Position numbers and translations under genes: made by a program | The notes under the pieces: generated by a model | Told to the model about the DNA's origin: nothing | Databases searched by the model: none | Seen by the model: only the letters and a program-made list of their open reading frames with translations | DNA from: Gammaproteobacteria bacterium | GTDB taxonomy: Bacteria; Pseudomonadota; Gammaproteobacteria; Eutrophobiales; Eutrophobiaceae | Reading direction: 5' to 3' | NCBI GenBank assembly: GCA_965222155.1 | Contig: CBDCTH010000010.1 | Coordinates: 2,267 to 66,266, forward strand | DNA length: 64,000 bases | Shown: piece after piece, positions 1 through 64,000 of the stretch | How positions within the stretch are numbered: position 1 is the stretch's first letter | Layout: the number at the start of each line of letters is the position of its first letter

Positions 1-104
1 GATATTTAGAGATTTCAATTACCTGTTTCTTTAAATATAAATACAAAGCGCTGTGGTCGAGTTCACTGAATGAATGTTCACACATGCCTTCATACAATTT
101 CGTT

Positions 105-271
105 ATCAGCGTATTTCACGGTCCCCCGTCCGTCATCCCCCCGTCCGTCATTCTGGCGAATGCCAGAATCCAGTGAAACAATGAGTCGCCAAAGGCGACA
201 CGCTAAGGAATTATGGGGACACAATACTTAATTATCCCGCCGTTGTTTTCAGAATTAAGTATTGTGTCCCC
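105..271. repeat. Composite intergenic repeat, copy 1. It consists of hairpins ATTCTGGCGAATGCCAGAAT and GTCGCCAAAGGCGAC plus a 57-bp palindrome GGGGACACAATACTTAATT...AATTAAGTATTGTGTCCCC at 215-271.
   Basis: Almost identical to 723-903. The terminal palindrome recurs at 847-903 and 17337-17391. Confidence 0.85.
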
Positions 272-407
272 AGAACTCGCCATGATTTACCATTCTCAAT
301 CCATGTTGTCGAAGTATGGAAGAATCCGCATCAACAGACAATGGCGAATTTGTTTTGAATGGTCCCAGAATGGGCCTGAAAATGTTGAGATAACCGATTA
401 CCACTGA
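272..407 (+). pseudogene. higB: HigB-type (RelE/ParE superfamily) toxin, C-terminal remnant only
   Basis: The C-terminal peptide RIRINRQWRICFEWSQNGPENVEITDYH matches the conserved HigB/killer-protein tail. The N-terminal part of the 64-aa ORF is encoded by the palindromic repeat (215-271), so the 5' half of the gene has been replaced. The remnant lies directly upstream of higA. Confidence 0.6.
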
Positions 408-423
408 TGATAAGTAAGCACTT

Positions 424-723
424 ATGAGTAAAACTCCAATACATCCGGGCACTGTATTAGGAGAAGAATTAGACGAGATTGGTATCAGCGCAGCAGAGTT
501 GGCGCGTCAACTTAAGATACCGACTAATCGCATCACACAGATTATTGCCGACCGCAGAAACGTCACTGCTGATACTGCATTGCGTCTTGGCAAATGGTTT
601 GGCACACCGGCTGTATTCTGGCTGAATTTGCAAAAGAGCTATGAACTGCGTCTTGCACAAAAGAAAATAGGGAATGAGTTGAACAAGATTCCATCTCGTG
701 ATCGCGAGATAGTTCATGCCTAA
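424..723 (+). CDS. higA: HigA antitoxin (XRE-family HTH, addiction module antidote)
   Basis: 99 aa. IHPGTVLGEELDEIGISAAELARQLKIPTNRITQIIADRRNVTADTALRLGKWFGT is the typical HigA/VapI HTH. It follows the higB remnant by 16 nt. Confidence 0.85.
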   Translation: MSKTPIHPGTVLGEELDEIGISAAELARQLKIPTNRITQIIADRRNVTADTALRLGKWFGTPAVFWLNLQKSYELRLAQKKIGNELNKIPSRDREIVHA

Positions 724-903
724 TCAGCGTATTTCACGGTCCCCCGTCCGTCATCCCCCCGTCCGTCATTCTGGCGAATGCCAGAATCCAGTGAAACAAT
801 GAGTCGCCAAAGGCGACACGCTAAGAATTATGGGGACAGGAATTATGGGGACACAATACTTAATTATCCCGCCGTTGTTTTCAGAATTAAGTATTGTGTC
901 CCC
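723..903. repeat. Composite intergenic repeat, copy 2 (direct repeat of 105-271 with a 12-15 bp internal duplication)
   Basis: Direct sequence comparison with 105-271. The two copies bracket the higB-remnant/higA module. Confidence 0.85.
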
Positions 904-918
904 AAAACTCCTATAAAA

Positions 919-999
919 TTGACAATTAATTGACAAACTACCCTACAGCATATAAATTGTTGACAATTAATTTTTTATATGTTGATAATTATTTGACAA
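919..999 (+). promoter_or_regulatory. Five phased TTGA(C/T)AA boxes upstream of the wHTH-HATPase-STAS gene. These could be a promoter, operator sites, or both.
   Basis: TTGACAA occurs at 919, 930, 960 and 993, and TTGATAA at 982. The spacings are 11, 30, 22 and 11 nt. TTGACA(960)-N17/18-GATAAT gives a plausible sigma70 promoter. Confidence 0.4.
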
Positions 1000-1016
1000 A
1001 TAAATACTCTCGCAGC

Positions 1017-2027
1017 ATGACCAGCAAAGAGAAAATCCTGACCCACCTGAAGTCACACCCGCCCTTGACCGGAACACAATTGTCACAGTACCTGGGCATC
1101 AGCCGGCAGGCATTAAATAATCATTTGAAAGAACTGATCGCGGCGGGTGATGTTGTTAAAACCGGTTCGACAAAGAATGCGCAATATTATCCGGGAGATA
1201 CCACGCTACCTTCCTCTACGTTTTCAAGACAACTGAAACTGGGGACGGCCGATGAAAGTAACATATACGAAATAATGTCAACGACATTAAATCTGAACTC
1301 GGAACTGAATTCCAATATCGGGTCAATCATTCATTATGCGTTTACCGAGATGTTGAATAACGCAATCGATCATGCTGAAACAGACCGGGGGATGGTATCT
1401 GTAACGCTCGGTCCGGGGATAATAAATTTTGAGATCCGTGATTATGGTATAGGTGTATTCCATTCAATTGCTTCGAAATATCAGCTTGAAGATGAAACTG
1501 CCGCAATGCTGGAATTGATTAAAGGCAAGATAACAACCATGCCTTCAGCACATACCGGAGAAGGTATATTTTTTACTTCAAAAATTGCTGACAGATTTAT
1601 ATTACGGTCACATCGTATAGGCATGGAATGGGACAGAAACAAGGATGATACTTATGTATCACAAATAAGACGTTTAAAAGGGACCCTGGTAAAATTTTCC
1701 ATCAGGCGGACTGCACGGCAAAGGCTGGATGAGATTTTTGAAGAGTTCGCGCCGGAAGATTATGACTACCGGTTTCAGAAAACCAAAATCCTGGTAAAAC
1801 TACTTCAGTCCGACTATATATCCCGATCTGAAGGACGTCGTTTAACCCATAACCTCCACAAATTTCAGGAAATCATGCTTGATTTTAAAGGTGTCAGTTC
1901 AATAGGCCAGGGTTTTGCCGATGAGGTTTTCCGTGTGTTTAAAAATCAATATCCTCAAATCACCATCAATATAACCAATACAAACAGCGTCGTTGATGCA
2001 ATGATACGGCACGTGAAGGTCCAATAA
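1017..2027 (+). CDS. Winged-HTH / GHKL-type HATPase (RsbW/SpoIIAB-like) / C-terminal STAS-like (DUF4325-type) fusion protein
   Basis: N-terminal LTGTQLSQYLGISRQALNNHLKELIAAGDV (ArsR/DeoR-like wHTH). The middle region has EMLNNAIDHA...DYGIGV...GEGIFF (N, G1 and G2 boxes of an anti-sigma-type ATPase). The C-terminal region has GVSSIGQGFADEVFRVF. The likely start is ATG 1017, since the ORF-track start at 930 is a TTG inside the promoter repeats. Confidence 0.7.
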   Translation: MTSKEKILTHLKSHPPLTGTQLSQYLGISRQALNNHLKELIAAGDVVKTGSTKNAQYYPGDTTLPSSTFSRQLKLGTADESNIYEIMSTTLNLNSELNSNIGSIIHYAFTEMLNNAIDHAETDRGMVSVTLGPGIINFEIRDYGIGVFHSIASKYQLEDETAAMLELIKGKITTMPSAHTGEGIFFTSKIADRFILRSHRIGMEWDRNKDDTYVSQIRRLKGTLVKFSIRRTARQRLDEIFEEFAPEDYDYRFQKTKILVKLLQSDYISRSEGRRLTHNLHKFQEIMLDFKGVSSIGQGFADEVFRVFKNQYPQITINITNTNSVVDAMIRHVKVQ

Positions 2028-2138
2028 ATACCCGCATCTGCCCTGGAGAGAGTGTAATCCTGTGGATGAACGTCTTAACCTCGTTGGCGAGTTCATGCCG
2101 GGTAAGCGCATCTCCAGTACGCACCGCGCCGGAATTGA

Positions 2139-2211
2139 TGGGCCGTCAGGGATTCGAACCCTGGACCTTGGGATTAAGAGTCCCCTGCTCTACCAGCTAA
2201 GCTAACGGCCC
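2139..2211 (-). tRNA. tRNA-Lys (anticodon CTT)
   Basis: The reverse complement GGGCCGTTAGCTTAGCTGGTAGAGCAGGGGACTCTTAATCCCAAGGTCCAGGGTTCGAATCCCTGACGGCCCA folds as a cloverleaf. The anticodon loop is CTCTTAA. Confidence 0.85.
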
Positions 2212-2231
2212 TATTGGTGATGATGATAGTT

Positions 2232-2308
2232 TGGGGTGAGTGATGGGGATTGAACCCACGACCACCGGAACCACAATCCGGCGCTCTACCGACTGAGCTA
2301 CACTCACC
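2232..2308 (-). tRNA. tRNA-His (anticodon GTG, with G-1 and encoded CCA)
   Basis: The reverse complement is GGTGAGTGTAGCTCAGTCGGTAGAGCGCCGGATTGTGGTTCCGGTGGTCGTGGGTTCAATCCCCATCACTCACCCCA. The anticodon loop is TTGTGGT. Confidence 0.9.
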
Positions 2309-2410
2309 ATAATTACCATTCCTGCGTAAGCGGGAATCCAGCAAATAATACATCGCTCCCGTCTAACGACATGCCGGGGCGGACTGCGGCGACACAATAT
2401 TCACTCTAAT

Positions 2411-2487
2411 TGGCGCGCTCGAGAGGACTCGAACCTCTAACCCTCGGCTTAGAAGGCCGATGCTCTATCCGGTTGAGCTACGAGCGC
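2411..2487 (-). tRNA. tRNA-Arg (anticodon TCT)
   Basis: The reverse complement is GCGCTCGTAGCTCAACCGGATAGAGCATCGGCCTTCTAAGCCGAGGGTTAGAGGTTCGAGTCCTCTCGAGCGCGCCA. The anticodon loop is CTTCTAA. Confidence 0.9.
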
Positions 2488-2554
2488 AACTCTGGATGTA
2501 AATGATGATCCTTGCCAGGTCGAGGTATCAGATACTTTTCGACGTAACAGAATT

Positions 2555-2631
2555 TGGTCGGGGCAGAGGGATTTGAACCCCCGACCCTCTGCTCCCAAAG
2601 CAGATGCGCTACCAGACTGCGCCATGCCCCG
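2555..2631 (-). tRNA. tRNA-Pro (anticodon TGG)
   Basis: The reverse complement is CGGGGCATGGCGCAGTCTGGTAGCGCATCTGCTTTGGGAGCAGAGGGTCGGGGGTTCAAATCCCTCTGCCCCGACCA. The anticodon loop is TTTGGGA. Confidence 0.9.
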
Positions 2632-2729
2632 AGCCACGTCCGGGTGACGCGCCATGATACGTCTTGAGCATATATACGTCAATCAATTGTGTGTTAGTCC
2701 AAAAGTTCCGGCTGTTAGCAGGAGGAGGG

Positions 2730-4112
2730 TTACTTTCTGCGCCAGGTGGTACCGCTGGGGCCATCCTCCAGTATTATGCCTTGCTCGAACAGTTGGGTGC
2801 GGATATGATCTGCTGCGGCGTAGTTCTTTTCCGTCTTCGCCTGCGCCCGTTTTTCGATCAGCTGTGTGATTTGTTCCGTTGTGATACCTGCATTTCCGGT
2901 TGTAGCGTGAAGGAACTCAGCGGGCGGCATCTGCATGATGCCCAATACGTCGCCAAGCCGTATCAAGGTCCTGGCAAGACAGGCGGCTTGCTCTGATAAC
3001 TTATCGTCCAGGCGGTTTATCTCACCGGCGATCTCGTGCAACACCGTTACCGCCTCACGGGTATTGAAATCATCGTCCATGACCTGCTCAAAACGCTGCC
3101 TGTAGTCAGATGATATCTCCCCCTTCCCGGGGTCGATATCTCGGATGGAAGTATACAGTCGAGTCAGGCCGGCCCTGGCCTCATCAAGGTGTGCATTGGA
3201 ATAATTCAACGGGCTTCGATAATGGCTGGAGAGTATGAAAAAACGGATCACCTCGGGCAGGTAGCGCGCCATGACTTCCTTGACAGTAAAAAAATTACCC
3301 AGTGATTTCGACATTTTTTCGTCATCAACCCGCACGAACCCGTTGTGCATCCACAGGTTCACGAAGGTCTTGCTGCCGGCGCCGCAACTCTGGGCAATTT
3401 CATTTTCATGGTGTGGAAATTGCAGGTCCTGGCCGCCGCCGTGAATGTCGAAATCCTCACCCAGGCAATGGGTCGACATGGCGGAGCATTCGATATGCCA
3501 GCCGGGTCGCCCCCGACCCCAGGGAGAATCCCAGGCCGGCTCACCGGGCTTTTCCATCTTCCACAAAACGAAATCGACCGGGTCCGCCTTCACGTCCTGA
3601 ATCTCCACGCGTATTCCGGCACGCAACTCCTCGATATTCTTGCCGGATAATTTTCCGTAGTCCTTGAAAGCGCTGACGTTGTAAAACACGTCGCCATTCT
3701 CCGCCTGGTAGGCAAAACCGTTCTCCAGCAAACGGCTTATCATGGTAATGATCTGCTCAATGTGCTCCGTTGCCCTGGGCTCCTGGTCGGGAATGAGTAC
3801 ATTGAGCGCAGCAAAATCCTCATTCATTGCCCGGATAAAACGTTCGGTCAATTCATTGAACGGTTCACCGTTTGCCAGTGAACGGTTGATGATCTTGTCG
3901 TCTATGTCGGTTATATTGCGTATGTAGTTCACCTCATAGCCGCGAAATCGAAAATACCGGACGACCATGTCGAAGACCAGGATCATGCGTGCATGGCCAA
4001 TATGACAATAATCGTAAACCGTGATGCCGCACACGTACATGCGCACCTTACCGGGTTCGATAGGTTGGAACTTTTCCTTTTGTCGCGTTAATGAGTTATA
4101 TATATTCAGCAT
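2730..4112 (-). CDS. cysS: Cysteine--tRNA ligase
   Basis: [16 protein letters not shown]-terminus, HIGH-type CHIGHAR motif, [10 protein letters not shown] motif, and about 460 aa. ATG at 4112 is preferred over the extended ORF start at 4148. Confidence 0.95.
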
Positions 4113-4169
4113 TGAAAGATGAACTATTGCTAAAAATAAAACGGGCATGGTATCAAAAGAAAGCGACCT

Positions 4170-4913
4170 ATGGACACGTTATTTGTCTCTGACCTGCACT
4201 TATCAACCGAACGGCCTGAAAAGATCGAGTTATTCAGGCAATTCTGCAACGGCCCGGCGCGCACCGCGAATGCAGTGTACATACTTGGCGACCTGTTCGA
4301 AAACTTCTGGGCAGGCAACGACGAACGCACTCCTCCGGCTGAAGAGGTAATCAACGTCTTACGGGATTGTTGTCGTCACAACAAGCATGTTTACCTGATG
4401 CGGGGCAACCGCGACCTGATGCTCGATCACGGATTCTGTGCGCTGACGGGATGCACGCTGCTGGGGGACAAGACCGTCATCGATATCGGCGGTCAGGCGA
4501 CTTTGATCATGCACGGCGACCTGCTTTGTACCCGGGATAGGAAATACCAGTTATATCGAAAGTTCATGGATGCTCCATTTATTCGGCGCTTGTATCTAAG
4601 CCTGCCCTACCGGTTACGCATTTTGTTATCCCGCGGCCTGCAGCCGCTGATAAAAAAATCAGCCGCGGGAAAGCCGCCGGAGATAATTGACGTCGACCAG
4701 GCCAGCGTAGAAGCGGCCATGACCAGGCACAAAACTACCGAACTGATACACGGCCATACCCACAAGCCCGGCTTTCACCATTTTGACCTGAACGGACAAA
4801 CGGCGCGCCGCATCGTACTTGGCGACTGGTATGAACAGGATTCGGTGCTGGTGTGCCGGGGAACAGAGAGGAAACTCCTGCGCGTACACGAATACATCAA
4901 ATCCGCAGATTGA
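4170..4913 (+). CDS. lpxH: UDP-2,3-diacylglucosamine diphosphatase
   Basis: 247 aa with the metallophosphoesterase motifs DLHL, GDLFE, RGNRD, HGD and GHTH in LpxH order and spacing. Confidence 0.9.
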
Positions 4914-4916
4914 TAT

Positions 4917-5022
4917 TAGGGAACCTCTATTTATTCACAAATTGATATATTAGCGGTCAATGATTTCAATAAGTTAGCGACCCTGTGTATCGAAAAATGT
5001 CTATTATTAGAGGTTCCCATTA
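4917..5022. repeat. Inverted repeat TTAGGGAACCTCTA ... TAGAGGTTCCC between convergent lpxH and ampE. It may be a terminator or a small palindromic element.
   Basis: Arms of about 11-14 bp at about 4917-4930 and about 5008-5020, with an AT-rich spacer of about 80 nt. Confidence 0.4.
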
Positions 5023-5038
5023 TATATGCGCGGATAAA

Positions 5039-5908
5039 TCAATTTATCCAGCCGGCTATGGTCATCAGTCCCATTACGATCAGCCATACGATCAGGGTAC
5101 GAGTGATCAAGGCCTGGGTATCCCTGAGCCGGGCGATAAAAACCTCGTTATCCGCGTCCGTTGCCTCCCCGTTTTCGGAGTCATAGTGAAGCGCGCCAAA
5201 GCCTGAAACCGTAATCACCTCTCTGCTCGCATCCAGGGTATTACCGGATACCGTGCGCCAGCTTTCCAGGGCGCTCACCAGACTGCCGCCCAGGGCAAAC
5301 CCCAGGGCAAGCAGGCGGGCGGACGGCCACATCAATATATTATGCAAGTCCCTTACCGCAGCGGCATATCCACTATCAATCTTTTCATGCTTGCGCGCCA
5401 GGTTTACCACCAGGCAATACATTAATGCGCCTACCGCTCCCAACAGCAGGAACCAGAAAATGACGGCAAACAGGTATTCATGGGCGCGCAACATGATTGA
5501 ACTTATCACGCGGTCATGATTTAGCTCGCCGTCAGAAACACCGCCATACAGAATTTGCTCCAGGATTTCACGGCAGGTGTCGTCATCGTTGCCGCTCAGG
5601 GCATCTGTGTACCTGTTTACCAGCGAACGCAGCACCGGACCAAAGCTGTAAACCAGTATCAGTAAAGAAAGTAAAAACCCCAGCACAAAATGGATCTCGC
5701 CCACCAGGTAAATCAGGACGCCCAGCAATACAAGCGGAATAAACAGAGTGGCCAGAAGGCCGCCGACACCGTTCCAGAAATCGAGACCTCCCATCCTGGC
5801 TTCCAGCCAGTTTCCGTAGTGCTCAAACCACGCCAGGTTCCGGTACCTGTCAAAGTCGCCCAATTGGGCTTCCACGCCAAGCGCAATCAATACCATAATG
5901 AGGTTCAT
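5039..5908 (-). CDS. ampE: AmpE-like inner-membrane regulatory protein
   Basis: 289-aa multi-TM protein immediately downstream of ampD. This is the classical nadC / ampD-ampE arrangement. Confidence 0.75.
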   Translation of the reverse strand: MNLIMVLIALGVEAQLGDFDRYRNLAWFEHYGNWLEARMGGLDFWNGVGGLLATLFIPLVLLGVLIYLVGEIHFVLGFLLSLLILVYSFGPVLRSLVNRYTDALSGNDDDTCREILEQILYGGVSDGELNHDRVISSIMLRAHEYLFAVIFWFLLLGAVGALMYCLVVNLARKHEKIDSGYAAAVRDLHNILMWPSARLLALGFALGGSLVSALESWRTVSGNTLDASREVITVSGFGALHYDSENGEATDADNEVFIARLRDTQALITRTLIVWLIVMGLMTIAGWIN

Positions 5909-5969
5909 GTCAAAATGATAATGTATTTACGGGGGAAATACACAAGTATTGCTATTCATCCGTAAAATA

Positions 5970-6527
5970 CTAACGTTCACTGAGTAACGAGTATAATCTG
6001 TCCCAGTCAAACACCGGGCCGGGATCGGTTTTACGTTCCGGGGAGATATAACAATGTCCCCTGATATTTGCACCGGCAAGCAGCGGCCAGACCTGTTGCA
6101 GTTCTGTTATTACTTGCGCCAGCACTTCATACTGTTGCGCTTCGTATTTTATATCGTCGGCGCCTTCCAGTTCGATACCGATGGAAAAATCGTTACAGTT
6201 TGGCCGTCCGTTGAATGCAGAGTTGCCGGCGTGCCAGGCGCGCTTGTGAAACGGAACGAATTGTATGATCTCTCCTTTCCGGCCTATCAAAAGATGCGCT
6301 GATACCCTCATGTCTTTAAGTTGTTCAAAATAAGGATGCGCATCAGGATCAAGCGTATTGCAGAACAACTGCTCAATACAGGAACTGCCGAACTCCCCCG
6401 GAGGCAGGCTGATACCGTGAATGACAAGCAGGCATATATCGGCCCGTTCCGGCCTCTCGTCATAATTCGGTGACGGGATACGCCGCACGTTTTGTAACCA
6501 TTGCGCCTTGTCGTCAAGTTTTACCAT
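5970..6527 (-). CDS. ampD: 1,6-anhydro-N-acetylmuramyl-L-alanine amidase
   Basis: 185 aa with SPNYDERP, LLVIHGISLPPGEFG, HLLIGRKGEIIQFVPFHKRAWHAG and NDFSIGIELEG (amidase_2 / AmpD signature). Confidence 0.9.
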   Translation of the reverse strand: MVKLDDKAQWLQNVRRIPSPNYDERPERADICLLVIHGISLPPGEFGSSCIEQLFCNTLDPDAHPYFEQLKDMRVSAHLLIGRKGEIIQFVPFHKRAWHAGNSAFNGRPNCNDFSIGIELEGADDIKYEAQQYEVLAQVITELQQVWPLLAGANIRGHCYISPERKTDPGPVFDWDRLYSLLSER

Positions 6528-6568
6528 TTTAGTACACGATAATTAAGCATTGTCCCCAGAACAGCATT

Positions 6569-9064
<2,496 letters not shown>

Positions 9065-9105
9065 ACTATCCCGTCGGTTTAACCATGCTATGACCGCTGA
9101 CTTGA

Positions 9106-9762
9106 ATGGATATGCAGAGTGAAAATAAAAAAATCAGGATCCTCCTGGTTGATGACCATGCCGTGGTGCGCGCAGGCTATCAAATGCTATTGAAACAGTC
9201 GGACAAGACCGAGATCATCGCTGAGGCATGCAGCGGAGAGCAAGCCAGTAAACTGTTTACTGACCTGAGCCCGGACGTGGTGGTCATGGATCTGTCACTA
9301 CCCGGCATGAGCGGCCTTGAGGCAATCCAACGCATCATCCGTAAAGACGCAAACGCCAAAATACTGGTGTTCAGCATGCATGAAGATACTGTATTCGTAG
9401 ATCAGGCCCTGCGCGCAGGCGCCCGCGGTTACCTGACCAAAAGCAGTGCCCCGAAAACCCTGATCAAGGCCATTGAAGAAATTGCCCGGGGCGGAGTATA
9501 TATCGATGACCGGTTGGTGCAGCACCTGGCTTTTCAGAAAGCGCGTGGTGAAACCGGACCGTTTTCCGGCCTGTCCACCAGGGAATTTGAAATATTCTGT
9601 CTGCTCGCGGAGGGCCTGAACATCAATGAGATAGCCGCCCGTCTCTCTATCGGCTATAAAACGGTAGCCAACTACAGTTCACAGATAAAAAACAAGCTGG
9701 AGGTCAATACCACCGCCGAACTGGCCCGACTGGCAATCCGCCACAACATCCTGCAAGCCTGA
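9106..9762 (+). CDS. NarL/FixJ-family response regulator (REC + LuxR HTH)
   Basis: IRILLVDDHAVVRAGY...DVVVMDLSLPGMSG receiver domain. The C-terminal LSTREFEIFCLLAEGLNINEIAARLSIGYKTVANYSSQIKNKL is a LuxR-type HTH. Confidence 0.9.
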   Translation: MDMQSENKKIRILLVDDHAVVRAGYQMLLKQSDKTEIIAEACSGEQASKLFTDLSPDVVVMDLSLPGMSGLEAIQRIIRKDANAKILVFSMHEDTVFVDQALRAGARGYLTKSSAPKTLIKAIEEIARGGVYIDDRLVQHLAFQKARGETGPFSGLSTREFEIFCLLAEGLNINEIAARLSIGYKTVANYSSQIKNKLEVNTTAELARLAIRHNILQA

Positions 9763-9776
9763 TACGTTGGGACTCC

Positions 9777-9801
9777 GGGGACGGATTTGAAATCCGTCCC
9801 C
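9777..9801. terminator. GGGGAC-hairpin (GGGGACGGATTTGAAATCCGTCCCC) between convergent genes
   Basis: Perfect 9-bp stem. It belongs to a family also seen at 28356-28380, 29702-29726, 44782-44807 and 55624-55648. Confidence 0.6.
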
Positions 9802-9812
9802 TTATACCATCC

Positions 9813-10436
9813 TTAAAGTTTGCTCTTCACCAACTCATAGATCGTTTCCGTAGCAACCCCCGCGCCGGACAACACCTGTTCCAGTTGTTGGCGTCTGCCA
9901 TTCACAAAATCTTCGTCCCTGATCCCGCCTATATTGATATAAACGTTTAAAGCCGCGCTGCGGAGCGCGGCATGGGCGGCCAGCACGGCGACGCCGGCGT
10001 CGCTGATCACGTTGAGATTGCCTTTTTCCGCCACCGGACGGCATAACTCGATCACGTCCGCGCAGAGTTGTGCGCAGGCAAGCGGCACATCCGTGGCTTC
10101 TTTCAGGGCCGCCTGGATAGCCTGGGACCGCTGTGCTTTTTCCACATCGGTTTCCCTGGCCATGCCGTAGGCCGCCATTACCTTGTCGAACACGTCGACG
10201 TCCGCCTGGATCATGCCGGTCAGCCGGGTGCGCAACGCTTCGGACTGCTCCAGGAACCCCTGCATCTCCGCCTCGACGTCTTCATGTTTCTTTTTTCCCA
10301 CGGTGAGATTGGCCACCATACTGATCAACGCCGCTCCCATTGCTCCCATGATCGCTGCGGCACTGCCGCCCCCGGGAGTGGATGCCTTTGAAGCGAGTTG
10401 GTCGAGAAAAGTCTGTAATTGTTGTTCCTTAAACAT
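9813..10436 (-). CDS. fchA: Methenyltetrahydrofolate cyclohydrolase (cyclodeaminase/cyclohydrolase family, FchA-like)
   Basis: 207 aa with FLDQLASKASTPGGGSAAAIMGAMGAALISMVANLTVGKKK, ATDVPLAC and EKGNLNVISDAGVAVLAAHAALRSAALNVYIN. It resembles the methylotroph Fch sequence along its whole length, as recalled from memory. Confidence 0.8.
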   Translation of the reverse strand: MFKEQQLQTFLDQLASKASTPGGGSAAAIMGAMGAALISMVANLTVGKKKHEDVEAEMQGFLEQSEALRTRLTGMIQADVDVFDKVMAAYGMARETDVEKAQRSQAIQAALKEATDVPLACAQLCADVIELCRPVAEKGNLNVISDAGVAVLAAHAALRSAALNVYINIGGIRDEDFVNGRRQQLEQVLSGAGVATETIYELVKSKL

Positions 10437-10700
10437 AAATGTTGCCTCTTAGCGGGTTTTTGTATTCTAATATGTCCTATTGCAATCTGCGCCAGCGAGT
10501 ATAACGGATTTATCCGCAGTTGACGTATCCCTGTTGACGCAGATGGGCGTAAACAGCTCCGTCCCCCGTCTGCTCTGTCCCCAGTCTCTCAGAATCAGTA
10601 TAATTCACCTGGGGTCAGTGCGGATTCAATCAGGTCGACGTAAAAAGGACGCTACTTTTTCAGCAACATCAATCAACAATAAATACTATGAGGAAACAAA

Positions 10701-11558
10701 ATGAAAAAACTTCTGTTCCAACTGGATACCGACCAACATGCCGCCGTATTCGATACCGTGGTAGGCTTCGACGGTGGAGCTGACCACGTCATTGGTCATG
10801 GCGGTTGCACACCTGAGAACGTGCGCGCACTGGTAGAAGGCGCCATATTCACCCGTAGCCCGAAAGAAAAGAAAAACACTGCCCTGTTTATCGGCGGCAG
10901 CGATATGGTCGCCGGAGAAAAACTGCTGGATGCAGTGCAAAATGTGTTCTTTGCCGATTTTCGCGTATCCGTTATGCTTGATAGTAACGGTAGCAACACC
11001 ACGGCTGCGGCTGCCGTCGCCAAACTCATGAGCACAAGTGGGATTAGCGGCAAGAAAGTGGTCATCCTGGGAGGAACAGGCCCGGTCGGCCAGCGCGCCG
11101 CCGTCATGCTGACCCGGGAAGGCGCCGAGGTCGTATTATGCTCCCGCGGCCAGGAACGCGCGCAAGCGGCCTGCGACGCATTAAAGAACCGTTTCGGTGT
11201 GGATGTCACTGCCCTGGGCGCCGCCACTAACGAAGACCGCGCCCAGGCCGTGGAAGATGCACAGATCGTAATTGCAACGGGCGCTGCTGGGGTGCAGCTA
11301 CTCAACCGCGAGCACTGGGAAAATAATCCCGCAATCGAAATGCTCGCCGACGCCAATGCCACACCGCCGCTGGGTATTGAAGGTGTCGATATGATGGACC
11401 GGGGCAAAGATCGTAGCGGCAAGACCTGCTGGGGAGCAATCGGTTTCGGCACCCTGAAACTCGCCCTGCACCGGGCCTGTATCGCAAAGCTGTTTGAAAG
11501 TAACGACCAAGTCTTCGACGCCGAGGAAATCTTCGCCCTGGCGAAGACTATGACGTGA
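10701..11558 (+). CDS. mtdA: NADP-dependent methylene-tetrahydrofolate/methylene-tetrahydromethanopterin dehydrogenase (MtdA-like)
   Basis: 285 aa. KKLLFQLDTDQHAAVFDTVVGFDGGADHV...ALFIGGSDMVAGEKLL...FRVSVMLDSNGSNTTAAAAVA matches the MtdA family pattern. It is divergent from fchA. Confidence 0.8.
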   Translation: MKKLLFQLDTDQHAAVFDTVVGFDGGADHVIGHGGCTPENVRALVEGAIFTRSPKEKKNTALFIGGSDMVAGEKLLDAVQNVFFADFRVSVMLDSNGSNTTAAAAVAKLMSTSGISGKKVVILGGTGPVGQRAAVMLTREGAEVVLCSRGQERAQAACDALKNRFGVDVTALGAATNEDRAQAVEDAQIVIATGAAGVQLLNREHWENNPAIEMLADANATPPLGIEGVDMMDRGKDRSGKTCWGAIGFGTLKLALHRACIAKLFESNDQVFDAEEIFALAKTMT

Positions 11559-11601
11559 TATTTATCTGCAGATTTATCCGAAGTGGACGCAGATTAAAAA
11601 T

Positions 11602-11824
11602 ATTCATCCGCAGATGACGCAGATTACCGCAGATGTTTTATTTCATAAATGACTAAGTGAGCACAAAGTGAAGTAATACGGCTGAACTAGCTGCATGTTC
11701 TGTTAGATTTGCTCATGGAATGTAGCAACAACAAGACATGTCATGTCATGTGAAGTCACAGATACAATATACCTATAAGAATCATCATTATATCTGCGGT
11801 AATCTGCGTCATCTGCGGATGAAT
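11602..11824. repeat. Perfect 33-bp inverted repeat (ATTCATCCGCAGATGACGCAGATTACCGCAGAT / ATCTGCGGTAATCTGCGTCATCTGCGGATGAAT) with a 157-bp spacer
   Basis: Arms at 11602-11634 and 11792-11824. They are built from ATCTGCG-type units that also occur at about 10505-10550, 11561-11600, 11825-11870 and 28340. Confidence 0.85.
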
Positions 11825-12010
11825 CCCCGCGTAATCTGCGTTCATCTGCGTAATCTGCGGATAAATTAACCCACGGATGGGAAAAACTCCCAATCATTTA
11901 TTCTCTTTTCCCTGTATTCACTTGTAGATCAAACAGCTACATTACATTTATCAGGTATGCACCAACATGCTGACCTGGTATCACCATAAAATCCCGGGAA
12001 AGTCTGGCAA

Positions 12011-14428
12011 ATGAATAGAACAGGCATTATGTTTTGTGCGTCATTAATCATCGGTTCCTGTCTGCCGGCAGCAACTGCCGCGCAGGAAGTCGATGAAGAA
12101 ATCGTCGTTATCGGTGTCACGCCCACCCGGGGCGCGGGACTGCCGGAGGAAAAAATTCCTTATAACGTACAATCCGCATCAAGTGATGATCTTGACCGTT
12201 CTCAGAGCCTGGGCCTTTCTGATTTCCTGAAACACAACCTGGGCAGCGTGACCCTCAACGATGCCCAGAACAACCCATTACAGCCGGATATACAATACCG
12301 TGGCTATACTTCCTCCCCGCTCCTTGGCCTGGCGCAAGGCATGGCTGTTTACCAGAATGGCGTTCGTATCAATGAACCCCTGGGTGATACGGTGAACTGG
12401 GACATGTTGCCGGAATCGGCAATATACGGTATTGACCTGATCAGCGGCGCCAATCCCCTGTTCGGATTGAATACCCTGGGCGGCGCCCTGTCCGTCGAGA
12501 TGAAAGACGGCTTCAACAGCGAAGGTCATAACCTGGAGGTGTACGGTGGTTCCTTTGAACGCATCGTCACCACAGCCGAGAGCGGTGGCAACAACGGTTC
12601 CCTGGGTTACTACGTCAACGTTCATTACTTCGATGAGGAAGGATGGCGTGACGAATCCGCCTCCGATGTCGTCAACTTATATGGCGGTCTCAGCTGGCGC
12701 GGCGCCATGTCCAGCCTGGACCTGAACGTACAGCATGGCGACAGCTACCTGGTAGGTAACGGCGCTATTCCGGAAGAGTTGCTGGCCGTCGATCGGGACG
12801 CTATTTTCACCGGGCCGGACATCACTGAGAATAACCTGACTATGATCAGTCTGGACGGCAGTCACGACGTTACCGATAACATCAAGGTCGATTTCAATTT
12901 CTTCTACCGCGAGAATGATACTGACTCATTTAACGGTGATGGAAGTGAATTCGGTGTCGAATTCGATGAGTATGGCGCCTGGATGCTGGTCGAAGATGAT
13001 GATGACAACGGTCTTGACGACGATGATGATGACAGCGGTCATGACGACGGCGAAGAGGAGGAGTTTGTAGAAACTTATGGCGACGGCGACCCGTCCGGCA
13101 TTGATATCGTTGCCATCAACAACATCAGCCGGCGCAAGCAGGAAAGCTACGGCACCGACATTCAGTTATCCTTCCTGAACGGCCTGTTCGGCAGGAATAA
13201 CCAGTTGATAATGGGATTTTCCTATTACAACGGAGAGAGTCGCTTTAATTCCGAAACAGAGATAGCCGACCTGGACCGCGTGACGCGCAGCACCCAGGGA
13301 CTGGGGGCCGGTGTCTTTCTGGTAGATGCACTGACCAGACTGAAAACGGAAACGGAGACAGCCAGCTTTTATTTCATGAACGTCATGGACGTTACGGACC
13401 AGCTTACCCTGACCGTATCAGGCCGCCTGAACAATACCCTGATAGACCTGGAAGACCGGTCAGGAGAACGTCCAGAACTCAACGGCGAACATGACTACTT
13501 TCGTTTCAATCCTGCTGTCGGACTCACCTGGCAGGCAACGGACAGCATGAACTTGTACGGCAGCTACAGCGAATCTTCCCGGGCGCCGACCCCCATCGAA
13601 CTTGCCTGTAATGACAGCGTATTTACCCGCGCCGTCATTGCCGCCAGAGAAGAAGGCGAGGATGAGGACGATATAGAATTCGAATGCCGTCTGCCCAACG
13701 CCTTCCTGGCAGACCCGCCTCTTGATGACGTGGTCACCAGGAGTTTCGAGGCCGGCTTGCGCGGTTCCATGGGGCTGCTGAATTACCACCTCGGTTTTTT
13801 TCACGCTACCAACAACAACGATATTCTGTTCCAGTCGACCGGTCGCGCCACTGGCCTGTTCGCCAACGTCGATGAAACCCGGCGTCTTGGCTTTGAAGGC
13901 ATGCTGGAGGGCTCAACCGACAAGATCGACTGGTTTATCGCCTATACTTACCTGGAAGCCACTTTCGAGGATGAATTCGAAGCGGTAAGCAGCAGCAACC
14001 ATCCCTTCTCCGCAGAGAATGAAGATGGCGAGCGCGTGATCAGGGTCTCCCCCGGCGATCGCATTCCCGGACTGCCTGAGCACTCCCTGAAGCTGGGCGC
14101 CGACTACCTCCTGTTTGAGCGTTTAAATGTCGGTTTCGACCTGCTTTACAACTCCAACCAGGTACTGCGCGGCGATGAATCCAACCAGTTGGATCCAATA
14201 GACGGCTATGCCGTAGTCAACCTGCGCGCCAACTACAAGTTCAATGACAATATCGCACTGTTTGCCCGTGTTACCAACCTGGTTGACAAAGACTATGAAA
14301 GTTTCGGCTTGCTGGGCGAGGAACCCGATGAAGTTCCGGTTGCGGCGTTTGAAGGCTTTGAAAACCCGCGTTTTGTCGGTCCCGGCGCACCTCGCGCCGG
14401 TTTTATCGGCATCAAGCTGAGCATGTAA
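12011..14428 (+). CDS. TonB-dependent outer-membrane receptor
   Basis: Signal peptide MNRTGIMFCASLIIGSCLPAATAAQE, a plug region with EEIVVIGV (TonB-box-like) and IDLISGANPLFGLNTLGGALS, and a long beta-barrel. It contains polyacidic inserts. Confidence 0.85.
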   Translation: MNRTGIMFCASLIIGSCLPAATAAQEVDEEIVVIGVTPTRGAGLPEEKIPYNVQSASSDDLDRSQSLGLSDFLKHNLGSVTLNDAQNNPLQPDIQYRGYTSSPLLGLAQGMAVYQNGVRINEPLGDTVNWDMLPESAIYGIDLISGANPLFGLNTLGGALSVEMKDGFNSEGHNLEVYGGSFERIVTTAESGGNNGSLGYYVNVHYFDEEGWRDESASDVVNLYGGLSWRGAMSSLDLNVQHGDSYLVGNGAIPEELLAVDRDAIFTGPDITENNLTMISLDGSHDVTDNIKVDFNFFYRENDTDSFNGDGSEFGVEFDEYGAWMLVEDDDDNGLDDDDDDSGHDDGEEEEFVETYGDGDPSGIDIVAINNISRRKQESYGTDIQLSFLNGLFGRNNQLIMGFSYYNGESRFNSETEIADLDRVTRSTQGLGAGVFLVDALTRLKTETETASFYFMNVMDVTDQLTLTVSGRLNNTLIDLEDRSGERPELNGEHDYFRFNPAVGLTWQATDSMNLYGSYSESSRAPTPIELACNDSVFTRAVIAAREEGEDEDDIEFECRLPNAFLADPPLDDVVTRSFEAGLRGSMGLLNYHLGFFHATNNNDILFQSTGRATGLFANVDETRRLGFEGMLEGSTDKIDWFIAYTYLEATFEDEFEAVSSSNHPFSAENEDGERVIRVSPGDRIPGLPEHSLKLGADYLLFERLNVGFDLLYNSNQVLRGDESNQLDPIDGYAVVNLRANYKFNDNIALFARVTNLVDKDYESFGLLGEEPDEVPVAAFEGFENPRFVGPGAPRAGFIGIKLSM

Positions 14429-14617
14429 ACCAAGACCTGGGGCCCTGCGTCCCTGCTCCTGGAGGCGCAGGGACTTATAGCAGCCCCACTGTCCGCTACT
14501 TCCTGCCATTCCTGCAAAAGTTTACCCCTGTATGCTGTTGAGCAGGGGCAGGAATCCAGTAATAACAAAACTCTTCCCCCTCTACCTATATTTATGCAGC
14601 CACCTCATAAAACAGGT

Positions 14618-14820
14618 CAGGGCAAACGCATACTTTTGTATCAGACAGCAAAATACATTAATTTTCCGTGAAATCCCCGTTTCCATTCCTGCGCAAGCAG
14701 GAATCCAGTGGATAACTAAACATTTATTAGTGGATTCCTGCTTGCGCAGGAATGGTATGCGAATTTCAGGGCTGGCTCACAGTTCTACGAGGTAGAATCC
14801 AAAAGTATGATCTTGCCCTG
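14618..14820. mobile_element. 203-bp MITE carrying the terminal inverted repeats of the ISAs1-family element at 19409-20673
   Basis: The left end CAGGGCAAACGCATACTTTTG and right end CAAAAGTATGATCTTGCCCTG match the IS ends. It is flanked by a perfect 10-bp direct repeat TAAAACAGGT (14608-14617 and 14821-14830). Confidence 0.85.
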
Positions 14821-14870
14821 TAAAACAGGTAAACTTACGCACCTTATTTGTAAACTTGGACTTGATTGGT

Positions 14871-15413
14871 ATGGAACAGGCATACACAGACATTATCAAA
14901 GAAATCGACGACCTTAACCGGCCGGGATTAAAACACACACCTCAACGCGCGGCCCGGGCAATGCGTTTTCTGACCCAGGGTTACTCGCAAAACCTGGAAG
15001 AGATAATCAACGATGCCCGCTTCCCGACGGAAAGGAGCGAGATGGTCGTCGTCCAGGATATAGAACTCTATTCGCTTTGCGAACATCACTTGTTGCCGTT
15101 TGTCGGCAAGTGTCACGTGGCTTACATTCCGAACAAGTTTGTCATCGGCCTGTCCAAGGTCGCCAGAATCGTCGATATGTATGCGCGCCGGTTGCAGAAC
15201 CAGGAGGACCTCACCATGGATATCGCCCGGGCAATGAATACCGCGACGGATGTTGAAGACGTCGCCGTCATCATCGAATCCAAACATCTTTGCATGATGA
15301 TGCGCGGCGTGGAAAAACAGAATTCCGTGATGAAAACATCGGCCATGCTGGGTATTTTCCGCTCCAACGCCAGCACGCGGGCAGAATTGTTCTCATTACT
15401 GAAATCAACCTGA
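14871..15413 (+). CDS. folE: GTP cyclohydrolase I
   Basis: [40 protein letters not shown] and [21 protein letters not shown] are FolE signatures. ATG at 14871 is preferred to TTG at 14856. Confidence 0.9.
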
Positions 15414-15443
15414 TCCATTGTTGGTTAATCACTACGTAGCTAC

Positions 15444-16829
15444 GTGGTAAAAAGCATGATCAGCACATGTAAAATCAAAACCAATTACTTATTGGCCTGT
15501 CTTCTTGCCGTCTTTGTATTTTGTTTAAACACCAGTGCCTATTCATCATCCCTGGAAATACAGTCCTATTCGGCAAAATACAGTGGCATCGGTGAAATAT
15601 CGGTCATCATCCTGGGTGGGAAAGAAGCCGTCTTAATCGACTCACAATGGTATCCGTCGGATGCGAAGAATGTCGCGAAGATGATTGCGGATTCGGGCAG
15701 GGAGTTGACCCATATATTAATTACCCACGGTCATCCCGATCATTACTGGGGACTGGGCGCGCTACTGGAAACTTTCCCAAAGGCAAAAGTACTGGCCCGT
15801 GAAGGTATCCGGAATGAAATTGCCAACCAGTTTGCCGCGAAGTGGATCCATTGGCAGCCCATGATGGGAGATGACATCCCCTTGGCGCCGGTCGTTCCCG
15901 AGGTTCTTGAGGGTGATAAATTACGATTGGAAGGCAAGGAGATACGTATTATCGATCTGCCCCCCCATGAAGTTGAGAATTCCGTTGTCTACTACGTGCC
16001 GTCCGAACAGGCGCTGATCACCGGCGATCTCATCTTCTCAAAAATGCATGCTTACTTTGCGGATCTTAATAACCCGTCGGGCTGGATAGAGGCATTGCAA
16101 CTCATGAAGACCATCGGCCCGGTCAAGACAGTCTATCCGGGTCACGGTCCTGTCGGTGATGCAGGCCTGATCGATGAGGCTATCCATTACATGAAGGTGT
16201 ACCAGTCCTATGCCAAACCCGGTGTGCCGCTTCCTGAAATCGTTGCGGGCATGACACGAGACTTCCCCGATTATGAGGGTGAAATTATTCTATGGTGGAC
16301 CCGCGGCCCCAGCTTCGGGATATTCGGACCGCGATCACAAGGCGTGCCGGAACGATTGCTGGCACAATTGCCCCCACACCTGGTCGGGCCGGCCCCCGGT
16401 TGCAGTAACGCGAACAAGGCACTGGTTGAGAAACTTTTCTACCAGGGATTCAGCGGGGGGAATTTAACTGTCCTGGATGAGGTGATGTCAGCAGACATTC
16501 ATTTTGATGATCCCATGTTCCCGAGTGGACTTGATGGACTGAAGGCGCTGGTAAAAAAGAACAATGAAAGTTTCGAGGGCTGGCATTTCAAAATGCACGA
16601 TCTTTTGTGTGATGCAGACAAGGTCATCGTCCGCTGGAGCGGATACGGCAAGCACGTTGCCTCCTTTATGGGGGAGCAAGCAACACAAAACAACATTGAG
16701 CTGAGTGGTATCTCCATCTACCAGATAGAAGCAGACAAGATTGTTGCTGACTGGGTCACACCGGACAACCTGGGCTTTCTCATGCAAATCGGGGTATTGG
16801 AACCGGTTGATATGACCAGTAGCAATTAA
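15444..16829 (+). CDS. Secreted MBL-fold metallo-hydrolase fused to a C-terminal SnoaL/ester-cyclase-like domain
   Basis: N-terminal hydrophobic signal-like segment, ILITHGHPDHYWG (HxHxDH) motif, and a C-terminal region of about 130 aa with the ester-cyclase pattern NANKALVEKLFYQGFSGGNLTVLDEVMSADIHFDDP...IVADWVTPDNLGFLMQIG. Confidence 0.7.
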   Translation: MVKSMISTCKIKTNYLLACLLAVFVFCLNTSAYSSSLEIQSYSAKYSGIGEISVIILGGKEAVLIDSQWYPSDAKNVAKMIADSGRELTHILITHGHPDHYWGLGALLETFPKAKVLAREGIRNEIANQFAAKWIHWQPMMGDDIPLAPVVPEVLEGDKLRLEGKEIRIIDLPPHEVENSVVYYVPSEQALITGDLIFSKMHAYFADLNNPSGWIEALQLMKTIGPVKTVYPGHGPVGDAGLIDEAIHYMKVYQSYAKPGVPLPEIVAGMTRDFPDYEGEIILWWTRGPSFGIFGPRSQGVPERLLAQLPPHLVGPAPGCSNANKALVEKLFYQGFSGGNLTVLDEVMSADIHFDDPMFPSGLDGLKALVKKNNESFEGWHFKMHDLLCDADKVIVRWSGYGKHVASFMGEQATQNNIELSGISIYQIEADKIVADWVTPDNLGFLMQIGVLEPVDMTSSN

Positions 16830-16890
16830 CACAGTGCTCTTTTACAAATTTCCTGGCGTCGTTTCCAGCCCGCATAACCAACAGGTATTG

Positions 16891-17307
16891 TCAGGTATCT
16901 CGTTTAGAGTCCAGGGACAACGTATCATCATCACGAAATGCCAATAATACCAACGTGGCAAAGAATACCGTGCTTGAAGGGAAGAATAATAAATTGATCT
17001 GATCTTCACCGAACAGAAACCCCAGAGGATCAATTAGAGATTTCCAAACCGTTAGCGCCCCAACACCCAGCACAATCGCTTGTAGTGGATAAATAATTGC
17101 TCGCCACAATCCCAAAATGACAAGTAAACCCAGCAGGATTTCTGCAGCCCCCCACACTTGATGGATAAATTCGCCCTGAATGAAACCCAGGTAATATTTA
17201 TCGGTCACATATTGACCATCGGCAGGGTTGAAGAGTTTTATAAAACCCCATATACACAGCAGTAAACCAGTCGATATTCGTAATAATGCCAAGCTCAATG
17301 CTTTCAT
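16891..17307 (-). CDS. DoxX-like small integral membrane protein
   Basis: 138 aa with 4 predicted TM segments. MKALSLALLRISTGLLLCIWGFIKL is DoxX-like. Confidence 0.5.
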   Translation of the reverse strand: MKALSLALLRISTGLLLCIWGFIKLFNPADGQYVTDKYYLGFIQGEFIHQVWGAAEILLGLLVILGLWRAIIYPLQAIVLGVGALTVWKSLIDPLGFLFGEDQINLLFFPSSTVFFATLVLLAFRDDDTLSLDSKRDT

Positions 17308-17336
17308 AAATATACCCTCTTTTTACTATGAATTTT

Positions 17337-17391
17337 GGGGACACAATACTTAATTATCCGATAGTAGCCCAGAATTAAGTATTGTGTCCCC
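17337..17391. repeat. Palindromic element GGGGACACAATACTTAATT...AATTAAGTATTGTGTCCCC (third copy)
   Basis: Same element as 215-271 and 847-903. It truncates the hydrolase ORF at 17350-17727. Confidence 0.85.
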
Positions 17392-17727
17392 AAAACTGTG
17401 CAATGAAACTGAACCGCCCAAAGAATGTCCGACAATCGTGACCGGATGCAGTTCAAGCTGGTGTATCAACTGGGCCAGGTCATAGACAAAAGCCGACATC
17501 GAATAAGTGCCATCCGGCGACCAGTCACTGTCGCCATGCCCCCTAAGGTCGGGCGCAATGACGTGCCAGTCCTGCGCCAGTTCGCGCGCTGTCCAGTCCC
17601 AGCTTCGGCAATGGTCCCTGCCCCCATGTACCAGCAACAGCGGCGGCGTAGCGGGATTGCCCCAATCGACATAGTGCAGGCGCAGGCGCTGGGAAATATA
17701 TCTATGGGAAGTAGGTCCGGTAAGCAT
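17350..17727 (-). pseudogene. Alpha/beta hydrolase, N-terminal fragment (paralog of 23115-23982)
   Basis: The first 109 aa or so are about 94% identical to the N-terminus of the 23428-23982 ORF, including HGGRDHCRSW and the GHSLGG nucleophile elbow. The reading frame then runs into the palindromic repeat and stops. Confidence 0.8.
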
Positions 17728-17742
17728 TTGTATTCGATATGG

Positions 17743-18629
17743 CTATTTTAATTTACCGAAGAACTGAAGTAATTCATTGTAAACAGTCTCGGGCATTTCT
17801 TCCGGCAGAAAGTGACCACAATCCAGGGCTCTGCCATCTATTATTTCAGCATATTCGGACCATACGTCAAGCACATCATAGGTACGATGCACGAACCCTT
17901 GTGAACCCCACAAAACAAGCAGGGGGCACTGAACTTTTTTATTCACATCATCTTCATCATGTTGAAGGTCAATACTTGCTGCCGCACGATAGTCTTCACA
18001 CGACGCATGAATGGATTCCGGTTTGCTGAAACAGCGTATGTATTCCGCCACTGCCTCACCTGAAAATACTGCGTTGGGTGCGCTCCATCGTTTCAGTTTC
18101 TCCGTCAGATAGTAAGAGGGATCTGCGCCTATCATCCGTTCCGGCAACCCATTTGGCTGGATAAGGAAAAACCAGTGATAATAACCTGTGGCAAAATGTT
18201 GGTCTGTCGACCTGAACATATGGAGAGTGGGTGTAATATCCATTACACATGCTTTCATTATTCTGTCAGCATAATCAAGCGTCATTCGGTGCGTTACTCT
18301 CGCACCGCGATCATGTCCGGCCAGCAAAAACCGCAGCTATACCCCAGATGTTCCATCACCTCGACCATATCCTGTCCCATTGCACGCTTTGAATAGGGAT
18401 AGTGATTCGATGTGCTTGGTGGCGTTGAACTGTCTCCATAGCCTCTCAGATCCGGGCATATAACGTGAAAATGATGGGCCAGAAGAGGAGCGACTTTATG
18501 CCATATAACGTGAGTTTGCGGATAACCATGCAGCAACAGTAACGGGCTACCTGACCCGCCATGTGCTAAATTTATTTCAGTACCGGTAGTTTTTACTTGA
18601 ATGTTGGTAAAACCATTGATAAATGACAT
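17743..18629 (-). pseudogene. Haloacetate dehalogenase/epoxide-hydrolase-type alpha/beta hydrolase, frameshifted
   Basis: Two overlapping ORFs (18294-18629 and 17743-18327) together give LLLLHGYPQTHVIWHKVAPLL...MEHLGY / LAGHDRGARVTHRMTLD...GHFLPEEMPE. The frame break near 18325-18335 is not in a long homopolymer. Confidence 0.75.
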
Positions 18630-18723
18630 TCGATATCAACCTGTAAATCTTAAAACGTCTTGAATTGAACCTCACCGCGGAACTATACACGCGTAAATTC
18701 AGGATTTCCGGCTTTCTGATAAG

Positions 18724-18826
18724 TCAACGTTTCCTATCCATTCGCCCATGGCGCACATCGAAGACTTCGACTACATTATCGTTGATAAGGTACAACTCTC
18801 GGTAATCGCCAAACATCCAGCAAGCA
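18724..18826 (-). pseudogene. RelE/ParE-type toxin remnant (C-terminal, frameshifted)
   Basis: The minus-strand translation gives ...LLDVWRL / GDYRELYLINDNVVEVFDVRHGRMDRKR*, which resembles the WRxRxGDYRxxYxI...V..V.HR tail of RelE/ParE toxins. There is no start codon and no partner antitoxin. Confidence 0.35.
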
Positions 18827-18894
18827 AAAGGTCACGTATCCACTGCATTTTGATTAGAGGTCTGGCGTGGTCACTGGCCACAACATTAGGGGAA

Positions 18895-19408
18895 ATGTAA
18901 GTATCCCCCGGCAAAGCCGGGGGATCTAAATTTGTGAGCCGCTCAAAGCGGCGTTAACGGAGCCTGACGGCTCCTTGAGACCCCTGAAGGGGTCGGTTCC
19001 TACACCATGTTCAGTTGCTCGATGCGTCGATCTTCTTTTTCCTGGTGACATCTATACTCCCGTATCACCTGCTCATCTCGCCCCACGGTCGAGACAACAT
19101 ACCCTCTGGCCCAAAAATGCTAGCCCACATAATTCCTCTGCCCACCGAAATACCTTCGGGCAATATGGATCGCACTCCTCCTTTTGATAAACCCGACCAC
19201 CTGGGATACCGCACACTTCGACGGTATCACAACATCTGGGGTTTATACTGCTTACTTTTCTCATGGTTTCTCCTGCGTGTGATGCTGGGCGGCTCACACT
19301 TGGGGGTTACCATAAGATTTCTGGAACTGTCAAACTGCGCGTGCCTCCCCAGCAGAGCTGGGGGGTCTCCATTTTTATTAGATTGATGGTGCCGGAAGGG
19401 AGAATATA
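18895..19408 (-). mobile_element. Degraded IS200/IS605-family element (tnpA remnant plus subterminal hairpins), cut by the ISAs1 insertion
   Basis: The minus-strand translation of 19000-19230 reads VIPSKCAVSQVVGFIKRRSAIHIARRYFGGQRNYVG*HFWARGYVVSTVGRDEQVIREYRCHQEKEDRRIEQLNMV*. This is the C-terminal half of a Y1 (IS200) transposase with an in-frame TAG, and the N-terminal half is missing. Four tight hairpins lie at 18905-19000. Confidence 0.65.
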
Positions 19409-20673
19409 CAGGGCAACCGCATACTTTTATATATATATCATGCGGCCACTCCAAACAGGATTTCCGCCCGTCTCGTATCGCTCCACCCGGCCTGCTTGAG
19501 TTTCCCTCGCATACTGTTCTTCTTCGGATAGAGCCGCGCCAGGTTCAGACAGAAGCGCCGGATAATCGCCACGTTCTCCGCCCCGTCCCCCTTGCGGATC
19601 CGACAGTCATCCTCCTTGAACGCCACGTCCAGCACCCAATGGGCCTTGTTCTCCACTTCCCAATGACGCCGTATCCCCTGCGCCACCCGTTCCGCAGCCA
19701 CCGGCAGGGAACTGATATAGTATTGTATCTCATGTTCCACGTCCTGCCCCGGCAGGTGCCGCTCCCGTTCCATCTCAATCACCGTTTGCAGGCCCGGCCA
19801 CTGGGCCGCTTCACTCACCCAGTCGGTCACCCGCAGTTGCCGGCAGCTGCGCTTCTCCACCCGGCCATGACCTCCATCGACCTCTTCATACACCGCTATC
19901 CGGTCCGGCTCATCGCGCGTAACCTTATGAAAGTATGCCTTTATTTCCTCACGCAGAGTCTTGTGATTGTCCTTCAGCGACAACGTGTAATCGCCGCCCT
20001 TCGCGTGTATCTTCCGGGCTATCTTCTTCTGTGTGCTCATTGCATCCGCCGTGATATGCGCCCCCTTGACGTTCAACATATCCAGCATCTCCATCACCGA
20101 GGCCTGCTCGTTCTTCTTGCCCGTTGATTTCAACTGCGCCAGCACCAGGCCGCAGTCATGACCCCAGGCCGTGATGCTGTGCAGGGCCGCCTGCTTATCC
20201 CCATCATGAGACCGCCGCAAGGTCTTCCCGTCCAGGGCAATCTGCTCCTGCCCCAACGCCTGCCGCACCTCATTCACCCAGCTCAGAAACGCCCGGTTGA
20301 ACTGCGCCGGGTCTATCGCACGCACTACCCGCGCGATCGTGTCATCCACCGGTATGCCGTTCGCAAACGGCCGGTAGCGGCGTAACCAGTCCTGCTTCTC
20401 ATCACCGAATTCCTTGATGTCCTTCCACCCCTCGGCGCCGGACAGCACACCACTCACCGTCAAAAACAGGATGTCCAACAGGTCATGCCGCTTGTTGATA
20501 TCACGCCGCGGGTCGTTAATCGTTGCCAATTGTGCCAGTAAACTCATCGTTTTCTCCTCGTTTTGGGGGTAATACTGCTGTGATCCCCGCCAAATCGATA
20601 AGTTCACCGCTTATTTATAACTGTTTGGAATAAAAAACCCTCTGCTTATGATAAAAAGTATGATCTTGCCCTA
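19409..20673 (-). mobile_element. ISAs1-family insertion sequence (1265 bp), apparently intact
   Basis: Ends CAGGGCAACCGCATACTTTT ... AAAAGTATGATCTTGCCCTA (imperfect terminal inverted repeats). A perfect 10-bp target duplication GGAGAATATA lies at 19399-19408 and 20674-20683. Confidence 0.85.
19438..20547 (-). CDS. ISAs1-family (H-repeat-associated) DDE transposase
   Basis: LLAQLATINDPRRDINKRHDLLDILFLTVSGVLSGAEGWKDIKEFG... is the typical ISAs1 N-terminus. About 370 aa from ATG 20547, which is preceded by GAGGAG. Confidence 0.85.
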   Translation of the reverse strand: MSLLAQLATINDPRRDINKRHDLLDILFLTVSGVLSGAEGWKDIKEFGDEKQDWLRRYRPFANGIPVDDTIARVVRAIDPAQFNRAFLSWVNEVRQALGQEQIALDGKTLRRSHDGDKQAALHSITAWGHDCGLVLAQLKSTGKKNEQASVMEMLDMLNVKGAHITADAMSTQKKIARKIHAKGGDYTLSLKDNHKTLREEIKAYFHKVTRDEPDRIAVYEEVDGGHGRVEKRSCRQLRVTDWVSEAAQWPGLQTVIEMERERHLPGQDVEHEIQYYISSLPVAAERVAQGIRRHWEVENKAHWVLDVAFKEDDCRIRKGDGAENVAIIRRFCLNLARLYPKKNSMRGKLKQAGWSDTRRAEILFGVAA

Positions 20674-21141
20674 GGAGAATATAAATAAATGAATGAATAA
20701 CTTTTTATTTTTGATAATATTTATTTCACATTCCGCCCCTTTACCCTACGATTCTCCCAACATGATTTAAACAGTTAAAGACCAAAAATATCAAAATTCA
20801 TATTATTCGCTTCCGCACAGAGGTGGAAGCCGTAACATTACGGGATTGATTCATTCTCAAATCGAACTTTCGTCCAGTCTCACATCAGCAGGATTAGAGC
20901 TTAGTGTAGCACCAGGACGGAAATTTGATTTATAGCAGTTAGACTATAAAGCTAATTCTCGAAAACGCTGGTTTTTGAGAGGGTTTTCACAAGGTGCCAA
21001 AAATCCCGAAAACAGGCCGTTTTTCGTTCTCAAAACTTATTCTTAATTGGTTTTTCTTGAAGGCTTGTCTATTGTTGTGCGTAAAACAGAGTGTGAAGCA
21101 GAGTGTTGATATTCATCATAAGTTACTATATATTATAGTAT

Positions 21142-21477
21142 ATGAAGAATAATACTCAATCTATTGCAGTTAAAAAGGCATTGGCGCGGCTGGGACGAGA
21201 CCTCAATATTGCTCGTCGCAAACGCCGCATGTCGCTGGCCGACTTCGCATCCCGGATGCGCATGTCGCAAGGCACGGTTATCCGGTTGGAAAAAGGAGAG
21301 CCCGGTGTCTCGCTTCAGGCGCTGGCCATGGCCTTGCTGGCGCTGGGTGAAATCAGGCGGCTGCATGACTTGCTGGATATTGCAACGGATGATACCGGGC
21401 TTCTGTTTGATATGGAATCGCTGCCCAAGCGGATTCGTCATACCAGGGGTACAGCCGGCTCAGGCGCAGCGGGGTAA
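21142..21477 (+). CDS. hipB: HipB-like XRE-family antitoxin
   Basis: 111 aa with the HTH LARLGRDLNIARRKRRMSLADFASRMRMSQGTVIRLEKG. It lies immediately upstream of hipA. Confidence 0.75.
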   Translation: MKNNTQSIAVKKALARLGRDLNIARRKRRMSLADFASRMRMSQGTVIRLEKGEPGVSLQALAMALLALGEIRRLHDLLDIATDDTGLLFDMESLPKRIRHTRGTAGSGAAG

Positions 21478-21481
21478 CATC

Positions 21482-22744
21482 GTGAGCAAGCGGAGGGTTC
21501 GTACCGAAGTCGTCCTGGGCAGTGATGCCGTCAAGGTGGGTGATCTGGTTTTTGAAAAGGATGGAGACCGCCAGTTCAGCATGTTCCGCTATGCGCTTGC
21601 ATGGCTGGAACGGCAGGATGCCTTTGCCATCTCCCCTGCCATGCCGTTAATCGATGCCCCCTTTTTCAGCACAGGTGTCAGGGACAAGCCGGGGCTGGCT
21701 TTGCCCGACCCGGTTGCCGATGCGTCCCCCGATGCCTGGGGGCGGACACTGATTAATGCGACACTGGGCCGGCGCGCGGATGAGATCGATTACCTCATCA
21801 TGACGGCTGACCTGACCCGGCAGGGCGCATTACGCTTTCGTGATGAAGACGGTGTCTTCCTGTCAGACAAAACACCGGCGCTGCCGCGTCTTGTCGATCT
21901 GCCGGAACTGCGCCGATTGGCGCATGCCTGGGAGACGAACTCGCCACTCGAAAAAGAAGTCATCGCCCGATTACAGGGCTACGTCAGCTCGCTGGGCGGG
22001 GCGCGCCCTAAATCGAATCTGGATGATGACGGGGTACTGTCCATCATCAAGTTCACATCACAGCATGACAAGGCGCCGGTTGAGCGGGCAGAGGTGGCAA
22101 CGTTGCGCCTGGCCGGCAGGGCCGGCATCAATGCGGCCCGCGCCCGTATCGGACTGGATAACACCGACAAGCCGGTCGCCATCATTGCCCGCTTCGACCG
22201 GAACGGCCGACAGCGCATTCCCTACATCTCTGCCAGAACTTTCATGGGACGGGAAGTCCCGGACCCTGTCTACTACACTGATATTGCCGACATGATGGTT
22301 GCCCATTGCGCAGAGCCGGAACAGCAACTGCATGAGTTGTACCGCCGGATCCTGTTTAATATTCTAGTCTCCAATAATGATGATCACCTGCAGAACCACG
22401 GATTTCTTTATGTCGGCCACAACCGCTGGCGCTTGTCGCCTGCCTTTGATATCAATCCGCAACCGCTACGTCACCCGCATCTCAAGACCGGCATCAGTGA
22501 ACTGAGCGGCAATGCGGCCTCCATAGAGGCGGCTGTTGAGGCGGCGCCGTATTTCGGCGTAGCACAGGATACGGCTGTGAAAACGCTAAAGACGATGCTT
22601 GATGTCATCGAAAGGGAATGGCGCGGCCTGTGCAGGGATGCCGGTATGACGGACGGCGATATCAGCTATTACGAACCCGCTTTCACGCATGGCGAGACCC
22701 GGGTAGCCGCACGGATTACCGGTGTGGCAGTTATCCCAGCATGA
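21482..22744 (+). CDS. hipA: HipA-family serine/threonine kinase toxin
   Basis: SLGGARPKSNL, the ILFNILVSNNDDHLQNHGF catalytic motif, and about 420 aa from GTG 21482. The ORF-track start at 21164 is an in-frame extension overlapping hipB. Confidence 0.8.
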   Translation: MSKRRVRTEVVLGSDAVKVGDLVFEKDGDRQFSMFRYALAWLERQDAFAISPAMPLIDAPFFSTGVRDKPGLALPDPVADASPDAWGRTLINATLGRRADEIDYLIMTADLTRQGALRFRDEDGVFLSDKTPALPRLVDLPELRRLAHAWETNSPLEKEVIARLQGYVSSLGGARPKSNLDDDGVLSIIKFTSQHDKAPVERAEVATLRLAGRAGINAARARIGLDNTDKPVAIIARFDRNGRQRIPYISARTFMGREVPDPVYYTDIADMMVAHCAEPEQQLHELYRRILFNILVSNNDDHLQNHGFLYVGHNRWRLSPAFDINPQPLRHPHLKTGISELSGNAASIEAAVEAAPYFGVAQDTAVKTLKTMLDVIEREWRGLCRDAGMTDGDISYYEPAFTHGETRVAARITGVAVIPA

Positions 22745-22904
22745 TTATGATTGGGTAATAATACTCAAGCCGCCTTTTTAGGCCGTGTAGCGATTTTTAG
22801 TTCACGTGCAATCCTGGCCAGCATATTCACCTTGAGCTGATCACGGTGTGGCCAGTGGCTGGCTTTTTCACAACTTGGGGTCGGTTCAACTTGGGGTCGG
22901 GTTC

Positions 22905-23113
22905 AACTTGGGGTCGGACCTGGATAACCTATTAATTCTATTATAATTAAGCACTAAAACAAGGCTATAAATAGGCTTAAAGGGTCAATTTTGGGAGTGA
23001 AATACTCCAGCTAGGGCGCTTACAGCGGTAGCGCCCATAAATGACTCGTTTGTACTTCACGAGCTTATAATTCGGGAGGATATTCGCCGGATCTGGTTAT
23101 CCAACCCCAGGTT
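22905..23113. repeat. MITE-like unit bounded by inverted AACTTGGGGTCGGACCTGGATAACC / GGTTATCCA(-6 bp)ACCCCAGGTT, preceded by three tandem CAACTTGGGGTCGG units
   Basis: Left arm at 22905-22929, right arm at 23095-23113. A full-length right-arm copy lies at 25884-25908. Confidence 0.5.
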
Positions 23114-23114
23114 C

Positions 23115-23982
23115 TTACAGAAATTCACGCAATTCTGCAACAAACTGCTCGAGTTGATCATGGTGTGGCCAGTGACCGGCTTTTTCATACAGGGAAACCT
23201 CTGCGCTGCGAAAATAATCCAGTCTGCCGTCTTCTGCCGGGTTGGATGCCCAGCTGTCCTTGCCGTAGATCAAACGGGTGGGACAGGTAATCGAACCCCA
23301 AAGCTCCTTGACGACCTCCGGCTCCAGGTCAACAGGCGGCATTACGCGCAGACAGTTATCGAATTTCCAGCTGTAAGTGCCGTCCTCGTTCTGGATTATG
23401 CCGTGATTGGTGAGATGACGGGCCTGCTCATCCGTCAAATAACTGTTTGCTGTCTTCATGCGCCGGTAAGCCTCTGCCAACGATTTGTAGCGTTTCGGTT
23501 GTCTTCCCGCCAACTGCCGCCTCTCTATCTATCCAGGTACGCAGCTGCTGCACCATAGGCACGGTTTCCTGTTTCACATGCTTTTCCGGCGGCAGTCCCA
23601 GCCCTTCGATAGCAACGAGCTTGCGTACTGCATCCGGATACAGGCCCGTGTAGCGCAATGAAACAGAACCGCCCAAAGAATGTCCGACAATCGTGACCGG
23701 CTGCAGTTCAAGTTGATGTATCAACTGGGCCAGATCATAGACAAAAGCCGACATCGAATAAGTGCCATCCGGTGACCAGTCACTGTCGCCATGACCCCTG
23801 AGATCGGGCGCAATGACGTGCCAGTCCCGTGCCAGAGCGCGAGCGACCCAGTCCCAGCTTCGGCAATGGTCCCGACTTCCATGTACCAGCAACAGCGGCG
23901 GTGCAGCGGGATTGCCCCAATCGACATAATGCAGGCGCAGGCGCTGGGAAATATATCTATGGGAAGTTGGACCGGTAAGCAT
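23115..23982 (-). pseudogene. Alpha/beta hydrolase, single frameshift
   Basis: ORFs 23428-23982 and 23115-23513 overlap and together give a full-length hydrolase (HGSRDHCRSW, GHSLGG ... GHWPHHDQ). The frames switch near 23505-23515. Confidence 0.75.
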
Positions 23983-24273
23983 AATAAATCCCCGAGGGAA
24001 AGAAGAGTTTCCTATACTGTACGTGTAGTCTGACTGTCGGGAGAAATTTCCATGTTCAGTTTACATGATAAAGGCAATAAATTTGTTTAAGCAGTTCGGA
24101 TAACACGGATTTATCGGGGGGAAGACATGAATTCTTATAGACGATATTTCATGGGATGCTTTTATTCGCGCCGACTGGAATTACGTTGACCCATCACAGA
24201 CACAGTTCAACAGGAATGGCAGCTTTTTCCACAAACAGGACAATAGGCGCATCCATCAGTTGGAGTTTCTGAC

Positions 24274-25063
24274 TTGAAGCGGCAGTTGATCATAGCCATT
24301 TGTTGTTGGCTTTTCCTGTTTGAGCCAGCGCAAAGCCAGGCAGAGGTATTGATAATTCATGCCGGAAGCTTGCTGGCCGTGCCCGGCGAGGGCGTGCAGA
24401 CGGACCAGACTATAATTGTAGAAAATGGCAAAGTCAGCAGGATTGAAGATGGATTTATAAACCCTTCAAATGGCAGGCTGGTTGATCTGTCCTGTTGCTT
24501 TGTTCTGCCCGGACTTATCGATTTACATATGCACCTTACCTCCCGGTTAACACCAGGTGGATCCCTGCGTGTCGTTACGGAAACTTCTGCAGATTTGGCT
24601 TTAAGGGCGGCAGAGTTCGCCCGGCTAAGTCTTGAAGTATGCCTACGAAGTATCAATTGGTGATGACGAAGAGTCATTACGTTCAGGCACGACAGGCTGG
24701 CTGCCTGAGCCGATTCTGAATAGATTATTGTCTATCAAGCAACAACTGTACTCTGCGCAAGAAGCACATAAGCGTGGTTTTACGCTCACGTTCGGTTCGG
24801 ACGTCGGCGTGGTTGAACACGGTGATAATGCCGGTGAATTCCAGGAACTGATTAAGATAGGGATGACACCCATGGCAGCGATTGTGACTGCAACTGTCAA
24901 CGCAGCCGCCGCTCTCGGTATGGAAGACCAGGTTGGCAGTCTGCAGCCAGGCCTGTCTGCCGACTTGATCGCCGTTGCCGCTGACCCTCTGGCTGATATT
25001 AATGAGTTGAAAAAAGTCGTTTTCGTCATGCGGGAAGGTGTGGTTTACAAGGACAGCCTCTAG
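24274..25063 (+). pseudogene. Amidohydrolase-family (imidazolonepropionase/prolidase-like) gene with an internal deletion and frame change
   Basis: The N-terminal ORF has a signal-like segment and VLPGLIDLHMHLT. The second ORF has the C-terminal TFGSDVG...GSLQPGLSADLIAV...VVFVMREGVVYKD. The central region of roughly 150 aa expected for this family is absent. Confidence 0.65.
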
Positions 25064-25232
25064 ATAAAAGTTGCCGCGCCGGCTGTGGTCATAATGATGC
25101 CTGGCCGGCGAATATCCTCCCGAATAGTGATCTCGTAAAATTCAAGGGATTTAGGTTTGATACAAGCGGATTGACAGGGTCATTTCCATAACCCATGCTA
25201 TGGCCTATGACAAGATGATGAAGGAGAAGTAA

Positions 25233-25472
25233 ATGTTACCTGAACGATGTGTGAGTTTATTCCGTAACGGCCGTAACCAGGCCTTGCGCATACCCCGGGA
25301 GTTTGAGTTGGCGGCCGAGAAAGCTATTATCCGCAAGGAAGGTGACAAACTCATCATAGAGCCTGTCAGGACGGGTGGTTTGCTCGCCTTGCTGGCTACC
25401 CTGGAGGATATCGAGACAACCTTTCCAGATATGGATGAAGCATTGCTGCCTCCCGATAACGTGGAATTTTAA
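25233..25472 (+). CDS. vapB: VapB-type antitoxin (AbrB/SpoVT fold)
   Basis: 79 aa. SLFRNGRNQALRIPREFEL...IIRKEGDKLIIEP. Preceded by AAGGAG and followed directly by vapC. Confidence 0.8.
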   Translation: MLPERCVSLFRNGRNQALRIPREFELAAEKAIIRKEGDKLIIEPVRTGGLLALLATLEDIETTFPDMDEALLPPDNVEF

Positions 25473-25474
25473 TC

Positions 25475-25879
25475 TTGCAGCCAGCTTATCTTCTGGACAC
25501 CAACGTGGTATCGGATTTGATACGTCGCCCACATGGCGTCATCACAAAGAGAATTTCGCTTGAAGGTGAAGACAACGTCTGCACCAGTCTCATTGTGGCA
25601 TCCGAGTTACGTTTCGGCGCCCATAAGCGTAGTTCCAAACAGTTGACCCGGCAGCTTGATCTGGTCCTCTCGACAATACAAGTCATGCCGTTCGAGGCGC
25701 CTGCCGACCGTCTTTACGGAAAGCTTCGAGTTTATCTTGAAGAACGAGGCACGCCCATAGGCCCGAATGATATGCTTATCGCAGCACAAGCCCTTGCGCT
25801 GGACTGCACTATAGTCACGAGAAATGTACGGGAGTTTTCTCGTGTGCCCGAATTAAAAGTCGATGATTGGCAAAATTGA
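25475..25879 (+). CDS. vapC: VapC PIN-domain ribonuclease toxin
   Basis: 134 aa. YLLDTNVVSDLIR..., SELRFGA, NDMLIAAQALALDCTIVTRNVREF. Confidence 0.85.
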   Translation: MQPAYLLDTNVVSDLIRRPHGVITKRISLEGEDNVCTSLIVASELRFGAHKRSSKQLTRQLDLVLSTIQVMPFEAPADRLYGKLRVYLEERGTPIGPNDMLIAAQALALDCTIVTRNVREFSRVPELKVDDWQN

Positions 25880-26071
25880 GAAGGGTTATCCAGGTCCGAC
25901 CCCAGGTTCTTACAGAAATTCACGCAATTCTGCAACAAACTGCTCGAACTGATGACCCTCTCCCCACAAACTGGCCCATCTAGAGGTCAGGAATTTCCCT
26001 TAAAATGAGGCTGCAGTATTCAGCCGTCTGAATACCCAACTAAAGGAAAAGACTACTTGCAGGTCAGGAAT

Positions 26072-26147
<76 letters not shown>

Positions 26148-26209
26148 ATTGACCAATATATTCTGTGCTATCCTGGAGATAACTTCAATATCTTTAAGGA
26201 ACACCCAAA

Positions 26210-27151
26210 TTGACCACCGGATTCATCTTTAACGAGGCATTCATGTCACACCATACCAGCGACGGGCATCCGGAATGTGCGGAACGGCTCAGCGTCACGA
26301 TGGAGCACCTGAGTGCCCTGCCCTTGTACGACGAACTGAAACATTATGAACCCCTGCCGGTCGAGCAGAAACTCATAGAGGCCAATCATTCCTCCGCTTA
26401 CCTGACCCGAGCCCGGCAGACCTGCGCCGGCGGGCGCTCTTTTCTTGACAGCTTGGACGTCTCCGTCAGCGAAGAATCCTATGACGTAGCCCTGAAGGCG
26501 GCAGGGGCGACCGTTGCGCTTGCGGAGGGTGTAATTAACCGGGAAATAGACAACGGTTTTGCCCTCGTTCGCCCACCCGGCCACCATGCCGAGTATGACC
26601 AGGCCATGGGGTTTTGCATCCTGAATAACGTGGCCATACTGGCACGCTACCTGCAAGCCGTACACGGCCTGGATAAGGTGTTGGTCATCGACTGGGACGT
26701 ACACCACGGCAACGGCACGCAGCATACTTTTGAGGAAGACCCGTCAGTGCTGTTCGCCAGCACCCACCAGTATCCCTTTTACCCCGGCACCGGCGCCTGG
26801 TCGGAGACCGGTATCGGCAAAGGCCGGGGCGCCACCCTGAACTGCCCCATGCCTGCCGGGAGCGACGATAAAGACTATGAAACAGCCTTCATGGAAAAAA
26901 TCCTGCCCGCGATCGATCAATTCAAACCGGAATTCATCATCATCTCCGCCGGGTTCGATGCCCATCGGGACGACCCCCTGGGAGAGATCAACCTCAGCAC
27001 CGGGTCTTACGGATGGATGACGGCCAGGGTCATGGAAATGGCGGACAAACACGCCGGAGGACGCATTGTCTCAGTGCTGGAAGGCGGCTATAACCTCACG
27101 ATGCTGCCGCTGTGTATCGAGGAGCACTTGAAGGCGCTTTCCAGCGTATAA
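26210..27151 (+). CDS. Histone deacetylase-family (acetoin utilization/acetylpolyamine amidohydrolase-like) protein
   Basis: HPECAERL, RPPGHHA, GFCILNNVA, DWDVHHGNGTQ and SAGFDAHRDDPLG motifs. Confidence 0.85.
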   Translation: MTTGFIFNEAFMSHHTSDGHPECAERLSVTMEHLSALPLYDELKHYEPLPVEQKLIEANHSSAYLTRARQTCAGGRSFLDSLDVSVSEESYDVALKAAGATVALAEGVINREIDNGFALVRPPGHHAEYDQAMGFCILNNVAILARYLQAVHGLDKVLVIDWDVHHGNGTQHTFEEDPSVLFASTHQYPFYPGTGAWSETGIGKGRGATLNCPMPAGSDDKDYETAFMEKILPAIDQFKPEFIIISAGFDAHRDDPLGEINLSTGSYGWMTARVMEMADKHAGGRIVSVLEGGYNLTMLPLCIEEHLKALSSV

Positions 27152-27160
27152 AGCACAGGG

Positions 27161-27245
27161 ATATTTGGGGTCAGAGTAAAAATACCAGACAATAATCCGA
27201 CTCTACCCGCCAACCTGACTCTATTTTTACTCTGACCCCAAATAT
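27161..27245. repeat. 24-bp perfect inverted repeat ATATTTGGGGTCAGAGTAAAAATA / TATTTTTACTCTGACCCCAAATAT with a 37-nt spacer
   Basis: Arms at 27161-27184 and 27222-27245. A half copy lies at 32198-32228. Confidence 0.85.
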
Positions 27246-27279
27246 CCTGCTTTCGCAGGAATGACGATCTTGGCGTATG

Positions 27280-28317
27280 TCAGTCTCCCGCCTGGGCGTA
27301 GTAACAGGTTCCATTATGGACCTGTTTTGTCAATTTTCCTCGAATATGCAGATACTCAAGGTGCGCCAGGGTCTCACCAAAGGCCATTATGCGGTTGAAT
27401 TCATCCAGTGGGCGGGAGAATAACCTGGGGGACACGTCCCAGGCGCTGGCAGGGGTTTCGCATAGGGCGTGAACCTTTTTCAATTGCCGGTCGTGACTAT
27501 GATTAATCGCAGCAATCCGCTTATACAAACCGGTGAATACCCGGCCGTGTGACGGCAACACCAGCGTGTCTTCAGGCAATTGTTCAAACCGGGTCATGGA
27601 CACAAGATATTCACCCAGGGCGTCTTTATCTTCGTTGTTGATGTGCAGGCCGATGTTACTGGTAATGGTCGGCAGTATCTGGTCGCCGGATATCAACAGT
27701 TTCAGTGCCGGACAAAACAGCGACAGGTGATCTTCCGCATGGCCGCACACTACCAGGGGCTGCCATTCGTAATCACCTATGGTGATGGGCTTTTCGTGAT
27801 CAAGAAAAGTGATAGCTTCCGGCAGCTTACTCACTGCCGTTCGATAGTATTGCCCGATAATAAACGATAAATACTGGTCTTGATTCTCGATACCGTGTAA
27901 CAGGCAAAATGCCTGAACGGTCTCTCTCCAGTCATCAGCCTCGCTGTCGAGCAGGAACCGGGTACTCTCCGCCGTCACCCGGGTCATGGCCAGCTCAGCC
28001 TTGAATTTATCACCCAGGTAACCGGCTAGGCCGACGTGGTCGGGGTGAAAGTGGGTGACGATGATCCTGCCGACAGGTTTGTCCCGCAGCAGTTCGTCCG
28101 CTATCCTGTCCCATGCCTCCCGCGCATCCTCCCAGGCGATACCCGTATCCACCAGGGTCCAGCTGTCACCGGCGTCCAGTAACCACAGGTTGATGTGATC
28201 GAGTCTTCCCGGCAAGGGAATCCGCAACCAGTATATCCCCGTCCGGATTTCCAGGTGGCCACCCGGATCGGGTACGGCCTCAAAGGGGTAATAAAGTGAA
28301 AAATCAGTTTCGCTCAT
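27280..28317 (-). CDS. MBL-fold metallo-hydrolase
   Basis: 345 aa with the IIVTHFHPDHVGLAGYL (HxHxDH) motif. Confidence 0.8.
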   Translation of the reverse strand: MSETDFSLYYPFEAVPDPGGHLEIRTGIYWLRIPLPGRLDHINLWLLDAGDSWTLVDTGIAWEDAREAWDRIADELLRDKPVGRIIVTHFHPDHVGLAGYLGDKFKAELAMTRVTAESTRFLLDSEADDWRETVQAFCLLHGIENQDQYLSFIIGQYYRTAVSKLPEAITFLDHEKPITIGDYEWQPLVVCGHAEDHLSLFCPALKLLISGDQILPTITSNIGLHINNEDKDALGEYLVSMTRFEQLPEDTLVLPSHGRVFTGLYKRIAAINHSHDRQLKKVHALCETPASAWDVSPRLFSRPLDEFNRIMAFGETLAHLEYLHIRGKLTKQVHNGTCYYAQAGD

Positions 28318-28509
28318 GGGAAAAATGAGGACAGTATATCATCCGCAGACTTGAAGGGGACGGAATTTAATTCCGTCCCCGGTCAGCGCTGGTATGATTC
28401 TCCTGTTCGTCATGCCGGGCTTGACCCGGCATCCAGTAAATTACACACCCGGAAGGGACACCTTATAAAGTATCAAAAGCAACTATTTATTCACTGGATT
28501 CCTGCTTCC

Positions 28510-28657
28510 GCAGGAATGACGAACGTGGAGTGCAGGAATGACGAATGTGGGGCGCAGAAATTACTAACTTGGAGTGCAGGAATGATGAAAGTGGGGCGCA
28601 GGAATGACGAACGTTGGGTGCAGGAATGACGAACGTGGGGCGCAGGAATGACGGCAG
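28510..28657. repeat. Tandem array, about 6.5 copies of a 22-bp unit GCAGGAATGACGAACGTGGGGC
   Basis: Units start at 28510, 28532, 28554, 28576, 28598, 28620 and 28642. They are contiguous, with no unique spacers. Confidence 0.9.
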
Positions 28658-28659
28658 GG

Positions 28660-29400
28660 TTAGAATTCGATCTCAATCTGCCAGTGCGGAGTATATGCGG
28701 CGCTGCTTTCGGTCAGGCCGATTAACCAGATCAGATTCAGTTCCAGCGTAATGTCACCCAGCTTGATGTCACGATAAAAAGCCGGCCCCAACCTGTGTTC
28801 CTGCTCGGATAACGCCGGCAAATACTTGATTTCACCCGGCACGCCGAAGGCTTCAAAACCGATGGCCGTGGTTTCATTCAGGCTGTACTTGGTGCGCCAG
28901 ATATACTCGAGTTCGGTACTCTCATCCGCGGCGCTGCCGAACTGCTGTTCAACATTCAGGTTCAGGATATGCTCAAAAGCGCCGGAGACCCGGCGGAACA
29001 GGAAGCGTCCTTCAAGATTATGCGGCTCATCGCTCTCATCGTTCACCTCGATTTCCATATGGAAGCCGAAATCCAGCCAATACCTGCCTTCCTCGGTAAG
29101 CTGGAACGTATTTTCCCAGCCCAGGATGTCATACTTGAGCGCTTCCCCGGCCGGTTCAATCAGGCTTGCCGTGATGGAAGTCGCCCAAAAATCTTTCACT
29201 CCGTATTCGATCTCGAACTCTTGGTGCTTGAAGCCGTGGTGTTCACCAGCGTCATCAATGACTACGTTGCCGATAACCTCAAATTGCAGGTCTCCCTTTT
29301 CAATAATGGGTGAGTAGACTTTTATATCCGTCAGGTCTGCCGACACGCAGGCAGGGAAGGCCGCCGAAACGATAGCAAGCAGACGCAACAGAAACCTCAT
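28660..29400 (-). CDS. Putative outer-membrane beta-barrel protein (function unknown)
   Basis: Signal peptide MRFLLRLLAIVSAAFPACVSA, alternating amphipathic pattern, C-terminal ...HWQIEIEF (terminal Phe). Confidence 0.5.
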   Translation of the reverse strand: MRFLLRLLAIVSAAFPACVSADLTDIKVYSPIIEKGDLQFEVIGNVVIDDAGEHHGFKHQEFEIEYGVKDFWATSITASLIEPAGEALKYDILGWENTFQLTEEGRYWLDFGFHMEIEVNDESDEPHNLEGRFLFRRVSGAFEHILNLNVEQQFGSAADESTELEYIWRTKYSLNETTAIGFEAFGVPGEIKYLPALSEQEHRLGPAFYRDIKLGDITLELNLIWLIGLTESSAAYTPHWQIEIEF

Positions 29401-29604
29401 AGAGACACACACATTGTTTTAGCCTTTCGAATAATCCATTGAAAACCCTGAGGATTCAATAAGGAGGCACGCAGAAAACAACCCCTTTATATCCTGTACA
29501 CCCATGTGGATCCGAAAACGGCTCACACGGGTAAATTGAAATCAAATAGTGAAATTTGGGTGAGTATAACGGGAATTATTCCTGAAAAACAGGGGGAAAC
29601 AGGA

Positions 29605-29726
29605 GTGACAGCTGCTCCCGCTAACCTCCGGGATCGAGGGCATCTTGCCCTCGTGGAGGGCGAAACGCCCTCGCTCCCAGGGGAAAATGCCCGTGACTCC
29701 TGGGGGACAGATTTAAATCTGTCCCC
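29605..29726. repeat. REP-like element (GCTCCCGCTAACCTCCGGGATCGAGGGCATCTTGCCCTCGTGGAGGGCGAAACGCCCTCGCTCCCAGGGG) plus a GGGGAC hairpin
   Basis: An inverted copy lies at about 44782-44925. Partial copies lie at about 32055-32085 and about 44650-44750. Confidence 0.8.
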
Positions 29727-29857
29727 TCTGTCTTCGAATCCGGCAAGAATCACTGTATTGACTTCGAGTCAGCGGGAACACCTGCTGGAGTGAACCATTC
29801 GAGAGTAGCAAAAAGCCTCTGCTGGCAGACTGACATTATTTGCAGTATTATTTTCCT

Positions 29858-30106
29858 ATGGGAAGGCTGGAAAAGTCATTAAGGAAGATGAAGAACAATC
29901 CTCGTGATTGGCGGATTGATGATCTCGAAGCTATTGCTGAAAGACTGGATATGAGGATATATAGAGGGGCAGGCAGTCATGTAATATTCAGACATGACAG
30001 ATCGTCCGAAGCATTGTCCATTCCTGTGAACCGGCCTGTTAAACCGGTATATATTCGGCAATTTTTAAGTATGGTTAATGAGATAAACAGGAACGATAAT
30101 GAATAA
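29858..30106 (+). CDS. hicA: HicA-family mRNA interferase toxin
   Basis: DLEAIAERLDMRIYRGAGSHVIFRHDRSSEALSIPVNRPVKPVYIRQFLSMV (YcfA/HicA pattern with GSH). It overlaps the hicB start by 8 nt. Confidence 0.7.
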   Translation: MGRLEKSLRKMKNNPRDWRIDDLEAIAERLDMRIYRGAGSHVIFRHDRSSEALSIPVNRPVKPVYIRQFLSMVNEINRNDNE

Positions 30107-30377
30107 AGTGAAATTTGAAGATTATCCCTTTGAAATCCGACCTTTATCCCAGGAAGAGGGGGGCGGTTACTTGATCACCTTTCCCGACCTGCCGGGTTGT
30201 ATGTCAGATGGTGATACGCCCGACGATGCCCTGGAAAATGGCAAGGATGCGTTTCAATGCTGGGTAGCCGCCGCAGAAATGGAAAATGCGCCAATACCGG
30301 GAACCTCATCCATACATTCACCTGCTAAACCCGCAAAATCTGCTTCCACCCTTGCTGGAGTCAAACAGGTTGCCTGA
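30099..30377 (+). CDS. hicB: HicB-family antitoxin (N-terminal RNase H-like fold only)
   Basis: YPFEIRPLSQEEGGGYLITFPDLPGCMSDGDTPDDALENGKDAFQCWV is the HicB N-domain signature. There is no obvious C-terminal DNA-binding domain. Confidence 0.75.
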   Translation: MNKVKFEDYPFEIRPLSQEEGGGYLITFPDLPGCMSDGDTPDDALENGKDAFQCWVAAAEMENAPIPGTSSIHSPAKPAKSASTLAGVKQVA

Positions 30378-31223
30378 CTAACCGAACCTCGAAGAAAACT
30401 TGAATACGCGGTCATCACACACATCGATACACCTGCCGCAGTTGGTGCAATCACTGTGCAGGATTACTGTCGTGTCATTCTCTTTCTCCGGTTTAAGGGC
30501 CGGCATGATCACATGAGGTTCCGGGCACACCCGGAAACACTTACCACAGTCAGTGCAGGCGGTGCGACTGGCGGCATTCATTCTCACCAGGGATAATTTA
30601 CCTATCAGGCCATAAAACACCCCGACCGGACAAAGATGGCTGCACCAGCCACGGCGTGTCACCAGCAGGTCAAACAGGAATACTGCGAGTACGATAATCC
30701 AGGCCATACCCAGCCCAAAAACCAGGCCTCGTTGCAACATGGTAATCGGATTCACGACTTCCCAGGCAATAGTGCCGGTAATCGCGGAGGTTACCAGCGC
30801 CGTGATCATGATCCAGGTTCGAGTCGATTTTTTTATGGACCAGCTTAAATTAAGCTTCAGCTTGTTCCTCAGCCAATACGCGGCATCCGTAACGACGTTG
30901 ATGGGACACACCCAGGAGCAGTAAACGCGGCCACCGACCAGGAAATAAAACAGAAAGAGCGTGACGGCGCCGATTATTGCCGACTGCCCTATGGCGTGGC
31001 CTGAAGCAATGGACTGCACCAGAATAAACGGATCGGTTAGCACAACCGTATCCAGAAACAGACTGGAGGCCAGGTTGCCTTTTAACCACCAGATACCAAA
31101 CCAGGGGCCGAGTAGAAATAACGATAGTATAGAGAGCTGTATAGTACGGCGTAACAGCAACCACTTGTTTCTTGCCAATGCACTGCGTTCAGCCGCTGCT
31201 GCCGTCACTGCCATGTCTGTCAT
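30378..31223 (-). CDS. napH: NapH/MauN-type membrane-bound ferredoxin (quinol dehydrogenase membrane subunit)
   Basis: 4 TM segments, CSWVCP and CSHLCP motifs, and C-terminal CTDCGKCFRVCP and CTNCGRCIDVC clusters. Confidence 0.75.
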   Translation of the reverse strand: MTDMAVTAAAAERSALARNKWLLLRRTIQLSILSLFLLGPWFGIWWLKGNLASSLFLDTVVLTDPFILVQSIASGHAIGQSAIIGAVTLFLFYFLVGGRVYCSWVCPINVVTDAAYWLRNKLKLNLSWSIKKSTRTWIMITALVTSAITGTIAWEVVNPITMLQRGLVFGLGMAWIIVLAVFLFDLLVTRRGWCSHLCPVGVFYGLIGKLSLVRMNAASRTACTDCGKCFRVCPEPHVIMPALKPEKENDTTVILHSDCTNCGRCIDVCDDRVFKFSSRFG

Positions 31224-31873
31224 ACGACACTGCCGGAATCGTGCTTGGCAAGTTGTCTTGGCAACACCTTGATAGAGGCCTCCTGTGTGACGCAGTTCTC
31301 TTCACACTTGCCGCATCCCGTACAACTTTCGGCATGAACCGTGGGTTCGAAATAGGTGCGGCTCCCTACCCTTTTCTGCTCCATGGTAATGGCTTCATCC
31401 TTGATCGGGCAGGCAATATAACAGGCCCGGCAATGGGCGACGCCGGTGACACTGTAACAGGTGTCCGGGCCCGTCAACACGGCAATCCCCATATCGGCGT
31501 CCCTGATATCCGTGAGTTCTTTGCTCAAGGCATCCGTCGGACACGCCGCGACACAGGGAATATCCTCACACATTTCACAGGGGATATCCCGGGCGATGAA
31601 ATACGGGGTTCCCGCCGCCACCTCCGAACCGAATTCAGCCAGTTTCAAAGTGTCATAAGGACAATCCCTGACACACAGGCCGCACCTGACACAGGCGCCG
31701 AGAAAATCGTCTTCCGCAATCGCCCCCGGTGGCCGGATGGCCCAGGCCGGCGTGGAAACGGATTGCTTCGAATAAGACCCGAACAATAATCCCAGAATAC
31801 TCATGGAACCCATCGTATGAGCGCATTGACTTACGAACTGACGCCGGTTGATCCCGCTTTGTTTGTTACTCAT
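31220..31873 (-). CDS. napG: NapG/MauM-type periplasmic poly-ferredoxin with Tat signal
   Basis: MSNKQSGINRRQFV twin-arginine motif and four CxxCxxCxxxCP-type clusters. The start is taken at ATG 31873 because the ORF-track extension is encoded by a repeat (IPACAGM). It overlaps the napH start (ATGA). Confidence 0.75.
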   Translation of the reverse strand: MSNKQSGINRRQFVSQCAHTMGSMSILGLLFGSYSKQSVSTPAWAIRPPGAIAEDDFLGACVRCGLCVRDCPYDTLKLAEFGSEVAAGTPYFIARDIPCEMCEDIPCVAACPTDALSKELTDIRDADMGIAVLTGPDTCYSVTGVAHCRACYIACPIKDEAITMEQKRVGSRTYFEPTVHAESCTGCGKCEENCVTQEASIKVLPRQLAKHDSGSVV

Positions 31874-32097
31874 GCTCGCAATCGCCATCCCCGCGCAAGC
31901 GGGAATCCAGTCGAAACAACGATTCCCTCCTGTTACCCGGAATACCATCAGCAGCATCCGGACCACAATCATCTTATCTGTTCAAGAAAACCCCTGATTT
32001 ACTCAGTATTGTAAACAGTACAAGGATGTATCGGCAAAATCAATTACATTGACTGACTCGCAGCAGCTCCCGCTAACTCCCGGGACCTAGGATATTT

Positions 32098-32143
32098 GGG
32101 ACACCCATAAATTAAATGAGGGTTTTAAATTAATGGGTGTCCC
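32098..32143. repeat. Palindromic element GGGACACCCATAAATTAAATGAGGGTTTTAAATTAATGGGTGTCCC
   Basis: A near-identical copy lies at 43227-43272, and related units lie at 6627-6790. Confidence 0.85.
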
Positions 32144-32284
32144 GGATTTACCTCCCGGATTTACCCTCTCAATAACAAGCCACTACCACTTGCCAAACTG
32201 ACTGTATTTTTACTCTGACCCCAAATATCTTTGCGCAGTAAAGCTAAGAAATCTTTGATCCTTCCCTTGCAAAAAGTAACTTAT

Positions 32285-32563
32285 ATGATACCATATAGGA
32301 TATATGATAATAGCCCCTATGCCGAATGGTTCAGTCGCTTGAATGCAAGCGCTGCAGCCAAGGTGGTCTCAGCGGTACATCGAATGGAACAAGGCAACTT
32401 CTCTAATGTTAAAGGTGTTGGTGGCGTCTATGAGTATCGGATTGATTTTGGCCCTGGCTATCGGATTTACTTTGGTAAGGATGGGGACCAGCTTGTGATA
32501 TTGCTCGCCGGCGGCGCCAAAAAGCGCCAGGATGTGGACATTATGGCCGCAAAAAAGTACTGA
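32285..32563 (+). CDS. RelE/ParE-superfamily 'addiction module killer' toxin
   Basis: YAEWFSRLNASAAAKVVSAVHRMEQGNFSNVKGVGGVYEYRIDFGPGYRIYFGKDGDQLVILLAGGAKKRQ matches the killer-protein family pattern. Confidence 0.75.
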   Translation: MIPYRIYDNSPYAEWFSRLNASAAAKVVSAVHRMEQGNFSNVKGVGGVYEYRIDFGPGYRIYFGKDGDQLVILLAGGAKKRQDVDIMAAKKY

Positions 32564-32583
32564 CTGGACTATAAACGACGAAA

Positions 32584-32925
32584 ATGGCAAGAGGTGTAAT
32601 GATGGTTTTAACAAAAAATTTTAAAGAAACCATTCAAGTGCGCACGCAATGTGATCCGGAATTTCGCAAAGCCTTGCTGAAAGAAGGCATTGAGTGCCTC
32701 CTTACGGGAGACATTGATACCGGCAAAACGGTGCTGCGTGACTATATCAATGCGACGGTTGGATTTGAGGAATTAGCTGAGGTCTTCGATAAATCAAGTA
32801 AAAGCCTCATGCGTATGTTCGGACCTAAAGGGAATCCACAGGCGCGTAATCTATTCGCTGTACTCAGCTATTTGCAGGAGCGGGAAGGGATACGCCTGGA
32901 AGTCAAAACCAGAAAAGTGGCCTAA
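32584..32925 (+). CDS. Addiction module antidote protein (HTH)
   Basis: DPEFRKALLKEGIECLLTGDIDTGKTVLRDYINATVGFEELAEVFDKSSKSLMRMFGPKGNPQARNLFAVLSYL. It pairs with the upstream killer gene. Confidence 0.7.
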   Translation: MARGVMMVLTKNFKETIQVRTQCDPEFRKALLKEGIECLLTGDIDTGKTVLRDYINATVGFEELAEVFDKSSKSLMRMFGPKGNPQARNLFAVLSYLQEREGIRLEVKTRKVA

Positions 32926-32944
32926 GTGGTCTTACAGGCGTTTC

Positions 32945-32990
32945 CAGCGCACGCCCCGGCAGTGCGCGACGCCGGTCACGCTGTAACAGG
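32945..32990 (-). pseudogene. About 45-nt fragment of a napG paralog
   Basis: The minus strand translates to CYSVTGVAHCR..., identical over 11 aa to NapG (31220-31873). About 31 of 38 nt are identical to 31425-31462. It ends exactly at an IS-end-like sequence (32987). Confidence 0.55.
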
Positions 32991-33058
32991 CGAATGCATA
33001 CTTTTAATCCGGCCCCCATCCCTGGATTCATAAACTATGCGGTCACTCTGTGCGGGGA

Positions 33059-33367
33059 TCAAGCACGATACCTTCTTATATCGTGTTTTTTCCAGCCGGG
33101 TACGTGAGCCGTCATCAACGCCTTGAAGAGTTTGCCGTGATTGGGCACGCGCAGGTGCAGCAATTCATGGACGATGACGAAGTTCTGAAAACCTTCTTCC
33201 TGTTCGGTGAGGTCGGCAGCCAGGGTGATGATCCCTGAGGTCGAGCACGAACCCCACTTGTGTGTCATACGCTGAACTCGAACATACCGAGGTCGAACGT
33301 TCAGTCTGCGCGCCCAGTATTCAACATAGGAACGAATGGCATCATGCCGTTTGTCATGCGTCTGCAT
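33059..33367 (-). CDS. DUF45/YgjP-like (M48-type) zinc metallopeptidase, short form
   Basis: [16 protein letters not shown] and [18 protein letters not shown] (HExxH) motifs. It overlaps the hsdR stop by 14 nt. At 102 aa it seems to carry only the catalytic half of the family. Confidence 0.65.
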
Positions 33368-36305
33368 CGATGTCTGCGTCCAGAAGAATTGAAAGGATGA
33401 GAGTCACGACATTGATCCGTTCCGCCTTATCCAACTGCAGAAGCGGTCGGTAGAGAGCCGCGCGCAGCCGCCGTCTCTCATCGGCGTTGGCGGCCGCGTT
33501 GGGAAAACGAATAAAAAGCTCTTCTGCTTCCCGCGCCAGTGCCAATGTCGAGATGCCGGCGGAATTGATCCCTTCATTATCCCTCAACGCCCAGTGCATA
33601 CCGAATGCGCGCGGCGAGAGACCACTCTTTCCCGCCGCCTCGACGGCTGCTTCCTTCTCCCTGGCCAGGACGGCCAACAGATCCAACGCGACGAGTCCGG
33701 TCGTCTTACGCTCCTCCAGGTCCTTCAGAATTTGCTCGGCTCGTTGCTTTAAAGGCAGCAGTACCGACTCCAGGTCCGGTTCATTCTGTATTTCCTGCCG
33801 GAGACCGCGCACGAGGTTGAACACCTTGGCCTCGTCTGAGCCCGGCTCTCCTCGAAGCGCTTCAAGGGTAGCCACGTCGAACGTCACTGTTCTCTCCAGG
33901 TAGCCAAGACCTTCCTGAACCGCGCTATCCTGCACCATCAAGCGCGTCTTGTTGGCCAGGTCCACCACGTAGTTGACGCGGTTTATATAGGCGTTACACA
34001 CGGTCGCATAGAGCTGGACAAGGCGCTTGAAGGTCAAAACATGGTCGCGTAGCGCCGGTGAAGGCGACAGTATCTCCCAAAGCGCCTCGATTTCCTTATA
34101 AGATTCGATGAATTCCTTGCGCGACGCCGGTTCCAGGAAACGCCCATAGACGATCTCCTCAAGACGCTCGTCCGCAGCGCCGCTCCCCTCGTCACTGAGA
34201 TAGTTTTTTTTCGCCGTCTCGATCTTCTCCAAAAAATCCTTCAGGAGCAGATCGAGGTCTTCGATCACGCCACTTACATCAAGGGAATCGAACCGCAACG
34301 CCTTGTTTAATTCGCTCAACACACCGACGAAATCGACGACAAGGCCGATCCGCTTGGGTTTGCCGTTTACGTCTATGTAAGGGCGGTTCACCCGTGCGAT
34401 CGCTTGCAAAAGGACGTGATCACACATCGGTTTATCGAGATACATACAATAGAGAAGCGGCGCATCGTAGCCCGTCAACAGTTTGTCGGTCACAATGAGA
34501 ATTTTCGGGTTCTCATCCGGTTTCTTGAACATGAGACGTGTGTCCGCTTCACGTTCCGGAGACAGCTGCAACTCCGCAACGAGAGGACGATCGACAATGT
34601 CGGCGGTATTTTCGGTATAGATGGGTGTAATCCAATCAGACGGCAGGAGTTTGTCGAGCGCGTGCTTGTACCTGGCGCAGGCTTCCCGGTTTACCCCGAC
34701 GAGGAATGCCTTGTAGCCGAGCGGCGCCACGTTCTGCTTGAAATGCTCGGCGACAAATGCGGCGACCTTCCCGATCCGGTCATCAGCGGTCAGGAAGGTA
34801 CGCAAACCGACTGCTCGATCGAGGACCTTGTTGAGTTCATCGACATCGGTAACGCCTTCAGCTTTGGCCAAGGCGAAGAATTCCTTGTCCAGTTGCCCCG
34901 CCGGTACTGTCATTTCGCTCGGCGCCATCGTGTAACGGATAGGCAAGGTCGTTTCGTCCTCAATGGACTCGGCGATGGAATACTTGTCGAGATAGCCCAA
35001 TTCATCGTCTACGCCGAATATCTTGAAGGTGCCCTTACCATATGCCGTTTTATCGACAGGCGTGCCAGTAAAGCCGATGATCGTTGCGTTGGGCACGGCC
35101 GCCATCAGGTAGGTGCCGAGATCTCTGGCGACTAAACGATGCGCCTCGTCAATAAAAACGTAAACGTTGTCGCGAGTGTTGGCGTTCTTCTCCAGCCTAT
35201 CGAACTTATGGATCATGGACAGGATCAGGCCGCGCTTATCGGTTCTGAACAAATCCTGGAGTTCGGTCTTGGATCTCGCGTGCCAGACCGCGATGTCCTG
35301 CTGCTGCATCTCACCTAGCAGCCTCTCGACCCAGCCTTTGATCTGTCCTTCCAGCTCCGTCCGGTCCACCACCACGACCACCGTCGGCGTGTGGAATCGC
35401 TCTTTGCGTTCCAGGATCAGGCGCGCGGCGGTGAGCAACGTAAAGGTCTTGCCGGAACCTTGCGTATGCCAGATAAGCCCGCGCCGTTTCGCCGGTTCGG
35501 AGCAACGCTCGATGATACGGTCGACGGCATGACGCTGATGCTGACGCAGCACGGATTTTCGCGTCTCGCCGTCTTCGACGTAGAAGAGAATCCAGTCTCG
35601 CAACGTGCGCAGGAAATCAGTGGGTTCAAAGAACGACTGCACCGCGAACCGGTAGTTCTCCTCCGGGCGTTCCTTCCAGCGCGCCATGAATCGACGCGAG
35701 GCGTTCCATGTGACCCCGTACCAGTAGTCGATAAGATGGGTAACGTTGAAGAGCTGCGCTGACCCTAGCATTTCAGGCGTTTCCTTCTCATAGCGGCGCA
35801 ACTGTGTGATACCCCGCTCAATCGCGTCCCGGTCCTTAGGGTTCTTGTGTTCAACGATAGCCACGGGGACGCCGTTGACGACGAACATCACGTCCGCGCG
35901 GTTGCCCTTGCGGGCCGGCGGCTTGAGCTTCCACTCCCAGGTGACGTGAAGGGTATTGGCATCCGACGTATCAAAGTCCATAAGTCGGACCTGCCGGTTA
36001 CGTTCCTCTACTTCATCGTACCACTGCCGCTCGCCGCGTAACCAGGTGAGAATCTCGCGGTTGCCTTCAATCGTCGGGGGAAGCGCTTCGAGTCTCTCAA
36101 CGACGGAATGGATGACGCCCTCCGTCATCCAGGGGTTGAATTCGCCCAGTTTCGCCATGAGTTCATCGCGAAACAGCATCCCGGCCTCGCCACTTCGCTT
36201 TTGCTTGGCTACCTCGGGTGGGACCGGCGTCCAACCGATCTCTGCTGCATGGCGAATCATGGGGAACTGGACCGAGGCGGCCTCGGTGATTTTGAGGTCG
36301 GTCAT
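33354..36305 (-). CDS. hsdR: Type I restriction enzyme R subunit
   Basis: 983 aa. It has an N-terminal nuclease region, SF2 helicase motifs ([24 protein letters not shown]) and a long helical C-terminus. It lies in an operon with hsdM and hsdS. Confidence 0.9.
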
Positions 36306-36535
36306 AGCGGACTCGTGCTAGTCACACAAGCCGGGTGGAAAAGTTCTTGACATGAGTACCCTTTGCGCTTACAAAAAGCCTGTTGGGAATTGCGGACGGA
36401 CTCGAGGAGGGCTGTCCAATCCGATGAAAGGTTTCCTCCTGATGATAAGCGATCCAAGTGAGAACTTTCCGGTAACGGGGTAGTCAGGAGATGCATTCTT
36501 TTAACTGACCATCTGTTCAATCCGGTCTTCCTCAC
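36302..36535 (-). other. 77-codon upstream ORF coupled to hsdR (stop overlaps the hsdR ATG). It contains the conserved peptide TPLPESSHLDRLSSGG.
   Basis: GTG 36535 overlaps the stop of a DUF3800 3' fragment, and TGA 36302-36304 overlaps ATG 36305 (ATGA). The peptide is shared with 38158-38211, and the nucleotide differences are almost all synonymous. Confidence 0.4.
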
Positions 36536-36650
36536 GCTTTGATGCGAAAAATATCAAATTTACTGCGAATCGCTGCTTGGATACGATCACGATAGGCTGA
36601 AATCTCCTCTTTCCCACTTGCGGGACAACGATAGAGTCGCCACGCATTCA

Positions 36651-36710
36651 CGAATAAGCCGGAATAAGCCGGAATAAGCCGGAATAAGCCGGAATAAGCC
36701 GGAATAAGCC
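36651..36710. repeat. Microsatellite: six tandem copies of the 10-bp unit GGAATAAGCC
   Basis: CGAATAAGCC followed by five GGAATAAGCC. It lies between the stop of the AlbA_2 gene and a duplicated DUF3800 3' fragment (36536-36640). Confidence 0.9.
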
Positions 36711-36721
36711 CCATTGCAGTC

Positions 36722-38146
36722 TCACAGAAGTTGCCAACGCGCGCCCCGGCCGTGTCCCATAGCTGTGACCAAACCGCGAGCTTTGAGTATGGCGAGGTCC
36801 TCGCGCAATCGTCGCTCGTTGGTATGCGGCCCTAACTGAACGCGGATATCGCGCAAAGCCAGACCATCATCCGTATGACCCAGCAGGGCAAGAATTGCCT
36901 CTTGCCGTTCAATCGAACCGCTTCCGGTACGTTGTTGCGGCACGAATTGGCCGTGCCGGAAGCGTACGGTCACACAGTCGTTGGCATCCTCAATATCAAG
37001 GGTCGGCAACCCTGCTGCATTCGTCAGTTCCGCCATCTTGAGAATCCCACCTCCCCACTCCTCAATGACGCCACGCCGGTAGAAGGTGTTGGCAATTAAT
37101 GGATTCCAAGGGCGCGATTCGTGCGGCGCGAACAATTTTTCCGGGGTCAACCCGAAGTGCAGCGAGCCGGGTGAGGTCACCTCCAGACGGTCGTCGTAGA
37201 TCGCCACTCCCACCGAGCCGCCACCAATCGAATAGTCGCGATGGCAGAGGGCGTTAGCCAGCGCTTCCCGCGTTGCGAGAGGCGGGTAGAGCGGTTCGTC
37301 GATCCGTTCAAAGCGGTCCGATTCGAACCGCCCCGCGATGGGGAGGCTATCCCGCAAGAAGCGCTCGGCGTTGGAGAGCAGCGCGAAGGCGTTACCCTTG
37401 AACTGTCGATTGTCCAGGAACTCCATCTTGTCGAGGCCCCGGAAACGGGCAACGCGAAGCAGGCACTGCGGCATCTCAAACTCGAGGCGCTTCTCGTTGC
37501 CGAACAGCACCGCCGCCGCCTTCAGTAATACGTCGTCGTGCAGCAACCCAAGCCCGCGCAATAACTCAACTGGTTCCCGACTTACAGGCTCTTCCAGTCG
37601 ACCGCGCCGGATCGCCTCTGCAGCCGTGCGCCGAAGCTCAGCAACGTCGAGGTCATTGATTGACCAGCCGGCGGCTGGTTGGTTCTCCCAGCGCTGATAG
37701 CTGTGCATCCGCTCGAAGAGCATTCGGTTGTACTCGTCGGCGGACATGGCCACGGTCGTACTCCCGACACGGCGGTAGGCTGTGCCCCGGTAGCTGTACG
37801 GCCTCGCCGTCCCCTGGCTTGTACCGACTATGATCACTTCTCGGTTGCCCCCTACCTGAACCCGTCCGACCGTTGGAAAAACCGGCGGTTCGATCCGTCG
37901 AAGCTCGGCGCTCAACTGCTCGATGGTGCGGTCGCCCACCTGCTGGCCTGTCACACCCCTTTCCGACGTTACACCGAACAACACCTGCCCGCCGTGTTGA
38001 TTGAGCATGGCACACAAAGTCTCAACCGCTTCACGACGCGTCCCCGTAGTGCTCTTGAACTCCAACGTCTCTGATTCGCCGATTGCAGCTAACGCTAATA
38101 TTTCATCAAGGGTCATGGATGCGCTCTCCTCTGTTTCGGTCCTCAT
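36722..38146 (-). CDS. AlbA_2 (Schlafen-like) / HATPase_c_4 (RecG-C-terminal-like) / winged-HTH protein (COG2865-type)
   Basis: IGESETLEFKSTTGTRREAVETLCAMLNQHGGQVLFGV (AlbA_2). REALANALCHRDYSIGGGSVGVAIYDDRLEVTSPGSL (HATPase_c_4). C-terminal LALRDIRVQL...LAILKARGLVTAMGHGRGARWQL (wHTH). The start is ATG 38146 or 38116, and the ORF-track start at 38320 is a TTG extension. Confidence 0.75.
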   Translation of the reverse strand: MRTETEESASMTLDEILALAAIGESETLEFKSTTGTRREAVETLCAMLNQHGGQVLFGVTSERGVTGQQVGDRTIEQLSAELRRIEPPVFPTVGRVQVGGNREVIIVGTSQGTARPYSYRGTAYRRVGSTTVAMSADEYNRMLFERMHSYQRWENQPAAGWSINDLDVAELRRTAAEAIRRGRLEEPVSREPVELLRGLGLLHDDVLLKAAAVLFGNEKRLEFEMPQCLLRVARFRGLDKMEFLDNRQFKGNAFALLSNAERFLRDSLPIAGRFESDRFERIDEPLYPPLATREALANALCHRDYSIGGGSVGVAIYDDRLEVTSPGSLHFGLTPEKLFAPHESRPWNPLIANTFYRRGVIEEWGGGILKMAELTNAAGLPTLDIEDANDCVTVRFRHGQFVPQQRTGSGSIERQEAILALLGHTDDGLALRDIRVQLGPHTNERRLREDLAILKARGLVTAMGHGRGARWQLL

Positions 38147-38328
38147 TTCCTGGTAAAGCCCCCCGATGACAAGCGGTTCAGGTGGGAACTCTCGGGCAAT
38201 GGAGTAGCAAGGGTGATCATTTTTTTGTTTGTAACCCCCTCGCAGTTCCAATAACGCTTGACATGCGGCTCCATCAAGAGGTAAGTTTGTAATTGGTTTA
38301 AAGTCCCTCCCTGACGACAAGGGCCCAA
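38143..38328 (-). other. Upstream ORF coupled to the AlbA_2 gene. It contains TPLPESSHLNRLSSGG.
   Basis: The stop TGA 38143-38145 overlaps ATG 38146 (ATGA). The conserved peptide is at 38158-38211. Confidence 0.35.
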
Positions 38329-38401
38329 GGGGCCCTCTCCGGTGACGGAGTAGTCAGGGGGGGCATTCTTTTAACTGACCGTCTGTTCAATCCGGTCTTC
38401 C

Positions 38402-39145
38402 TCACACCTTGACGCGAAAGATATCGAATTCACTGCGAATCGCCGCCCGGATACGATCGCGATAAGCTGAATCTCCTCTTTCCCACTTGCGAAACATTGC
38501 CCAGCAACAGTAGTCTGCCAATTGTAGTCCGTAATGTGAGCATGACGCGTGGTGGAACGTTCGGAGCCTCGTGCCACCTGGGAGCATTCGCGCCAACGTA
38601 TTTCGCACAACGGTCCCTGCCGCCTGTCGCTTCCCGGTGAACGGCAGGGTGTCGGTAATGACAATAAACTCCCCAGCGCCTCTTTCAATCTCCTCGCGAA
38701 TGACAAATCTGAGAAGATAGCCCAGCATTCTCGGATAAAGGCGACTCCCTTGCCGCAACGACAGAGTTGCTTTGCGTTTCTCGACTATCAGACAGTCGAT
38801 GCGGATATCGTCAAGATGGGCGACAATCAGATCGAAGACGCCATCTCGTACGCGTCGGTTGTCTTTAGCGCAGTGGAACGACTCCAAGTCCAGTCCGAGT
38901 TCCAGGCACCCGTGCCGGTACGCGTCAAGCGGCCCCATTGCAGGAAATGGCCGGCACAGACTGACACTGGTCAACACGAAGTGGCGCGTGCCGTTGGCAC
39001 TGAAATCGAAGTTGCCTGACTCGTCCAGGAAGATGTATGAGTGGTCAGTCACCTCATCATCTCCTTCAAGAACTCGTTTGTATATTGAAGATATCGCAAC
39101 GCAATGGCTTGATGAGCGAGGGGAGCTTGTTGCGCATGAACCCAC
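38402..39145 (-). CDS. DUF3800-family protein
   Basis: YIFLDESGNFDF near the N-terminus and GLQLADYCCWA near the C-terminus are the DUF3800 hallmarks. A GTG at 39052, preceded by AAGGAG, is an alternative start. Confidence 0.7.
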   Translation of the reverse strand: MGSCATSSPRSSSHCVAISSIYKRVLEGDDEVTDHSYIFLDESGNFDFSANGTRHFVLTSVSLCRPFPAMGPLDAYRHGCLELGLDLESFHCAKDNRRVRDGVFDLIVAHLDDIRIDCLIVEKRKATLSLRQGSRLYPRMLGYLLRFVIREEIERGAGEFIVITDTLPFTGKRQAAGTVVRNTLARMLPGGTRLRTFHHASCSHYGLQLADYCCWAMFRKWERGDSAYRDRIRAAIRSEFDIFRVKV

Positions 39146-39165
39146 CTGTCATCGTTCCACTGGAT

Positions 39166-39744
39166 TCAGCTTTTAGAGTGAATGTATTCATTAGTTCTGA
39201 TTCTCCGCCGAATCTCCCTTTCTGCTGCACCCAACGCATAATACCTATTACCCCCCTTTACTGTTGCGACAACTCGACTCTGGGATTGATAGTGACGGTA
39301 TGCCTCATCAGGGAGGCATCGTTCGCATATGAAGTCCGTTCCTTCATAATTGTCGCTATAAACCAATTGCGCGTCACAGTCTGGGCAGAAACACCAAAGA
39401 TTCGATATCTCGTTACCAGTCCATGACCAACGCCATTTCGCTCCGTCCAGCATATCTTCAGTATAGTTTCGATATGCTGGTTCATTCTGTGGACGAAGAG
39501 CCATATATAGCCAAGCAAGACCAACGAGCGCAAATAATCCGATAATCAGAATCGCCCAACCAGGCATCGAATAGTAAGAGATTAGCGAAGTCCAAGCCCA
39601 AGTGATGCCCTCCCACACCCATGACATTGCTTCTGCCACGAAACCGCGCAATTGCGGGACGGCGGATAATATCAACCCTCCAATCACTGTTGCAATGATC
39701 CCGTTTCTCACGGAATGTGAATGCTTATCTGTCATAAATTCCAA
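39166..39744 (-). CDS. Uncharacterized 2-TM membrane protein with a C-terminal CxxC...CxxC zinc-ribbon-like domain
   Basis: TM segments GIIATVIGGLILSAV and WAILIIGLFALVGLAWLYMAL. The C-terminal domain is WRWSWTGNEISNLWCFCPDCDAQLVY...FICERC. The start overlaps the hsdS 3' end by 20 nt. Confidence 0.6.
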   Translation of the reverse strand: MEFMTDKHSHSVRNGIIATVIGGLILSAVPQLRGFVAEAMSWVWEGITWAWTSLISYYSMPGWAILIIGLFALVGLAWLYMALRPQNEPAYRNYTEDMLDGAKWRWSWTGNEISNLWCFCPDCDAQLVYSDNYEGTDFICERCLPDEAYRHYQSQSRVVATVKGGNRYYALGAAEREIRRRIRTNEYIHSKS

Positions 39745-41041
39745 TCATATCTAACGACGAATCGTACGTCGATTGTAACGCCGATAGGTTGAGATCGACG
39801 ACCTGGATTTCGCTCGTCATCAGCCTGTGCAACAGCGCCTTGAATAGGTCTTCTAATACCTTACGTTTCTTTCGGTGCAGGTCGATCTTGCGGTCGATAG
39901 CGTCGAGGATGGAGACAATCTCGCGTTGTTCGTCTAAGGTAGGAACCGGCACTAACCGCTCTTTGATTTGCCGGTCAGTGACAGCCGGGTAGCTCGCTCC
40001 CGTTTCGATTTTTGAAAGTTGTTCAATAAACTCTTGTCGCTGCACTAGCTGGAAGATATATTTCCCGTTCATATTTCGATCTTTGTCACGCAAAACGCAA
40101 AATGCCGTCGAGCAAACTTGATCGTTTAGTTCTTCTTCAATCTTTGCAACACGCAAAAGGGTCGGGCGAACAGTTGCAAATATGACATCTCCGGTCAGGA
40201 TACGTTTACGCGCCCGGCTAGGTGCATATCTCAGCTTGTACCGCGTCGTAGTTTCCACCTGATGGAATTCGCGAGATATTGATGAAACGTCCACATACTG
40301 TATCTCGCGTTCAGCTTGTTCAGTCATGTTGACTTGATCAGCCGGCAAACAAAGAGAGCCTAATTTCTCTATCCCCCAACTCTCCGGAACCGGGCCGATT
40401 TTGGTTTCCTTCGACTCCTCTCCCCTAAGCCCGCGCGTGAACAGCGTCCGCATTGCCGCGCGTTTGAGGTCGCGCACACCCTGTTCGCATTCGGTCTCAG
40501 ATTCAGACGCTTTTTGGATCGCTTCCAATGCATCAGCGATTGCGTTTTGCTCGTCAAACTCGAAGGATGGGATCGGCAGGTTGAGCAGCACATTTTCCGG
40601 AATGCGTTTGCGCCCGGTCGATCCCTCCATCCTTTCTGCCATATATTCCCGCACATCCGGGTGAAGCAGATAGTAGAACAGAAATCGCGGATCATGTGTC
40701 GCTGAGATTGGATGAAGAGGGATTACTTCGGTCGTCGCATACCCAAACGGCTCAGCAAAATTTCGGACCAGCGCCTGCTTTCCGTTCTCGAAGGACGGAG
40801 TGATCTTGGCGACTAGGATATCGCCACGTTCAAAGTATGTCCCACTGACGATTGTCCCTGGCGCTCTCATTTCATACTTTGGCAGGTACGCGCCACCCCG
40901 CGGAATTGCATCCATCGCGGCGAACGGAATGGCCGGCAAGAACGAGGGATCAATTCCGCGTGGCTTCTTCGTCACAGCATAGTTGTCTCCAACGCGAGAC
41001 CATTCGCGACCTTCACCGAGGTCTGCTTTAAGTAGGCTCAT
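39725..41041 (-). CDS. hsdS: Type I restriction-modification specificity subunit
   Basis: 438 aa with two target-recognition halves separated and followed by conserved helical repeats (LDEQ..I...L..I...I). It overlaps hsdM by 14 nt. Confidence 0.85.
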
Positions 41042-42893
41042 CCATCACCCCGATCAGCAGTTTAGAGATCGCCGCCGAAAGCCGACTCGCCTCGCTATCG
41101 AGGTTGGTTAGTTCCCGAACAAGTGTGCTAACAGAACCAACCTCTGCAGAACTGGACTGCCCCACCCACCGACTGGGACTGAGATTGTAGTCCGCCTTCT
41201 CCGCATCCTCCCGCGTGATCACGGCAATCTCACCCTCGACGGGTTCGCCCTTGAGGTAGGCTGACGCGAGCGGACGGATGTCCTCCTCCGGGATGAAGTT
41301 CTTGGGGCGCCCTTTCCGCACACGTTTGCCGGCGTTGAGTAGCACGAGCTTATCCTTCCGTTCCGCCGGTTTGCGCTTTGACAACACCACAATCACGCCA
41401 GCGGCGCTGGTGTTATAAAACAGGTTGTCCGGCAGCAGGATCACGCCGTCGATCAAATCGCGGTCGACGAACCATTTACGGATGTTGCGTTCCCTGTCCT
41501 CGTGCTTGCTGCCGGAGCCGCGTGTCACGGCGCCGGTGTCGAGTACAACTGCCGCTCGTCCCCGCTCGTTCAGGCAGGCGATGGTGTGTTGGAGCCAGGC
41601 CCAGTCGCCCTTGCCGGTGGTTACGCCGCCCCGGCTGCGGAAACGGTCGAACGGGTCGTTGGCGAAGATGTCCGGGTTGAACGGCTGATTCCACATCGGG
41701 TTGGCGACCACGATGTCGTGGGTAGCGATCTGGCCGGCCGCAGTTTTGAACTTTGGGTTAATCATCGTGTCGCCGCGGGCAATCTCGACCTCCATGTCGT
41801 GGATGATCGCGTTCATCTGGGCAACCGCGTAGCTCTCGGCTTGCAATTCCTGTCCGCAGAGCTTGAGCGGCAGACGGCTGGTGGGGTCAAGCTCCCGGGC
41901 AACGAGTTGCAGTTTGACGAGCAGTCCGGCCGAACCGCAGGCGTAGTCGTGGCAATCCTCACCGGGCCTGGGGCGCAGGATGTATGCCATCAGGAAACCG
42001 ACCTCGGTCGGGGTGAAGAACTCGCCCGCGCTCTGGCCTGAACCTTCTGCGAACTTGCGTAGCAGGTACTCATAGGCGCGGCCGAGGAAATCGGGCTGCA
42101 CATCAGCAAGGCCAAGCCGGTAACGAGGGTCGGAGAAGGTTTCGACCACCGCGGTGAGCTTCGCCGGGTTGATATCGCGCTCCCCGTTGCGCTCGGCCGC
42201 GAAATCCACTATGTCAATAACGCCTGACAGCGAAGGGTTATAACGCACGACCGCGCGCACGGCTTTTGTCAAATGTTCGCCGATGTCTCCAGGCCGCGTG
42301 CTTCTCCCTTGGTTGTCTGGCGGCCACTCATAGTCTTCGCGACCGCTGATGACCACCCAGCGGGCATCTGGGGGCAGGTAGAAGCGCAGCAGGTCGTGAT
42401 CGGTCTCGGCGATCTCAAGCGCAGTAACCCGATTACCATATTCTTCGGCCAGGCGTTCGATCTCATCGTTGAAAACGTCGGACAGCCGTTTCAGGAACAG
42501 GAGCGGCAACAGGTAATCCTTGAATTTGGGGGCATCTTTTTCTCCGCGAATGGAGCAGGCCGCATCCCATAGCATCTGCTCCATGGGCTTCGTTGAGGGG
42601 GTAGAGCGTCGCCGGCCCGTTGTCGTATCACGCACGCCGCCAGTCCGTCGCCGCGTCACGCGCGCTGCCGCTTCGGCTGGCTTCGCAGCCGACTCCATCG
42701 CGCCCACGCCTGCCTCAACAGCAAGCGCGGCGATTACTTCCCGCGCTGCTTTCTGTGGTAAAATAGTACCACCTTCCCAACGGTTAACGCTAGCAAAGGA
42801 AACGCCTAGCCGTTCCGCGAGTTGCTCCTGGGTGAGATCAAGACTGGCGCGGATGGCACGCAATGTGGCTGCAATGACATTTTTGTTTGTCAT
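41028..42893 (-). CDS. hsdM: Type I N6-adenine DNA methyltransferase with an N-terminal XRE-type HTH domain
   Basis: N-terminal [32 protein letters not shown]. The HsdM_N-like region has [11 protein letters not shown]. The SAM motif is [12 protein letters not shown]. Catalytic motif IV is [10 protein letters not shown]. Confidence 0.85.
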
Positions 42894-42928
42894 GTCTGCT
42901 TTATAGCAAATATGACAAACATAGTCAA
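42894..42928 (-). promoter_or_regulatory. Near-consensus sigma70 promoter for hsdM, which would give a leaderless or nearly leaderless mRNA. It is overlapped by the palindrome TTTGTCAT-N18-ATGACAAA.
   Basis: The minus strand reads TTGACT-17 nt-TATAAA-GCAGAC-ATG. The -35 box is at 42923-42928 and the -10 box at 42900-42905. The inverted-repeat arms lie at 42886-42893 and 42912-42919. Confidence 0.5.
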
Positions 42929-42960
42929 CAATTACCGATTAAATTCCTATTTTAAAAATT

Positions 42961-43233
42961 TCAGATACAACCAGCCGGCAACTGAATGATCTTATTGCTG
43001 AGCAGGCGCCCCTGGTTACTGTTGTTAATAACAATCCCGAAAGGCGAATCATGCTGCTGCACGAATTGTTGCAATGGCTTGAGTTGTTGCAGGGTGGTCT
43101 GGTGACCAAATTTGATTTCAATCGGCAGGATGCCAAAGCTCCCTTCGAGGATCAGGTCGATCTCGACGCGGTTTTTGGTGCGGTAATAAAAATAGTCCCA
43201 CCGAAGGATATTTGGGAAGGATATTTGGGACAC
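42961..43233 (-). pseudogene. DUF4143-family AAA ATPase, C-terminal fragment
   Basis: YYRTKNRVEIDLILEGSFGILPIEIKFG... is the C-terminal DUF4143 region. The upstream part is replaced by the palindromic element at 43227-43272. Confidence 0.6.
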
Positions 43234-43330
43234 CCATAAATTAAATGAGAGTTTTAAATTAATGGGTGTCCCGAATTTACCCCCGTTAAATTAATGGGTG
43301 TCCCGAATTTACCCCCGAATTTACCTCCCG
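43227..43330. repeat. Palindromic element GGGACACCCATAAATT...AATTAATGGGTGTCCC plus an extra half copy and GAATTTACC tandem units
   Basis: Same family as 32098-32143. Confidence 0.85.
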
Positions 43331-43462
43331 GATTTACCTCTTTATATCAGCCATTTCCTAACTCTACGCCAGGAATTTACTGATGTAAGGAGGATTCTGG
43401 GATCATCGGCAGTTCCTGCTAACCGAATCTTGTGGAAAACCTGAATACCCCCGGCATTGATA

Positions 43463-43502
43463 CCTGCGTCCAGAAGAATTGAGAGGATGAGAGTCACTAC
43501 AT
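43463..43502 (-). pseudogene. 40-bp fragment matching the 3' end of hsdR
   Basis: TCTGCGTCCAGAAGAATTGAGAGGATGAGAGTCACTACAT compared with 33373-33412 matches at about 37 of 40 positions, in the same orientation. Confidence 0.6.
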
Positions 43503-43792
43503 GTTGTCAACAAATAGATTTGTCCACATCTGTAACAAAAGAATTGTCCGCTTTTAAGTGAACGCCTGACCCGTCCCTCAGGGCATCGCCAATAGGGACA
43601 GGCTCAGCGCCTGCCTACAGCAGGCAGGCCGGAACCCAGTCTGTTATCGTGTCGCCAGAGGCGACTCTTTGTTCCACTGGATTCCCGCTTACGCGGGAAT
43701 GGCGGAGGGGCACATTCAAAAGTATGTGGCTGCCCTGTTATTTGAACTTCATACCACGAAATGTCGGCGTCGATGACCGAATTTTCACGGTA

Positions 43793-44623
43793 TTATGAGC
43801 GCCATGATTACTCGGTCCAGGCATATCAAAGAGATCATCCGGCGTCTCAGGCACTTCGAGGTCGTTGCCATCCTGGAGGGGCCGGCAGGTCGGCAAGACC
43901 ACGTTGGCAAAACAGGTAGCCGGGAGCTATCACACGCGGTCTCATTATTTTGATCTGGAAGACCCTGTGGCCTTGTCCAGACTCGGAGAAGACCCGAACC
44001 TTGTGTTGCGAAATTTGAAGGGTCTGATCATTGTCGATGAAGTGCAACGTTTACCGAATCTTTTTCCACTGCTTCGAGTGCTGTCGGACCGCCGGCCGCG
44101 GCCGGCGCGCTTTCTGGTTCTGGGCAGTACGTCGCCGAACCTCCTCCGGCAATCCTCTGAATCCTTGGCTGGTCGGATAAACTACTACGAACTGAACGGC
44201 TTGGGGCTGGATGAAACAGGAAATGACCGGCTTGCACGGCGTTGGCTCCGGGCAGGTCTCGTGCATTACCTGCTGGGGATCGGTGATGACAGGTCTCTTG
44301 ACGTGCATCCCGGCAGAGGCGGCACATGGGAGGGGCTTATACTGGAGTTGGCCATGGAACAGCTGAGAGGTACAGGCCGGGAGTTTTATTATTGGCGAAC
44401 TCATACCGGTGCGGAACTCGACCTGTTTGCTCCGTCCGGCAGAGAACGGTTAGGTATCGAGGTGAAGCTTTCCTCGGCGCCGGCCATCACACCGTCGATG
44501 CGCCATGCAGTCAATGATCTCGAACTCACGGACTTGGTCGTGGTACATGCCGGTGAAGCATCCTATCCTATGGGTGACAGGATACGGGCGGTGCCAGCCA
44601 AGCTGTTGCTTACGAATTTGTGA
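43793..44623 (+). pseudogene. AAA ATPase (DUF4143 family), frameshifted and internally deleted
   Basis: ATG 43793 gives MSAMITRSRHIKEIIRRLRHFEVVAILEGPAG. The frame then shifts to RQVGKTTLAKQV (Walker A) in ORF 43865-44623. The protein jumps from the mid region directly to the C-terminal HYLLGI...HPGRGGTWEGLILE part. Confidence 0.65.
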
Positions 44624-45061
44624 TTGAGCTGAAGGGGTCCTTGGCAGCAGGAGTTCCCGCTGATTTTATCAACTTGCCGGGAACGAGGGCAGCTTGCCCT
44701 CGTCGAGGACGGGACGCTCTCGCTCCAAGGCAGGTGCTCCCGCTAAATCGAGATCAATACAGTGATTTTTATCGAAGACAAGGGGGACAGATTTAAATCT
44801 GTCCCCCAAGTTCCCCTGACCATAAGGGGGCATGTTTCCCTGGGAGGGAGGGCGTCTCGCCCTCCACGAGGGCAGGATGCCCTCGGTCCCGGAAGTTAGC
44901 GGAAACTGCTGCCTTGCCAGTACCTCGGTTGTAATATCGGAAAACTGTAATATACTCCCCTTTGTGCAGTACCTCCCCTTTATCTGAGGAGCGTTGCGAC
45001 GGGTGGCGGATAATCCGCACCCGCCAGGCTCAGGTAAATGTCATGAATTAACGGCGCTCAC

Positions 45062-45473
45062 TTAACCCGCATTTCTCACCAGTTGATGCGATGATCGCGC
45101 CGGATTTTTGCCGCCAGCGGGTGCCTGCGACCAAAAGCATAGCCGTAGTTGATGTGCGCCCTCCATGGCGCGCACCCTGCGGGCATCCTTCGGATGTCCA
45201 AATCTGCTCCAGGCAGATTTGTCTGGTTGAGGGACAAATCGTCAGGACTGACGATTTGCACGGCGACAGCCGCCCGCAGGGTTGCGCCCAGAGCCTGCCC
45301 CCCTGCTTACAACCGCAGGGGCAAGCTCTGTATGCAGTTGAGCAGGGGGATGGGCGCAATGAACGCATCAAGCGCAGTCTGTTATGTTGATATTGTGAGC
45401 AGGTTATCATAACGTATTGACAGCAAACAACTAGCCGATGACGATAAGCGAACTGGTGAGAAATGCGGGTTAA
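45062..45473. mobile_element. 412-bp MITE-like element with perfect 23-bp terminal inverted repeats (TTAACCCGCATTTCTCACCAGTT)
   Basis: Terminal inverted repeats at 45062-45084 and 45451-45473. A homologous 266-bp copy lies at 51122-51387. The flanks are compatible with a TA duplication. Confidence 0.7.
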
Positions 45474-45603
45474 CTGTTGAATGACAAGATAAGTGAGGCG
45501 AGCCGGATTGATCACTTCCCCGCTTCTTGTCCTGCATTATACGGAGAATGGAGGGGTCATGATCGGCATCAAAAATCAAAGACCTGACCCCGTTATATAA
45601 GTC

Positions 45604-48600
45604 ATGATTGGCGCGACCGAACGACAATTACGTAGCCTGTTAAAAGAGCGTATCCTGCTGCTGGATGGGGCGATGGGCACCATGATCCAGTCTTATCGCC
45701 TGCAGGAAAGTGATTTTCGCGGGGAGCGCTTTGCCGATCATGACCGCGATTTGAAGGGAAACAACGACCTGCTGTCTCTCACCCGGCCGGATATTATCAG
45801 GGATATACATGCCGCGTTCCTCGACGCCGGCGCCGACATTATCGCGACCAATACCTTCAACTCCACTGCAATTGCCATGGCCGATTACGAGTTGCAGGAC
45901 CAGGCGTACGAGTTGAACCGGAGCGGCGCCGGACTGGCCCGGGGTATTGCCGATGAGAAGTCTGCGCCGGAAAAACCCCGCTTCGTTGCCGGTGTCCTCG
46001 GCCCTACCAACCGCACCGCTTCCATATCGCCGGACGTCAACAAACCCGGGTTTCGCAATATCACCTTTGCGGAACTGGCGGAAGCCTATACGACCGCCAT
46101 CCGGGGACTGGTGGAGGGCGGCGTCGATATCCTGCTGCTGGAGACCATCTTCGATACCCTGAATGCCAAGGCCGCCCTGTTCGCCATCGAGTCCTTTTTT
46201 GAAACAAGCGGCGCCCGCCTGCCTATTATCATTTCCGGCACCATTACCGATGCCTCAGGCCGGACCCTTACCGGCCAGACCAATGCCGCCTTCTGGCATT
46301 CCGTCCGTCATGCAGAACCATTAGCAATAGGGTTAAATTGTGCTTTGGGTGCCAAAGACTTACGTGAACATATTCAAGAACTTTCTAATATAGCTGACAC
46401 CTATGTCAGCATCTATCCAAATGCCGGACTACCTAATGAATTCGGTGAATACGATGAGACACCCGAGTATATGGCCGACATTCTCGAAGAGTTTGCCCGC
46501 AGCGGATTTCTCAATATCGTCGGCGGTTGTTGCGGTACCACCCCGGAACATATCGAGCAGATCCATGACCAGGTATGCATCCAGCCACCCCGGACCATTC
46601 CCGACGTCCTGTCTTTTTGCCAGCTGAGCGGCCTGGAAGCGCTGACCATTACCCCCGCGGCTAATTTCATCAACATCGGTGAACGCACTAACGTGGCCGG
46701 TTCCCCCAAATTCCTGCGGCTTATCAAGGAAAGCAAGCTGGATGAGGCGCTGGATATTGCCCGCCAGCAGGTGGAGAACGGCGCCCAGATAATAGACGTG
46801 TGCATGGATGAGGGACTGCTTGATTCCGAGCAGTTAATGCAGGACTTTCTCCTGCTGGTTGCCGGCGAACCTGATATCAGCCGGGTACCGACCATGATCG
46901 ATTCATCGCGCTGGTCCGTCATCGAGGCCGGATTGCGTTGTGTCCAGGGTAAATGCATCGTGAACTCCATCAGTCTGAAAGAGGGGGAGGATAAATTCAG
47001 GGAACAGGCCCGGGTTATCAGGCGCTACGGGGCGGCGGTCGTGGTGATGTGTTTTGATGAACAGGGACAGGCAGACACCACCGAACGTCGTTTTGAGGTG
47101 GCAAGACGGTCTTATCATATCCTGGTGGATGAACTCGGCTTCCCTCCAGAAGATATCATCTTTGATCCCAATATCCTCACCGTCGCCACCGGCATGGAGG
47201 AGCATAACAATTATGCGGTCTCATTTTTTGAAGCGAGCCGCCTGATCAAGGAAAACTTGCCAAACGCCCTGGTCAGTGGGGGCTTGAGCAATGTTTCTTT
47301 TTCCTTCCGGGGCAATAATCCTGTGCGGGAGGCCATGCACTCGGCCTTCCTGTATCACGCGGTCAAGGCTGGTATGGATATGGCGATTGTCAATGCCGGC
47401 CAGCTGGGTATTTATGATAAAATACCCACAGACCTGCTGGAAAGGGTGGAAGACGTGTTGCTCAACAGGCGCCCCGATGCCACCGATCGCCTGGTTGAAT
47501 TCGCCGAGACCGTCAAGGATGTGGGGGAAAATAAAAAGAAAGCAGATGAACAGACCTGGCGTGGTAGCAGTGCGCAGGAACGCCTGTCCCATGCCCTGGT
47601 GAAAGGGATCGACACCTGGATTGAAGCCGATACGGAGGAAGCGCGGCAACACTATGACAGGCCCCTGCAGGTCATCGAAGGACCGCTGATGGATGGCATG
47701 AACATCGTCGGCGACCTGTTCGGCGCCGGCAGGATGTTCCTGCCCCAGGTGGTGAAAAGCGCGCGCGTCATGAAAAAAGCGGTTGCCTACCTCATCCCCT
47801 TTATCGAGGAAGACAAAAAAGGCGGTGGAGATTACCGGTCCCAGGGCAGGATAGTCATGGCCACCGTTAAAGGCGATGTCCATGATATCGGGAAAAATAT
47901 CGTCGGCGTAGTCCTGCAATGCAATAACTTTGAGGTAATCGACCTCGGCGTCATGGTCCCGGCCGAAATCATCCTGAAAACCGCGCAGGAAACAAACGCC
48001 GACTTTATCGGTCTGAGTGGTCTTATCACCCCGTCACTGGATGAAATGGTACACGTGGCGGAAGAGATGCAGCGCCGGGAATTCGATGTTCCCCTGCTTA
48101 TCGGCGGCGCCACTACTTCACGCACACACACCGCGGTAAAAATTGAACCGCGCTACAGGCAACCGGTGATACACGTGAAAGACGCCTCCCGCGCCGTGGG
48201 CGTGGTACAGCGTTTGATCAGTGAAGATTTGAAAGCCGATTTCAGCAAACAGGTAAAAGAGGAATATGCGGTAGTTCGGGACAGACATAAAGGCAGACAG
48301 GCCGGGATCAAATGGCTGCCATTGGCCGAGGCACGCACAAACCGGTTCCCGGTTGATTGGCAGACCTACCGGCCGCCCGAACCGAAAATAACGGGAATCC
48401 GGGTATTCAACGATTACCCGTTAGCTGACCTTCAGGATTATATAGACTGGACCCCCTTCTTTGTTGCCTGGGAGTTAGCCGGCCGTTTTCCACGAATTCT
48501 GGACGATGAAACAGTCGGGGAAGAAGCGCGAAAACTTTACCGGGACGCCAGGGAAATGCTGGATACAATCATCCATGAAAAGTGGCTGGCAGCCCGGGCT

Positions 48601-49305
48601 GTTATCGGCCTGTTCCCAGCCAACTCCATCGGTCACGACGATATCGAAGTCTACGTGGATGACAGTCGCATGGGACTACTGGCTGAGTTCCATTCTTTAA
48701 GGCAGCAGACAAAAAAACCGCCGGGTCAGCCCAACTTTGCCCTGGCTGATTTTATCGCACCGAAACAGACCGGACGGAATGATTATATCGGTGCTTTTGC
48801 CGTAGCCGCAGGATTTGGAATGGAAGACAAATTACACCAGTTCGAGCAGGACCATGACGATTATCGCGCGATCATGTTGAAAGCCCTGGCTGACCGGCTG
48901 GCGGAAGCCCTGACGGAACGACTGCACCAGCGGGTAAGGAAGGAATTCTGGGGATACCAGGCGGACGAAACCCTTGACAATAGCGCACTCATCGCCGAGA
49001 AATACCGGGGGATCCGCCCTGCCCCCGGTTATCCGGCCTGTCCGGACCACACAGAAAAACCGCTTATCTGGGATTTGCTCAAGGTCGAGGCAAATACCGG
49101 GATAACGCTGACCGACAGTTATGCCATGTACCCGACCGCAGCCGTGTGCGGCCTGTATTTCTCCCACCCCGACTCGCGCTATTTCGGGCTGGGGAAGGTC
49201 AACCGCGATCAAGTCTCCGACTATGCCCTGAGGAAAGGCATGGAAGTGCGTCAGGCGGAGCGCTGGCTGAGCCCCAGCCTTGGGTACGATCCCGATACCG
49301 TGTAG
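45604..49305 (+). CDS. metH: Cobalamin-dependent methionine synthase
   Basis: 1233 aa with all four modules: Hcy-binding, pterin-binding, B12-binding ([15 protein letters not shown]) and an AdoMet activation domain. Confidence 0.95.
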
Positions 49306-49326
49306 CATCAGGACACCCCCACCACG

Positions 49327-49560
49327 CCGGGACACGTCCGTCATTCCGGGACACGTCCGTCATTCCGGGACACGTCCGTCATTCCGGGCTTGACCCGGAA
49401 TCCAGTGAAATAATGAGTCGCCAGTGGCGACACGCTATTAGACTGGATTCCGGCATTCGCCGGAATGACGGATGTGTCCCGGAATGACGACAATGGGAGC
49501 ATTCGCACGAATGACGAAGGTGTCCCGGAATGACGACAATGGGAGCATTCGCCGGAATGA
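49327..49560. repeat. Repeat cluster: three tandem copies of the 19-bp unit CCGGGACACGTCCGTCATT, then hairpins of the IPACAGM family and their inverted partners
   Basis: Tandem units at 49327, 49346 and 49365. CCGGGCTTGACCCGGAATCCAGTGAAATAATGAGTCGCCAGTGGCGAC follows. Confidence 0.85.
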
Positions 49561-49656
49561 CGCGAGACTGGAATGACCCCAAATCTATGCATACGTGTTA
49601 ATATCCGATTATAATAACGTCAGAATATCCATGACCCGGAGGGGGAGCGCCAAACC

Positions 49657-50553
49657 ATGTATCCTGCACCATTCCGTTACCATCGCCTTGGCTCGCTCGA
49701 CAGTGCGATAACGCTTTTATCAGAACTTGGCGAAGGCGCCAGGCCGCTGGCCGGAGGGCAATCGCTTATCCCTATCCTTAAAATGCGCATGGATGAACCC
49801 TCCGATCTGGTGGATATCTCACGCCTCCCGGAACTGATGCACATCCGCAAGGTAAAAGACCGGGTTTGCATCGGCGCACTAGTGACCCATGCCCGGATTG
49901 CCGCGTCAGCCGTAGCCGATGATATCCCCATTATCCGGGACTGCGCCGGGCGCATAGGTGACCCGCAGGTAAGAACCCTGGGGACCATCGGCGGGTCGGT
50001 CAGCATCGCCGACCCCAGCAGCGACTGGCCGGCCCTGCTGCATACCCTGGATGCCGACATCGTCTGCCAGGGGCCTGCAGGAAGCCGCAAAGTCGGTATC
50101 AGGGAATTCATTACGGACTCATACACCAACAGTCTGGCTGACGCTGAACTGGTCACGGAAATCCAGGTACCCATGCCGCCGGCGCACAGCGGCGGCGCTT
50201 ACCTCGGTTTCAAGAAAGCCGCCCCGGCTTACCCGGCCGCCTCGGTCGGTGTGCAGTTAACCCTGGCAGCCGGCAACATCTGTCATGACATCCGCCTGGT
50301 ATTGGGAGCGGCAGGCCCAACGCCGGTCACCTCCGGGGAGGTTGAGCAGTCGCTTATCGGCTACCCCTTGACTGAAAAAAAACTGCAAGAGGCCGCCGCT
50401 GCGCTGATAGAGTTGGCTGACCCGCCTACAGATGCACGCGGTTCTGCGGAGTTTAAACTCGTTATTCTGCGTTCTCTGTTTATGCGCGCCGCGCATACGG
50501 CTATACAGAGGGCGATGGGTGAAAAGATCACTGGGAGCCATGATTATGTGTGA
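49657..50553 (+). CDS. Molybdenum hydroxylase FAD-binding medium subunit (CoxM/XdhB-like)
   Basis: FRYHRLGSLDSAITLLSELGEGARPLAGGQSLIPILKMR...TIGGS; 298 aa. Confidence 0.85.
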   Translation: MYPAPFRYHRLGSLDSAITLLSELGEGARPLAGGQSLIPILKMRMDEPSDLVDISRLPELMHIRKVKDRVCIGALVTHARIAASAVADDIPIIRDCAGRIGDPQVRTLGTIGGSVSIADPSSDWPALLHTLDADIVCQGPAGSRKVGIREFITDSYTNSLADAELVTEIQVPMPPAHSGGAYLGFKKAAPAYPAASVGVQLTLAAGNICHDIRLVLGAAGPTPVTSGEVEQSLIGYPLTEKKLQEAAAALIELADPPTDARGSAEFKLVILRSLFMRAAHTAIQRAMGEKITGSHDYV

Positions 50554-50645
50554 ATTTTTACAAATACTGCCCTGGATTCCGGGCCTGCCCTGGCATGTTG
50601 TAAGGCAGGGTCAAGCCCGGAATGACAGCGTCGGGAGCTATAAAT

Positions 50646-51152
50646 ATGTCTGAGCCATTACAAACCGTGCCCATTAACCTTACCGTAAACGGTAAACCCT
50701 GCCAACGAAACGTGGAGCCCCGGCAACTGCTGGTGGAATTCATCCGCGAGGAGCTGCGTCTGACCGGCACGCATATCGGTTGTGATACCAGCTTCTGCGG
50801 CGCCTGTACCGTCCTGCTGGACGGCGCAGCCATCAAATCATGCACCTTGTTTGCCGTACAGGCTGACGGCGCAGAGATCACCACCGTCGAGGCACTGGAA
50901 AAAGATGGGCAGTTACATCCCCTGCAACAGGCATTTTCCGAACAGCACGGCCTGCAATGCGGCTATTGCACACCGGGGATGCTCATGTCTTCGGTGGCGC
51001 TGCTCGCGGAAAACCCGGAACCGGATGTACAGGACATTCGCAAAGCCCTGTCGGGAAACGTTTGCCGCTGCACCGGCTACCAGAACATCATCAAATCCGT
51101 ACAGGCAGCAGCCACAGTGTTAGCCCGGAATTCTCACCAGGTGATGCGATGA
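50646..51152 (+). CDS. Molybdenum hydroxylase [2Fe-2S] small subunit (CoxS-like)
   Basis: [20 protein letters not shown] and CRCTGYQNI motifs. The last 8 codons or so and the stop codon lie inside the MITE at 51122-51387. Confidence 0.9.
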
Positions 51153-51387
51153 TTGCGCAGGATTTTTGCCGCCAGCGGGTGCCGGAGCCTGCCCCGTACT
51201 TGATACGGGGACCGAAAGCATAGCCGTAGCTATGGTAGAGGAAGCATGTGCCCGTAGGCGTAAAAAAGACAAGCGAGGGCGCATCAAGCGCTGTATGTAA
51301 TAGCAACATAGTGAATAATGTTTACTAACTCAATGACAACAAACATGTATCCGATAGCAACAAGCGACCTGGTGAGAAATCCGGGCT
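51122..51387. mobile_element. 266-bp MITE-like element, second copy of the 45062-45473 family
   Basis: Terminal inverted repeats AGCCCGGAATTCTCACCAGGT / ACCTGGTGAGAAATCCGGGCT. The first 70 nt or so and the last 60 nt or so are homologous to the copy upstream of metH. Confidence 0.7.
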
Positions 51388-51404
51388 CCAGGGGGGCATA
51401 AATC

Positions 51405-54400
51405 ATGGAAATGAAATTTTCAGGTGAATTCAAGGTAGACCTTCCTAAACAAGAGGTTTTTTCACAGCTGTCGGATCCGGAAAAATTTGCGCCCTTATTA
51501 CCGGGTTTCCATAGTATGGAAATGAAAGACGGCAAAACGGCCGTTATACGCGCCAGAGTCGGGATCGGCAAAATCGGCGGTATCGCGACAACGGAATTAA
51601 TGCTGAATAAATCCGAACCTCCCCACCACGCCCAGTACGTCGGCAGGGGCAAACTCATGCAGGGCGTTTACACGGTACGCACCTCTTTTGACCTGACGGA
51701 CAACGCTGCCGGTACCCAGATCGGTTGGCAGGGAGAAACCCAGCTGACCGGTAAAATCCTGTCACTGGCAGGCGGGGGCATTCGCGGCTATGCGGAAAAA
51801 GAGATCAATAAACTGATTGCCAGCCTGGAAGCGGCATTATCTCCGGAAGCCGCGCCGGCAGGACCGGCCAAACCGGGGGGCTGGCTCAGTCGTATCATGC
51901 ATGGACTCACTGGCAGGAGCGAAACCGAAGCGCCGGCCCTGGTCGAAAAGCAAAGCGCAGCGATGCTTTCGGAAGAGTTGCATGAGGCACGCAACGCTGT
52001 CCGCGCACGAGTCAATGCAATGCTCGATGTACCGCACTACGAGGCAAAGCCGGCAAGAAGAGAAGATGACCGGTTAATCAAAGGCAAAGGCTTTTTTGTT
52101 GATGACTTCAGCCCGGCCGGTCTGTTACACATGTCCCTGGTGCGTTCACCCTATGCCCACGCCCGAATTGTTGACATTGACGTGTCCAAAGCGGAGGCAT
52201 TGCCCGGCGTGGTCTGCACCCTGACCGGCAAGGACATCATGGAAATGAGCGATCCTTTTATCCAGATCGGGGCCGGAGCGCCGCAGAATATTACCGATTA
52301 CGCACTGGCAACGGACAAGGCGCTGTACCAGGGGGATCCGGTCGTCGCCGTTGTCGCCGAAACCATCGCCATCGCCGAGGATGCCGTGCAATTGGTTGAA
52401 GTGGAATACGAGCCTCTGGACGTCTTGCTGAATGCCGAGGAGGCACTGGAAGATCAGACTGTTCTCCATGATGAGGCCGCTACCAACGTGATTTACCAGG
52501 GGATGTATGAATACGGCGAGGTGGATAAAGCCTTCGAGGAAGCGGCCCACGTCGTCAAGATAGACAAACTGCATTTCCACCGCTTCGGCAGTACCGCCCT
52601 TGAACCCAATGCCTGCGTCGCCACCTGGGACCAGCGCGGGGACATAGATTTATTCTCCAACACCATTATGACGATCCCCCTGGTATTCCTGGCGCCGGCG
52701 CTACGCGTCAGCATGAACCAGATCCGCCTGCGCACTTATGACATCGGCGGCAGTTTCGGCAACAAGATCACCAATTACCCCTACCTGGCCCTGGCTTGTC
52801 TTGCCTCGAAAAAAACCAACGGCGCGCCGGTCAAGTGGATAGAAACCCGCGCCGGGCACCTGCTGGCAGGGGGACACGGCAGCGAACGAACCTACCTGGA
52901 TACCGAGGTCGCCCTGGACAGTGACGGAGTCATTACCGCTATCCGCTCGCGCCATATCGATGACGTCGGCGCCTATCCCCGTTACGAACCGCTGGGTTCC
53001 GTCATCTGGTCCCAGGTCCTCCCGGCTGCCTACAAGCTGCGCAATATCAGGATCGACTTCAACCAGGTCAATACCAATAAGGGTCCGGCCGCACCTAATC
53101 GCGGTTATTCACGGCTGCCGCATATCTGGTTTATGGAACGGGTGCTGGATATCTGCGGACACGAGCTTGGGATTCCTACTGACGAAATGCGCCTGAAGAA
53201 CTATATTGAAGAATTCCCGTACGAAACACCTAACGGCTGTGTCTATGATTCCGGTGATTTTCCCGCCATGCTGGCCGAAGCCAAGAAACTGGTCGGCTGG
53301 GATGACTGGAAGGAGAAGCAACGGGAAGCCCGGGAAGCAGGTCGATTGATAGGCATCGGCATCGGCACCACCCTGGATTCCGGCACCAATAACTGGGGAC
53401 AGGCCAGGTATGTCAACCCTGACGCGCCGTTCTCAGGCAATTCCACCGCCGCCACGGTTAAACTCGACATGGACGGCGCGGTTGTTGTCAGTCTTGGCAC
53501 CTTCCCCCAGGGGCAGGGACATGAAACCACTGCTGCGCAAGTGGTGGGCGAGGTGTTGGGCATCTCTCCTGATTTGGTTCACGTGAAGACGGGATTTGAT
53601 TCACTCAACGACAGCCATACCGGTCAATCGGGCACCTATGCCAGCCAGTTCGCAGTGACCGGCTTGTCGGCAGCCCACGGCGCCGCGGTCAAACTTAAGG
53701 CGGAAATAATCAAACTGGCCTGCTTTGCATTGGAGGCAACGGAACAGGAACTGGAATTCGGCGTCGGCGACATGGGGCCACAAGTTGGCGTTAAAGGCAC
53801 CGACAAGGCCATCAACTACTGGATGCTTGCCAACTTCATCAACTCGAACAGCGCCACCCTGCCGGAAGAACTGCGCGACCTGTCGTTGAACGCGCGCCAC
53901 GTCTATATGCCGCCGTTCCAGGTGCCGGACGTGGAGAAAAAGTTCGGGAATTTAACCCTTACCTACGCGTTGCAACTGCATATTTCCGTGGTCGAAGTCA
54001 ACCCGGAAACGTTTCAGACCAAAATACTGGATTACGCCATTGTCGATGACTGCGGCAAGGTGATTAATCCCATGATTGTGGAAGGTCAGGTACACGGCGC
54101 GGCAGCTCACGGTATCGGCGCCGCCCTGATTGAAGACTTACCCTACGATGCGGACGGAAATGCCATTTCCGGTTCGTTTACCGATTACGCTCCCATTACC
54201 ATCAGCAGCATGCCGGATCTCAAGTGTTCTAACCGGCAATCGCCCTCCCCCTTTACTTTCCACGGCGCCAAGGGCATGGGTGAAGGCGGCGGCGCGCCGT
54301 TACATTCCATATGCGCCGCCCTGCAGGACGCTTTGCACGGGAAAGATATCATTATCGAGAACTCCCATAACTCCCCCATGTCCATGTTTAACCGGTTTGC

Positions 54401-54440
54401 AAATGGTGCAGAAAAAGGCGTCAACGTTGAGTCACGTTGA
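51405..54440 (+). CDS. Fusion of a CoxG-like SRPBCC domain to a CoxL/XDH-family molybdopterin large subunit
   Basis: Residues 1 to about 150 are MEMKFSGEFKVDLPKQEVFSQLSDPEKFAPLLPG...GGIRGYAEKEINKLI (CoxG pattern). The remainder has the a/b-hammerhead region (GKGFFVDDFSPAGLLHMSLVRSPYAHARI) and the Mo-binding region (DIGGSFGNK). Confidence 0.8.
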   Translation: MEMKFSGEFKVDLPKQEVFSQLSDPEKFAPLLPGFHSMEMKDGKTAVIRARVGIGKIGGIATTELMLNKSEPPHHAQYVGRGKLMQGVYTVRTSFDLTDNAAGTQIGWQGETQLTGKILSLAGGGIRGYAEKEINKLIASLEAALSPEAAPAGPAKPGGWLSRIMHGLTGRSETEAPALVEKQSAAMLSEELHEARNAVRARVNAMLDVPHYEAKPARREDDRLIKGKGFFVDDFSPAGLLHMSLVRSPYAHARIVDIDVSKAEALPGVVCTLTGKDIMEMSDPFIQIGAGAPQNITDYALATDKALYQGDPVVAVVAETIAIAEDAVQLVEVEYEPLDVLLNAEEALEDQTVLHDEAATNVIYQGMYEYGEVDKAFEEAAHVVKIDKLHFHRFGSTALEPNACVATWDQRGDIDLFSNTIMTIPLVFLAPALRVSMNQIRLRTYDIGGSFGNKITNYPYLALACLASKKTNGAPVKWIETRAGHLLAGGHGSERTYLDTEVALDSDGVITAIRSRHIDDVGAYPRYEPLGSVIWSQVLPAAYKLRNIRIDFNQVNTNKGPAAPNRGYSRLPHIWFMERVLDICGHELGIPTDEMRLKNYIEEFPYETPNGCVYDSGDFPAMLAEAKKLVGWDDWKEKQREAREAGRLIGIGIGTTLDSGTNNWGQARYVNPDAPFSGNSTAATVKLDMDGAVVVSLGTFPQGQGHETTAAQVVGEVLGISPDLVHVKTGFDSLNDSHTGQSGTYASQFAVTGLSAAHGAAVKLKAEIIKLACFALEATEQELEFGVGDMGPQVGVKGTDKAINYWMLANFINSNSATLPEELRDLSLNARHVYMPPFQVPDVEKKFGNLTLTYALQLHISVVEVNPETFQTKILDYAIVDDCGKVINPMIVEGQVHGAAAHGIGAALIEDLPYDADGNAISGSFTDYAPITISSMPDLKCSNRQSPSPFTFHGAKGMGEGGGAPLHSICAALQDALHGKDIIIENSHNSPMSMFNRFANGAEKGVNVESR

Positions 54441-54500
54441 AATCGGAACAACGCGTACATCGTCGAGTCACGTTGAAATCGGAACAACGCGTACATCGTC
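54429..54500. repeat. Perfect tandem duplication of the 36-bp unit GAGTCACGTTGAAATCGGAACAACGCGTACATCGTC
   Basis: Copies at 54429-54464 and 54465-54500. The first copy contains the stop codon of the large-subunit gene. Confidence 0.9.
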
Positions 54501-54609
54501 ATACTGGCGAATGCCAGTATCCAGTAAATTAACCTTCTTTATTTATATGGGTGATTTTTCCTCTGGATACCGGCATTCGCCGGCATAACGGGAGAGCGTT
54601 AACATATTT

Positions 54610-55602
54610 GTGGCTGTTTCTTTTCACATAGGCATTCTTCCCAACCGGCCTTTAGCGGATTTTGTCGGTTGGGTGGCCCGCGCCGAGACTCTGGGTTTCG
54701 GCGGGGTCTGGGTGGCGGATTCCCAGTCCGTATTCCGCGATGCCTTCATGGCCCTGACCCTGTTCGCCGACCGCACCAAACGGATGGAACTGGCAACCGG
54801 CGTGACCAACATAATTACGCGACACCCTGTGGTTCTGGCCCATAGTTTTGCCACACTGAACGAATATTCCAACGGGCGCGCCGTACTCGGGATCGGTGTC
54901 GGGGATAGCGCCGTCCATACCATTGGGGAAAAACCTGCCAAACTCAAACGTATGGAAGAAATCATCAACGTGATCAGGAGATTAATGGCCGGCGAGGAGG
55001 TCAATTTCGACGGTCAGGATATCAGGGTCAGCTGGCCACCATGCAAAGTGCCCGTGGTCATCGCCTGTAGCGGCCCCAGGTCCCTGCAACTGGCCGGGCG
55101 TATTGCCGACGGCGTGTTGTTCCAGGTGGGGGCCGACCCGGACCTGGTGCGTTATGCCAAAAAGAATATCGGAATCGGCGCCCGCCAGGCCGGGCGCGTC
55201 CTGTCCGAGATCAAGCTGTATCAGCGTCTGGCCTTTGCCGTGTCCGAAGACCGTGAACAGGTACGCGCAGAAGCCCGCGGTTACGCGTCGGTGGCTGCTG
55301 GAACAATCTATGGGGCCGTACCGGAAGAGGATATCCCTGCCGACCTGCGCAGCGACTTGCAACTCATGAAAGAAAAATATGATTACCAGCAACACGGCAG
55401 CATGGACTCGGAACACGCCGGGTTGATCACCGACCGGATACTCGATGCGGTGGCTATAACGGGTACGCCGGACGAGGTGATACCCAGGTTACGAGAATTG
55501 ACGGACCTTGACATAGATAATTTTGTCCTGCCAATCGCCACAAAACACCCTGATGCGGTTATTCATACCCTGGCTGAAAAGGTCATACCTTACATCAGTT
55601 AG
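54610..55602 (+). CDS. LLM-class (luciferase-like) flavin/F420-dependent oxidoreductase
   Basis: 330 aa. FGGVWVADSQSVFRDAFMALTL...GIGVGDS...; GTG start. Confidence 0.7.
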   Translation: MAVSFHIGILPNRPLADFVGWVARAETLGFGGVWVADSQSVFRDAFMALTLFADRTKRMELATGVTNIITRHPVVLAHSFATLNEYSNGRAVLGIGVGDSAVHTIGEKPAKLKRMEEIINVIRRLMAGEEVNFDGQDIRVSWPPCKVPVVIACSGPRSLQLAGRIADGVLFQVGADPDLVRYAKKNIGIGARQAGRVLSEIKLYQRLAFAVSEDREQVRAEARGYASVAAGTIYGAVPEEDIPADLRSDLQLMKEKYDYQQHGSMDSEHAGLITDRILDAVAITGTPDEVIPRLRELTDLDIDNFVLPIATKHPDAVIHTLAEKVIPYIS

Positions 55603-55623
55603 AAACTGCCGGAGACAGCAGCC

Positions 55624-55648
55624 GGGGACAGAATTTAATTCCGTCCCC
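55624..55648 (+). terminator. Rho-independent terminator (GGGGACAGAATTTAATTCCGTCCCC followed by TTTTT)
   Basis: A 9-bp stem followed by a T-run, 22 nt after the LLM gene stop. A second related hairpin lies at about 55664-55688. Confidence 0.7.
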
Positions 55649-55759
55649 TTTTTGCCGGTGTCCGGGGACTCGGAATTTAATTCCGTCCTCTGATTATGGT
55701 ACATTTATATGTTAATCTACACTGAAATAGTATTTTTACCTTTACAGGAGATATAAAAA

Positions 55760-56053
55760 ATGTTCAAGAAACTTCCAATACTCTTAGTGCTGCTGTCTGT
55801 TTTACTGCCCGGATACGTTGCTGCGGCTGACGATTATGTTCCCACTCTGATCACGGATACCCCGTATGAAGGCCGCCAACTGGCCATTAAACTGGCTAGA
55901 AAATCCATCGGTGAAATGCAATCGGACCCGGCGGTTAAAAAGCAGGTACGCTCAGTTTACTCCCAGGACGGCGCGATGCTGATTGATGCAGCCGAGGTGA
56001 TCGCTATTGAGTTCAGCACCATAGCCGCGGCGAATAATTACTGGCGTAAATAA
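55760..56053 (+). CDS. Small secreted protein of unknown function
   Basis: 97 aa with signal peptide MFKKLPILLVLLSVLLPGYVAA. Confidence 0.45.
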   Translation: MFKKLPILLVLLSVLLPGYVAAADDYVPTLITDTPYEGRQLAIKLARKSIGEMQSDPAVKKQVRSVYSQDGAMLIDAAEVIAIEFSTIAAANNYWRK

Positions 56054-56134
56054 GTTTTTTCCCGGCCAAACTGCCTGCCCCTGCCTGCTGCCTGCCTGAC
56101 GCCGAGGCAGGCATAAGCCCTGCCTGTATATTAG

Positions 56135-56578
56135 CTATTTAAACTCTACAGCACACTGAAAATAGTGGACGTCCCGCGGCAATGTCGCCCCGGGCCCGAC
56201 TTCCATGGGCCAACCATTACCTGTAAAACACTTGCATTGACCACCTGAACCTGAACCATCCTTCCCGAGCACCGCTGTGACTAAAGAAGCAAACAGCTTG
56301 GCGCGCTTGTTTCTTACTATTGCCACTATCTCCCCTTTTCCCTTAGAACAACCCGCGTTGTCGGCAAGTCTTGCGAAGTCATCGGATGAAGTGCCACGTC
56401 CGTACCTGATTTGGAATGTAGTACCGGCAGGCGGCTCCCAACCAGACTGATTGGGATCTAAATTCGCAGAACCGCCAGTCAGATCTTCGAGCGTGAACCA
56501 CGCGGGATAGCCGCCGGCAAACCCGGCATGGCTGAGGATGACCGAGAGCAAGAGTATGGCGATAGTTGTGAGTTTCAT
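56135..56578 (-). CDS. Secreted protein of unknown function
   Basis: 147 aa with signal peptide MKLTTIAILLLSVILSHAGFA. Confidence 0.45.
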   Translation of the reverse strand: MKLTTIAILLLSVILSHAGFAGGYPAWFTLEDLTGGSANLDPNQSGWEPPAGTTFQIRYGRGTSSDDFARLADNAGCSKGKGEIVAIVRNKRAKLFASLVTAVLGKDGSGSGGQCKCFTGNGWPMEVGPGATLPRDVHYFQCAVEFK

Positions 56579-56682
56579 GTTAGTTCCTTCGTTGAGTGAT
56601 GGTGATAGTTGTGGGTTTCATGTTACTCCCTCCGTTGAGTGTTAGTAACAAATAGATTTCTCCGCCTTATCCAGTTGCGGAG

Positions 56683-58728
56683 TTATATCGGTGATATTTC
56701 TACCCGGGCATCATAGGCGGCCTGCCCGGTGCTGAAAGGAAACATGTTGACAGCGCTGTCCGGGATGCACTTCCCGCCGGAGGTCAGGTTATTGAAACCG
56801 GGCCAGCCGTCATGCATCCATACCGTACCCGGCGGCACGTCGTCGGTCACCCTGGCTAACGCGTCACATTCACCGCGCTCATTGTATATTTTGATCGGCA
56901 TGCCGTTTGCCAGCCCGCGCGCGGACGCATCCGCGTTCGATATCCACAGGGTTGCCCCGTCTTCGAGCTTGTCAATGGAAGGCAAGGCGCGGCCGTGATC
57001 GTAGAACGCATGAAAATGCGTCAGCATCCTGCCGTTGCGTAATTCCAGAGGAAACCCGGAGGCGGGACGCGCCTGGTAATCCGGCAAGGGCGGCAACCCG
57101 TGTTCTGCAGCTTGTTCGGAATAAAACTCAATTTTCCCTGACGGTGTGGCATAACGATGGTCGATATGCGCCACGTGGGAAATATTCAACTCCCCGATAC
57201 CTCCTTGAGCGCGTAAGGAGGCGACGCTCGCATGACCGGTAGACGGATGATCCAATACCGCGTCGATATGGCCGTTATCGGATTCCCACGGATAAAAATC
57301 ATCGATACTCAGCCGCTGTGCCAGGTCTTTGAGCAGCGCAGTCATGGAGCGGGCCTCCCCGGCAGGTGTCAAGGCCTGCTCCATGAGATACAGGTGCGTG
57401 TGGGTGCTTTTAACGCCTGTGTCTTCCAGCCACGCCGTTGCCGGCAACATGATATCCGCATATTGTCTGCTCATATCATTCATAAACAGATCATGACAGA
57501 CGATCAGGTCCATTTGCGCCAGCCCCTGCTCCATGCGTTGTGCATCGGCGTAAGACGACAACATGTTGGTGCCCAGCATCAGGAAGGCGCGCACGCGGCC
57601 CTCCACTATGGCATCAAGAATGGTCGACATCTGGTTGGGGATATAATTGCCCGGCGGGCGGGCCTCGAAATTCAGGATATGCTGAGTGGCAAAACCATGG
57701 GACATGGCGGCATGTCTGGGCCCCAGACCACTGCCGGGTTTGCCGGATTTTCCGGTGAGTGGCGGCAAACAGGATACGGCGCGGCTTGCCTGCCAGCCGT
57801 TCTGGTCCTTGTATATGGAACTGCCGCCCAGCAGGATCATCGCCCGTTCCGTAGTGGCGTAATCACGGGCAAACCCGCTGATGCGATCGGCATCGATACC
57901 GGTGATCGCTTCAGCCCAGTCTGGCGTCAGGCGCTTTACGTGTTCCTGTAACTGCGTAAAACCGAGGGTGTGGTTGTTAATGAATTCCTTATCGTGTTTA
58001 TTCTCGGCAATGATCACGTGCATCATGGCCAGAGCAAACGCGGCATCTGTCCCGGGCCTCACGATGAAATACTCGTCCGCCAGACGGCACGCCTCACTGA
58101 CCCGCACATCAATGACAATCACTTTTGCGCCGCGCCGTTTTGCCGCTGTAATATGTCTGCCCGTATTCGGTTGACTGGCAATGTTTGCGCCCCAGAGGAT
58201 GATCAGGTCCGAGTGCTTCCCCATGTCTTCCTTGGTATTGGCCTCCAACGTCCCGGTCAGACCGAGGCCGAAACCACCCAAGCCCCAGCAGATCATAGCG
58301 GGGTTCCACCACTGGCAGCCATACATATTACCGAACCTCAAGGCCAGTTCAGCATGGGCGAAAGTACCATAGTCGTTGGCCAGCGCGCCATGACCGGGCC
58401 ACACACCCACGGCTTCCCGCCCGACGGCCTGAAAACCATTAACGATACGGTCCAGGGCTTTATCCCAGTTCACTCTACGCCAATCATCACTCCCGCGCGT
58501 CTCACGCACCATGGGGTATAAAATGCGCTGGGGATTATCGATAATCTCGTCGGCAGCCTGGCCCCGTACACAAAGAAATCCGCGGCTGTCGGGGTTCTCT
58601 TTATCACCCTTTATTTCGACAAGTTGGTCGTCTTTCACGTTGACCAGCATCCCGCAGAGTGTGGGATGGCAATTCATGGGGCACATGGTACGGATAGTAC
58701 GGCTTTCTTTGGAGCTGTTGCTAGTCAT
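56683..58728 (-). CDS. Molybdopterin (bis-MGD) oxidoreductase, MopB superfamily, no Tat signal
   Basis: N-terminal CPMNCHPTLCG [4Fe-4S] motif and about 680 aa with MopB-like regions throughout. Its substrate cannot be assigned from sequence alone. Confidence 0.75.
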   Translation of the reverse strand: MTSNSSKESRTIRTMCPMNCHPTLCGMLVNVKDDQLVEIKGDKENPDSRGFLCVRGQAADEIIDNPQRILYPMVRETRGSDDWRRVNWDKALDRIVNGFQAVGREAVGVWPGHGALANDYGTFAHAELALRFGNMYGCQWWNPAMICWGLGGFGLGLTGTLEANTKEDMGKHSDLIILWGANIASQPNTGRHITAAKRRGAKVIVIDVRVSEACRLADEYFIVRPGTDAAFALAMMHVIIAENKHDKEFINNHTLGFTQLQEHVKRLTPDWAEAITGIDADRISGFARDYATTERAMILLGGSSIYKDQNGWQASRAVSCLPPLTGKSGKPGSGLGPRHAAMSHGFATQHILNFEARPPGNYIPNQMSTILDAIVEGRVRAFLMLGTNMLSSYADAQRMEQGLAQMDLIVCHDLFMNDMSRQYADIMLPATAWLEDTGVKSTHTHLYLMEQALTPAGEARSMTALLKDLAQRLSIDDFYPWESDNGHIDAVLDHPSTGHASVASLRAQGGIGELNISHVAHIDHRYATPSGKIEFYSEQAAEHGLPPLPDYQARPASGFPLELRNGRMLTHFHAFYDHGRALPSIDKLEDGATLWISNADASARGLANGMPIKIYNERGECDALARVTDDVPPGTVWMHDGWPGFNNLTSGGKCIPDSAVNMFPFSTGQAAYDARVEISPI

Positions 58729-58761
58729 TGATATCAATCACTTGTAACCAGCGGCGACAGT

Positions 58762-59394
58762 TTACTTCACCTGTAGCAGATAAGCGGATTGAGGACAGGT
58801 ATGCCCTTTTACCACCGTTTCGGATTCCTCCAGAAATTCCACCTCACACCACGGCTTATACAAGGTATTGACTTCATCATCGTACACCTGATGAGGTGGC
58901 GGCTTGATTTGTCCGTCCTCGTAACTCAGGGTGAGCAATAAAGTTTTGCTGCCTGGTTGCAGTAAACCATTGAGTTTATCAACGTATTTTGTGCGCATGT
59001 CCGCGGGTAAAGCTATCAATGAGCCGCGGTCAAACACCGCAACCACGTTATGTAACATAGCCGGCGTCAATAAAAAGAAATCTCCACTATATATTTGGAT
59101 GAGATCTGACTTGTAGCAGATAAACGGTCCGACTTCGCGCCGCGTTGCATCCATACCGTGTTCTTCGAAAAATGAGCGCGCGGCAATTTCACTCAATTCC
59201 ACGCCAAGTACGTCATAGCCCTGCCCGGCCAGCCATAGCATATCCTTGGATTTACCGCACAGGGGAACAAACACCTTGCTGCCGCCGGGAATATCCAAAC
59301 CAGCCCAATGCCTGACCAGCACGGGATTAAAATTGTCCTGGTGGAAGCCAAGTTCATTGGTTTCCCACTTTTCATGCCAGAATTGATGTTCCAT
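58762..59394 (-). CDS. tpm: Thiopurine S-methyltransferase
   Basis: FWHEKWETNELGFHQDNFNPVLVRHW...KVFVPLCGKSKDMLWLAGQGYDVLGVELSEIA. Confidence 0.85.
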   Translation of the reverse strand: MEHQFWHEKWETNELGFHQDNFNPVLVRHWAGLDIPGGSKVFVPLCGKSKDMLWLAGQGYDVLGVELSEIAARSFFEEHGMDATRREVGPFICYKSDLIQIYSGDFFLLTPAMLHNVVAVFDRGSLIALPADMRTKYVDKLNGLLQPGSKTLLLTLSYEDGQIKPPPHQVYDDEVNTLYKPWCEVEFLEESETVVKGHTCPQSAYLLQVK

Positions 59395-59526
59395 ATATAT
59401 CGAATAGTGTGGTAAGCCCTGTTTTACCGGTTAAAGACTCCATTCTAAACACCCATGCACCCTCTTTACAATAGCCAAGGGGGTTAGCGGTATTATGATA
59501 ATGTCGCTGATATATTATAAAAAGGC

Positions 59527-61068
59527 TTATCCCGGCGCTTTGGATACCTCCGCGAATAACATGTTCACGTGTCTCCGCTCAGGACGTCGCCTATTCGTAA
59601 ATTGACTAACGAGAAGATAGACAAGAACGGAAATAATAAAAGCGGGGATCACTTCGTGAATGTCCTGCAACACGGGGAACTGAAAGCGGAAAGCGAAACG
59701 CCAGATCACGCAACTCAGTATGCCGACCAGCATGGATGCCAGTGCTCCCATGTCGGTACCCCAACGCAGATAGAGTCCACCGAATATCGCCGGGAAGAAA
59801 CTGGCTGCAAATACCGCCCCGGAAAATGCAGTAAGTTCGACTATACCGGCCGGCGGATAGAGGGTGAATACATACAGCAGAATACTGTAGCCAAAAATTG
59901 CCCCTTTGGTCCGCGGCACCAGTTTGCTCTTTTCCATGGGTTTTGAAACGTGCCAGATATCCTGAATGAAGGCGGTGCCGACAATAAGCATGACTGATGC
60001 CAGCGATGACATGCCGGCGGCGAACAGTCCTGCCACGCAGATACCGCTTATCCACGGATCATCGAACTTTGCCAGCATAAATCCCACAACCTCGTCTGTG
60101 TGCTGCACCAGGTAAGCGGCTTCCTGTTCCGTCGCCATGCCGTGTACCAGCGCACCCAGCCCCATCACGCAGATCAGGGAGATGCCGAGAAAAACAGGTG
60201 TCCAGATCATGGCAAACTTCATGCTGCGGGCATTGTCGATGGAATAAAATCGAATCAGGCAACGTGGTTCTGCGATTTGTTTCATCCCTACCGCAAGACC
60301 GATACCGAGGATATAAAAGAATGAGACCAACTGTCCAAAAGTAACCAGCCCGTTGCCCATGGGTTGTCCGAAACGATCCGGATGTGTCGTATCGGCAATT
60401 CGGCCCATGAGTTCAACCGGTCCTCCGACATAGATGACAGGCAACATGACGAGGATGATGGCCACGGCGAACATTATAATCCCCTGGATGGCATCAGTCC
60501 ATAATACGCCGTACATGCCACCCCAGATAGTGTAAGAGGCGGTTATCAGGATCATAAGCGCCGTGCCCCACGCATAAGGTACGTCGAGTACTGCGGTTAA
60601 TACATGACCCAGCCCCTTGGTAATGCCCACCATGTACCAGAGCGTGGCAAACAGAATGACCACGGCGGACAACACCCGGATCGACTTTGATAATGAGGAT
60701 TTATAACGCAGATGAAAATAATCGGGAATGGTATAGGAACCAAGCAGCGCAGTCTGGTTGCGCATCCGGGGACCCAGCACCAGCCAGGAAATGACGCAGA
60801 AGATCGCCCAGAACAGTCCGACCCAGGCCCAGGACAACCCATATTGAAAGGCCTTGCCGGCCTGCCCTATGTAGGTGTTGGTGCTGGCAAAGGTAGAGAA
60901 AAATGCAAGTGAGACAACCCAGCCGGGGATTTCCCGTTTGGCGACGTAAAAGGCCTTTACGCCTGCAGCCGCCCTGCTCTTAAAATACCAGCCGACAGCC
61001 AGGCAAAAAGCAAGGTACAGAACCATCAAGCCAAGGATAGGGGCATGTCCGGTCAGGTAGTCGCTCAC
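59527..61068 (-). CDS. Sodium:solute symporter (SSF) family transporter
   Basis: 513 aa with about 13 TM segments and an SSF-like pattern. The GTG start overlaps the stop of a small upstream ORF. Confidence 0.8.
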   Translation of the reverse strand: MSDYLTGHAPILGLMVLYLAFCLAVGWYFKSRAAAGVKAFYVAKREIPGWVVSLAFFSTFASTNTYIGQAGKAFQYGLSWAWVGLFWAIFCVISWLVLGPRMRNQTALLGSYTIPDYFHLRYKSSLSKSIRVLSAVVILFATLWYMVGITKGLGHVLTAVLDVPYAWGTALMILITASYTIWGGMYGVLWTDAIQGIIMFAVAIILVMLPVIYVGGPVELMGRIADTTHPDRFGQPMGNGLVTFGQLVSFFYILGIGLAVGMKQIAEPRCLIRFYSIDNARSMKFAMIWTPVFLGISLICVMGLGALVHGMATEQEAAYLVQHTDEVVGFMLAKFDDPWISGICVAGLFAAGMSSLASVMLIVGTAFIQDIWHVSKPMEKSKLVPRTKGAIFGYSILLYVFTLYPPAGIVELTAFSGAVFAASFFPAIFGGLYLRWGTDMGALASMLVGILSCVIWRFAFRFQFPVLQDIHEVIPAFIISVLVYLLVSQFTNRRRPERRHVNMLFAEVSKAPG

Positions 61069-61199
61069 TTCCTCCCGCCCTCGTCTTCGTCTTCCTCCGG
61101 CTGTTCGCTTATGTGAATTGTCATACGGGAAACAATCAGGGCATTGACGATGATGACAATGATTATTCCCCAGTAGGGGAAGGCAGTCAGTAGATCCAT
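61065..61199 (-). CDS. 44-aa single-TM protein coupled to the symporter gene (candidate small subunit)
   Basis: MDLLTAFPYWGIIIVIIVNALIVSRMTIHISEQPEEDEDEGGRK. Its TGA overlaps the symporter GTG (GTGA). It is absent from the ORF track because it is shorter than 60 aa. Confidence 0.45.
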   Translation of the reverse strand: MDLLTAFPYWGIIIVIIVNALIVSRMTIHISEQPEEDEDEGGRK

Positions 61200-61649
61200 G
61201 AGCTTATCAATACCATGACTAAAATAAGGAATTCCGGGTTTCGGATCAGTGCGGTTTGGCTGAACTGTAAAATTGAATAATCGCTCCGTCCGGGGCCTTT
61301 ACCGTAGCGGTCACGAGATTGAAGCCGGCACACAGGATCAATAACAATAACTTTTTCATGTATGGTGGAAACAGCAGGAATTGGTTGTGAAATACCTTAG
61401 TCAATAACTTGTTCGTTTCCAGTTTAAAGGGATAGCATGGGAAAGAACAGTGAAAATCTTCTCGGTGACAGGGATTGTGTCGCCGGTAGCGATGTGGGCA
61501 TCCGCTGACGGCTCCTCTGTCGTCATACCGGACTTGACCCGGTATCCAGTCTGATACTATGTCGCTGGAGGCGACCCATTGTTTCACTGGATTTACATCC
61601 TTTTACAATTGCCTGTACTGTTCAGGACAACGGCGCAATATTATGGTCC

Positions 61650-62150
61650 CCCGGGTCCGGAGGCTGTCGTATTGGGGTGAGATTTCAGAGGGTCTTGCGC
61701 CGGAACTGGCTTTTTCAGGGAAACTACCTTGGCCTTTTATATCGGCAGCTAAAAAACAGAGAGCAAATATTGGCGCGCGTGAGATCAGACGGCTGGCGCG
61801 GGAATATGCTGAAACTCAACCGGCGGTTATCCGTGTCGGTGTGGGCGCAGAGCGTTATCCCGGTGGTGGACAGGGCATCCGCGCAGTTGATTGTTTGCTG
61901 GCGCTGGTCGGGGCCTGGCGTCATGTGGGTGGCGGCGTTTTACAGATGCTGGTATTCGTGCCGGTGCGTTTTGATATTTTGTCCAGACCGGACTGGGTCA
62001 ATGCGGAGACACGGGCTGTTAATCTGGCAGATATCGGCAATGTTTTGAGCCCCGAGTCCAGTTTGGAGCCGCCGGTCAAATCGCTGTTTATCTGGAATGC
62101 CAACCCCCTGTCACAGGCGCCTGACAGTAACCTCGTTGAACAGCGGCGCG
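61650..62150 (+). pseudogene. Internal fragment of a molybdopterin oxidoreductase
   Basis: REIRRLAREYAETQPAVIRVGVGAERYPGGGQGIRAVDCLLALVGAWRHVGGG...PVKSLFIWNANPLSQAPD matches the middle of MopB enzymes. The N-terminal Fe-S domain and the C-terminal domain are missing. Confidence 0.6.
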
Positions 62151-62188
62151 CCGGTCTACTACGATACGAACATCAATATAAAAAGGCT

Positions 62189-62941
62189 TTATCTCGCTTT
62201 GAGAAAACCCGGCATGTCGTAACCTGCCAGTCCTTTAATTTCCGGCGGCGGCCAGGTTCGTTTACTGTGACTGAGACCGGTTTTAACCAGAGCATCGGCC
62301 ATATGTACCGTCAACGGGATGGGATCAATGACAGGCACGTCTAATCCGGCTTCTAATAACCCCCTGCGCATGGCTACCGCAAAGCCCAGAAAACCAGTAC
62401 AACCGAGGATTAACGCGTCTGCACCGTCTTGCTGTACGGAACATATTGCTTTTTCCGTTAATGCCTCGTTGAGTTTTGCCGGATCATGGCTGATTTCCAA
62501 TACGGGTATGTCAACAGCCTGGAAGGAAACATAATTAGTATTAAGCCCGTATTTTGACGCCATGTTGTCAATCATGGGACGCAAGCGGTCCAATACCGTG
62601 ATAAAACCAAAACGGTGAGCCAGCAGACTGGCCGTATGCATCACGGTTTGACAGGGGCCGAGCACGGGAATGGACACGACCTCACGACAGGCGTCCAACC
62701 CCGGGTCACCCATGCAGTCAATAACGATGGCGTGTGCGCCATCCCGTTGTGCTTCTATGGCCTTTCTAATGGTATCGGGAATGCTCAGCGCCTCATCGAA
62801 TTCGGATTCTATCGACGCGGGACCTTTATCGAGGAGGGAATGCCGCACTTCAAGGTCCGGACGTTCCAGTTCCCTGACATCGTCCAGTTGCCGAATACCT
62901 TTTGTTATGATGGGAGTAATTAATTGAATAATTTTTTTCAT
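62189..62941 (-). CDS. Asp/Glu/hydantoin racemase family protein
   Basis: 250 aa with AIVIDCMGDPGL and ALILGCTGF cysteine motifs. Confidence 0.75.
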   Translation of the reverse strand: MKKIIQLITPIITKGIRQLDDVRELERPDLEVRHSLLDKGPASIESEFDEALSIPDTIRKAIEAQRDGAHAIVIDCMGDPGLDACREVVSIPVLGPCQTVMHTASLLAHRFGFITVLDRLRPMIDNMASKYGLNTNYVSFQAVDIPVLEISHDPAKLNEALTEKAICSVQQDGADALILGCTGFLGFAVAMRRGLLEAGLDVPVIDPIPLTVHMADALVKTGLSHSKRTWPPPEIKGLAGYDMPGFLKAR

Positions 62942-62950
62942 AGTGAGACG

Positions 62951-64000
62951 CTACCAGTTCAAATCCACACTTATGCCATAGGTTGCAGGCAGACCATAGT
63001 TCTCACCGAAGCCAACTGATGATGTCAATACCTGGGTACGATAAACCTCATCGGTAATGTTTCTACCCCACAAATGAACCCCCCACCTTCCAGTGGCGGA
63101 ACTGATGCCCGCCCGCGCGTTCGTTATCCAATATCCGTCTTCCAGGGTTTCCATCGGCTGGTTGACAATATCGTAGGAGACATCATCTTTATAGGACGTA
63201 TCCAACATAATGTCAGCTACCAGACCTGGGGTAAGATTCCATTGGTACTTGACACCGGCATTAAAATTCACGTCAGGCGAGTTTGGCAGATCACTTCCTT
63301 CAGCCACATTGGGAACAAACGAATCCGTAATTTCAGTATCAAGCAATCCCAAACCCAAGCGTATATCGAGACCTGCAGCCACCCGCCATAATAAATCAAA
63401 TTCCGCACCATACACTTCCGCATCACCGGCATTGGTGATGCCAAATAATGGGCCAAGTAATTCATGTTGAAAAATAGGCCCATAAATTTGCACGCCTTCG
63501 TAATCATAGAAGAACGCGGAGATATTAAATTGCAGACTATTGTTTAATAGTTGTATTTTGGCACCAATTTCATACGCGCTGACAAGTTCTTTATCGAAGG
63601 CCTGAAGATCAGCGGGGTTGAATGTGAGTTGTCCCTGAAAATTGCCTGATTTAAAACCCCGACTAAAGCTGGCGTACAATAAGGTGTTTTCAAACCCGGT
63701 AAAATCAATACCCGCTTTCCCCGATAAGTTTGATACGCTGTAATCATTGCTGATCGGGGCAAAAACCTGGACCTCTGCCTCACCAAATCTCAGGAAAGTG
63801 AATGCATCATTGAATTCCTTGTCCTCTTCCGTATAACGTAGCCCGGCAATAACCTTCCAGTTCTCATGGAACTGCCATTCAGCGTGGCCGAATACGGCGT
63901 ATGAATCCGCTTCCTGGTTATATTCATTACCAACTGCATCCGCGGGGACACCCAGCAAGGGCAGTAGAGCGGAGGCATCAAAATTATCCCGCGTTGACAC
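62951..64000 (-). CDS. TonB-dependent receptor, C-terminal part (gene continues beyond the window)
   Basis: Beta-barrel repeats, FSRGFKSGNF, and a C-terminal ...YGISVDLNW (aromatic terminus). Confidence 0.8.
   Translation of the reverse strand: MSTRDNFDASALLPLLGVPADAVGNEYNQEADSYAVFGHAEWQFHENWKVIAGLRYTEEDKEFNDAFTFLRFGEAEVQVFAPISNDYSVSNLSGKAGIDFTGFENTLLYASFSRGFKSGNFQGQLTFNPADLQAFDKELVSAYEIGAKIQLLNNSLQFNISAFFYDYEGVQIYGPIFQHELLGPLFGITNAGDAEVYGAEFDLLWRVAAGLDIRLGLGLLDTEITDSFVPNVAEGSDLPNSPDVNFNAGVKYQWNLTPGLVADIMLDTSYKDDVSYDIVNQPMETLEDGYWITNARAGISSATGRWGVHLWGRNITDEVYRTQVLTSSVGFGENYGLPATYGISVDLNW

Follow-up and report, generated by a model that had tools for sequence, protein, structure and literature searches.

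Type I restriction-modification operons are known hosts of defence cargo, as illustrated by PrrC, TgvAB (PMC11411939) and the 'guilt-by-embedding' approach (10.1101/2024.01.29.577857). The window, by which we mean the whole stretch of 64,000 nucleotides that was analysed, contains such an operon with three additional co-directional genes between hsdS and hsdR, encoding a membrane zinc-ribbon protein, a DUF3800 protein and a protein with a Schlafen-like AlbA_2 domain and a HATPase_c_4 domain. A preliminary description of this DNA proposed that the trio acts as one sensor/effector system. The question raised by the locus is whether the three genes belong together, and what they could do beside a restriction enzyme.

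Architecture of the operon and its scars

The insertion is real: seven genes follow one another in one direction on the minus strand (Table 1), and Pfam profile searches confirmed the domains that had been assigned (DUF3800, AlbA_2, HATPase_c_4, the Type I subunits and DUF45). The enzyme is of Type I, with HsdM_N and N6-adenine methylase domains in HsdM, Methylase_S target-recognition domains in HsdS, and an HSDR_N nuclease region and SF2 motor in HsdR. The short DUF45 form is also found 3' of hsdR in sister loci, with 100-119 aa where called and 116-129 aa on other contigs.

Table 1. Features of the operon in the window, in the direction of transcription
Feature	Position	Strand	Description
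hsdM with N-terminal HTH	41028..42893	-	Pfam HTH_3, HsdM_N (E = 1.2e-21), N6_Mtase (E = 6e-73); PADLOC MTase_I
hsdS	39725..41041	-	Pfam Methylase_S PF01420, two matched stretches; PADLOC Specificity_I, E = 1.9e-60
Membrane zinc-ribbon protein	39166..39735	-	189 aa; ATG start
DUF3800 RNase HII-like predicted nuclease	38402..39052	-	216 aa; PF12686; GTG start after GGAG
Structured element, intact copy	38289..38369	-	Three-way-junction core ~38305-38362; covariance model R1, 80.9 bits
Element, degenerate second copy upstream of AlbA_2 gene	38145..38223	-	R1 23.5 bits, E = 8e-5
AlbA_2 (Schlafen-like) + HATPase_c_4 protein, COG2865 type	36722..38116	-	464 aa; Pfam AlbA_2 E = 7e-20, HATPase_c_4 E = 6.5e-20
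10-nt tandem repeat x5.9	36652..36710	.	GGCTTATTCC on gene strand; TRF score 118; just 3' of AlbA_2 stop
Relic of second DUF3800 gene	36532..36627	-	96 nt; last ~31 codons, frameshifted by 1-nt insertion; direct repeats D2, D9; 87-93% identical to 38402-38496
Element, eroded copy beside DUF3800 relic	36417..36499	-	R1 73.7 bits; 112 nt upstream of hsdR
hsdR	33354..36305	-	Pfam HSDR_N, ResIII, SWI2_SNF2, T1R_D3-like; PADLOC REase_I, E = 1.7e-86
Short YgjP-like/DUF45 metallopeptidase	33059..33367	-	102 aa; PF01863, E = 4.7e-25, profile positions 113-200 of 207

The genes do not, however, form the unbroken chain of overlaps that had been described. The 14-nt overlaps of hsdM with hsdS and of hsdR with the DUF45 gene are correct, but stretches of 113, 285 and 416 nt intervene between the inserted genes. 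When the true starts were set from homologues and ribosome-binding sites (GTG 39052 for DUF3800, ATG 38116 for the AlbA_2 gene), the zinc-ribbon gene was found to begin at ATG 39735 and to overlap hsdS by 11 nt rather than 20 nt. The two short ORFs that had seemed to bridge the remaining distance (36302-36535 and 36532-36714) are not genes but recombination scars, covering the 10-nt tandem repeat, the DUF3800 relic and a repeated structured element. The relic differs from the intact gene mostly by conservative or synonymous changes, and together with the repeated element it makes up a ~163-nt direct repeat that is 87-93% identical to 38335-38496. Three relatives (L001, L033 and L034) have repeat arrays in the matching position, with an 11-nt period and a different sequence.

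The zinc-ribbon protein is membrane-anchored as predicted, with a CxxC...CxxC motif and N-terminal membrane helices, and we collected 225 homologues; W-R-W and CxxC..CxxC are invariant motifs of the family. Nothing in Pfam, NCBIfam, PADLOC or PHROGs matched it above the curated cutoff, and its AlphaFold2 model (pLDDT 74.5) has no fold match in the PDB. It represents a new, unannotated and uncharacterised family.

The AlbA_2 protein combines an N-terminal SLFN_AlbA_2 domain with a HATPase_c_4 domain, as is typical of COG2865. For its C-terminal winged helix, no Pfam HTH was matched at E <= 0.01 in the window protein, while the eggNOG rows of homologues give HTH_24. Among PADLOC models it has partial matches only, to pAgo-associated ones. 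Copies 73-75% identical to it lie directly upstream of hsdR in L001, L033 and L034, and distant homologues stand alone between hsdS and hsdR in unrelated Acidovorax and Arcobacter plasmids. Neither the zinc-ribbon nor the DUF3800 protein is matched by any model of PADLOC v2. The AlbA_2 family, by contrast, is already known in this setting: it is very common, is catalogued as FAM_00002 in the embedding study and, among the rows listed there, heads the families embedded in R-M, BREX and DISARM (10.1101/2024.01.29.577857).

A structured element directly behind the DUF3800 gene

The DUF3800 protein passes the gathering score of its Pfam profile (E = 1.7e-11; 45.5 bits against a cutoff of 21). Residues D10, E11, D64, D134, Q177 and D180 are invariant in 30 homologues, and they include the N-terminal DE (FLDESG; D10, E11) and the C-terminal QxxD (QLAD; Q177, D180) that have been described as DUF3800 hallmarks (PMC7736814). 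The fold predicted by AlphaFold2 (pLDDT 85) is RNase HII-like, with RNase H2A 3PUF (E = 4.2e-5) and RNase HII 1EKE (TM 0.56) as best PDB matches in Foldseek.

The gene is followed by a structured element that recurs with it. In the window, good folding is confined to the copy that adjoins the intact DUF3800 gene, which forms stems P1-P3 with a minimum free energy of -38 kcal/mol (z = -4.1). The degenerate copy folds poorly (z = +0.9), and the copy beside the relic has decayed in P2 and P3 (-13.5 kcal/mol, z = -0.17). The tandem arrangement of an intact and a degenerate copy is also present in L001 and L070. Among loci selected by protein, all 16 have the element directly behind the DUF3800 stop (15 strong matches and one weak match to the covariance model). 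A pattern scan of metagenomes returned 47 stretches, 46 of them true model matches at 53-93 bits, and DUF3800 or its 3' end lies just upstream on the same strand in 38 of these 46; many metagenome loci are near-duplicates, so these counts represent fewer independent events than they suggest, and the neighbourhoods were sampled around our own queries rather than as a census.

Structure of the element is supported by covariation. Across 55 distinct sequences, 93.7% of cells are paired, compared with 47-64% when the partners are slid; ten pairs have changed on both sides, and none of 500 shuffles scored as high as the real alignment. On the sense strand, U-G wobbles are seen. Lengths of the P2 loop differ by 2 nt between loci, which rules out a conserved reading frame across the element. 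We conclude that DUF3800 and a ~65-nt three-way-junction element directly behind its stop codon form a recurring module, and that constant adjacency and a covariation-backed structure place the element among the DUF3800-associated structured RNAs.

Conserved covarying structures tied to DUF3800 genes are known as the DUF3800 RNA motifs I-XI, drum and skipping-rope (PMC5737381). These lie on either side of the gene and in either orientation (Weinberg et al. 2017, PMC5737381), whereas the element described here is always directly 3' of the gene and on the same strand. It matched no model of Rfam 15, even at E <= 10. Rfam holds DUF3800-I and DUF3800-IX, and the element matches neither; a search of the window region at E <= 1 and of four short loci at E <= 10 gave no match to any Rfam DUF3800 motif (e.g. 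RF02969, RF02968). To our knowledge, no DUF3800-associated RNA motif with a link to hsdR has been described.

Such a link is observed here. hsdR lies directly downstream of the element in 23 of the 46 metagenome loci, and each family has its own fixed spacing, 180-213 nt in the R-M family of the window and ~37-38 nt in another, whose HsdR shares 23-30% identity with the window's (exceptions in the latter are L074 with 14 nt and L088 with 88 nt). At least two distant Type I families have the DUF3800-element module as the immediate upstream neighbour of hsdR. Some sister operons keep intact elements where the adjoining DUF3800 gene is a pseudogene, or where the gene directly before the element is an unrelated one (ThsB_TIR, for example), and because of this persistence the element may serve hsdR or recombination rather than DUF3800.

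A cargo bay between hsdS and hsdR

Comparison of about 100 related loci shows that the three genes do not co-occur as a unit. Apart from the window, a single close relative, L001, has all of them, in matching order. The zinc-ribbon gene is missing from all 47 loci picked by the DUF3800-linked element, at least nine of which belong to operons of the window's R-M family, and the AlbA_2 gene is present in one. The zinc-ribbon gene is sometimes coupled to hsdS and is missing from sister operons; its homologues are often alone, in more than 20 genomes. DUF3800 occurs alone on plasmids, in genomic islands and on viral contigs. Since each gene occurs without the others and co-occurrence is limited to the window and L001, the trio is not one unit; this is the outcome that the preliminary description had itself named as refuting its proposal. 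In three loci (the window, L001 and L070) DUF3800 is next to AlbA_2, others have kept remnants of both, and there may be a functional tie between these two.

What recurs is a frame, HTH-hsdM / hsdS / zinc-ribbon gene / [cargo] / hsdR / short DUF45, in which the cargo varies. It consists of DUF3800 and AlbA_2 in L001, and elsewhere of TIR_2, LD_cluster2, ThsB_TIR (Thoeris-like), MNT/HepT or AIPR, with or without AlbA_2; further sets are Fic + DUF3800 + PIN, TIR + PIN, and insertion sequences. Recognisable genes of defence and of toxin-antitoxin systems are thus among the occupants of this slot in sister operons. In one sample, four contigs share their flanks but differ in cargo, and remnants of AlbA_2 and DUF3800 genes are found inside the bays. 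The stretch between hsdS and hsdR is thus a cargo bay with fast turnover.

Nesting of extra genes between Type I subunits has been described for genes embedded in R-M, BREX and DISARM systems (Payne et al. 2024) and for TgvAB in the VPI-2 Type I operon of Vibrio cholerae. In contrast to these studies, we document cargo turnover at strain level, with its scars, in a single operon lineage, and the zinc-ribbon family and the window's DUF3800 subfamily are outside the models of PADLOC v2. Within the available part of Payne et al. 2024, DUF3800 is not found among the rows listed in the embedded-gene tables.

Proposed functions of the modules and rival readings

We consider it probable that this Type I R-M operon contains a cargo bay of mosaic make-up, with three independent accessory modules rather than one system. 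The zinc-ribbon module, translationally coupled to hsdS in one sublineage, would work alone at the membrane; it could be a tether, for instance, or a sensor of entry or an effector of abortive infection. The DUF3800 module is self-contained and of two parts, with the element predicted to be transcribed as the 3' UTR of the gene; the protein may bind its own RNA, and the RNA may gate the nuclease. The restriction enzyme would then be backed by a second, PrrC-like line of defence coupled to it, or else expression of hsdR would be controlled. This module has settled repeatedly immediately upstream of hsdR. The AlbA_2 module comprises the COG2865-type protein and the lineage-specific array of 10-11-nt repeats behind it. 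It probably arrived here within a second DUF3800-element block, upon which the older, hsdR-proximal DUF3800 would have become redundant and decayed, leaving its 3' relic and the eroded element as a scar.

Could the trio nevertheless be a single embedded defence system, in which a zinc-ribbon sensor works with DUF3800 and a Schlafen-like ATPase effector? The identical gene order in the window and L001, the block of DUF3800, element, degenerate element and AlbA_2 that is also found in L070, and the remnants of DUF3800 and AlbA_2 in several sister bays, which suggest a long shared residence, argue in its favour. This reading is largely refuted, and we regard it as very improbable, by the solitary zinc-ribbon genes and their absence from the element-selected loci, by DUF3800 on plasmids, islands and viral contigs, by AlbA_2 alone in other R-M operons, and by the 113-416 nt gaps with recombination scars between the genes. 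A better case, though still an unlikely one, can be made for regulators of the R-M system that are not effectors: the C-terminal part of AlbA_2 would bind the 10-11-nt array upstream of hsdR and DUF3800 would cleave or bind the element, so that HsdR output is timed or limited, for instance while the system establishes itself in a new host. The short, fixed distance between element and hsdR start in two R-M families, the intact elements kept before hsdR even with a DUF3800 pseudogene, AlbA_2 genes directly upstream of hsdR in distant operons, the lineage-specific arrays between the two, and the assignment of homologues to COG category K, transcription (eggNOG), are all consistent with such a role. 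On the other hand, some DUF3800-element modules and AlbA_2 genes have no hsdR anywhere near them, DUF3800 is tied to retrons and CRISPR effectors as well, and the hsdR-proximal copy in the window is the eroded one.

The element could also be a DNA recombination site, an attC-like cassette boundary, with DUF3800 as its mobility nuclease; the two would make up a small selfish cassette and would also drive the turnover of cargo. Copies do lie at junctions of unrelated cassettes (e.g. 13 nt after ThsB_TIR), in tandem in L001, L056 and L070, and on both flanks of DUF3800 in L095 and L096, and scars and duplications cluster around them. We find this hard to credit, as the element keeps one orientation to DUF3800, always directly behind its stop codon, its U-G wobbles favour folding of sense-strand RNA, and the closest fold of the protein is RNase HII and not a DDE transposase or integrase. 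Nor does the bay resemble an integron-like cassette array: there are one or two elements per bay, most cassettes have none, and no integrase is present in the gene calls or Pfam matches of the window and the examined sister loci. Least credible of all is that the genes are inert hitch-hikers without a function in R-M, present because the hsdS-hsdR gap tolerates insertions. The bay does take up insertion sequences and toxin-antitoxin pairs and holds many pseudogene fragments; yet the ORFs are intact with invariant zinc-binding or predicted catalytic residues, the DUF3800-element module keeps its position and fixed spacing in two R-M families whose HsdR are less than 30% identical, and AlbA_2 heads the embedded families of R-M, BREX and DISARM among the rows listed in that catalogue.

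The DUF3800 gene invites comparison with PrrC/EcoprrI and RloC, since it encodes a predicted accessory nuclease and is located between hsdS and hsdR, where PrrC also resides. PrrC is the model for a latent nuclease that is tied to the restriction enzyme and serves as its backup (PMC2610378). Profile searches found the ABC-ATPase N-domain and C-terminal anticodon-nuclease domain of PrrC/RloC in none of the three proteins; DUF3800 instead has an RNase HII-like fold and a cis-encoded structured RNA, and, in contrast to PrrC, it shows no evidence of silencing by the R-M complex or of activation by anti-restriction proteins. In ToxIN, a type III toxin-antitoxin system, and in TnpB/IscB with their omega-RNAs, the nuclease is controlled or guided by a structured RNA that is encoded next to its gene and transcribed with it, and omega-RNAs begin at the 3' end of the nuclease gene, as does the DUF3800 element. 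DUF3800 differs from these in lacking a ToxN or RuvC/TnpB architecture, transposon ends and an identified guide segment; unlike in type III toxin-antitoxin loci, there is a single downstream element with no repeat array upstream of the gene, and the fold is RNase HII-like.

Published work has tied DUF3800 to ncRNA motifs (PMC5737381), to retron type VII (PMC7736814) and to CRISPR accessory genes or effectors. Retron type VII (reverse transcriptase, ncRNA and a DUF3800 effector), TPR-DUF3800 and Csx32 resemble the present module in pairing an RNase H2-like DUF3800 with a structured nucleic acid or a nucleic-acid-sensing immune module. Here there is no reverse transcriptase, TPR domain or Cas gene, and the partners are the ~65-nt 3' UTR element and the Type I enzyme. 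A bolder proposal, which we put forward as speculative and rather doubtful, is that DUF3800 assembles with its three-way-junction element into a ribonucleoprotein whose RNA gates the RNase H-like nuclease or guides it, and that this complex, placed directly before hsdR, guards the Type I enzyme. The complex would fire when restriction is blocked, or when the labile RNA decays after phage shut-off. If true, a function would be at hand for the eleven orphan DUF3800 RNA motifs, and a new class of RNA-controlled immune nuclease, common to R-M systems, retrons and CRISPR accessory genes, would be defined.

Gene organization of the operon and its flanks

Gene calls and Pfam searches place seven co-directional genes on the minus strand, from hsdM through a short DUF45 gene (see the table). 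Three of them, encoding a two-transmembrane zinc-ribbon protein, a DUF3800 protein and an AlbA_2/HATPase_c_4 protein, lie between hsdS and hsdR, a stretch that we call the bay, with the genes within it as its cargo. The genes named in the preliminary description were correct, and so were its DUF3800, AlbA_2 and HATPase_c_4 domains, for which the Pfam matches are solid. The unbroken chain of overlaps that it claimed for the operon does not exist: when the true starts of the three genes are set from aligned homologues and ribosome-binding sites, gaps of 113, 285 and 416 nt separate genes in this region. Two short ORFs (36302-36535 and 36532-36714) were likewise dropped as genes, being relics of a repeat. 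Promoter and terminator scanning gave sites no commoner than in shuffled sequence. The DUF45/YgjP-like gene 3' of hsdR has a short form; the genes called in the window and sister loci encode 100-119 aa, and the Pfam match is confined to the C-terminal HExxH half of the profile (positions 113-200 of 207). As this form is kept across the lineage, it is not a local truncation.

Features of the operon, its flanks and related loci (window coordinates unless a related locus, L, is named)
Feature	Position	Strand	Details
hsdM	41028-42893	-	N-terminal HTH
hsdS	39725-41041	-	
Membrane zinc-ribbon gene	start ATG 39735	-	189 aa; overlaps hsdS by 11 nt
DUF3800 gene	start GTG 39052	-	216 aa; Pfam E = 1.7e-11
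AlbA_2 + HATPase_c_4 gene	start ATG 38116	-	464 aa; Pfam ~7e-20 for each domain
hsdR	33354-36305	-	
Short YgjP-like/DUF45 gene	33059-33367	-	
Element copy beside intact DUF3800	38289-38369		80.9 bits; -38 kcal/mol, z = -4.1
Element copy upstream of AlbA_2	38145-38223		23.5 bits; z = +0.9 (eroded)
Element copy beside DUF3800 relic	36417-36499		73.7 bits; -13.5 kcal/mol, z = -0.17 (eroded)
Second element copy, L095	6544-6638		
Second element copy, L096	6548-6642		
Tandem repeat just past AlbA_2 stop	36652-36710		10-nt unit x5.9, perfect
Repeat array 3' of AlbA_2, L001	13530-13580		
Repeat array 3' of AlbA_2, L033	17481-17530		
Repeat array 3' of AlbA_2, L034	17332-17381		
hsdR 5'-end-like fragment, L001	~12000-12110		upstream of AlbA_2 gene
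hsdR 5'-end-like fragment, L031	~14850-14950		upstream of called hsdR start
Copy of hsdR 3' end/DUF45 start	43454-43502		49 nt; 90% identical to 33364-33412
67-nt direct repeat with palindrome	32089-32155 and 43218-43284		96% identical; partial tandem copies 43254-43340
Gp49-like (HigB-type) toxin ORF	32231-32563	+	
Small ORF after toxin ORF	32584-32925	+	no Pfam match
DUF4143 C-terminal fragment	42961-43233	-	90 aa
Truncated AAA_14/DUF4143 gene	43865-44623	+	
SAH riboswitch RF01057	44980-45066	+	64.8 bits vs gathering score 37
B12-dependent methionine synthase gene	45604-49305		1233 aa

The 67-nt repeat brackets an 11.1-kb block holding a toxin-antitoxin pair, DUF45 and hsdR through hsdM, and recurs elsewhere in the window only as one weak half-site; it may mark the boundary of an island, or represent a duplicated att site or a repeat element of the host. 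The Gp49-like pair lies between the left repeat and the DUF45 gene, and the small ORF is probably the antitoxin. DUF4143 fragments flank the upstream side of hsdM, where sister loci carry an intact AAA_14/DUF4143 gene. The riboswitch lies ~540 nt upstream of the methionine synthase gene.

A structured element 3' of DUF3800

The preliminary description took the three inserted genes for a candidate embedded defence module. Its observation was partly confirmed and its interpretation partly supported: embedding in a Type I R-M operon and a defence-type context are borne out, and the single system is largely refuted, as each gene recurs without the others across related loci. The sequence after the DUF3800 stop codon recurs in sister loci, and the module that actually recurs is DUF3800 together with a structured element of ~65 nt. 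The element folds as a three-way junction, in which P1 pairs CCCCCYGA with UCRGGGGG, P2 consists of CUCCG, a loop and CGGAG, and P3 is a variable hairpin; the junctions GACUAC and UUGUCAUC and the tail AACCUUUG are conserved.

Its covariance model, R1, matches directly 3' of the stop codon in all 16 loci selected by protein (15 strongly, one weakly), among them plasmid, island and viral-contig copies without R-M genes. A degenerate pattern scan of metagenomes yielded 47 stretches, 46 of them true R1 matches (53-93 bits), and DUF3800 or its 3' end lies just upstream on the same strand in 38 of these 46. Across 55 distinct sequences, 93.7% of the element cells are paired, versus 47-64% with the partners slid; 10 pairs vary on both sides, with U-G wobbles present on the sense strand, and none of 500 shuffles reached the observed score.

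Other identities for the element were rejected. The P2 loop differs in length by 2 nt among variants with its nucleotides conserved, so the element has no coding function as a small-peptide gene. A hammerhead-like ribozyme was dismissed as inspection by eye showed CUGAUGA on the antisense strand only and no GAAA core, and no Rfam ribozyme family matched. No family in Rfam 15 matches the element, a comparison that takes in DUF3800-I and DUF3800-IX and covers the motifs of Weinberg et al. 2017 as far as they are in Rfam. The element does not mark every cassette boundary, there being one or two copies per bay only. In two related loci with a stand-alone DUF3800 gene (L095 and L096), a second copy lies ~360-450 nt upstream, so that direct copies stand on both sides of the gene.

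The element also keeps a set place relative to hsdR, which is directly 3' of it in 23 of the 46 element-selected loci. The spacing is fixed per family: 180-213 nt in the R-M family of the window (HsdR 57-84% identical), and ~37-38 nt in a second family, where HsdR shares only 23-30% identity with that of the window. Many operons of the window's own family read hsdS / DUF3800 / element / hsdR, without the zinc-ribbon and AlbA_2 genes. In four related loci (L053, L062, L063 and L067), whose operons have no zinc-ribbon gene, the ~200 nt between element and hsdR contain a second conserved block, AATGAAAACGGCCGCCCCCGGTTACACCAGGCGACGACC...GGGCATTCCCGTTCCCG; this part of the hsdR leader may be a further element with a structural or regulatory role.

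Turnover and likely history of the bay

A frame of HTH-hsdM, hsdS and the zinc-ribbon gene is present in fifteen loci, and those that extend to the far end continue with cargo, hsdR and the short DUF45. Within this frame, DUF3800 with AlbA_2 as cargo is confined to the window and L001, which is a Latescibacterota MAG; other frame loci carry TIR_2, LD_cluster2, ThsB_TIR, MNT/HepT, AIPR, Fic, PIN pairs, a 2036-aa protein or insertion sequences. Four loci from one metagenome sample (ERZ25071132; L031, L033, L034 and L035) have identical flanks and share hsdM, hsdS and the zinc-ribbon gene, and differ in the presence of AIPR and AlbA_2 and in truncation of ThsB_TIR, which is strain-level cargo turnover.

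The bay of the window bears scars of such events. Positions 36465-36627 are a direct repeat of 38335-38496 (87-93% identical), comprising the final ~31 DUF3800 codons, in which 1 nt is inserted and most substitutions are conservative, and the sequence that follows the stop codon. The AlbA_2 gene is therefore flanked by an intact DUF3800 and by the relic of a second one (36532-36627). In sister bays, a DUF3800 pseudogene precedes the hsdR-proximal element, and AlbA_2 fragments lie 3' of the distal element. The likely ancestral order would be hsdS / DUF3800 / element / hsdR; a second block (DUF3800, element, degenerate element, AlbA_2 and repeats) would then have arrived, after which the older DUF3800 copy likely decayed. 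The hsdR 5'-end-like fragments in L001 and L031 (HAEEIGWPRVPPE) are a further recombination scar within the hsdR 5' region. The 49-nt copy upstream of hsdM looks like what is left of another hsdR or an earlier one, a hint that R-M operons stood in tandem or were replaced.

Possible roles of the cargo and the element

The AlphaFold model of DUF3800 is confident (pLDDT 85), and the PDB structures that match it best are those of human RNase H2A and archaeal RNase HII (E = 4e-5, TM up to 0.56); D10, E11, D64, D134, Q177 and D180 are invariant. An RNase H-like fold is consistent with published predictions (PMC7736814, PMC10910872). PADLOC, NCBIfam and PHROGs gave nothing for this protein. Roseobacter plasmids carry homologues 45-50% identical that stand alone, and others lie in variable genomic islands. 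Most likely, DUF3800 would bind the element in its own 3' UTR, and this RNA would gate the nuclease. Next to hsdR, where DUF3800 holds the slot that prrC holds in EcoprrI, the pair could act as a PrrC-like backup defence or in post-transcriptional control of hsdR. Some elements have stayed intact next to pseudogenes, and copies of the element stand at cassette junctions. Two other readings keep some weight: that the inserted genes are regulators of the R-M system rather than defence effectors, which we consider unlikely, and that the element is an attC-like recombination site acting at the DNA level with DUF3800 as a mobility nuclease, which we regard as very improbable.

AlbA_2 homologues are found alone between hsdS and hsdR on an Acidovorax plasmid, another lies immediately upstream of hsdR in an Arcobacter plasmid, and the family appears as FAM_00002 in supplementary tables on embedded genes (Payne et al. 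2024). In this clade (the window, L001, L033 and L034), the gene is always trailed by 4.7-5.9 copies of a 10-11-nt unit that varies by lineage (GGCTTATTCC, TAGGGGCGCAA, GGCGCGATGGG). The period of the array and its position before hsdR suggest putative iteron-type binding sites, which the AlbA_2 protein may bind, or a phase-variable spacer.

The zinc-ribbon family is well conserved (225 homologues, with WRW and CxxC..CxxC invariant), and its predicted model has two or three helices at the N terminus, one at the C terminus and a zinc-ribbon domain rich in beta structure. No PADLOC, NCBIfam or PHROGs model matched the protein; Pfam searches of 28 homologues gave sub-threshold zinc-ribbon noise only (DpnI at 17.5 bits, cutoff 26.7), and Foldseek against the PDB nothing below E = 0.6. 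As the gene is missing from sister operons with HsdR and HsdM 57-84% identical to those of the window, it is not core to the R-M family. More than 20 other homologues are standalone, with GmrSD, Mrr, HEPN or integrase genes as neighbours in some cases and housekeeping genes in others. The protein probably works on its own at the membrane.

Neither embedding in Type I operons nor the AlbA_2 family is new. The new findings are the element linked to DUF3800, the fixed place that it takes before hsdR in two R-M families, a conserved family of zinc-ribbon membrane proteins without annotation anywhere, and the record of cargo turnover. New immune systems are currently being sought through defence genes nested in R-M operons, and a gap between hsdS and hsdR that turns over at strain level provides a natural catalogue of cargo candidates. 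DUF3800 recurs as an accessory of retron (type VII), Cas12a2/a3 and Cas13 loci, and eleven orphan ncRNA motifs are tied to it (PMC5737381); one 216-aa protein and its obligate 3' partner, one 65-nt RNA with a fixed place before hsdR, make a compact, testable pair for learning its role.
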